DNA of 38,234 nt, taken from Candidatus Latescibacterota bacterium. GTDB taxonomy: Bacteria > Latescibacterota > UBA2968 > GCA-2709665. Every line of letters begins with the position of its first letter. The stretch's first letter is position 1. This document shows, piece by piece, positions 1 through 38,234 of this stretch. Below the pieces are notes generated by a model that was not told the origin of the DNA, made no database searches, and saw only the letters and a program-made list of their open reading frames with translations. The stretch is taken from the NCBI GenBank assembly GCA_963662665.2, contig CAXXJS010000048.1, positions 1-38,234 of the forward strand, read 5' to 3'. The position numbers and the translations under genes are program-made.

Positions 1-597
1 ACGATCATTGATACGGTGGGGTACCTCAATCCATCCCTGCGGGAGGAACGCATCAGGAAAACCAGGCGCATTTCCGATTTTGCGAGAGATCTCGGCGTTG
101 ACAAGGTGGCCGCACATATCGGCTTCGTACCGGAGGATCCGGGTCACCCGGATCACCATGCGATGGTTGCATGTGTGAGGGAAATAGCCGACTATTGTGG
201 CGGCAACGCACAGGACTTCTGCCTGGAAACCGGCCAGGAAACGGCATCCGCGCTGCGCCATTTTCTCGAAATGCTGAATCGAAGCAACGTGAAAGTCAAC
301 TTCGACCCCGCCAATATGGTCCTTTATGGAAGTGGAGAACCCATCGAAGCTCTGGGTATTGTTGCCGACTACGTCGTCAGCGTCCACGCGAAAGACGGAA
401 GGTGGCCGCCAGGCGAAGGACAACTCGGTCAAGAGTACCCTCTCGGGCAGGGGGACGTTGGTATGGATCGATTCATTGCCAAGCTGAATCAGATCGGATA
501 CCGTGGTCCGATCACCATGGAACGCGAAATCCCGGATTGGGACCAGAAGGTGACAGATCTGGTCGGGGGCAAAAAACTCCTGGAGAGCCTGATGTAG
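1..597 (+). CDS. Sugar phosphate isomerase/epimerase family (xylose isomerase-like TIM barrel), 5' partial
   Basis: Frame is open from base 1. Metal-ligand motifs LETGQE, NFDPAN, VHAKD and MERE are typical of AP_endonuc_2 proteins. Confidence 0.85.
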   Translation, partial: TIIDTVGYLNPSLREERIRKTRRISDFARDLGVDKVAAHIGFVPEDPGHPDHHAMVACVREIADYCGGNAQDFCLETGQETASALRHFLEMLNRSNVKVNFDPANMVLYGSGEPIEALGIVADYVVSVHAKDGRWPPGEGQLGQEYPLGQGDVGMDRFIAKLNQIGYRGPITMEREIPDWDQKVTDLVGGKKLLESLM

Positions 598-741
598 CGG
601 ATGCCGGTTGGGTGGGACACACAAAAACGCCCAATCCCCGTATAGTAACCTTTTGGCGGGAGGGAAGGTCCAAAAGGACAACGTCGGGAGAAAGGGCGTT
701 TCTATTTTATTATACGTCTGCGCCGAGTCAGAGTTTCAACA

Positions 742-841
742 TTAACAGCCCGTTGAAAAAGCCCATCCGGGCTGCGTCCGGCCCCTCTGCCCGAATGACT
801 CGGCCTCGCCTGCAGAGCGACTTTTTTCAACGGACTGTTAA
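742..841. mobile_element. MITE-like element, 92 bp between TTAA sites
   Basis: 742-760 TTAACAGCCCGTTGAAAAA and 823-841 TTTTTCAACGGACTGTTAA form an inverted repeat matching at 18/19 positions, with TTAA at both outer edges. Intergenic, no transposase. Confidence 0.6.
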
Positions 842-984
842 GGAAATATGCTATGGCAACGACACCGCCGCCAATATCCCGAATCAGGTGAGACTCGTCA
901 GAACGTGCCTTATCGCGCGCCACCTGAATTTAGACAGCCGCAATATTGTGAGCCGTGGTAACTTGCCTGATGTTCTGTCTTTTC

Positions 985-2151
985 CTATGGCGTGACGACC
1001 AGGATTCGATCGTCTTCCCTCCCTGGCTGTCCGCGGCCGTCCCGGTTACTGGTGGCCAGGTACACCTCACCCCGAGGACCTGCCAGTACATCGCGCAACC
1101 GCCCGAACGTGCCCTGGAAATGGGTATTTCGCGCTGTCACACGCCGACCATCGGAGGACAGGCTTATACGCCAGAGCGTCTGCCCCTTCAGCGTCGTAAA
1201 CAGAAGGCTGCCTTTCCAGGCCGGAATCAGGTCCCCGTTGTATATGTCCGCACCTGCAGGCGCGATTGTAGGCGTCCAAACGGCGAGCGGTTCCACCACA
1301 TCGTTTGACGCACAAAATGCGGTCTCCCCCGTTAAGACGTCATTGTCGCAAAACCCGCGCACGTCTGGCCAACCGTAGTTCCCGTTCCGCACAATCAGGT
1401 TTAATTCGTCATTATCGAGCGGACCGTGCTCCGTGCTGTAGAGCGCCCCGGTGACGGGGTGAAACACGAGTCCCTGAGGATTCCGGTGCCCGAAGGAATA
1501 AATCTCCGTGCCAAACGGATTTTCCTCCGCGGGCTTTCCGTTAAGTTCCAGTCGCAGGATTTTTCCCGCCAGGTTACTCCGATCCTGGGCAAGTCCCGGC
1601 GATTGTGCGTCGCCCGTCGTCATATAAAGCAGTTTATCCGGACCTACCGCGATGCGCGCGCCGTCGTGATTCGGCGCTCCGGGAATGCCGTTCAACAGGA
1701 TTTCAGGTTGGGCGAGCGCCGTGCCATCGTATTCCATCCGGACCAGACGGTTCCGAACACCGTCGCCCGCATTGTAGGAATAGGCCGCATAAACAAACGG
1801 CTGGGTTGCGAAATCCGGGTGAAACGCGATCCCCATTAACCCGCTTTCGCTCAATTCGAACGCATCGATCCGCCCCACATTGACTTTCACGCCCGTCGTC
1901 GTATCCACCCGGGATATCGTTCCGGCGCGTTCGCTCACCCAGATCTGGCCATCCGGTCCCCACGCCAGGTCCCACGGTGTGTCCAACCCCGCGACCAGTG
2001 TTCGCACCGTAAATCCGTCCACCCTGCTGTCGGCCACCGACCCGACTCCGTTATCACCAGACGGATCCACCGGTTGGGAGTCGTTCGCACCCTTTCCGCA
2101 ACCCGCAACTGCAAATATCGAAAGAAAAATCGCCGCGACTCGGTGTTGCAC
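985..2151 (-). CDS. PQQ-dependent sugar (glucose/sorbosone) dehydrogenase family lipoprotein
   Basis: Motifs GLDTPWDLAW, GLMGIAFHPDF, HDGARI, GKILR, GHRNPQG, EHGP, GNYGWP, GRLRDV. Lipobox VAGC. GTG at 2151 with GGAGA SD preferred; alternative ATG at 2214. Confidence 0.88.
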   Translation of the reverse strand: MQHRVAAIFLSIFAVAGCGKGANDSQPVDPSGDNGVGSVADSRVDGFTVRTLVAGLDTPWDLAWGPDGQIWVSERAGTISRVDTTTGVKVNVGRIDAFELSESGLMGIAFHPDFATQPFVYAAYSYNAGDGVRNRLVRMEYDGTALAQPEILLNGIPGAPNHDGARIAVGPDKLLYMTTGDAQSPGLAQDRSNLAGKILRLELNGKPAEENPFGTEIYSFGHRNPQGLVFHPVTGALYSTEHGPLDNDELNLIVRNGNYGWPDVRGFCDNDVLTGETAFCASNDVVEPLAVWTPTIAPAGADIYNGDLIPAWKGSLLFTTLKGQTLWRISLSSDGRRVTARNTHFQGTFGRLRDVLAGPRGEVYLATSNRDGRGQPGREDDRILVVTP

Positions 2152-2229
2152 AAACGTCGTTCTCCGCCGTGACACTGTTCGTACGGGTAAACCCGCCTCG
2201 GTTGCCGGTGTCATCCACCGTTGTGCAGG

Positions 2230-5200
2230 CTAAAACAATCCGGTGTAGTCAATGGAAAAATACTGCTTGGGATGGCCCGTTTCCGCGAAATCAGTTGGCC
2301 ATGCCAGGTCGTACCGGAACAGAAACGCTCCCATATTCACTCGAACACCGAACCCGTATCCCGCCTTCAGATCCCGGAGTTCAAAGCCGCCATCCCGCGC
2401 CTCCCACGGTTCGAAGCTGCCCCGATTGAACGCGCTGCCCACGTCCATGAACAATTCACCCTGGACGTTCTGAAACAAAAGAGGTAACGGCCAGCCCATG
2501 GCCAGTTGCCTCAGTAGTGGGAAACGAAAAGCGACATTGGTCAGCACGTACGAGTCCCCGGCCATCTCGAACACGTCGGCGCCGCGCAGGGGCCAGACGA
2601 AACTGGAGAAGAATATCCGATCCCGCTCAACCGACGCGAACGTGGCGAAATTCGGATTGATTGAATTGTTCACCCCACCCAGGAAGAAGACCTGGCTATT
2701 CCGACCGAAACTGGCCCCGCCGGACATCCGGATTGCAAGCGTATACTCGTCCAGCATCGGAACATATTTGCGATAGTCGCCCTGGACGGTACCGTACTGC
2801 ATACCGGCCCAACTGCCCCTGACGGACAATCGCGCACGTCGTCCCTTTACGGGCCCGTAAAGGGAATACAACGCGTTATCGTCGACAAGCTCCAGGCTGC
2901 TGATAGCGGCTTTGTTGTTGGAAACAGGCGTACCGCTGCCCCGGAGAACCCGTCCGGTGTAGCCTGCGCGAAAGGGCTGGTTAGAGTAAACTCCCAGGTT
3001 TTCGCGGGAAATACTAATGGCCTGCATACTCGTTTCTAGCCGCGTAAAACGATTGAATGGCCGATGGAAGACAACGCCGCCGCCATAGACGCGATCGGCC
3101 ACGACCTGGCCGTTTGATATGAAGAAGTTTCGGGTGTGAAGCGCACTGAAGTAATAGTTGGTCTGATGTTTAAGGTTCTGGTATCCGAGGAAGAGGTCGC
3201 TGTCTTTCAGGGAGAAGCTCAGTCCTGTCTGTATGATGACGCGATGGTCGCCCATCACGTCGGTCAGCGACAACTGCACCAGGCTGCTCACACCGTAGAA
3301 GGTGTCGAAGCCCGCGTTGGCCCCGAAGGACTCCGGTTTGAGTTTCACGCGGTACTTGCTCACGGTGAACTCTTTGTTCCAGTCGCGCAGCGTCAGTTCC
3401 CTGTCGCCGTCCGTCGCCAGCGTGTCGGCGCCGTCGCCGTCGTCGTCATCGCCCCGCGCTTCGGCTGCTGCCAGCGCCATCTGATCCGACATCCACGTCT
3501 CCACCTTCCTGTCCGCCGCCGCCACCACCGCCGTGTCCTGTTCCGCACCGCCGCCGCCGCTGTCGGTTGCAGCGATGGCCTTCACCTCTTCCTGCCTGCG
3601 CTCACGCTGCAGTTCCACGAACGGACGGTCTTCGATGCCCGCCAGACGCTTCGCGTAACGCGTCAGCGGCAGATCCTCCATCCCGCGCTTCTGCTTCAGC
3701 GGGTCCTTCATCACGAAAATGTCGTATCCACCGCGGTGAAACGTGGTGAACGCAACCTTCTTGCCGTCGGCAGACCAGTCGATATACCGCGCCCCCGACA
3801 ACAGATTCGTGATCGGATACGCTGGCGAGCCGTCCACGTGCGCGATGTAGATGTTGCCCACGCCCGTCCTGTCCGAGACAAATGCCAGCTTCTGCGAGTC
3901 CGGCCCCCACGTGGGGTGGCTGTCGTTCGCTTCGCTTTCAACCACGCGGCGGATCCCGCTGCCGTCGGCACGGATCACGAACACGTCATACGTCCCGAAT
4001 ACGAAATCCTTCGACCCGTCATACGTCAGGTCCGCCGAAGGACGGTCCGAACTGATCGCGAGCCATTCGCCGTCGGGCGACCAGTCCAGGTGCTTCTCGT
4101 CATACGGATCACGCGTCATGCGGCGCAGCGACTCGTCAAGCACGTTCACCACGTACACGTCCGACCACCCGTCCTTCAATCCCACGATCGCGATCTCCTT
4201 GCCGTCCGGCGACCACGTGGGCTCGAACAATCCGTCCAGATCGAACTTGAAACGCTTCGTCACGCGCTTCTTCCTCACGTCCAGCGTATACAACGTGTTC
4301 TTGTTGCGCGACTTCGCCGCAAACGCGATCTGCTTGCCGTCGGGAGACCACGTGATGCCGGGGCGCAGCACGAACAATCCCTCGAAGTCCGACGAACGCT
4401 CACCCTCCACCAGCCGCCCCAGATCCTGGCCGTCGATCGCCGACATCAAATAGATGTCGAACGTCCCCTGACGCTCCGTCACGTACGCGATCTTGTCGCC
4501 CTGAGGGGAAAACGATGGCGCAATATTGTAAAAACCACGGCCCGCACCCGCTTCCGTCAACTGCTTCGCCACCTCCTCCGACGGGTGGTGCAGGTTGATC
4601 TCGTTCCAATACTGACGCTTCAACCACAACTGCCACTTCTCGTCCAGCTCCTCCACACCCTCGCCCACCGACGCCTTCAGCGCCTTGTCCACGGAACGCG
4701 CAGACCGGAACGACGAGATAAACTCCGCCACCTTGTCCTTGCCATACTCCTCCTCGATCATCACGAATACCGACTGCCCGCCCTTATACGCAAACGCACC
4801 GCTCAACGCCATGATTCCAGGCACATATCCAGTGATCGTCGCGTGACGCATGAAATTGTCACCCTCGCGGTCCCACCCCTCCTGCGATAAATACTCCGCC
4901 ACGCCCTCCGCAATCCACAACGGCGGCAACGTCGCCGCCTGCGTCATCATCGCGCCCAGCCAACCCCCGCCCGTCCACATCTCCAGCGTCACCACGTGCG
5001 CCAACTCGTGATGAATCACGTGACGGAAATCGCCATACGACCCCGTATACGGAATCACCACGCGACCCTGAGCAAACTCCGTAAACCCGCCCGTGAACTC
5101 CGATTGCTCCGTCGGCGTGATGTTCGTCACCGAAAAACCGTTGTGCGAGTTGTATATCACGATCGGATATCGGTCCTTCAACGTATACTTCAAATCACGC

Positions 5201-5418
5201 TCCAAATGCACCAGCGCCCGCTCAGCCTCCTTCGCCGCAAACTCCGCAGCAGGCTGAGACGCCTTGTCGAAATATACCTTGAAATGCTCCGTCTCCAGAT
5301 AGTGCCAGTCGTAATCGTCATACGTTACCTTGTTCTTGCCGAAATACTCCTGGCCGACAGCTATACCATAGGTGAACAGACTGACAAGAACTACGGCTAG
5401 AAAAATGCGCCCGATCAT
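2230..5418 (-). CDS. Omp85/BamA-TamA family outer-membrane protein with N-terminal zinc peptidase-like domain and PD40/TolB-like beta-propeller
   Basis: AAGGAGGT SD before ATG 5418. Signal peptide; HELAH...WIAEGVAEY gluzincin motif; repeated (W/F)SPDG blades; C-terminal amphipathic beta-strands with LRG motif; ends YFSIDYTGLF. Confidence 0.85.
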   Translation of the reverse strand: MIGRIFLAVVLVSLFTYGIAVGQEYFGKNKVTYDDYDWHYLETEHFKVYFDKASQPAAEFAAKEAERALVHLERDLKYTLKDRYPIVIYNSHNGFSVTNITPTEQSEFTGGFTEFAQGRVVIPYTGSYGDFRHVIHHELAHVVTLEMWTGGGWLGAMMTQAATLPPLWIAEGVAEYLSQEGWDREGDNFMRHATITGYVPGIMALSGAFAYKGGQSVFVMIEEEYGKDKVAEFISSFRSARSVDKALKASVGEGVEELDEKWQLWLKRQYWNEINLHHPSEEVAKQLTEAGAGRGFYNIAPSFSPQGDKIAYVTERQGTFDIYLMSAIDGQDLGRLVEGERSSDFEGLFVLRPGITWSPDGKQIAFAAKSRNKNTLYTLDVRKKRVTKRFKFDLDGLFEPTWSPDGKEIAIVGLKDGWSDVYVVNVLDESLRRMTRDPYDEKHLDWSPDGEWLAISSDRPSADLTYDGSKDFVFGTYDVFVIRADGSGIRRVVESEANDSHPTWGPDSQKLAFVSDRTGVGNIYIAHVDGSPAYPITNLLSGARYIDWSADGKKVAFTTFHRGGYDIFVMKDPLKQKRGMEDLPLTRYAKRLAGIEDRPFVELQRERRQEEVKAIAATDSGGGGAEQDTAVVAAADRKVETWMSDQMALAAAEARGDDDDGDGADTLATDGDRELTLRDWNKEFTVSKYRVKLKPESFGANAGFDTFYGVSSLVQLSLTDVMGDHRVIIQTGLSFSLKDSDLFLGYQNLKHQTNYYFSALHTRNFFISNGQVVADRVYGGGVVFHRPFNRFTRLETSMQAISISRENLGVYSNQPFRAGYTGRVLRGSGTPVSNNKAAISSLELVDDNALYSLYGPVKGRRARLSVRGSWAGMQYGTVQGDYRKYVPMLDEYTLAIRMSGGASFGRNSQVFFLGGVNNSINPNFATFASVERDRIFFSSFVWPLRGADVFEMAGDSYVLTNVAFRFPLLRQLAMGWPLPLLFQNVQGELFMDVGSAFNRGSFEPWEARDGGFELRDLKAGYGFGVRVNMGAFLFRYDLAWPTDFAETGHPKQYFSIDYTGLF

Positions 5419-5966
5419 AAACGACCTCCTTACCCGTGCCGGTATTACGGCGGCCACATCCTGCATCCGGCATATCGTGCCGACGGCTGCGGCACGATCC
5501 GCTCGATTTGTATCCGCCGCCGCATACAAGGTTCGTCCAGGTGCGATGGGGTGGGGGTCGGCCGCCGGGATTTTACCGCCCCCACCCCTGCTCCCGCAAG
5601 AAATCTGCGGGAAAAATGCCGCTTTTTGAATCGACGATCATTTACTCCGGGAAGGAGCCGCCGATCCATCCTTGACGCTACATCACTTAGAACGACGGTA
5701 GCTCCAAATCGTTCCCCCGATTTTTCCAATGACATCCACTGTCTCTTCCATATATTAGCTGGAAGGGAAATCGAATTCGAAATCTCCCGATCTGCCCTGA
5801 ATACCATGTTTGCCCGCCGGAACAGACTGAACATCATCCTGATTTCGCCCTGAACGGGTGAACCGCTGCACGGATGGACGTCAGCTTCCGCTACGGCCCG
5901 GCGGTTCAACTTGAACCGCGGCGTTTGTTCGAACGCCCAGGTCACTTTTCCGGGGTAGCGAAAACG

Positions 5967-7154
5967 ATGGAGAAAATCAGAGTCGGCATCCTGGGCCTGC
6001 GTCGAGGGGTTGCCCACCTGCGCAACTTTCTGGCCACCGAACAGGCCGAAGTCATTGCCGCGTGTGACCGCTTTCCCTACTACCGTGAACAGGCCCGTTC
6101 AATGTTGAACAGGGAAGGCGAATCAACGGAAATATTGGCGGAGTACGACGACCTCCTGGAACGCCGACCCGATGCCGTGGTCATTGCCAGCAACGGTAAA
6201 CTTCAGGTAGAGCACGCGTGCATGGCGATGGAAGCCGGCTGCCACGTTCTTTCGGAAGTGCCGGGCGCAGACTCTGAACACGAACTGGTTCGCCTCCGCG
6301 ATACCGTGGAACGCACCGGACTCACGTACATGCTGGCCGAAAACGCCTGTTACGCCGGTTTTGTGCCTTACTGGCGGAAATGGATTAAAGAAGACCGCTT
6401 CGGACCCGTCTCCATCGCAGAAGCAGAATACCTTCACTACCTGCCGGAAACGCTATTCACGTCGGACGGTAACCGCCTTTCGCCAAGTCAGGCGCATTCC
6501 GCCGGCGGCGTGAATGCGAAACCAATATGGCGTGCCGACCAACCCCCCATCCAATATCTCACCCACGATCTGGGACCTCTGCTGGAAATCCTGGAAGATC
6601 GCGCGGTTTCGGTTACCTGCCTGAGCGCCCCCTGGCGCAGCAGGGAAGCGCCATTGAGATCCGATGGCCAAATCGCCCTGTTCCATACACAGAAGGGCAC
6701 CCTTATCAAGATCATGGTTACTCTGAACACGATTCGCCCCTCCGAACACCGCTATCGACTCTTCGGAACCGAAGGGAGCGCGGAGATGTTCACCTACGAA
6801 GAATGCACCCGTTACTTCGATAAGGAATGCAGTCACCAACAAGGTTGGAGAATTCTGCCGATAGGCCGGGCCGCGGTAGACACCGCCGCGGGCGGCCACG
6901 GCGGAACGGACCTGAAAGTCGCCCGGCACTTCACAGACACCTTACTCGATGGCCGGCCGTCTCCCATCGACGTCTACCGCGCCATCGAATACGCGCTGCC
7001 CGGCATAATCGCGGCGCGCTCAGCGACACTTGGCGGCGCTCCGATTACAATCCCCGACCTGAGACGGGAACCATTTTCCGGGACCAACTTCTGGGACACT
7101 GTACAGATCCCGAAATCAGATCCGCCATACAACGTTTACAGACCTCCCGTGTAA
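5967..7154 (+). CDS. Gfo/Idh/MocA family NAD(P)-dependent oxidoreductase
   Basis: N-terminal KIRVGILG Rossmann strand, DAVVIAS, GCHVLSEVP (EKP variant), YMLAEN, C-terminal GHGGTD. Confidence 0.88.
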   Translation: MEKIRVGILGLRRGVAHLRNFLATEQAEVIAACDRFPYYREQARSMLNREGESTEILAEYDDLLERRPDAVVIASNGKLQVEHACMAMEAGCHVLSEVPGADSEHELVRLRDTVERTGLTYMLAENACYAGFVPYWRKWIKEDRFGPVSIAEAEYLHYLPETLFTSDGNRLSPSQAHSAGGVNAKPIWRADQPPIQYLTHDLGPLLEILEDRAVSVTCLSAPWRSREAPLRSDGQIALFHTQKGTLIKIMVTLNTIRPSEHRYRLFGTEGSAEMFTYEECTRYFDKECSHQQGWRILPIGRAAVDTAAGGHGGTDLKVARHFTDTLLDGRPSPIDVYRAIEYALPGIIAARSATLGGAPITIPDLRREPFSGTNFWDTVQIPKSDPPYNVYRPPV

Positions 7155-7213
7155 TCGATCCGCCTTCATGCCGGTTTGCCGCACGTCTGTCCGGCGCCTC
7201 ATATCCAATTCCC

Positions 7214-8935
7214 ATGATGTATACGTCTATCGAACTCCAACTCCTTAAGAACAGGCTGGAATCCATCGCGGACGACATGGCGCTCACGGTCGTTCGTACC
7301 GCCTATTCAACCAATCTCCGGAACTCCATGGACTTTTCCACCGGCTTCTGCGACCCCGACGGCAGGCTGGTTGCGCAGGGGCTCTGCCTTCCCTTGCATC
7401 TCGGCAGCCTTCCGGACGGGGCAGCCGCCGTCCTGAACCGGTATGTGGGCGCAATCGAAGACGGCGATGTATTCCTCCTTAACGACCCGTATGAGGGTGG
7501 CACGCACCTGCCGGACATCTACATCTACAAGCCCGTGTTCGTCGACGCCCGGCTGCTGGGATTCGCGACCGCAATCGCGCATCATACTGATATAGGCGGC
7601 CGGGTCGCCGGTGGAAACGCCTGCGACTCCACGGAAATCTACCAGGAAGGCCTGCGCATCCCGCCGCTCAAACTCTACGTCGCCGGCCGGCCGGTCCAGG
7701 CGATATTCGACCTTATTGAACGCAACGTCCGGATCCCCCGCAACGCTTTGGGCGACCTTCGCGCGCAGTTGTCCGCCTGTCACATTGGCGAAAAAGCAAT
7801 CGTCGACCTTGCCCGGGATCAGGGTTTCGATCGGCTCCAGGCCGGATTCTCCCAACTTCTGGACTACTCCGAACGCCTGACGCGGGCAGAAATCGCCGCC
7901 TTGCCCGACGGACGTTACAGCTTTACTGATGTGCTTGACGGCGACGGAATCGACCCGAATCCAATCGCCATCGCCGTCGCAATCGAGGTAGCCGGCAACG
8001 CCCTGTCCGTTGACTTCGCCGGAACAGCACCACAGGTGACGGGGGCCATCAACTGTGTCGCGTCATTCACCAGGTCGGCAGTGTACGCCTGTCTGCGCTG
8101 TCTCATGCGCGCGGACATCCCCACCAATTCAGGCTTCTTTCGTGCCGTTGATGTACACATCCCATCCGCCACACTTGCCAATCCGTTACCGCCCGCGGCG
8201 GTGGCTGCCCGTGGCCTTACCGGCTTTCGACTGGCGAATACGGTTATGGGCGCGCTAGCTCAGTTGGCGCCGCATATCGTGCCGGCCTGCGAGGTCGGAG
8301 GAGACACGGGTATTTCAATTGGGGGATACCGTACGGACCGTACCCCGTTCGTCTTTCTCGAGTTCCTCTTCTGCGGCTGGGGGGGACGCCCCGACCGGGA
8401 CGGCATTGACGGATGTGCCAGCATCGTCGTCAATTTCTCCAACAACCCCGCCGAAGTCATCGAAGCCGAATATCCACTCCAGATCCTCGAATACGGATTC
8501 TTGCCGGACACGGGCGGGGCGGGAAAATACCGCGGTTCCTGCTCGATTGTACGCGAATACCGGTTTACAGAAACAAGGGCGACCCTGCAGATCCGATCGG
8601 ACCGCCACAACTCCCGACCCTACGGCCTGTGGGGCGGCCAGCCGGGATCCCGATCCAAAAACATCCTGAACCCGCACGCCGAAGCCCGGGAATTGCCCGC
8701 AAAGACGTTGCTCACCCTCAACAGAGGTGACGTCCTGCGGCACGTACTTGCAGGTGCGGGCGGGTGGGGCAATCCGCTGGAACGCGACTCACAACATATA
8801 CTTGACGACGTCAGAAACGGGAAAGTCTCAATACAGTCCGCCGAACGGTGCTACGGCGTCGTTATCAACCCTGACACACTGAAAATCGACGCCGCACGCA
8901 CGAACCGGCTCCGGTCCCGTGCCGGATCCACGTAA
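7214..8935 (+). CDS. Hydantoinase B/5-oxoprolinase family subunit
   Basis: RTAYS, DFS, NDPYEGGTHLPD, HHTDIGG, IYQEGLRIPP, GGAGKYRG, GAGGWGNP. ORF-track start at 6827 overlaps the upstream gene, so ATG 7214 (or 7217) is used. Confidence 0.92.
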   Translation: MMYTSIELQLLKNRLESIADDMALTVVRTAYSTNLRNSMDFSTGFCDPDGRLVAQGLCLPLHLGSLPDGAAAVLNRYVGAIEDGDVFLLNDPYEGGTHLPDIYIYKPVFVDARLLGFATAIAHHTDIGGRVAGGNACDSTEIYQEGLRIPPLKLYVAGRPVQAIFDLIERNVRIPRNALGDLRAQLSACHIGEKAIVDLARDQGFDRLQAGFSQLLDYSERLTRAEIAALPDGRYSFTDVLDGDGIDPNPIAIAVAIEVAGNALSVDFAGTAPQVTGAINCVASFTRSAVYACLRCLMRADIPTNSGFFRAVDVHIPSATLANPLPPAAVAARGLTGFRLANTVMGALAQLAPHIVPACEVGGDTGISIGGYRTDRTPFVFLEFLFCGWGGRPDRDGIDGCASIVVNFSNNPAEVIEAEYPLQILEYGFLPDTGGAGKYRGSCSIVREYRFTETRATLQIRSDRHNSRPYGLWGGQPGSRSKNILNPHAEARELPAKTLLTLNRGDVLRHVLAGAGGWGNPLERDSQHILDDVRNGKVSIQSAERCYGVVINPDTLKIDAARTNRLRSRAGST

Positions 8936-9042
8936 CTCCTCCCACATTCGCCGCGTGCCATCACCACCCGGATCAGAAATGAAAGGCGGACGATCCAGGA
9001 GACCGGCCGCCATTCAATCAAGGCATTCCAGAAAGACTGCTT

Positions 9043-11088
9043 TCAATCCACGTCAATCACGATATTCCTCCAGACGTCCAGATGGACGCGGGCATCCGGG
9101 GGAACAAGAGTGGTTGCATCGTAGTCCTCCACAATAAGCGGTCCCCGAACGGGCGAATCCCCGAGATAACGCCGAGGCAGGACCGGTGTCTCGACCCAAC
9201 CTCGAATCTCCCCGAAATATGCGCGCCTGCTGCCCGGTCTTCGACCACTTCCTTCCGGTGCGGAAATGTCTTTCCCATGGGGCAACGGCCATCCGGGCAG
9301 AAAAGCACGAATCCTCAAGGTGACAACCTCAACGGCATCGGTCTCGGAGCGGTGCCCGTATGTACGCTCGTGTTCCGCTTCAAAAGCGTCCCTGAGATCG
9401 GCCAGTTTGCCGCGGCTCCATTGCCCTTCAGATGCCCTGATCGACAATTCATAGGACTGCCCCGCATACCTGAGATCCACAATATTCTCTATTGCTGAGC
9501 CGGGCAATCTCTCTCTCGCTTCATCAGCCATCCCTTCAAATTCCCGCTCAAGCTCAACCGGTTCCATATCGATAAGTTGCTTTAGACACGTGCGGGCCAG
9601 ATCGCACTGCAATCCGGCCGCGACCAGACCGATCGCGCTGAAGAGACCCGGCGCCGGCGGAACCAGTACCCTCTTTATCCCGAGCGCACCGGCCATCCCG
9701 ACGGCATGCAGGGGTCCGCTCCCGCCGAAAGCCAGCAACGAGTATTTCCCGGGGTCTCGGCCACGCTCAGATGAAACCGCGCGTACTGCCCTCACCATTC
9801 GGGCAGCCGCTATCCGATGCGCTCCCAGGGCGGCCTCGTCCTCCCCCACATCCATCCTTGATGCGATCCATTCCCGCATTGCGCTTCTGGCAAGCCCCAG
9901 GTCCAGAGGCAAGCCGCTGCCAGCCGGTCCTTCGGGATTCAGGTACCCCAGCAACAGATTTGCATCGGTAAGCGTAGGCAGGTCGCCTCCGCGCCGATAG
10001 CTGACCGGGCCGGGGTCCGCTCCTGCACTCATTGGCCCGACCTGAAGCGCTCCGCCGCCGTCAACCTGCAGGATACTTCCGCCGCCGGCCCCGATTTCGG
10101 CCAGATCGATACACGGTGCTCTGACGGCGTACCCGCCTCCGCCCATCAGTCTTCCCGCGACAGACAACCCGCCGCCGACCTCATAATCCGATATCCGCGA
10201 GATTCGCCCGTCTTCGATAAGTGACGCCTTGGCAGTCGTCCCTCCCATATCGAACGCAATCAGATCTCCGCAACCGATGCGACGCCCCAACGCCGCGGCG
10301 GCGACCACGCCCGCGGCCGGCCCGGATTCGAGTATCTGCACAGGGCGCTCGATCGCTGTCGCGGCCTCGGTGACGCCGCCCGCGGACTGCATGATCCGCA
10401 GAGGAGCGTCGACGTCCAGGGTCTGAAGACGCGCGCGTAGATCGCTCAAATAGCTCCGCACCACCGGCATAACATATGCGTTAATCACAGTGGTACTGGT
10501 CCGCTCATATTCCTTGATTTCAGGCAACACTTCAGACGAAAGCGTCACTGTCCACGGTCCGGCCGCACGCAGCATCTCACCTATCCTGACTTCGTGACAG
10601 GGATTCACGTACGCGTTGAGGAGACACACCGCAACCGACACAACGTGCTCCTCATCGAGCCGTTCGATTGCGAGATGAACGCTCTCCTCGTCAAGTGCTT
10701 CCAGAACGGCGCCGTTGGCGCCAATCCGTTCGTTCACCTCCAGGCGAAGATTCCGTGGCACGAGAGGTTTCGGCTTCTCCCAGGCAAGATCATACAACCG
10801 GGGCATCCTCAACCGCCCGATCTCAAGCACGTCGCGAAAACCCCCTGTTGTGATCAGACCGGTCCGCGCGCCCGTACCGCTGAGTACGGCATTGGTCGCC
10901 ACGGTGGTGCCATGGATGACTTCCGCCACCGCCGCCCCCGATCCCGTTGCAACCTGACTTACACCGTCTACGATGGCTCTGCCGTAATCACCGGGCGTGG
11001 AAGGAAGCTTGCAAAGTGCCACGCGGCCGTCTTCGGCTATCGCAACTACATCCGTAAACGTGCCGCCGATATCGATGCCAATACGCAT
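9043..11088 (-). CDS. Hydantoinase A/5-oxoprolinase family subunit (ATP-binding)
   Basis: GIDIGGTFTD, HGTTVATNA, EYERTSTT, SGPAAG, DMGGTT, GAGGGS, AFGGSGPLH, DLRYAGQ. Confidence 0.93.
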   Translation of the reverse strand: MRIGIDIGGTFTDVVAIAEDGRVALCKLPSTPGDYGRAIVDGVSQVATGSGAAVAEVIHGTTVATNAVLSGTGARTGLITTGGFRDVLEIGRLRMPRLYDLAWEKPKPLVPRNLRLEVNERIGANGAVLEALDEESVHLAIERLDEEHVVSVAVCLLNAYVNPCHEVRIGEMLRAAGPWTVTLSSEVLPEIKEYERTSTTVINAYVMPVVRSYLSDLRARLQTLDVDAPLRIMQSAGGVTEAATAIERPVQILESGPAAGVVAAAALGRRIGCGDLIAFDMGGTTAKASLIEDGRISRISDYEVGGGLSVAGRLMGGGGYAVRAPCIDLAEIGAGGGSILQVDGGGALQVGPMSAGADPGPVSYRRGGDLPTLTDANLLLGYLNPEGPAGSGLPLDLGLARSAMREWIASRMDVGEDEAALGAHRIAAARMVRAVRAVSSERGRDPGKYSLLAFGGSGPLHAVGMAGALGIKRVLVPPAPGLFSAIGLVAAGLQCDLARTCLKQLIDMEPVELEREFEGMADEARERLPGSAIENIVDLRYAGQSYELSIRASEGQWSRGKLADLRDAFEAEHERTYGHRSETDAVEVVTLRIRAFLPGWPLPHGKDISAPEGSGRRPGSRRAYFGEIRGWVETPVLPRRYLGDSPVRGPLIVEDYDATTLVPPDARVHLDVWRNIVIDVD

Positions 11089-11116
11089 TGTCGAACTATC
11101 CGGTAAGGGGGTGTTC

Positions 11117-12430
11117 TCAATCCATGAACAGGTAACGGGCGACAAAAATCACCGCCAGCAGGTCCACCAGGGGACTCACTTCCTCTCCACGTCCTCCCAG
11201 CCTCTTCACAATGGGAAACGCCACAAACCCCATCGCAAGACCGTCCGAGATACTGAAAGTCAGCGGCATGGCGATCATCGTCAAAAAGGCCGGCAACGCG
11301 TCGGTGACGTCGTTCCACTTGACGTTAACCACCGATGCCATCATCAGCACGCCCACCACGATCAGCGCGGGCGCAGTTGCGAAAGGCGGAATGGCCGCCA
11401 TCAACGGCGTGAAGAAGAGCGCCAGCAGAAACATGGCACCCGTCACCACACTGGCGAAGCCGGTGCGCGCTCCGGCCGAAACGCCCGCCGCGCTTTCTAT
11501 ATAGGTCGTTACGGTCGACGTCCCGAAGATCGAACCGAACATCGTGCCCAGCGAATCGGCCAACAGCGCCCGGTTGGCTCGCGGCAGCCGGCCGCGCTTA
11601 TTGAGAAATCCCGCTCTCCCCGAAACGCCGACCAGCGTTCCCATCGTGTCGAACATGTCCACAAACAAAAACACAAAGACCACGCCGATCAGACCGACGT
11701 CGAACGCCGCCGCCAAATTCACCGCCGCGACGCCGAACAACCGCTCCGGCCACGCCGGCAGACTGAAGAAACCCTGGGGAGTCGCGGTCATACCCGTCAT
11801 CATACCCAGAACCGCCACACCCAACATCCCCAGCAATATGGCTCCCTTGACACCTCTTACCAACATCACCCCTGTGCACAGCACGCCCAGAAGCGTAAGA
11901 CCCGCCGGGCCACTCCTGATGTCGCCCAGTGCGATCAGGGTTGCCGAATTTCCTGCTACAATTCCGGCGTTTTTTAATCCAATAAAGGCAATAAACAACC
12001 CGATGCCGCATGCCGTCGCCTGTTTTATCGTATCGGGCACCGCGTTAATCAGGGCTTCCCTTACTCGCATCAGCGTCAGCAGCGTGAATAGTATACCGGA
12101 CGCAAGAACCACACCCAGTGCCAGATCCCAACGCACGCCCATCCCAAGTACCACCGAATACGTAAAAAAGGCATTCAGTCCCATTCCCGGCGCCAGGGCA
12201 AACGGATAATTCGCGACGATGCCCATAATCAACGTCGAAAGGGCGGCTGAAACGCAGGTCGCGAACAACAGCTCGCCAAACAGATCCTTACCCAGGGCTT
12301 CCGCCAACATACCAGGATTCACGGCCACTATATAGGCCATCGTTACGAACGTAGTGAGCCCTCCGATCACCTCCGTACGGTAGGTTGCACCCTTCTCGTC
12401 AAAACGAAAATACCTCGCAATCGCCGACAT
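11117..12430 (-). CDS. NCS2/AzgA-like nucleobase (purine) permease
   Basis: GLTTFVTMAYI, APGMGLNAFF, GIGLFIAFIG, DMFDTMGT, YIESAAGV-GARTG; multiple TM helices; GGAGAG SD. Confidence 0.92.
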   Translation of the reverse strand: MSAIARYFRFDEKGATYRTEVIGGLTTFVTMAYIVAVNPGMLAEALGKDLFGELLFATCVSAALSTLIMGIVANYPFALAPGMGLNAFFTYSVVLGMGVRWDLALGVVLASGILFTLLTLMRVREALINAVPDTIKQATACGIGLFIAFIGLKNAGIVAGNSATLIALGDIRSGPAGLTLLGVLCTGVMLVRGVKGAILLGMLGVAVLGMMTGMTATPQGFFSLPAWPERLFGVAAVNLAAAFDVGLIGVVFVFLFVDMFDTMGTLVGVSGRAGFLNKRGRLPRANRALLADSLGTMFGSIFGTSTVTTYIESAAGVSAGARTGFASVVTGAMFLLALFFTPLMAAIPPFATAPALIVVGVLMMASVVNVKWNDVTDALPAFLTMIAMPLTFSISDGLAMGFVAFPIVKRLGGRGEEVSPLVDLLAVIFVARYLFMD

Positions 12431-12716
12431 ATGACTCTCCAATCGGGAGTACGTGATGTTAAGTGAAGTTCAGCGATTCGCCATCCTCCCGCCCCGAAGC
12501 AGTCCCGGAATCCGTCGGTGTTTCCAGGTCATTCTACCCTTGTGTTATTGCCTTAATCGTTGTTTCCCGCTTCAGATTTCATCGTCCGGGCAGTCGGCTT
12601 TACGCTTGATTTCGTATGGAACTTGCATACATTTACGTCTGTCGGCGATCCACCGAACCGCTTGTTCAACGGACTGTTATGGACTGACGATTTTGTTCAA
12701 GCCATGGAGCCCAGGG

Positions 12717-13481
12717 ATGTCAGAAGATATCGGATCAATCCTGAAAAACTGGCCTTACGATCCACAGAACAGCATTCGCAAGGTAATCGATCCCCGGGGC
12801 GTGGAGAAAATCCAGGTACGTGTGGACCAGGGCGCGTTTCAGGGCGTTTTACAAATGGAACTGGATGGCCGCCCCGATGGCCAGAAGCCCTACAATCAGA
12901 CCTTTGTTATAGACTATCACAAGAACCAGTTGCAAAAACACGTTGGCGCATCGGGAACGACCGCCGGCTTCAATCTGGGCGAAAACGCATGTTCCGAGAT
13001 CTTCGATGAAAGCAGGCGTATATATGAGCGCTATGTCTTTCTGCTGCAGATTCGAGACTACAGCCGGGTTGTGCGCGATACGGAAAGAAATATGGAAGTT
13101 TTCCGTTTTGTAAACAAGTATGCTGAACGCGAAGAAGACCGGGAAAACCTGGAAAAGTGGTGGCCATACATACTCAGAATCCATGCCGTCGCCAGGGTGA
13201 TGATCGCGACCCAGCAGGAGGACTACGACACTGCCCTCGATATTATACGCGAGGCGCAAACGAAGATCGCAAGCCTCGAGGGAGTGGAGGCAGAGGAGTT
13301 CGAACTGGAAAAAAAGCGCTCCCGGGATTCACTTAGAGAACTGGAAGACGAAATACAGGGCAAACGTCCGCAGAGCCCTGCGGAAAAGCTCAAAGAGGAA
13401 TTGGCTCAGGCCGTCGAGGATGAGGACTTTGAGCGGGCCGCAGCCATCCGCGACAAAATATGGGAGTTGGAGGAAAACTGA
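12717..13481 (+). CDS. Conserved hypothetical protein with C-terminal UvrB/UvrC (UVR) coiled-coil motif
   Basis: C-terminal LAQAVEDEDFERAAAIRDKI; N-terminal LQMELDGRPDG; GGAG upstream of ATG 12717. Confidence 0.75.
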   Translation: MSEDIGSILKNWPYDPQNSIRKVIDPRGVEKIQVRVDQGAFQGVLQMELDGRPDGQKPYNQTFVIDYHKNQLQKHVGASGTTAGFNLGENACSEIFDESRRIYERYVFLLQIRDYSRVVRDTERNMEVFRFVNKYAEREEDRENLEKWWPYILRIHAVARVMIATQQEDYDTALDIIREAQTKIASLEGVEAEEFELEKKRSRDSLRELEDEIQGKRPQSPAEKLKEELAQAVEDEDFERAAAIRDKIWELEEN

Positions 13482-13724
13482 TTTTTCGTCCCCTGAAACA
13501 TACGGTCGTCTTCCCTGATGCTCCCGGCTACAACGTTCGGCCGTTCCTTATTCGTGCACTACCGAAAAAAGCATGTATTCTTGCCCTCAAAATAGTTAAA
13601 TTCCGCGGTCGCCTGCAAACCCTTTAACACACGGACGCAAGCGGCACCTGAAACGACTCCCGGGACATCGCCCGCTCTAATGGACTCGAACGCCCGCAGT
13701 AATCGGCACAGAATCAGAAACACC

Positions 13725-13753
13725 TTGACTTTTCGGTTCAAAACCGATACAAT
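13725..13753 (+). promoter_or_regulatory. sigma70-type promoter for the ilvB leader
   Basis: TTGACT-N17-TACAAT; the spacer contains the inverted repeat TCGGTT-caa-AACCGA. Confidence 0.6.
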
Positions 13754-13864
13754 ACGTCCCAGTAAACGTAGATCATCTGTCACAGCGTCGTTCGTCGACA
13801 TTTCGCCGGAACGGCGCCTCGATGCGGTTCAGGCCGCTGGTAGCCGTCTCCAAGGAATTTGCTC

Positions 13865-13972
13865 GTGTTTCTGAATTTCCGCGATATACGCGTTGCAGTC
13901 CGGGTTGGCAACATAGTGAACCGGAACGGTGTCCTTTTTGTATCCGTATCCCCGCGGCGGCAGGGCTCGTAG
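13865..13972 (+). CDS. Putative Ile/Leu/Val-rich leader peptide (35 aa) of an ilvB attenuator
   Basis: AAGGA (13852-13856) lies 8 nt before GTG. Peptide MFLNFRDIRVAVRVGNIVNRNGVLFVSVSPRRQGS has 7 V, 2 I and 2 L. Too short for the ORF track. Confidence 0.6.
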   Translation: MFLNFRDIRVAVRVGNIVNRNGVLFVSVSPRRQGS

Positions 13973-14000
13973 CCGGATTGGCAAATACACGAATTCAGCC

Positions 14001-14034
14001 CGCCGTCGATACCGATTCGACGGCGTTTTTGTTT
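14001..14034 (+). terminator. Intrinsic terminator (attenuator) upstream of ilvB
   Basis: CGCCGTCGA-taccgat-TCGACGGCG followed by TTTTTGTTT, about 100 nt before the ilvB start. Confidence 0.7.
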
Positions 14035-14133
14035 GCCGGCATATACAACACGAATTTTACCGATCGCAACTACGTGGTTATATTGCATTAAATGATTATG
14101 GAATGGCTTTAAAAACTCAGGAGTACCTGGCAA

Positions 14134-15909
14134 ATGGCAAAGGGAACAGAGCAAATTCACGCTTCCAAGACCAACGGACGCCCCGAACAGCAGGCGGGGT
14201 TCGGAGGTGCGTCTTCGTCCCCGGCAACCCCGATGAAAGGCGCGGATATCCTGGTGGAAGCGCTGGTTAGAGAAGGTGTCGATGTCATCTTCGGATATCC
14301 CGGCGGCGCCAGCATGGAGATTCATCAGGCGCTCACCCGTTCCAGGATACGCAACGTCCTGTGTCGACACGAACAGGGTGAAATCTTTGCCGCGGAAGGA
14401 TTTGCCAAGGCATCAGGACGGGTTGGCGTGTGTCTGGCCACGTCGGGACCGGGAGCCACCAACCTGGTCACCGGTCTGGCGGACGCCAAGATGGATTCCG
14501 TTCCGCTGGTGGCTATCACGGGTCAGGTGGCAACCCACGTGATGGGGGGCGACGCCTTTCAGGAAACGCCCATCGTCGAGGTCACCCGGCAGATTACCAA
14601 ACACAACTTTCTTATCGATCGTATTGAGGATATTCCGCGCATTGTAAAGGAATCGTTTTACATCGCGAACACGGGTCGTCCCGGACCCGTGTTGATCGAC
14701 GTGCCGAAAGACGTGCAGCAGGCCATGCATACGCCGGTCTGGCCGGACAGCGTGGCCATCCGAAGCTACAATCCGCATATCAGGGCCGCTGGCAAAGCCA
14801 TCTGTAACGTTGTCCGCGCCATTCGCGAAGCAAAACGACCGGTCCTCTACGTCGGCGGCGGCATCGTGGCCGCCGACGCCGCCGAGCAACTTCGCGAACT
14901 CGTCCGGAAGACCAATATTCCCGTCGTGCAGACACTCATGGGCCTCGGCGTTTTCCCTGAAACCCATCCACTCTCGCTCCGGATGGTTGGCATGCACGGC
15001 ACCGTATACGCCAACTACGCGATCAACCATGCAGACCTGTTGCTGGCTATGGGCGTACGTTTCGACGACCGCGTCACCGGGAAGCTCGAAGAATTCTGTA
15101 AACACGGAAAAATTGTGCACGTTGACATCGACCCATCCGAAATCAACAAGAACAAAACTGCGCAAATACCGGTTGTCAGCGACGTCAAATACGCCCTTGA
15201 GGACCTGAATAGACAGGTGGAGCCCGGCGACTACGCCGCCTGGCATGCCGAATTGGAAACATGGCGACAGAAACATCCGCTCGGCTACCAGGAGGCGGAC
15301 GACGCGATCCTGCCGCAGCATGCCATAGACCTTCTGTACCGAATGACAGACGGGAAAGCCGTGGTCTCAACCGGGGTGGGTCAGCATCAGATGTGGGCCG
15401 CCCAGTATTACCTCTTCGACGAACCCCGCAACTGGCTCACGTCGGGGGGGCTGGGGGCCATGGGTTTCGGTCTGCCGGCGGCGCTGGGCGCACAACTGGC
15501 CCGACCGGGAGACCTGGTTGTCAACATCGACGGCGACGGGAGTTTTGTAATGAATGTTCAGGAACTGGCCACTCTTTATGTGGAGAAACTGCCCATAAAA
15601 ACAATCATTATCAACAACCAGCATCTGGGGATGGTGGTTCAGTGGGAAGACCGATTCTATCAGAGCAACCGCGGGCACACGTTCATAGGCGATCCGGACG
15701 GCGGAATCCATCCCGATTTTGTCAAAATTGCAGAGGGCTTCGGCATTCCAGCCGCGCGCGCGGACCACAAGAAGGACCTTCGCGTTGCCCTGGAACGCAT
15801 GCTCGAAACGCCAGGTCCCTATTTGCTCGACGTGATCGTGCCCTACCAGGAGCATGTCCTACCCATGATTCCCGCCGGCCACACATTCGCAGATATAATT
15901 ACGGAGTAA
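14134..15909 (+). CDS. ilvB: Acetolactate synthase large (catalytic) subunit, biosynthetic type
   Basis: [57 protein letters not shown]-binding GDGS...NN, LGMVVQW. AGGAG SD. Confidence 0.95.
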
Positions 15910-15931
15910 ATACACGGCATAAGGATCAACC

Positions 15932-15962
15932 TCCGGATGTTGTTCTGCAGCATCCGGATTTT
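15932..15962 (+). terminator. Intrinsic terminator after ilvB
   Basis: TCCGGATGTTGT-tct-GCAGCATCCGGA stem (two G-U pairs) followed by TTTT. Confidence 0.6.
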
Positions 15963-15973
15963 CGTGCCCGTAT

Positions 15974-16003
15974 GGAACGCCGACCGCAGCGTGCAGGTCT
16001 AAG
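15974..16003 (+). promoter_or_regulatory. Putative ECF sigma-dependent (autoregulatory) promoter
   Basis: GGAACGC-N16-GTCTAAG upstream of the ECF sigma gene; the same motif recurs at 18079. Confidence 0.65.
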
Positions 16004-16141
16004 CATGTGGAATGACAAAGTGCGGGCGGCGCGCTCAACCCCGAAGCAGTGCGGGGCGCCTATTCCGATCACTGCCGGTTGCCCCAATGCTGCCATCACA
16101 TCCTTATGGTTTGGGTCTATGCCGTGTTACCTGGAGCCCGT

Positions 16142-16732
16142 ATGGGTGAAGATCTGGATCTGGTCAGACGCTGCCAGGAGGGAGATCATCAGGCCTATCG
16201 CGTCCTGGTAGAACGTTACGAAGGGCGCCTCTACAACCTTGCCTGTTCAATTCTGGGAGACCCGGAGGCCGCCAGGGATGCCGCCCAGACAGCCTTTATT
16301 CGAGCATACCACGCCCTCCCCAAATTCCGCCGGGAGTCGGGGTTCTACACGTGGCTCTATAAAATCGCGGTCAATGTATGTCTCAACGCGGCACAGAAGG
16401 AGAAGCGCCGTCGAGATTCAACCTCGCTCGACACCCTTCTGGAATCCGGACACTTCTCGTCCGAACACCTCTGGGAATTCCGAACCCCCGCCGGAGATTT
16501 CGAGCGGCTGCAACTCCGGGAAACCATACACGAAATCCTCAATCAACTCTCGCCCGATCATCGGCTGGTTATCGTCCTGAAAGACATAGAAGGACTGTCG
16601 CAGGAAGAGATTTCTGAAACACTGAATTGTTCTGTCGGGACGGTCAAATCTCGTCTCTCTCGGGCTCGCGCACGTCTCGCTGTTCTTCTGCGGCCCGTAT
16701 ACGCCGAGTGGAAAGAGGGGACAGCGCCATGA
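16142..16732 (+). CDS. ECF RNA polymerase sigma factor (RpoE-like)
   Basis: Region 2 DAAQTAF...FYTWLYKIAVN; region 4 EGLSQEEISETLNCSVGTVKSRLSRAR. Confidence 0.93.
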   Translation: MGEDLDLVRRCQEGDHQAYRVLVERYEGRLYNLACSILGDPEAARDAAQTAFIRAYHALPKFRRESGFYTWLYKIAVNVCLNAAQKEKRRRDSTSLDTLLESGHFSSEHLWEFRTPAGDFERLQLRETIHEILNQLSPDHRLVIVLKDIEGLSQEEISETLNCSVGTVKSRLSRARARLAVLLRPVYAEWKEGTAP

Positions 16733-17172
16733 AAGATTCCGAAGTCAAGACCCTGTTGCCCGACTATCTTGAATCCAATCTGCCGGCCGAACAGATGCGC
16801 GAGGTTGAGGCGCGCCTGGCTATCTCTGCCGAGTGTCGGGAAGAACTGGATTATCTCAAACGCATTCAACGGCTGCTTGCCGCCAGACCCGAATCCGCGG
16901 CGCCCGGTATCTGGCGGAGCATTGCGCCTTATATTCTCGACGAAGACGTCGCGGAGCCGTGGAAACAATTCGAATGGGTATGCAAGCGGTTTCTTCCTAT
17001 TCTGGCCGCCGCGGTCGTGCTTCTGGCCGTCCTGGGCAATCTCACCACCGATGCGCCCGCGTACACTCTGGAAGACTATCTGAAGATGCAGTTGGCGGAA
17101 ACGGACGTTGCCGTGCTCTCCTCTGAAGAACTTTCCCGCGACGACATTCTATATTTCCTGCAGACGAGGTAG
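16729..17172 (+). CDS. Membrane anti-sigma factor with degenerate zf-HC2-like N-terminus
   Basis: ATGA overlap with the sigma gene; LLPDYLESNL...EVEARLAISAECREEL; single TM helix. Confidence 0.75.
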   Translation: MKDSEVKTLLPDYLESNLPAEQMREVEARLAISAECREELDYLKRIQRLLAARPESAAPGIWRSIAPYILDEDVAEPWKQFEWVCKRFLPILAAAVVLLAVLGNLTTDAPAYTLEDYLKMQLAETDVAVLSSEELSRDDILYFLQTR

Positions 17173-17175
17173 CCG

Positions 17176-18069
17176 ATGTCGACTAACGCCACCCGCACGA
17201 ACGCCGTCCTGCTGGCGCTGGGCATATTCGTCCTCGGAGCAGCGCTGGGCGCCACGTACCATCGCTGGCTTCCCACAGGCAAGAGTCCAGGGTTATCCGA
17301 CCGGTCTGACCGGCGCCGCACGCCTCCTGTAGGTTCACCTTCCGAGCGCTTGCTCAATCGATACGTTCGAAACCTCGAACTGACCGATGAACAGCGGACC
17401 GAAATCGAAGAGATCCTGGATGAAGGCCGGGTGACGATGGGGGAAATGCGTAGGGAAATCAGAAAAAAAACAGAGTCTGTTACCAGAAAAACGTGGTCCC
17501 GGATTCGGGAAATCCTCTCGCCGGATCAGCAGGAAAGATTCGACGAATTGACAAGCCCCGTTTCCCCGAAAATTATACTGCGGCAACTCACCAGAGATCT
17601 CAACCTGGACGAAGAACAACGCCTGGCAGCGAGCGGTATCCTCAAGAAGAATTGGGCGTCGATGCAAAAACTGCGCAAGAAAGTCCGAAAGCAGTTGAGG
17701 ACAAGGCAGGACCAGACACGTGAAAAAATGTACGGAGTACTAACCCACCAACAGATGGAACAATTCAAGACACGAAGGCCCGTTCCATATCGAGGATTCT
17801 TCCGCAGATGGAACCTGGATCTATCGGACGAGCAACGGGCCGAAATCGACCGGATAGAGAGAAGCGGACGTGGGGCAACCCGCCGGATATTCCAGAAACG
17901 TGATGAGCAACTTGCGTCCATAACCGGGAAGACGTGGTCGGAAATCAAAATCCAGCTCCGGGCAAATCAGTTGGAGCAGTTCAATGAAATAACCGCCGGC
18001 ATCGAGCGACGTTTGACATGGGAGCGCCAGTTCAGGGGTAGACCCGGAGGCAGGAGGTTCAATTTCTGA
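17176..18069 (+). CDS. Spy/CpxP-like (LTXXQ) repeat protein, basic, N-terminal anchor or signal
   Basis: Hydrophobic N-terminus; three paired motifs LELTDEQ/ILSPDQ, LNLDEEQ/VLTHQQ, LDLSDEQ/LRANQ. Confidence 0.7.
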   Translation: MSTNATRTNAVLLALGIFVLGAALGATYHRWLPTGKSPGLSDRSDRRRTPPVGSPSERLLNRYVRNLELTDEQRTEIEEILDEGRVTMGEMRREIRKKTESVTRKTWSRIREILSPDQQERFDELTSPVSPKIILRQLTRDLNLDEEQRLAASGILKKNWASMQKLRKKVRKQLRTRQDQTREKMYGVLTHQQMEQFKTRRPVPYRGFFRRWNLDLSDEQRAEIDRIERSGRGATRRIFQKRDEQLASITGKTWSEIKIQLRANQLEQFNEITAGIERRLTWERQFRGRPGGRRFNF

Positions 18070-18078
18070 TCTTACCGG

Positions 18079-18108
18079 GGAACGCACGAATGCGATCATT
18101 TGTCCAAG
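18079..18108 (+). promoter_or_regulatory. Second putative ECF promoter, upstream of the Spy/CpxP-like genes
   Basis: GGAACGC-N16-GTCCAAG, same spacing as the site at 15974. Confidence 0.65.
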
Positions 18109-18198
18109 GTGTATAGCTGTTGTTGGATACGCATCCTCGATACGCCGGGTAACCGCCATTAGAGACGAATAGCCGGGAAATCCGAAAGGAGCCAAACC

Positions 18199-18714
18199 AT
18201 GAAACGTCTAGCTTTCATCGCTGCAATTCTCATTCCCGTTGTTGTCATCGCGTTGGCGCTGCCCTCGAACGCACATCGCGGCAAACGAGGCTGGAAGGCC
18301 CGGAAGGGCCCTATGGCAACCCTGGAACTCACAGAGGAACAGCGAATCAAGCTGGAAAGCCTCAACCTGGAGCGGGCCAAACAGATGGCGCAATTGCGCG
18401 CCGACCTGAAGGTGGCCAGGCTGGATCTCCGAGCCGCTATGGGGCAGGACGAACCGAACCCTGCCGAAGTGAAAGCGCGGGTTGCCGCCGTCAACAACGC
18501 CCGATCCCTGATCCTGGAAAACCGGGTCAACCACCGGCTCAAAGTCAACGGCGTCCTCACCCCGGAGCAACGGAACAAGCTTCGCGAAATGCGTAAAGAT
18601 CGCCCGAAAAAGGGATTTCGCAGGATGTGGCGCAAGGGTGGCTACCGTAGGGGCTTGAAGGGAATGGGACATCCACGTCCCAACCGCAACGACGTCAGCC
18701 CATCTTCGATTTGA
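18199..18714 (+). CDS. Spy/CpxP/ZraP-family periplasmic protein
   Basis: AAGGAG SD; signal peptide; LELTEEQ...VLTPEQR motifs. Confidence 0.82.
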   Translation: MKRLAFIAAILIPVVVIALALPSNAHRGKRGWKARKGPMATLELTEEQRIKLESLNLERAKQMAQLRADLKVARLDLRAAMGQDEPNPAEVKARVAAVNNARSLILENRVNHRLKVNGVLTPEQRNKLREMRKDRPKKGFRRMWRKGGYRRGLKGMGHPRPNRNDVSPSSI

Positions 18715-18745
18715 CCGAATCTGCCGGGATAGAAAGGTAACAGAA

Positions 18746-19807
18746 ATGTCATTTCGCAGATTTGCCACCGCGTCCGTCGTTGTATCCTTCACACTCCTCG
18801 GGTGCGGGAACAAGATACCCGTTGAGTCAACAACCGGAGCCGGATCCACTGAAAGCACATCTCAGGCCTCAAAGGCATCCACAGACGAGATAAGTTCCAA
18901 ACTTGATGGCGACAATTACAGCAAATCAGGCCATGGCCGCCGTGATGGATGGGAACGATATATCGCGGCGCTGACGGACTCCGTGGGCCTGAGCGACCAG
19001 CAGGTCACGGATCTGAATGCACTGCATGAAGACTACCAGGCCGACGTCGAAGCCCTGATCGATAGCGCCAAAGTGTCGGGCGACCGTACCGGGCTTCGGG
19101 AGAGCCTGAAGGAATTGAGACTGGGATTCGAAGAGGCCTTCAACGACGTCCTCACGGACGAGCAACAGACCAGACTCGAGGAAATCAAGGCCAATGCGAC
19201 CGCACGGAGGAAGGGCAGAGGGTGGGAGGATTATATCGCGGCGCTGACCGACTCGCTGGGTCTGAGCGACCAGCAGGTCGCCGATCTGAACGCACTGCAC
19301 GAAGACTACCGGGCCGACGTCGAAGCCCTGGTCGATAGCGCCAAAGCGTCGGGCGACCGTACCGGGCTTCGGGAGAGTCTGAAGGAATTGAGACTGGGAT
19401 TCGAAGACGACTTCAACGACGTACTCACGGACGAGCAACAAACCAGGCTCGAGGAAATCAAGGCCGATGCGATCGCGCGAAGGAAGGACAGAGGATGGGG
19501 GAATTACATCGTGGCCCTTACGGACTCCCTCGCCCTCGGCGACGATCAGGTCGCGGATTTGAATGCACTGTACGAAGACTACCAGGCCGACGTCAAATCC
19601 GCGATCGACAGTGCTCAGGAGTCAGGCGACCGTTCGGGTCTCAGGGACACGTTGCGAGAGCTGCGAGAGGATTTTGAAGAGGACTTCAGCGCCGTCCTCA
19701 CCGATGAACAGAAGGAGAAGCTGGACGAAATGAAATCCGGGGGACGGAAGCGATCAGGAAAGGGCTACGGACACGGCCGCAAAGGGCACAGGGGCAGAAA
19801 AGGCTAG
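18746..19807 (+). CDS. Lipoprotein with three tandem 91-aa Spy/CpxP-like repeats
   Basis: Lipobox LLGC; repeats W..YI.ALTDS.GLSDQQ...VLTDEQ; basic Gly/Arg/Lys tail. Confidence 0.8.
   Translation: MSFRRFATASVVVSFTLLGCGNKIPVESTTGAGSTESTSQASKASTDEISSKLDGDNYSKSGHGRRDGWERYIAALTDSVGLSDQQVTDLNALHEDYQADVEALIDSAKVSGDRTGLRESLKELRLGFEEAFNDVLTDEQQTRLEEIKANATARRKGRGWEDYIAALTDSLGLSDQQVADLNALHEDYRADVEALVDSAKASGDRTGLRESLKELRLGFEDDFNDVLTDEQQTRLEEIKADAIARRKDRGWGNYIVALTDSLALGDDQVADLNALYEDYQADVKSAIDSAQESGDRSGLRDTLRELREDFEEDFSAVLTDEQKEKLDEMKSGGRKRSGKGYGHGRKGHRGRKG
18950..19732 (+). repeat. Intragenic tandem repeat, 273-bp period, about 2.9 copies
   Basis: Units start at 18950, 19223 and 19496. Units 1 and 2 share long exact DNA stretches (e.g. 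GGGCGACCGTACCGGGCTTCGGGAGAG); unit 3 is more diverged. Confidence 0.9.
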
Positions 19808-19849
19808 GACCCCGAAGAACCCTCGCCAAGATCGCCCGGCCGTCTCTCA

Positions 19850-19890
19850 AAAACCCGCCGTCGATCCTCCCCGACGGCGGGTTTTCGTTT
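19850..19890. terminator. Bidirectional intrinsic terminator
   Basis: AAAACCCGCCGTCG-atcctccc-CGACGGCGGGTTTT between convergent genes. Confidence 0.8.
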
Positions 19891-19939
19891 ACGGTAATCG
19901 CCGCAGTTATCATCTTGATGTCCAAGACAAGAACCGTGG

Positions 19940-20914
19940 CTATCGGGCTTCGAAGAAGAACCGGATCACATCGTCCTCTTTGAGCATGGTATCGAAGAAC
20001 TGCTGGTCCTCCTCGTTTAACTCCCCGGCCGCCTGCAGCACAATGCGCATGTATTGTTCCCTCGTAAACGTGAGTGTCAGATTATCGCCGTCCACTTCAA
20101 CCGAGCCTTCAAGGACCAGTCCGTCTTTCTCAATGATCGTCAGCGTGTTGCCGCTGACCGACCAGGTACCAGTATCGGACCACGTGCCTGTACTGTCCTG
20201 ATCGGCGACAGTACCATTCGCGTGGAAACGACGGATCGGAGACCAGACACTGTCGCGGAGGCTCGTTTCCAGATCGCTTGTGAACTCCTGGACGATAAAG
20301 GCGGCAGTCGCGCTATCCACCACGCCCTGCTCCAGGATGGCTGCAACCAGATTCCGGCTGATCGTCTCAACCATATCCGTACCAACGTATCCCCACGCTC
20401 CGACAATATCCGATGACGAGAGCAAGGCCGAACCCGTCACGCGCGCTTTTCCTCCAACGGGCAGTTCAACGGTCACTACGTATCCGCCATTTATCGGGAT
20501 GCTCGACCAGGAACCCAGCACGGCCCCTTCCTGAACCGCGCGCGCGCGGTAATATCCGTTCACGTTGTCCGACCCAATCTCAATGCGTGCTTCACCTTGT
20601 GCATCGGTTAAGCCAGACCACGTGAAATCCGCGGGAATGCCGGAGACGGAACGTGAGAATTCTACCGTCACGCCGCTAATGGGCGCACCGTCGCGCCACA
20701 CCATTGCGACCACCGCGGCCTGTGTCATCTTACCGTTTGCCGCCAGTTTGCCCAACGACTGTCCGGAATGACGCTGTCCGGCGTGGATAGGGCTATCTCC
20801 TGCGGGCGGGTCGGCTTCGGGTACCATCGAGGTGGTAACCCGGTCACCGCCACAGCCAGAAATCAAGCCCGCTGCAACCGCCAACACAAAAACGCTTCGA
20901 ATTTGTCTCGACAT
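19940..20914 (-). CDS. Hypothetical lipoprotein: uncharacterised N-terminal beta domain plus lipocalin-like C-terminal domain
   Basis: Lipobox ISGC; AAGGGGG SD. C-terminal IVGAW...GTWSVSGNTLTI...VDGDNLTL resembles lipocalin-like barrels. N-domain is homologous to that of 27871..29391. Confidence 0.65.
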   Translation of the reverse strand: MSRQIRSVFVLAVAAGLISGCGGDRVTTSMVPEADPPAGDSPIHAGQRHSGQSLGKLAANGKMTQAAVVAMVWRDGAPISGVTVEFSRSVSGIPADFTWSGLTDAQGEARIEIGSDNVNGYYRARAVQEGAVLGSWSSIPINGGYVVTVELPVGGKARVTGSALLSSSDIVGAWGYVGTDMVETISRNLVAAILEQGVVDSATAAFIVQEFTSDLETSLRDSVWSPIRRFHANGTVADQDSTGTWSDTGTWSVSGNTLTIIEKDGLVLEGSVEVDGDNLTLTFTREQYMRIVLQAAGELNEEDQQFFDTMLKEDDVIRFFFEAR

Positions 20915-21381
20915 CACGGTACCCCCTTTTAAGGTTTTTCTGCGAATAACGTGGGCATTTATACCACCGAAACATCCATCCGTTTGCAGTTGGTAAAACG
21001 TCTCTAGCCCTACAGAGGCTAAAACAGATCTCGCAGATCCAGCCATGTCTTGAGACTCATGAGTCCCGGAATTGTTTCTGCCTTCGTCCCATCAGCTAAA
21101 TAGACGACCAATGGGTTAACCAAGCCGGTCGCAGGTACAGGTCGACGCGGTTGCGGCCCTATTGCGGACTCTTCATGCAGATTGTGTTTGTCTCAGGGGT
21201 TGAACTCTTCGAGCGCAATTGGGAGGATAGCCTATTGTGGAAGACCAGGTCACCACGTCGCCGAATGTATTCACCGCGTGCGTGGCTGACGGCCATAACC
21301 GTGATGAACGACATGACTCCCGCCGTCAATGCTCAAGCCTCCATCCCCGGTACTCCCTGGCGGAAATCCTGAACAAAATAC

Positions 21382-21410
21382 TTGACATATCGAAAGAATC
21401 CTGTTATCTA
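21382..21410 (+). promoter_or_regulatory. sigma70-type promoter of the STAS/partner-switch cluster
   Basis: TTGACA-N17-TATCTA with extended -10 TG. Confidence 0.55.
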
Positions 21411-21492
21411 ATCGTCTCGGCGCACTTCCGTCAATGAATTCTAATATATGGTAACTTCAAGGTCGGGTCACAAAAAAAAAGGAGATCGGTCG

Positions 21493-21837
21493 ATGGAGGT
21501 TAACACCGAACGGGACAATGGCACCTTGATCGCGAAGGCTGAAGGTCGGGTCGACGGGTCCAATGCCCGTGAGTTCGAGGAAGCGCTCGACTCCGCAATC
21601 ACCGAGCACGAAGACGGTCAAGCCGTGATTGTGGATTTTGAAGGGCTTTCCTATATAAGCAGTGCGGGGCTTCGGGTCATCCTGCTTACCGCCAGGACGC
21701 TTCGAAAACAGGATAAGGAATTCGTGGTCTGCTCGCTATCGGATCCAATCAGAGAGGTCTTCGAGATCAGCGGATTCGATAAGATTATACCGGTTTACGC
21801 CTCCAGATCCGAAGCGCTGGCAGCGGTCGGAGGATAG
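21493..21837 (+). CDS. STAS-domain anti-sigma factor antagonist (RsbV/SpoIIAA-like)
   Basis: GRVD, phospho-acceptor motif YISSAGLRV, FEISGF; AGGAG SD. Confidence 0.92.
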   Translation: MEVNTERDNGTLIAKAEGRVDGSNAREFEEALDSAITEHEDGQAVIVDFEGLSYISSAGLRVILLTARTLRKQDKEFVVCSLSDPIREVFEISGFDKIIPVYASRSEALAAVGG

Positions 21838-22043
21838 CAGACGGTTGGTCCGGGAATGCTTCACGGAAGCGTAATGCTTTTCGCTGAAGAAGCGCCACGG
21901 GTGGAAATGACACCGTAGCCACGCCGGGTCCTCTGAACGATCATTCAGGTCATCGGCATTTTGAATGGACGGCGTGGCGGCCGCGTTATCTCATGGAACC
22001 GGACGGTTCCCCCTGAATCTCCCGAGAAACTGAGAGACCGACC

Positions 22044-22602
22044 ATGAACGAAGACCTGCTGCCGATCGGGTTGCTCATCGTCGTAGCCAAGCTCTTGGAG
22101 CGCCTCCTCGACAGGGTTGGCATGAGTTCGATCGTCGCCTGCACGACGGCGGGGATCCTGCTCGTACCCATCGCCGGAATTGTCGAGCCGACTGGCCAGC
22201 TTCAGATCTTCCTTGGCATTGGCGTATTCATCCTCTTCTTCCTTGTCGGACTCGACGATATCGACATCCCCCGCTTCGCAGCAACCATCCGGGGGCGTTT
22301 TTTTATGCCGCAATACTGTCAGTTGTGATCTCCATGGTTGCGGCCATGGTGGTCACATCAGACTTGTTTGGGGTCGCCTTTGCCCTGGGACTCCATTGAC
22401 AGGATACGCTGGCGCTCGCCGGCATCCTGTCAATGTCAAGCCTTGGGCTTGTGGCAAAGGTACTCGCAGACACCGGTCCTGAAAAAGGATACGCATGAGT
22501 TCCTTGGTACTATAACCGGTCCACGACGTCGTCGACCTCGTCCTCCTGATGGATGAAATCACGGACGAGTTGAAGGAGTTGGACGCAGAAAAGATTACGT
22601 AA
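22044..22602 (+). pseudogene. Decayed cation:proton antiporter (CPA2-like) with C-terminal CBS remnant
   Basis: TM N-terminus (LFFLVGLD); frameshift near 22305; in-frame TGA at 22397; SSLGLVAKVLAD joined directly to CBS-like PVLKKDTHEFLGTIT; second frameshift into HDVVDLVLL...stop at 22600-22602. Confidence 0.72.
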
Positions 22603-22712
22603 CCCCACTTTTTTTGTGCCGCTATCGGGGTAGCGTCCGGCTTCGACTCTTATGCGCGCCTTTTTCGGATTCAATAGTTCAGCAATACAACTTTTCGTGG
22701 GGTATTTTCGAA

Positions 22713-23882
22713 ATGTCTGCACTTCCATACAAGATCCTGGTCGTGGACGACGAACCCGACCTCGAACCGCTTATGATGCAGCGTATGCGGCGGCCAATTC
22801 GCAGAGGCCGTTACACCTTTGTGTTTGCGCGTAACGGTATCGAGGCCCTCGAGCGACTGAATAAAGACGACACCATCGACATGGTGCTCTCCGACATCAA
22901 CATGCCCCAGATGGACGGCCTTACGCTACTCGAGCAGATACCCAAGGTAGACCCGAACATCCGTTCCGTAATTATTTCGGCGTACGGCGACATGAAAAAC
23001 ATCCGGATTGCGATGAACCGGGGCGCGTTCGACTTCGTCACCAAGCCCATCGACTTCTCGGACCTTCAGGTGACCATCGATCGCACGATGCGTCATCTCA
23101 TCGAGTGGCGGGAGGCGCTTGAATCGCGCGACAAACTGATCGCGTTGCAGAACGAACTCGACGTTGCCAGCAAGATGCAGCAGTCGATTCTGCCCACACG
23201 GTTTCCCGAAAACCCCACCTATCAGGCATTCGGGAGCATGGAACCCGCTCGCAACGTCGGAGGCGACTTCTTCGATATCATCCGGCTTGAAGATGGACGC
23301 ATAGGCATCGCAATCGCCGACGTCTCGGACAAGGGTGTGCCCGCTGCGCTCTTCATGATGTCAAGCAGGACGGTACTTCGGGGAGCGGCAATCGGGACCG
23401 TCAATCCAGGCGAGGTCCTTTTCGAAGTCAACAACGCACTTTATGAGAACAACGAAGCCGCGATGTTCGTCACCGTCTTCTACGCGGTCTTCGATCCCGC
23501 CAATCGTCAGTTCGTGTACGCCAACGGAGGGCACAATTCGCCGCTCATCGTCAACGCGGACGGACATGCGACCATGCTGCCGCTGACGGGCGGCGTTGCT
23601 CTCGCAATGTTGCCTGACATCGAATACAGATACAATTCGGTCACCCTGGCACCCGGCGATACGGTTGTCCTTTATACGGACGGTGTCACCGAAGCCATCA
23701 ACGACGTGGAGGAAGAATTCGGGATGGGACGCCTGCAAAACGTCTTCGCGGGCGCACCCCCACAGGACGCCCACGAAGCCAACGGCGCGGTCTTTCAGGC
23801 CGTGAAGGGATTTGTTGGCGACACTCCGCAGTTCGACGATATAACCTGTGTAACGTTCCGGTACAGGGGGGCGGAAGCGTGA
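22713..23882 (+). CDS. Receiver domain-PP2C/SpoIIE phosphatase (RsbU-like)
   Basis: REC: ILVVDD, SDINMP, SAYG, TKP. PP2C: VGGDFFD, ADVSDKG, NGGH, YTDGVTEA, DDIT. Confidence 0.93.
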   Translation: MSALPYKILVVDDEPDLEPLMMQRMRRPIRRGRYTFVFARNGIEALERLNKDDTIDMVLSDINMPQMDGLTLLEQIPKVDPNIRSVIISAYGDMKNIRIAMNRGAFDFVTKPIDFSDLQVTIDRTMRHLIEWREALESRDKLIALQNELDVASKMQQSILPTRFPENPTYQAFGSMEPARNVGGDFFDIIRLEDGRIGIAIADVSDKGVPAALFMMSSRTVLRGAAIGTVNPGEVLFEVNNALYENNEAAMFVTVFYAVFDPANRQFVYANGGHNSPLIVNADGHATMLPLTGGVALAMLPDIEYRYNSVTLAPGDTVVLYTDGVTEAINDVEEEFGMGRLQNVFAGAPPQDAHEANGAVFQAVKGFVGDTPQFDDITCVTFRYRGAEA

Positions 23883-24298
23883 GCGCAAGACAAACCTTTC
23901 GCATCGGGGCCGATCTCGACGAACTGCGACGTGTCGCCGCTGCCGCCGAAGAACTGGGGATGCGGGAAGATTGGTCACCCGTGCTGGTACATCAGATCGA
24001 CCTCGCCATCGAGGAACTCGGCAATAACATTGTCCGCCATGGTCTCGACGGCGGCCCCGGCGAGATTGAGATCACCCTGACCTCCGACGACGATTCGATC
24101 ACCCTCGAGATGGTTGACGACGGCCGGCCCTTCAACCCCCTGAAAGACGCCCCTAAGCCCGATGTCGAAGCGGCGCTCGAAGATCGGCCAATTGGAGGAC
24201 TCGGCATTCATCTGGTGCTGACAATGATGGACGAGATGCACTACCGGCGGGAGAACGAGCGGAACCACCTCACGCTGTTAAAGCGGAGAACCCCATGA
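23879..24298 (+). CDS. RsbW-like anti-sigma factor Ser/Thr kinase (HATPase)
   Basis: LAIEELGNNIVRHG, DDGRPFNP, GGLGIHLV; GTGA overlap with the upstream gene. Confidence 0.9.
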   Translation: MSARQTFRIGADLDELRRVAAAAEELGMREDWSPVLVHQIDLAIEELGNNIVRHGLDGGPGEIEITLTSDDDSITLEMVDDGRPFNPLKDAPKPDVEAALEDRPIGGLGIHLVLTMMDEMHYRRENERNHLTLLKRRTP

Positions 24299-25476
24299 GA
24301 TCGACGATTTGCCGCGGGGTGCGGCTGTTTGCCGCAGGGATTGCGCTTACGTCCAGCCTGGAAGGCAGCGAATTCGAGAACGGCGTCTCCGACGAGCGCA
24401 TTCTTTTCGGTCAGTCCGCCGCCTTTACAGGACCCGCCGCGCAACTCGGCACCGACATGAAACGCGGCATCGAAGCCGCGTTTCATGAAATCAACCGGAG
24501 AGGGGGCGTCCACGGCCGACGGTTGGAACTCGTTTCCCGGGATGACGCGTACGAGCCGGAGGCCGCCATTGCAAACACCCTCTACCTCATCGATGATGCG
24601 AAGGTGTTCGCGCTCATCGGCGCCGTGGGTACGCCCACCTCACGTTCAGCCACCCCGGTCGCCGCGGAATCCAATATTCCGTATATCGCCCCGTTTACTG
24701 GCGCGGCGTTCCTTCGTGACCCGAAATGGAACAATGTGATCAACCTGAGGGCGTCATACAACCAGGAGACGGAGGAAATGGTCGCGCGTCTGACCGGCGA
24801 TCTCGGTATCAAGCGTATCGCCGTCCTTTACCAGGACGATTCCTTCGGCAGAGCCGGATACCACGGCGCGCGGCGAGCACTCGAACGGCGCGAAATGGAG
24901 GCAGTGGCCGTGGGGTTGTATCCGCGCAATACAACGGCAGTGAAAACGGCATTGCTCGACCTGCGCATGGCATCTCCCGACGCGGTGATTCTCATTGGCG
25001 CGTATGGTCCGGTTGCCACATTTATCGCGTGGGCGCGGCACATCGGTTGGGACCCGGTATTCATAACGATTTCTTTCGTGGGCAGCAATGCGCTCGCCAG
25101 GCAGTTGGGCCCCGAGGGAGCGGGAGTTTACGTCACTCAGGTCGTGCCGTTTCCAGACGACGACTATTTCCCTGTCGCATCGGCCTATCGCCGGGCACTC
25201 GCGGCCTTCGATCCCGGTGCGGCTCCGGGGTTCGTATCCTTCGAAGGGTACCTGGCCGGTCGCCTGGCCATAGCCGCACTCCAACGCTGTGGCCAGGACG
25301 TAGAACGGGCCTCTTTCCTCAACAGCCTTCGCAGTACCCAAATTGTCGAGATTGACGGATTTAAACTGCAATACGGCAGCAATGACAATCAGGGGTCGGA
25401 TGCCGTGTTCCTGACCATGATAGGACGTGACGGCCGCTACTATCCAATCGATACGCTCCAGGAAGCGGGGCCGTGA
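24295..25476 (+). CDS. Type I periplasmic solute-binding protein (LivJ/Peripla_BP_6-like)
   Basis: GQSAAFTGPAA, INRRGGVHGRRLEL..RDDAYEP, RASY, DDSFG, FEGY; overlaps both neighbours by 4 nt. Confidence 0.88.
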   Translation: MRSTICRGVRLFAAGIALTSSLEGSEFENGVSDERILFGQSAAFTGPAAQLGTDMKRGIEAAFHEINRRGGVHGRRLELVSRDDAYEPEAAIANTLYLIDDAKVFALIGAVGTPTSRSATPVAAESNIPYIAPFTGAAFLRDPKWNNVINLRASYNQETEEMVARLTGDLGIKRIAVLYQDDSFGRAGYHGARRALERREMEAVAVGLYPRNTTAVKTALLDLRMASPDAVILIGAYGPVATFIAWARHIGWDPVFITISFVGSNALARQLGPEGAGVYVTQVVPFPDDDYFPVASAYRRALAAFDPGAAPGFVSFEGYLAGRLAIAALQRCGQDVERASFLNSLRSTQIVEIDGFKLQYGSNDNQGSDAVFLTMIGRDGRYYPIDTLQEAGP

Positions 25477-27671
25477 TTGGCACACTGAAACAGCTGCTCA
25501 AAGGGCGCTTCCGCATCGCCACACAGCTCTATCTGGGAATCGGTGGCGCGGTTGCCATCACCATGGTCGCCAGCCTGGTCGGGTGGTTCTCATTCGATCT
25601 CGTCGGCGATATCCAGAACCGCGTGAACGAGGGCAGCGTCCCGGAAATGGCCGCAGCGTTTGGAGTCGCCCAACAGAGCGGCGCCCTGGTCGCCGCGGCG
25701 CCCCGTCTGACTTCGGCCGCCACAGTGGGTGATTTCGTTCGCGTCAAGGCGGATATCGGCGCCGAGCGCAGGGCCTTCGAATCCCAGTTGGCAGCCCTGA
25801 TGCAAAGAAACACCAGGCAGGAAGACGAGGAACGCTTCAGCCGAATACACAGCTATGCCGCCGCGCTGATGTCCAACATCGAAGAGATTGAGCGGGAGGT
25901 CGCCGAGTTGTTCGAAGTAAATGCGCGCAGCGAAGCGTTGCGCGCGGAACTGTCCATTCTCCGGTCGAAATTGTTCGGCATGCTCATTCCGGCCATCGAC
26001 GACCAACTGTTCTATGCAATGACCGGCTACCGCACAATCGGCCAGCCGCCCGTGTCCCGCGAGCGGCACTTTTCGAACGAAGAATTCGATCGGTACCGCC
26101 ACCTGGCGGATCTGAAGGCCGATGCAACCATCGCGACACAGCTCCTGTCGAGTTCATTCAACCTGTCCGATGCCCTTCTGCTGGAGCCGCTACGAGAGCG
26201 CTTCGAGGCGGCTGCCGGGCGCATCGAACGAAGCCTGTCGGCACTGGGTACATCACCGTGGCGCGACCAGATCGCTCCGCACCTGAACTGGCTCTTCGAG
26301 CTGGGTCTGGGCGAAAAGGGCGGGTTTGACCTTATCGTTCGCGAGTTCGAACTCACCGACCGGCAGCGAAACCTTCTCCAGGACAACCTTAGGCTCGAAA
26401 TCAAACTCGGTGCGGAAGTAGAGGGTCTCGTCGGCGCAGCCCGAGAACGCACGCGAGAAGCCACTCTGGCATCCACTCAGGCAATCGGGACCGGCCGCAG
26501 CGTTTTGCTGGGACTGAATGTGGTTAGCATCAGCGGCGCCGTACTCATCGCGTGGCTTTTTGTAGGCCGGGTACTGTTGCGCCGGCTCGAACGCCTGTCG
26601 GACAGGATGCGCGCCATGGCGGATGGGGACCTTGAAGCCAAGGTCGACATCAGCGGGCACGATGAGGTCGCCGATATGGCGGCGGCCCTGGAAGTTTTCC
26701 GACGGCATGCCCTCGAAGTCCAACGCCTTAACCTCGTCGAAAAGCTGGCCGAGGAGTTGCGCGAAAAAAACGAACAACTGGAAGCCGTGCTGGAGGACCT
26801 GCGACGGGCGCAAGACCAGATCGTGATGCGCGAAAAACTGGCGGCGCTCGGCGAACTGACCGCGGGGGTCGCCCACGAAATCAAGAACCCTCTGAACTTT
26901 GTCAAGAATTTCTCCGAGGTCTCCCAGGAACTTCTGGAGGAACTTGGGGAAGAACTCGAGGACACGCTCAGCGAACAGGGCGCGGAACTCGACGAAGAAC
27001 AGCGCGAACTCGTCCAGGAAATCTGTCAGGACCTCACCGACAACCTCTCGCGCATCCGGGAACACGGCGAACGAGCCAACCGCATCGTCCAGGACATGCT
27101 GTCGATGGGCCGTGGTTCCGCCGAGCGACAGGCCACGAATATCAACAACCTTCTCGACGAACACGCCAGACTTGCCTTCCACAGCGCTAGGGCGAGCGAT
27201 CCTGATTTCCAACTCGACATCCAACAGGATCTGGACCCGTCCGCGGGCGAGGTCGAGGTGGTGTCGCAGGACATGGGCCGCGTGTTCTTGAACATGGTAA
27301 CTAACGCCTGCCACGCGACCGATGAAAGGCGCCGCGGCGATGAACAGTCGAACAACAAAGCGCCCTACATGCCTACGCTCTGGTTGACGACCCGACGTGG
27401 TCCGGAACAGTTCGAGATACGTATCAAGGATAACGGAAACGGAATTCCACCCGACGTCGTCGACAAAATATTCAACCCGTTTTTCACGACCAAGCCCACC
27501 GATCAGGGTACAGGCCTGGGGCTCGCCCTGTCGAACGATATCGTGCGAGAGCACGGAGGCAGCATCCGGGTCGAAACCGAACCCGGCGAATTTACGGAAA
27601 TGATTGTTGAAATACCCCTGGAAGGCCCCGCATTGGTGCCTGAGGAGTCCACCGATGAAGATTCGTCCTGA
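25473..27671 (+). CDS. Membrane sensor histidine kinase (large helical, TorS-like periplasmic domain, HAMP, HisKA, HATPase)
   Basis: Two TM helices; HAMP (MADGDL...DEVADMA); H-box VAHEIKNPLN; N-box NMVTNA; DNGNGI; FNPFFTTK; GTGLGL. Confidence 0.92.
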   Translation: MIGTLKQLLKGRFRIATQLYLGIGGAVAITMVASLVGWFSFDLVGDIQNRVNEGSVPEMAAAFGVAQQSGALVAAAPRLTSAATVGDFVRVKADIGAERRAFESQLAALMQRNTRQEDEERFSRIHSYAAALMSNIEEIEREVAELFEVNARSEALRAELSILRSKLFGMLIPAIDDQLFYAMTGYRTIGQPPVSRERHFSNEEFDRYRHLADLKADATIATQLLSSSFNLSDALLLEPLRERFEAAAGRIERSLSALGTSPWRDQIAPHLNWLFELGLGEKGGFDLIVREFELTDRQRNLLQDNLRLEIKLGAEVEGLVGAARERTREATLASTQAIGTGRSVLLGLNVVSISGAVLIAWLFVGRVLLRRLERLSDRMRAMADGDLEAKVDISGHDEVADMAAALEVFRRHALEVQRLNLVEKLAEELREKNEQLEAVLEDLRRAQDQIVMREKLAALGELTAGVAHEIKNPLNFVKNFSEVSQELLEELGEELEDTLSEQGAELDEEQRELVQEICQDLTDNLSRIREHGERANRIVQDMLSMGRGSAERQATNINNLLDEHARLAFHSARASDPDFQLDIQQDLDPSAGEVEVVSQDMGRVFLNMVTNACHATDERRRGDEQSNNKAPYMPTLWLTTRRGPEQFEIRIKDNGNGIPPDVVDKIFNPFFTTKPTDQGTGLGLALSNDIVREHGGSIRVETEPGEFTEMIVEIPLEGPALVPEESTDEDSS

Positions 27672-27870
27672 ACTCAGAGCGCCGAACGATGACCACCCTG
27701 TTGTTATTCTCTATAAAATGACTGGCGCCAATCGACGCGCAAATGATCCGCACCTTCTGCCGCCGTCATCCGCCGAATTTGGGGGCTTGTATGCGCCGTC
27801 ACGCAGGGATTAGCCGTTTCTTCGGCGCATAACGCTGCTTTTCAGGTAGAGAGAAAGAGACTCGTTTGAG

Positions 27871-29391
27871 ATGCCGTTGAGTTTACGCAATATGCTGGTG
27901 TTGGCGTTCGCCGGATGCCTGCCCTGGGGCTGCGGGGGCGAACGTGCGGTTGCGCCTTCGACATCGAAGGCAGAGAAATCGTCGGAGGAACAGCCGCTGG
28001 GTAAACTGGCTGTCGGAGAGAACGCGACGCGGACCGTTGTGGTGGCAACTGTGCGGCAGGACGGCGCCGCGTTGGGTGGCGTCGCCGTCGCATTCGCCCG
28101 TTCGGTTTCCGGACAGGCGCCGAATTTCGCGTGGACCGACACGACCGATGCGTATGGTCGAGCGCGCGTGGATATTGCCGTCGACCGGGGCGGCGGCTAC
28201 TATACTGCCCGCGCGGCGCGCGGCATCAGCCAGTTCGATGTCTGGTCGAGCATTCCGATCAACGGAGGATATAGAGTATCGGTAGACCTGTCCATTGGCG
28301 GGAAAGCCCGGGTGACCGGCACGTCCATACTGGCCTCGGGGCGTCTTCCGGCAAAGATTCAGATTGGCGTCGTCATTCCACTCACGGGTGACGGCATGTC
28401 CGTTGGCCGGTACGTAAAAAACGGAATGGAACTCGCGCAAGAAGAGGTCAACCTTCATGAACTCGATTCTTCAACGTTAAACTTCATCGTTGAAGACAGC
28501 GAAAGCCGCGCGGACGTGGCTGTAACTGCCTTCGAAAAGCTGATTCACGAAGACAAGGTTTCGGTTATTCTAGGGCCTGGCTACTCCTCCTCAGCTGCCG
28601 CGGCTTTTCCGATTGCCCAGCAAAACAACGTGGTGGCGTTCAGCCCCACGGCGGCGGCGGCCGGACTGGGGGCGATTGGCGACTTCGTGTTCAGGGTTCC
28701 GGCGCCTGTGAGCCGGATCGCGCAAAGCACACTTGGAATTGCAAAAACGAAACTGTATTTAGACAGGGTTGCCGTGATATACGACAGTACGGACGTTTTT
28801 TCCCAGAGTGGTTACGAGGAAACCGAAAAGGCACTTCGTGCATTGGGCGTGGAGACGCTTACAGCCGAGGCGTTCGCAACCGGACAAACCGACTTTACCG
28901 GCGAACTGGGCCGTATAATCGAATTGAAACCCGATGTGATTCTCGTCTGGTCCCGGCCCGCGCATCGGGTCGTGATTCCCGTGCAGGGACGCGGGCTTGG
29001 TATTCCTTTCGAAATACCTTTCCTCGTTTTCGGCTTTGCTTCAAGCCAGATAGAACAAGCGGGTCCGGCAGCGGAAGGGTTGATAACGGGGACCTTCTGG
29101 TCTCGTTCAATTGAGACGCCGGAGAATCGGTCCTTTATCGGCAATTACCGTACCAGATTCGGCGAGGATCCCGATCTGTTCGCGGCAGAGGGATATGTGT
29201 GTGTGCGCATTCTTGCGGCCGCAATCATCAAGGCGGGCTCAACGACGTCGGCGTCCGTCAGGGATGCGCTGGCTACAATCGATATGCAAACCGTTGTCGG
29301 ACAGTTCGCCTTCGACCGGAATGGCGACCCGACTTATCCAGCCGTCCTGCAGGTGGTCAGGAACGGCAGATTCGAAACCCTGGGGAATTGA
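27871..29391 (+). CDS. Lipoprotein: uncharacterised N-terminal beta domain fused to a LivJ-like solute-binding domain
   Basis: Signal with Cys (AGC/WGC); ~112-aa domain shared with 19940..20914; then IQIGVVIPLTG, GPGYSS, FVFR, FAFDRNGD. Confidence 0.8.
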   Translation: MPLSLRNMLVLAFAGCLPWGCGGERAVAPSTSKAEKSSEEQPLGKLAVGENATRTVVVATVRQDGAALGGVAVAFARSVSGQAPNFAWTDTTDAYGRARVDIAVDRGGGYYTARAARGISQFDVWSSIPINGGYRVSVDLSIGGKARVTGTSILASGRLPAKIQIGVVIPLTGDGMSVGRYVKNGMELAQEEVNLHELDSSTLNFIVEDSESRADVAVTAFEKLIHEDKVSVILGPGYSSSAAAAFPIAQQNNVVAFSPTAAAAGLGAIGDFVFRVPAPVSRIAQSTLGIAKTKLYLDRVAVIYDSTDVFSQSGYEETEKALRALGVETLTAEAFATGQTDFTGELGRIIELKPDVILVWSRPAHRVVIPVQGRGLGIPFEIPFLVFGFASSQIEQAGPAAEGLITGTFWSRSIETPENRSFIGNYRTRFGEDPDLFAAEGYVCVRILAAAIIKAGSTTSASVRDALATIDMQTVVGQFAFDRNGDPTYPAVLQVVRNGRFETLGN

Positions 29392-29480
29392 AGTTTTGCA
29401 ATAGGAATACCAAACAGGGATACACTTCCTGCCAATCCCGCCACCTGACTACCACAACCGAGACCAATTAGACTGTTGCC

Positions 29481-30914
29481 ATGAATTTCGATTCTTACGA
29501 CCTCAATCCATCCATTTACGACGAGATGTTCCTCTCGGATGGCACACCCAGAGAACATTGTCAGCTCCTTTTCGAGGCGCTGAGCGACCTCTCGCCGGAG
29601 GAACTTTCAAGCATCCAGGAGCGCGTAACCCGTTCGTTTTCGAATGAGGGTATCACCTTTACCGTTTACGGCGATGACGAGGCTACTGAACGAATCATTC
29701 CGGTCGACTGCCTGCCTAGAATTTTATCGGGAGCCGAGTGGCGCCAGATCGTCCAGGGCCTCACACAGCGCCTGGCTGCCATGAACCGCTTTCTTCAGGA
29801 CATTTACAACGACGCACGCATTATAGGAGACGGCGTCATTCCGGCCGAAATGGTCAAGGGCTGTCCGCAGTACCGGGTTGAAATGTGTGGCGTCTCTCCG
29901 CCCCATGGCGCCTGGGTTTCAGTCTGCGGCACCGACCTCGTGCGCACCACCGACGGCTTTCTCGTACTTGAGGACAATCTGCGCGTTCCGTCGGGTGTTT
30001 CCTATATGGTTGCGAATCGTAAAGCGGTGAAAGCGAGTCTGCGCCGACTTTACAGAAGTTCACGTGTAGAGGACGTGGAACACTACGGCAGGTTGCTGCG
30101 CGAAACCCTTTCAGAAGTCGCGCCAGGGGAGCGGACCGACCCGTGCATTGTGCTGCTCACACCGGGCGTTTACAACTCGGCCTTTTACGAACACTTGTTT
30201 CTGGCCCGAGAAATCGGCGCGGCCCTCGTCGAGGGTCGGGATCTCCTCGTGAACGATGGATTTGTCTATATGCGCACAACCACGGGTCTCCGGCGCGTCG
30301 ACGTGATTTACAGACGCGTCGACGACGACTTTTTGGATCCCCTGGTCTTTCGCGCGGATTCCCTGCTGGGCGTTCCCGGGTTACTGCACGCCTACAAACT
30401 TGGCAATGTGACCCTCGTAAACGCGCCCGGAACAGGTGTGGCCGACGACAAGAGCGTCTATGCCTACGTTCCGGACATGATTCGCTACTACCTGGGCGAA
30501 GAGCCCATTCTGGCCAGCGTCGAGACCTACCTGTGCCGCAGGCCGGAACACCTCGAGTACACGCTCGACAACCTGGAGAATCTGATCGTAAAGCGGGTCG
30601 GCGAGTCAGGCGGTTACGGCATGCTGGTCGGTCCCCACGCCACACCGGAGGAACGGGAGAAATACGTCAAGCAGTTGCGCGCCAACCCGGCTGACTTCAT
30701 CTCCCAGCCCGTTCTGCCGCTGTCGCGTGCGCCGTGTCTTGTCGACGACCGGATTGAGCCGCGTCACGTAGACCTGCGTCCATTCGTGTTGCATGGGCGT
30801 GAGACGCGGATCGTTCCCGGGGCATTCTGCCGTGTCGCCTTGCGCCGTGGCAACCTGGTGGTCAATTCCAGTCAGGGCGGTGGCGGCAAAGACCTCTGGG
30901 TTCTGGAAAACTGA
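29481..30914 (+). CDS. Circularly permuted type 2 ATP-grasp protein (DUF404-like peptide ligase)
   Basis: GITFTVYG, LEDNLRVPSGVSY, NSAFYEH, IYRRVDDDFLDP, NAPGTGVADDK, SGGYG, VNSSQGGGGKD. Confidence 0.93.
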   Translation: MNFDSYDLNPSIYDEMFLSDGTPREHCQLLFEALSDLSPEELSSIQERVTRSFSNEGITFTVYGDDEATERIIPVDCLPRILSGAEWRQIVQGLTQRLAAMNRFLQDIYNDARIIGDGVIPAEMVKGCPQYRVEMCGVSPPHGAWVSVCGTDLVRTTDGFLVLEDNLRVPSGVSYMVANRKAVKASLRRLYRSSRVEDVEHYGRLLRETLSEVAPGERTDPCIVLLTPGVYNSAFYEHLFLAREIGAALVEGRDLLVNDGFVYMRTTTGLRRVDVIYRRVDDDFLDPLVFRADSLLGVPGLLHAYKLGNVTLVNAPGTGVADDKSVYAYVPDMIRYYLGEEPILASVETYLCRRPEHLEYTLDNLENLIVKRVGESGGYGMLVGPHATPEEREKYVKQLRANPADFISQPVLPLSRAPCLVDDRIEPRHVDLRPFVLHGRETRIVPGAFCRVALRRGNLVVNSSQGGGGKDLWVLEN

Positions 30915-30988
30915 GCAATCGCATTCAAAACGTCTGTCAGGTATAACACGTATCTCACCGTTGTGGAAAAATCACGAAAGGAGAGGGT

Positions 30989-32374
30989 ATGAGAGGTTTC
31001 ACGAAAGTACCGATCCACAAGCGCCTCGGCGGTTCCCCGTGGAGAACGGCCCTGCTATTGATCGGCTGCCTGCTCTGCGGGACCACCGCGGCTTACGCGG
31101 CGGTCGACCAGGAGACTATGTTCGTCTTCAATACGTTCGCGTTCCTGATCTGGGGCGCGCTGATCATGTGGATGTGTGCCGGGTTCACAATGCTCGAGTC
31201 GGGTTCGGTTCGCAGCAAGAACGCCGGGATGATCTGCATGAAGAACATAGGCCTCTACTCGATAGCCGGTCTCGCCTATTACTTCATCGGTTACAATCTG
31301 ATGTATACGGACGTGGGGAAGTTCATCGGCTCCTTTACGCTCCTTTACGGTCCATCTGCGGCCGACCTCGCCCTCGTCGCTGGTCAGGAAACCGCGAAGG
31401 CCAAGGTTATCGCAAACAAATATTCCACAATGTCCGACTGGTTCTTCCAGATGGTCTTTGTGGCGACGGCCGCCTCCATTGTCTCCGGCGCGCTGGCGGA
31501 GCGGGTCAAGATGTGGTCCTTCTTTCTGTTCACGCTGGCCCTGACGGCTGTTATCTACCCCGTTGTGGGCGCGTGGACCTGGGGCGGCGGGTGGTTGAGT
31601 GCTATGGGATTCAAGGATTTCGCCGGATCGACCATAGTTCACAGCACCGGTGGATGGGCGGCGCTTGCGGGTGCGCTGGTCGTCGGTCCGCGATTGGGAA
31701 AATTCCGAAGGGATGGCACCATTAAGGCAACGCCACCGTCCAATATCCTCGCCGTTACGCTCGGCGTATTCATCCTGTGGTTTGGCTGGCTCGGCTTCAA
31801 CGGCGGGTCGCAGTTGGCGCTGGGGAGCGCCGCCGATGCGGTGGCTATGAGTCATGTTCTTGTCAACACGAATCTTGCGGCGTCGGCCGGCGTGGTTGTG
31901 GCTCTCATCGTCTCCAAGCCTATCCTGGGGCGCATGGACCTTTTCGCCAGTCTGAACGGAGCGATTGCCGGGCTGGTGTCAATTACAGCCGGCCCCGACA
32001 TCGTCCAGCACTATTGGGCAGTGGTTATCGGCGGCGTGGGCGCCATCCTTTGTACGGCCGGAATCAGGCTACTGGAAAGGTTGAAAATCGACGACGTGGT
32101 CGGCGCGGTTCCCGCCCACCTCTTCGCCGGTATCTGGGGAACGCTGGCTGTAACCATTGCCGCGGGCGGAAATTTTGGCGTTCAACTCCTGGGTTGCGTT
32201 GCGGTTGGCGTGTTCGTATTCTCGGTTTCGTGGGTGCTGTGGCGATTGTTGGCCGCGACCCTGAGCGTCCGCGTGTCCAACAAAGTCGAGCGGATGGGGC
32301 AGGACGTCGGAGAACTCGGAATGGAGGCATATCCCGAATTTGTCCTCACACCGGAAGAAGCAGATGAGGATTGA
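30989..32374 (+). CDS. amtB: Ammonium transporter (Amt family)
   Basis: AGFTMLESG, FQMVF, SGALAER, WGGGWL, DFAGSTIVH, GWLGFNGGS, DDVVGAVPAH. Twin-His, Phe gate and Trp/Ser site appear intact; signal peptide; AAGGAG SD. Confidence 0.95.
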   Translation: MRGFTKVPIHKRLGGSPWRTALLLIGCLLCGTTAAYAAVDQETMFVFNTFAFLIWGALIMWMCAGFTMLESGSVRSKNAGMICMKNIGLYSIAGLAYYFIGYNLMYTDVGKFIGSFTLLYGPSAADLALVAGQETAKAKVIANKYSTMSDWFFQMVFVATAASIVSGALAERVKMWSFFLFTLALTAVIYPVVGAWTWGGGWLSAMGFKDFAGSTIVHSTGGWAALAGALVVGPRLGKFRRDGTIKATPPSNILAVTLGVFILWFGWLGFNGGSQLALGSAADAVAMSHVLVNTNLAASAGVVVALIVSKPILGRMDLFASLNGAIAGLVSITAGPDIVQHYWAVVIGGVGAILCTAGIRLLERLKIDDVVGAVPAHLFAGIWGTLAVTIAAGGNFGVQLLGCVAVGVFVFSVSWVLWRLLAATLSVRVSNKVERMGQDVGELGMEAYPEFVLTPEEADED

Positions 32375-33357
32375 TGACAACGAATCCTGGTAGTCCCAGA
32401 CTTCTCTCCCGCAGTGCGCAGGGCCTTTATTGGATGGGCCGCTACCTTGAACGGGCGGAACACCTCTGTCGACTTTTGCGATTTCAGGTGGAAGCGTTGG
32501 TGGATCGGCCGATCCGGGAGATCTATTTTGGCTGGAGTCGAATCTACCTGAGCCTGAATCGCCGTCCGCCCGGCGGCAGCATCACGATGGCAGGGAACGA
32601 CGATTTTACGCTGGCCGATTCCTACACGTTGGCCGACGATCTCACTTTCGAGCGCTCAAATCCCGATTCCGTATGGAATTGTTTCTCGCTCGGCCGTGAG
32701 AATGCACGGCAGATGCGCCACTGCATCAGCGGGGAGATGTGGACCTGTTTGAACCTCGCTTATCTGCGGCTCCAGAAGCTAAGCATCCGGGACATCTGGC
32801 GGGCTTCCCCCGAGAGCTTTTATGCTGAAACGGCAGGTGATATAAACACGTTTGCCGGCGTGGCGGAAGCAACGATGTACCGCGACGAAGGATGGCATTT
32901 CGCGCGACTCGGGCGTTGTATGGAACGTGCCCAATGTTCGGCTTCGTTATTCCTTTCTCAGCTCTCCGTGGACAAACTCATGGACGAGTCATCCGACGCG
33001 GACTGGACGAACCTCTTGCACGTTTGCCAGGCGTTTGACGCTTACGTCCGTAATTACAGTGTCGACGTCCAGCCGCATCGGATCCTCGATCTTCTCGTTA
33101 CCGACCCTCTGCTACACGGCTCTTTATGCTACTCGCTCGACGCGGTGGCCGCGGAACTCGACGCCATCGGTACCGGGTCCGACGAACATTCCAGTGCAGT
33201 AGCCCTGCGCCTGGCCAGGCGTATGTGCGCGCTGATCCATTACGATTGGCCCGATCGCGAAGACCATGAGGCCATTCTCGGAGACCTCCTGGGCTACTGC
33301 CGGGAATTGAATGATCTCGTTACCGCCGCCTATATCGATTACGCCGTCGCCGAATGA
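32374..33357 (+). CDS. Alpha-E domain protein (DUF403)
   Basis: LLSR...LYWMGRYLERAE, RENAR, GRCMERA. ATG 32374 overlaps the amt stop (TGATG). Confidence 0.9.
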   Translation: MTTNPGSPRLLSRSAQGLYWMGRYLERAEHLCRLLRFQVEALVDRPIREIYFGWSRIYLSLNRRPPGGSITMAGNDDFTLADSYTLADDLTFERSNPDSVWNCFSLGRENARQMRHCISGEMWTCLNLAYLRLQKLSIRDIWRASPESFYAETAGDINTFAGVAEATMYRDEGWHFARLGRCMERAQCSASLFLSQLSVDKLMDESSDADWTNLLHVCQAFDAYVRNYSVDVQPHRILDLLVTDPLLHGSLCYSLDAVAAELDAIGTGSDEHSSAVALRLARRMCALIHYDWPDREDHEAILGDLLGYCRELNDLVTAAYIDYAVAE

Positions 33358-34262
33358 TACCCGGGTGTGATGATACCTTGGCCGGAACGATTCAGTACGA
33401 AATCAGGCACGTCTCACGTTACCATTACGCATTCCCCGCCCGGGAGTGCGTCATGCTGCTTTGCCTGAAACCGCTTGAAAACAACGGTCAGCAGTTGGTT
33501 CGTTTCGAAATCGAAACGAATCCAAAGGGCTCCCTGAGCGCTGAAACGGATCCATTCGGCAACGTGCGGCACGTTCTCAGCGTTCACCCGGAACATGAAA
33601 CTCTGGAGATTGCGGCTCAATCCACTGTAAGTGTGGCTCCCTTAACCCCGCTTCCACCTGTTCTCGGAGCCGACGCGTGGACGGAGATCGACGCGTGGAG
33701 GGACTCATTTCGACACTGGGATCTGATGCATCCCAGCGCGATGGCGGCTCCATCGCACGCGCTCGCCGATTTCACGAGAAAAAACGGCATTTTACGTGGG
33801 AATGACCCGCTCACGGACCTGACCCGGCTATCCTGTACTTTGAACGACGTATTTCAATACTCACCAGGAAGCACATCCGTCGCGTCTCCAATTGAAGAGA
33901 TTCTGGACACCGGCGAGGGAGTCTGCCAGGACTACGCTCACGTCATGATCGCGGTCGCCCGCTCATGGGGCGTTCCCGCCCGATACGTCTCGGGCTATCT
34001 TTACGTTTCCGGTTCTCCCGACGGGCGGGCCTGGAGCAATGCCACCCACGCCTGGGTGGAATGTCTGCTACCGGAACTCGGCTGGGTCGGATTCGACCCC
34101 ACCAACCGAAGTCTTACCGACGAACGACACGTTCGGATCGCCACAGGACGCGATTATCTGGACATTTCTCCGACACGTGGCGTCCGTCGGGGCGGCGGCG
34201 AAACGCGGCTCGAAGTCGATGTTCGGATGCGTCTCCGGACGGATCCGCAAATCCGCGCTTGA
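33354..34262 (+). CDS. Transglutaminase-like protein (Bact_transglu_N plus core)
   Basis: IRHVSRYHY, DPFGN; catalytic triad GVCQDYAH / HAWVE / GFDPTN; GRDY.D; ATGA overlap. Confidence 0.92.
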   Translation: MIPGCDDTLAGTIQYEIRHVSRYHYAFPARECVMLLCLKPLENNGQQLVRFEIETNPKGSLSAETDPFGNVRHVLSVHPEHETLEIAAQSTVSVAPLTPLPPVLGADAWTEIDAWRDSFRHWDLMHPSAMAAPSHALADFTRKNGILRGNDPLTDLTRLSCTLNDVFQYSPGSTSVASPIEEILDTGEGVCQDYAHVMIAVARSWGVPARYVSGYLYVSGSPDGRAWSNATHAWVECLLPELGWVGFDPTNRSLTDERHVRIATGRDYLDISPTRGVRRGGGETRLEVDVRMRLRTDPQIRA

Positions 34263-34287
34263 CAGAACTCTTCTTCCTCTATATCTT
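34259..34287 (+). promoter_or_regulatory. sigma70-type promoter for riboswitch-thiC
   Basis: TTGACA-N17-TATCTT; the -35 overlaps the upstream TGA stop. Confidence 0.65.
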
Positions 34288-34298
34288 GTAAATTGAAA

Positions 34299-36200
<1,902 letters not shown>

Positions 36201-36332
36201 TCCGCGGTTACGGGATTGTCTTCGGGGCGACACGGGCGGGCATCTGCAATTTGTACAAGAAACAGGCGCGCCTTTGTATCACCTGCATTCAGTTTCCTCT
36301 GTTGGCCACCACGAGATTTCTTCGGGAACTCA

Positions 36333-37697
36333 TCAACGTCGCGCTTCGTCACCGGACACCCGTCGCTGCCGGTCTTCTCTGGCATCGGCCGGTACAATGT
36401 GCGGCGCATCCTCGCCGGCCTCAACCATCCGCCGGACCAGCCGCTGTTTCATGACGCGCGCCACGTCCTGGTGGGAAGTCATCCCGATCAGGTTGCACAA
36501 CTCGTACGGATCCGCCTCCAGATCGTACAGGCATTGCTCCACGTATCGGTCCGACCCCGCGGTTTGTCCGCCATGGCGTTCCGGCGCGTCCACGCCGTAT
36601 TTCCACCTGCGGGTACGCACAGCCCTCCCCACCTGGGCTTCGCTGATCTGTACAAACGCCTCCTCCGGCCACCCCTCGCTGTTCCCCACCGTCAGCGGCA
36701 GGATCGACCGGCCCTGCATCTCTGCTGATATTTGGATCCCGGCCGCATCCAGCAACGTGGGTGTCAGGTCGACCGTACTCACCAGTTCACGCACCTGACC
36801 GCCGCCGTCGAATCCGGGCCCCTGGAACGCCGTTGGCACACGAATCGAACTTTCGTGGCAGGACCGTTTGTACTCGGCATTCCGCGTCTTGAAGTGACAA
36901 CCGTGGTCTGACGTAAACAACACCACGGTCCGTTCCGTCAGGCCCATACTCTTCAGCGCGTCAAGCATCCTGCCGAGCGCCTCATCCAATCGCTTCACCA
37001 TTCCGTAATAGCCGCCCAGGTGGCGATGGACAGACCCGCCCAACGCTGCGAGATCCGGCGGGACCCACCCGCCGGTATACCGTTCACGATATCCGTCCGG
37101 CGCCGGATAGTCGTCAATATGGTTCTGGTGATGAGGTTCGATATATGAGACAAACAGAAAAAACGGATGTTCGCGGTTCCCGTGAATATACCGGATGGCC
37201 GCATCCGTCACCGCATCAACCCGATATCCAGGCAGATCCACGGGATCTCCCTGGTTGTCGTACATAACCGTCCGATATGCCTCGGACGTAAACTCCAGCG
37301 TGTTCGATGCCAACCAGTACTCGTAGCCTCCACGTCCCTCCGGCGGCACCGGACCCATCGTTCCCCTTCCGTACAGATGCCATTTGCCGATATACGCCGT
37401 CCGATATCCGGCGTCTTTGAAATGGTGCGCCAGGGTCCGGCAATCGGGGGGCAGAGGGATTCCATTGCGAAAGCACCCCGTTGTCGTCGCATACAACCCG
37501 GTCTGCAGACAGGACCGCGCGGGACCACAGACGGGCTGACAGGTGAATGAATTGAAGACATGGGTACTACGCTGTGCCATCCGGTCGAAATTGGGTGTCA
37601 GATCCATGGGGTTCCCGTGAACGCCGGTTGTATCCCAACGTTGCTGATCGGTATAAAATACCACGACGTTCGGCTTTTCCAGACTATTCCTGGCCAT
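36333..37697 (-). CDS. Formylglycine-dependent sulfatase family protein
   Basis: KPNVV..TDQQR, CGPAR (CxPxR), GKWHL, EPH, TSDHG, LYDLEADPYE; no signal peptide. Confidence 0.92.
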   Translation of the reverse strand: MARNSLEKPNVVVFYTDQQRWDTTGVHGNPMDLTPNFDRMAQRSTHVFNSFTCQPVCGPARSCLQTGLYATTTGCFRNGIPLPPDCRTLAHHFKDAGYRTAYIGKWHLYGRGTMGPVPPEGRGGYEYWLASNTLEFTSEAYRTVMYDNQGDPVDLPGYRVDAVTDAAIRYIHGNREHPFFLFVSYIEPHHQNHIDDYPAPDGYRERYTGGWVPPDLAALGGSVHRHLGGYYGMVKRLDEALGRMLDALKSMGLTERTVVLFTSDHGCHFKTRNAEYKRSCHESSIRVPTAFQGPGFDGGGQVRELVSTVDLTPTLLDAAGIQISAEMQGRSILPLTVGNSEGWPEEAFVQISEAQVGRAVRTRRWKYGVDAPERHGGQTAGSDRYVEQCLYDLEADPYELCNLIGMTSHQDVARVMKQRLVRRMVEAGEDAPHIVPADAREDRQRRVSGDEARR

Positions 37698-37991
37698 GCC
37701 TGCCTCCGTTCACTCACATAACAGGTTTTCGGAATGCGATGCGACGTGACGCTGCGAACGCGGGAACCGCCATTCCGTGCGCAAACCTGGGTTGACGTGA
37801 AACTCCCGGTTCAATGAACGCATCTCATCGTAATGGATCAACTGTCTTTGGATTAGCCAATTGGTCATTTTGGTACCCTTCGCTTTCGGACACACTGCGA
37901 AAAAACGTGACAGATCGCCTGCACAGCGATATCTTATGGCACCGCCAGATGCCGTCCCGACTCCTCTTCCATGGTACCCCGGGGTTGTCCA

Positions 37992-38234
37992 ATGGAAAAC
38001 AGGCCGATACGAGATCTGCTTGAAAAAGCCGACCGCTATCTTGCAGGCGGCTGTCTGGGCAGCTTTCGGATGCCGGACGAAGTCGCAACCGTAATCAGGC
38101 GCGGAAACGGTTGCCGGATCTACGACACCGAGGACCGCGAGTATATCGACTACGTCCTCGGATCCGGCCCGCTCATACTCGGCCACGCACACCCCGCCGT
38201 GGTTGAAGCCGTCCAACGCCAGGTTGCGCTGGGC
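37992..38234 (+). CDS. Class III aminotransferase (GSA-aminomutase-like), 3' partial
   Basis: My translation MENRPIRDLLEKADRYLAGG...RGNGCRIYDTEDREYIDYVLGSGPLILGHAHPAVVEAV runs off the window. Confidence 0.85.
   Translation, partial: MENRPIRDLLEKADRYLAGGCLGSFRMPDEVATVIRRGNGCRIYDTEDREYIDYVLGSGPLILGHAHPAVVEAVQRQVALG

Follow-up and report, generated by a model that had tools for sequence, protein, structure and literature searches.

Why does the gene for an ammonium transporter lie inside the enzyme trio of the Anbu operon? Iyer et al. 2009 reportedly also described this trio of CP-ATP-grasp, Alpha-E and transglutaminase, and we know of no substrate or biochemical product found for it in any organism since its definition in 2008–2009. 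The window, the whole 38,234-nt stretch of Candidatus Latescibacterota DNA analyzed here, carried four intact, co-directional genes at 29481–34262, as identified from the list of open reading frames (ORFs) and Pfam. The first gene (29481..30914, + strand) encodes a circularly permuted (CP) ATP-grasp amidoligase of the COG2308 type (477 aa; CP_ATPgrasp_2 1.4e-155, profile 1-374/374). A 74-nt spacer (30915..30988, +), with a Shine-Dalgarno (SD) GGAG at 30980-30983, 5 nt before the ATG, separates it from amt (30989..32374, +), which encodes a 461-aa ammonium transporter (Amt; Ammonium_transp 1.1e-97, profile 3-399/399). These are followed by an Alpha-E gene of the COG2307 type, starting at 32371 (TTG) or 32374 (ATG) and ending at 33357 (+; Alpha-E 4e-62, profile 1-293/294), and by a gene for a transglutaminase-like cysteine enzyme of the COG1305 type (33354..34262, +; 302 aa; Bact_transglu_N and Transglut_core). 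The last letter of the amt stop codon TGA (32372-32374) is also the first of the alpha-E ATG at 32374 (TGATG), and the transglutaminase ATG overlaps the alpha-E stop codon (ATGA). The original prediction had read this gene order, both overlaps and intact catalytic and transport motifs from the DNA, and all of these held.

The ATP-grasp belongs to the CP-ATP-grasp family (PF14403/PF04174) and matched PDB 3n6x at 1.7e-162. In alpha-E (PF04168), the ER motif residues E184 and R185 were invariant in 44 sequences. The AF2 model of alpha-E was all-helical (pLDDT 88.9, pTM 0.90). Foldseek returned 0 PDB matches to this model at E ≤ 0.001, and a profile search of PDB sequences gave no match. VIA-align returned generic helical matches only, the best of which (Z 10.2, rmsd 5.9 over 255 residues) fell under the level trusted for helical bundles. 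The transglutaminase-like protein contains GVCQDY, HAWVE and FDPTN motifs, which we take to be its Cys-His-Asp triad by family pattern, not by structural alignment. Purifying selection acts on all four genes, with dN/dS of 0.07–0.10 for the ATP-grasp, 0.18–0.22 for the transglutaminase and values within 0.07–0.22 for the whole set.

The Anbu operon, as outlined in Valas & Bourne 2008 (PMC3235984), consists of COG2308 CP-ATP-grasp, COG2307 Alpha-E and COG1305 transglutaminase-like proteins, often with Anbu. The window encodes the same three full-length families in the same relative order, and the nitrogen-limitation link known from Proteobacteria fits its neighboring genes. Unlike in the Anbu operon, amt lies between the ATP-grasp gene and alpha-E, with translational coupling to the latter, and the adjacency or fusion of these two genes, which had been cited as usual, is not seen here. 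The absence of an NTN/Anbu peptidase from the locus was confirmed, with no Proteasome-family gene among the 31 window ORFs scanned with Pfam; PF00227 matches in the genome were found only on another contig (C17), and the peptidase is frequent, not universal, in the family. The two systems also differ in their apparent control, which is of the NtrC type in Proteobacteria, whereas the window has an upstream cassette of partner-switching, binding-protein and kinase genes.

Co-transcription is probable for all genes between 22614 and 34262, since they are co-directional and tightly spaced. A scan for sigma-70 promoters and terminators gave no candidate site between the genes of the cluster, the 74-nt spacer included, and conservation of that spacer among relatives was confined to the SD region. 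Downstream, thiC has its own TPP riboswitch (Rfam) and a promoter-like site; therefore, the unit would end at 34262. The thiC riboswitch was the only Rfam match, no glutamine riboswitch being found, and a sigma-54 consensus scan gave 22 matches versus 15 expected, with 0 on the + strand upstream of the cluster.

The upstream sensor cassette (21448-27671) begins with a gene for a STAS-domain protein of the RsbV-like anti-anti-sigma type (21448..21837, +; STAS 2.2e-19), which holds the same place in relatives. Next is a receiver fused to a PP2C (SpoIIE) phosphatase (22614..23882, +; SpoIIE 5.3e-51, Response_reg 2.1e-23), whose orthologs, at 59–90% identity, adjoin Amt in other genomes. An RsbW-like kinase of the serine kinase/anti-sigma type (23879..24298, +; HATPase_c_2 7.7e-29) overlaps both of its neighbors by 4 nt and completes a partner-switching set of STAS, PP2C and HATPase_c_2 kinase encoded together. 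A periplasmic binding protein (24295..25476, +; Peripla_BP_6 1.7e-60), the presumed ligand sensor for the membrane histidine kinase that follows it (25473..27671, +; TorS-like sensor region, HAMP, HisKA and HATPase_c by Pfam), stays beside this kinase in relatives. The second periplasmic binding protein (27871..29391, +; 506 aa; Peripla_BP_6 1.4e-55) is, judging from gene content, a recent addition to the locus; it is present in locus L062, in pieces in L135 and absent from genomes G007 and G015. The domain set and order, along with the 4-nt gene overlaps, are those of known REC-PP2C/RsbW/STAS systems and TorT/TorS-like pairs, from which the window differs in that the conserved downstream genes are Amt and/or the trio. 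These are candidate outputs of the cassette or co-regulated cargo. The cassette itself has no sigma factor or other output gene; an ECF sigma gene lies at 16049-16732, 5 kb upstream, with no sign of a link. Among other neighbors, hydantoinase and xanthine/uracil permease were recurrent nitrogen-scavenging functions.

The proposed survey of gene neighborhoods for an intervening amt showed that the order is not confined to the window's contig. It was intact in 12 of 14 genomes of the same genus and decayed in the other two, present in one genome of a sister genus (G015) and partly present in another (G019). A larger second phylum had the Amt clade in 21 of 401 sampled genomes, in eight of which Amt lay directly beside alpha-E, with six loci intact in the window's order, one with a broken alpha-E and one arranged alphaE-Amt; the window's order was represented there by 6–7 species. 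A MAG contig titled Chloroflexota (L054) and the locus L072, titled Acidobacteriota, also carried it. Two further orders were observed, Amt-ATPgrasp-alphaE-TGase in six genomes from another family of the window's phylum, and ATPgrasp-alphaE-Amt. On metagenome contigs centered on alpha-E, an Amt gene lay within 6 kb in 14 of 41 cases (directly upstream of alpha-E, as in the window's order, in seven, directly downstream in three and elsewhere in four). These counts include related genomes that are not independent and correspond to approximately five to eight independent lineages, not dozens. The arrangement exceeds chance, because it recurs in many genomes and dN/dS is low for all four genes.

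The linkage was not universal. The trio is widespread without a linked Amt, and orthologous operons of relatives have ATP-grasp adjoining alpha-E (L034, L131 and L125-L130) or fused to it (L038); the gene maps of GC-rich relative loci were made by tblastn. Among the 48 genomes of the window's phylum with this type of alpha-E, judged from gene coordinates, the Amt ortholog was adjacent in 22, far away or on a different contig in 25 and absent in one, which indicates that the linkage is not obligatory. The trio was found decayed beside an intact Amt in four genomes (G013, G101, G016 and G308) and possibly in two more (G011 and G103). Only remnants were left in G013, and in G011 the ATP-grasp, alpha-E and transglutaminase genes were each in two pieces. 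Amt therefore does not need the trio. The cassette usually adjoins the Amt or trio genes in relatives. In a sister family, the orthologous kinase was followed directly by the orthologous Amt, with no trio nearby, at all 13 of 13 loci. In relatives, the sensor cassette accompanies Amt at least as constantly as the trio does. In phylogenetic trees, each of the two main orders had its own Amt clade, whereas their ATP-grasps fell into a single orthologous group; consequently, the linkage was made or remade more than once. A one-step insertion of amt into an ancestral contiguous trio was considered and dropped; G016 and G101 retain remnants, and the upstream kinase and Amt genes are syntenic with those of the sister family, both of which imply a more complex history.

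Transglutaminase chemistry intrinsically yields ammonia, and ammonia is a plausible nucleophile for an amidoligase. A part played by ammonia in the chemistry of this trio, as product or nucleophile, is put forward as a hypothesis in PMC6376114, which also reports trio induction by nitrogen limitation. In other reports, the trio depends on NtrC/sigma-54 in B. cenocepacia (PMC5491218) and is the most upregulated operon in nitrogen-limited P. putida (PMC3235984, note added in proof; PMC5666114); these induction reports concern Proteobacteria. In marine metagenomes, the abundance of trio domains co-varies with that of urea-metabolism domains, as stated in PMC3597751. The published induction and the conserved linkage, in three orders and at least two phyla, support the original prediction that Amt inside the module ties the trio to nitrogen. 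Its first specific model would have ammonium uptake supply reversible peptide tagging or the storage and release of nitrogen. It had allowed that the arrangement might already be described; the literature searched contained no such paper and none linking an ammonium transporter gene to the trio, although subscription papers outside the search may.

We propose, as a reading with about an even chance of being correct, that the window is one gene-order variant of a recurrent, horizontally shared nitrogen-limitation locus that couples ammonium uptake or recapture to the amide chemistry of the trio. The locus would comprise three modules, namely the sensor cassette, the AMT1-like transporter and the orphan Anbu-operon trio. 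Under nitrogen shortage, Amt would import or recapture ammonium, and the trio would carry out ATP-dependent amide chemistry with ammonia as a substrate or product. The ATP-grasp could form an acyl-phosphate that is attacked by an amine or NH3, and the Cys-His-Asp enzyme could turn over glutamine-type amides with release of NH3. Ammonium would then be the chemical link between Amt and the trio, and the coupling direct. A simpler possibility, which we rate as clearly less probable though worth serious consideration, is that the cassette, Amt and trio are separate nitrogen-stress functions that share a regulator and are transferred together, ammonium being neither substrate nor product of the trio. 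The modules are indeed separable and found in all possible orders. Some loci have the cassette and Amt but no trio, others the cassette and trio but no Amt (L149, L150 and L155). The trio decays beside intact Amt, and whole blocks are 60–80% identical between phyla. In all three orders, however, Amt always directly adjoins a trio gene, with a short gap or an overlap, which is closer than co-regulation would require, and the place of ammonia in the chemistry hypothesized in PMC6376114 also weighs against this alternative. Neutral rearrangement, in which amt landed by chance between ATP-grasp and alpha-E in one lineage and was inherited without function, is disfavored and seems very improbable. 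A single event is possible within the window's family, and the ATP-grasp tree is compatible with one origin, but this order is also found on divergent metagenome contigs and in the second phylum, the same Amt clade adjoins the same trio in two more arrangements, and the Amt clades of the main orders are distinct.

The Amt protein itself raises the possibility of signaling. Its Pfam domain extends to residue 448 of 461, leaving 13 residues, and its N-terminus resembles a signal peptide. By sequence, it belongs to the AMT1/receptor-like subfamily, and its best solved relatives were Sd-Amt1 (8qj3, 1.5e-68) and Ks-Amt5 (6eu6, 8e-54), far ahead of the transporter Af-Amt1 (2.6e-38). Amt could thus be an ammonium receptor in place of an assimilatory transporter, one that senses external ammonium, informs the trio or the partner-switching cascade by non-covalent means and replaces the GlnK-AmtB axis missing from this genus, which we consider unlikely. 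The more specific version, a stand-alone receptor of the Sd-Amt1/Ks-Amt5 lineage that lost its fused transducer and signals non-covalently to an alpha-E/ATP-grasp complex or to the cascade, appears somewhat less likely still. Receptor-site residues were counted by hand from the Sd-Amt1/Ks-Amt5 alignment against the residues listed in PMC11152129. As in the two receptors (PMC11152129, PMC5764959), the N1 site has its Glu, Asn and two Ser/Thr ligands (E70, N86, S163 and S166) and the cytoplasmic exit its narrowing Asn (N323), all invariant in 37 orthologs, and amt is embedded among signaling genes. None of 15 genomes of the genus, that of the window included, had a match to the P-II family (PF00543), nor did the window itself; the family was found in all 26 other genomes of the order. 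The window amt, like that of the glnK-amtB operon, is tightly coupled to a gene for a cytoplasmic protein, but this is not P-II, and the Amt is AMT1-like, not of the AmtB type. Against a receptor role, the protein has no fused HAMP-cyclase or kinase module and fails the full N1/N2 signature, Q-x6-E-x15-N-x2-D-[FT]-x54-60-T-x2-[ST] (PMC11152129). The corresponding residues are C63, E70, N86, L89, Y90, S163 and S166, so that Cys63 stands in for the signature Gln and Leu89 for Asp, the N2 ligand, and the spacer is longer, at 72 residues. The subfamily (cluster 2 of PMC11152129) also holds proven plant AMT1 transporters. The twin-His, Phe gate and Trp/Ser recruitment site of PF00909 are all kept, the pore residues H218, H377, F157, F270, S274, D210 and the W196/W198 region (located by alignment to Sd-Amt1) being invariant in the 37 orthologs. 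This is, moreover, the sole Amt-family match in a 92%-complete genome, which argues for a transport role. Covalent modification of Amt by the trio, through ligation to or cross-linking of its cytoplasmic parts to regulate transport, had also been suggested and is the least probable explanation by our estimate. Gene adjacency and amt/alpha-E translational coupling are its only support. Between orthologs that have the trio and those that lack it, Amt is 77–80% identical over its whole length, conserved C-terminal region included, the trio is common without a linked Amt, and it decays where Amt persists.

The gain from this locus is limited in that published work had already linked the trio to nitrogen. 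The trio is nevertheless widespread, and in pseudomonads few operons respond to nitrogen starvation with stronger induction. If the stand-alone receptor reading were true, the locus would be the ammonium-sensing axis of the cell in a genus that lacks P-II, with the trio as its enzymatic output, which would tag or amidate proteins. In bacteria without P-II, the binding-protein/kinase and partner-switch cassette is a further candidate means of regulating Amt genes. For the coupled locus that we favor, the repeated joining of one Amt clade to the trio, in three orders and across phyla, narrows the search to ammonium-centered chemistry and provides a testable lead, that the orphan trio may handle ammonium under nitrogen shortage.

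Four forward-strand genes form the cluster at 29481–34262 of the window, itself an entire 38-kb contig from a host genome (G000) of 4.86 Mb and 92% completeness. They encode a circularly permuted ATP-grasp of 477 amino acids (29481–30914; CP_ATPgrasp_2, 1.4e-155 over the full profile), an Amt-family protein of 461 amino acids (30989–32374; 1.1e-97, profile positions 3–399 of 399), an alpha-E protein of 327 or 328 amino acids (32371 or 32374 to 33357; 4e-62) and a transglutaminase-like protein of 302 amino acids (33354–34262; Bact_transglu_N plus Transglut_core). The amt stop meets the alpha-E ATG in TGATG and the alpha-E stop meets the transglutaminase ATG in ATGA. The ATP-grasp and amt genes are separated by a 74-nt spacer (30915–30988), with GGAG 5 nt 5' of the amt ATG. 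The ORF coordinates, profile matches and junction sequence confirm the gene order and overlaps of the original prediction. The absence of an NTN/Anbu peptidase, also claimed there, held across the window, as no Proteasome/Anbu-family gene was found among the 31 ORFs scanned. The only PF00227 matches of G000 were two tandem Proteasome-family ORFs on its contig C17 (30006–31207), candidates for Anbu, HslV or a 20S-type protein.

All four genes showed low pairwise dN/dS when the window genes were compared with three relatives and one cross-phylum copy: 0.07–0.10 for both the ATP-grasp and Amt, 0.09–0.12 for alpha-E and 0.18–0.22 for the transglutaminase-like gene. The ATP-grasp matched the structural-genomics entry 3n6x (1.7e-162). 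The ER motif of alpha-E was kept, with E184 and R185 invariant in 44 sequences; structure comparison with a confident alpha-E model gave no informative relative. The transglutaminase-like protein contained GVCQDY, HAWVE and FDPTN, which we take, from the family pattern, to be the putative Cys-His-Asp triad. Together with the twin-His and Phe gate of Amt, these motifs and the dN/dS range of 0.07–0.22 agree with the predicted intactness of the catalytic and transport motifs.

The cluster stands at the 3' end of a longer co-directional row on the forward strand. The row opens with a STAS gene (21448–21837), followed by a receiver-PP2C phosphatase (22614–23882), an RsbW-like kinase (23879–24298), a periplasmic binding protein (24295–25476), a HAMP histidine kinase (25473–27671) and a second binding protein (27871–29391) directly before the cluster; from 22614 onwards, neighbouring genes overlap by 4 nt at the first four junctions. 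The second binding protein, a Peripla_BP_6 gene between the kinase and the ATP-grasp, has an N-terminal extension of 160 residues. Among relatives it was present at locus L062, split in two on metagenome contig L135, and absent from genomes G007 and G015. Hydantoinase/oxoprolinase A and B genes and a xanthine/uracil-family permease gene (6827–12442) are further nitrogen-scavenging neighbours of the locus, and such genes recur in distant relatives (L072, 10219–12006; L126, 15095–16960).

The downstream gene thiC is preceded by a promoter-like site of its own (34259–34287) and a TPP riboswitch (34295–34384; 75.3 bits), so the unit ends at 34262. The TTG listed as the thiC start (34383) falls within the end of the aptamer, and the true start is therefore probably further downstream. 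No terminator-like or promoter-like sites were found in the gaps of the cluster, and conservation of the ATP-grasp/amt spacer among relatives was limited to the Shine-Dalgarno region. These features and the end of the unit at 34262 make co-transcription plausible. Neither a sigma-54 site controlling the cluster nor a glutamine riboswitch was found in the window.

The ATP-grasp, alpha-E and transglutaminase trio was defined, with Anbu, as an operon and regulon in PMC3235984, where a note added in proof reports that no operon is upregulated more strongly in P. putida under nitrogen limitation (also PMC5666114). The four genes were described among the strongest NtrC/sigma-54-dependent ones in B. 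cenocepacia (PMC5491218), and abundances of these domains were reported to co-vary with those of urea-metabolism domains in marine metagenomes (PMC3597751). For Yersinia, PMC6376114 describes the ATP-grasp as releasing phosphate from ATP, reports neither Anbu activity nor a stable complex, and includes among its unconfirmed hypotheses that the transglutaminase liberates ammonia when cells starve for nitrogen. Our literature search found no paper linking an amt gene to the trio, so the arrangement is not, by this search, one already described.

Linkage was sampled in two phyla plus 121 loci. The position of amt was not unique to this contig: 12 of the 14 same-genus genomes keep the order ATP-grasp, Amt, alpha-E, transglutaminase (type B) intact, and it recurred in the sister genus (G015, and G019 at the end of a contig) and in a second phylum. 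Across 41 genomes from the order, with the window's counted in, a close Amt ortholog (74–93% identity) occurred in every one of the 14 same-genus genomes, in the sister genus, in one third-genus genome and in nearly all sister-family genomes. In genome G011, where Amt is whole, each of the three enzyme genes is in two pieces, the result of decay or else of indel errors in long reads; G013 has an intact Amt between mere remnants of the three enzymes. Across the window's phylum, this alpha-E type occurred in 48 of 168 genomes (read from coordinates), and in 22 of these 48 the Amt ortholog was within 2 kb of it. Sixteen of the linked genomes, all from the window's family, were type B; the other six, from two genera of another family, had the order Amt, ATP-grasp, alpha-E, transglutaminase (type A), with RsbW-like and STAS genes directly upstream.

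The second, larger phylum was sampled via the genome of locus L072. The Amt clade was present in 21 of its 401 sampled genomes and touched alpha-E in eight of them: six intact type B (one in two copies), one with a broken alpha-E and one with alpha-E followed by Amt (type D). In the genome of L072 and L073 (G168), the whole type B block is present twice, and a third, identical Amt copy stands alone. Type B was also found on the L054 contig, from a Chloroflexota-titled MAG; in total, it accounts for 3 of the best 80 Amt-centred loci. Of 41 metagenome contigs with a close alpha-E relative at their centre, seven have Amt directly upstream of alpha-E, three directly downstream and four more within 6 kb, several others being too short to judge.

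The ATP-grasps of type A, type B and unlinked operons form one orthologous group (~80% identity). In their tree, the type A sequences make up one starred clade beside an unlinked operon from their own family, and those of type B are paraphyletic and basal, which leaves a single origin possible. In a quick Amt tree, type A and type B Amts form separate starred or near-starred clades, with the type B Amt of the Chloroflexota-titled contig clustering with Caldilineaceae Amts; at least two changes are therefore required to account for type B on that tree. All 13 of 13 sister-family loci place the Amt ortholog immediately after the kinase ortholog, and none has a trio within 1.5 kb. Two loci of that family, L036 and L038, hold a different, larger version of the system (ATP-grasp, alpha-E, second ATP-grasp, transglutaminase) adjoining MoxR/DUF58 genes and unlinked to Amt; in L038 the second ATP-grasp is fused to a second alpha-E. 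In genome G101 an alpha-E fragment remains after Amt, and in G308 alpha-E is broken. In G016 (L029/L033) the Amt ortholog lies between ATP-grasp fragments (residues 2–89 upstream, 429–465 downstream), and an otherwise contiguous trio 280 kb away has an ATP-grasp frame-shifted near residue 425–429. This layout could be left over from a duplicated intermediate between gene orders. The remnants show repeated loss of the trio beside a kept Amt. Given these and the separate Amt clades, the linkage was made or remade more than once and often lost, which fits a useful but dispensable coupling.

Amt proteins of the clade share 65–80% identity between MAGs (loci L045–L088) titled Dehalococcoidia, Caldilineaceae, Binatia, Vicinamibacterales, Acidimicrobiales, Rhodothermales, Gammaproteobacteria, Thermoanaerobaculia, Nitrospinota and Latescibacterota. 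This is far above the identity usual between such phyla, so the clade spread horizontally. It often did so together with the upstream sensor cassette (21448–27671 in the window), which accompanies Amt in 10 of the best 80 Amt-centred loci. At L039 (genome G038) the Amt ortholog lies in a transposase-rich stretch (IS200-like, ISL3, Mutator family, integrase-core protein) adjoined by an aminoglycoside N-acetyltransferase-family gene.

The window Amt has a signal-peptide-like N-terminus and is the sole PF00909 match in the incomplete G000; relatives have one or two further, more distant Amts. Pore residues, placed via alignment to Sd-Amt1, were invariant in 37 orthologs (twin-His H218 and H377, Phe gate F157 and F270, S274, D210). 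P-II (GlnB/GlnK, PF00543) was not found in any of 15 genomes of the genus, five of them single-contig and 97–100% complete, and was present in 26 of 26 other genomes of the order, with one to four each. Glutamine synthetase genes are present in G000. The genus looks like a P-II-less lineage with Amt genes.

We read the locus as a nitrogen-limitation locus coupling Amt to the amide chemistry of the trio, and infer co-transcription and ammonium as the chemical link. Gene content, intactness, selection and recurrent tight linkage were observed directly; nitrogen induction of the trio would carry over by analogy from papers on other organisms. Under nitrogen limitation, Amt would import or recapture ammonium, the trio would perform ATP-dependent amide chemistry consuming or releasing ammonia, and expression or activity would be set by the sensor cassette. 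The main rival reading holds that these modules are co-regulated and co-transferred without sharing any chemistry. A neutral accident is disfavoured because the linkage occurs in several gene orders and several phyla, and modification of Amt by the trio is unlikely.

That Amt is a receptor is a minority reading. The closest solved structures are the ammonium receptors Sd-Amt1 (8qj3, 1.5e-68) and Ks-Amt5 (6eu6, 8.3e-54), with the assimilatory Af-Amt1 at 2.6e-38. PMC11152129 gives the receptor signature Q-x6-E-x15-N-x2-D-[FT]-x54-60-T-x2-[ST] with an exit-narrowing Asn-269, and places proven plant AMT1 transporters in the same Amt subfamily. At the corresponding positions, hand-counted on the Sd-Amt1 alignment, the window Amt has C63, E70, N86, L89, Y90, S163, S166 and N323, of which E70, N86, S163, S166 and N323 are invariant in the 37 orthologs. 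The N1-site ligands and exit Asn of the receptors are therefore kept, whereas the signature Gln and N2 Asp are replaced and the transducer domain is absent. The most fitting label for the protein is AMT1-like Amt, with a putative role as transporter and/or sensor. Coupling of Amt to the trio remains our preferred reading. The locus in the window represents a genuine variant, conserved and shared horizontally, of an orphan operon already known, and its amt linkage sharpens the long-standing question about that operon without answering it.
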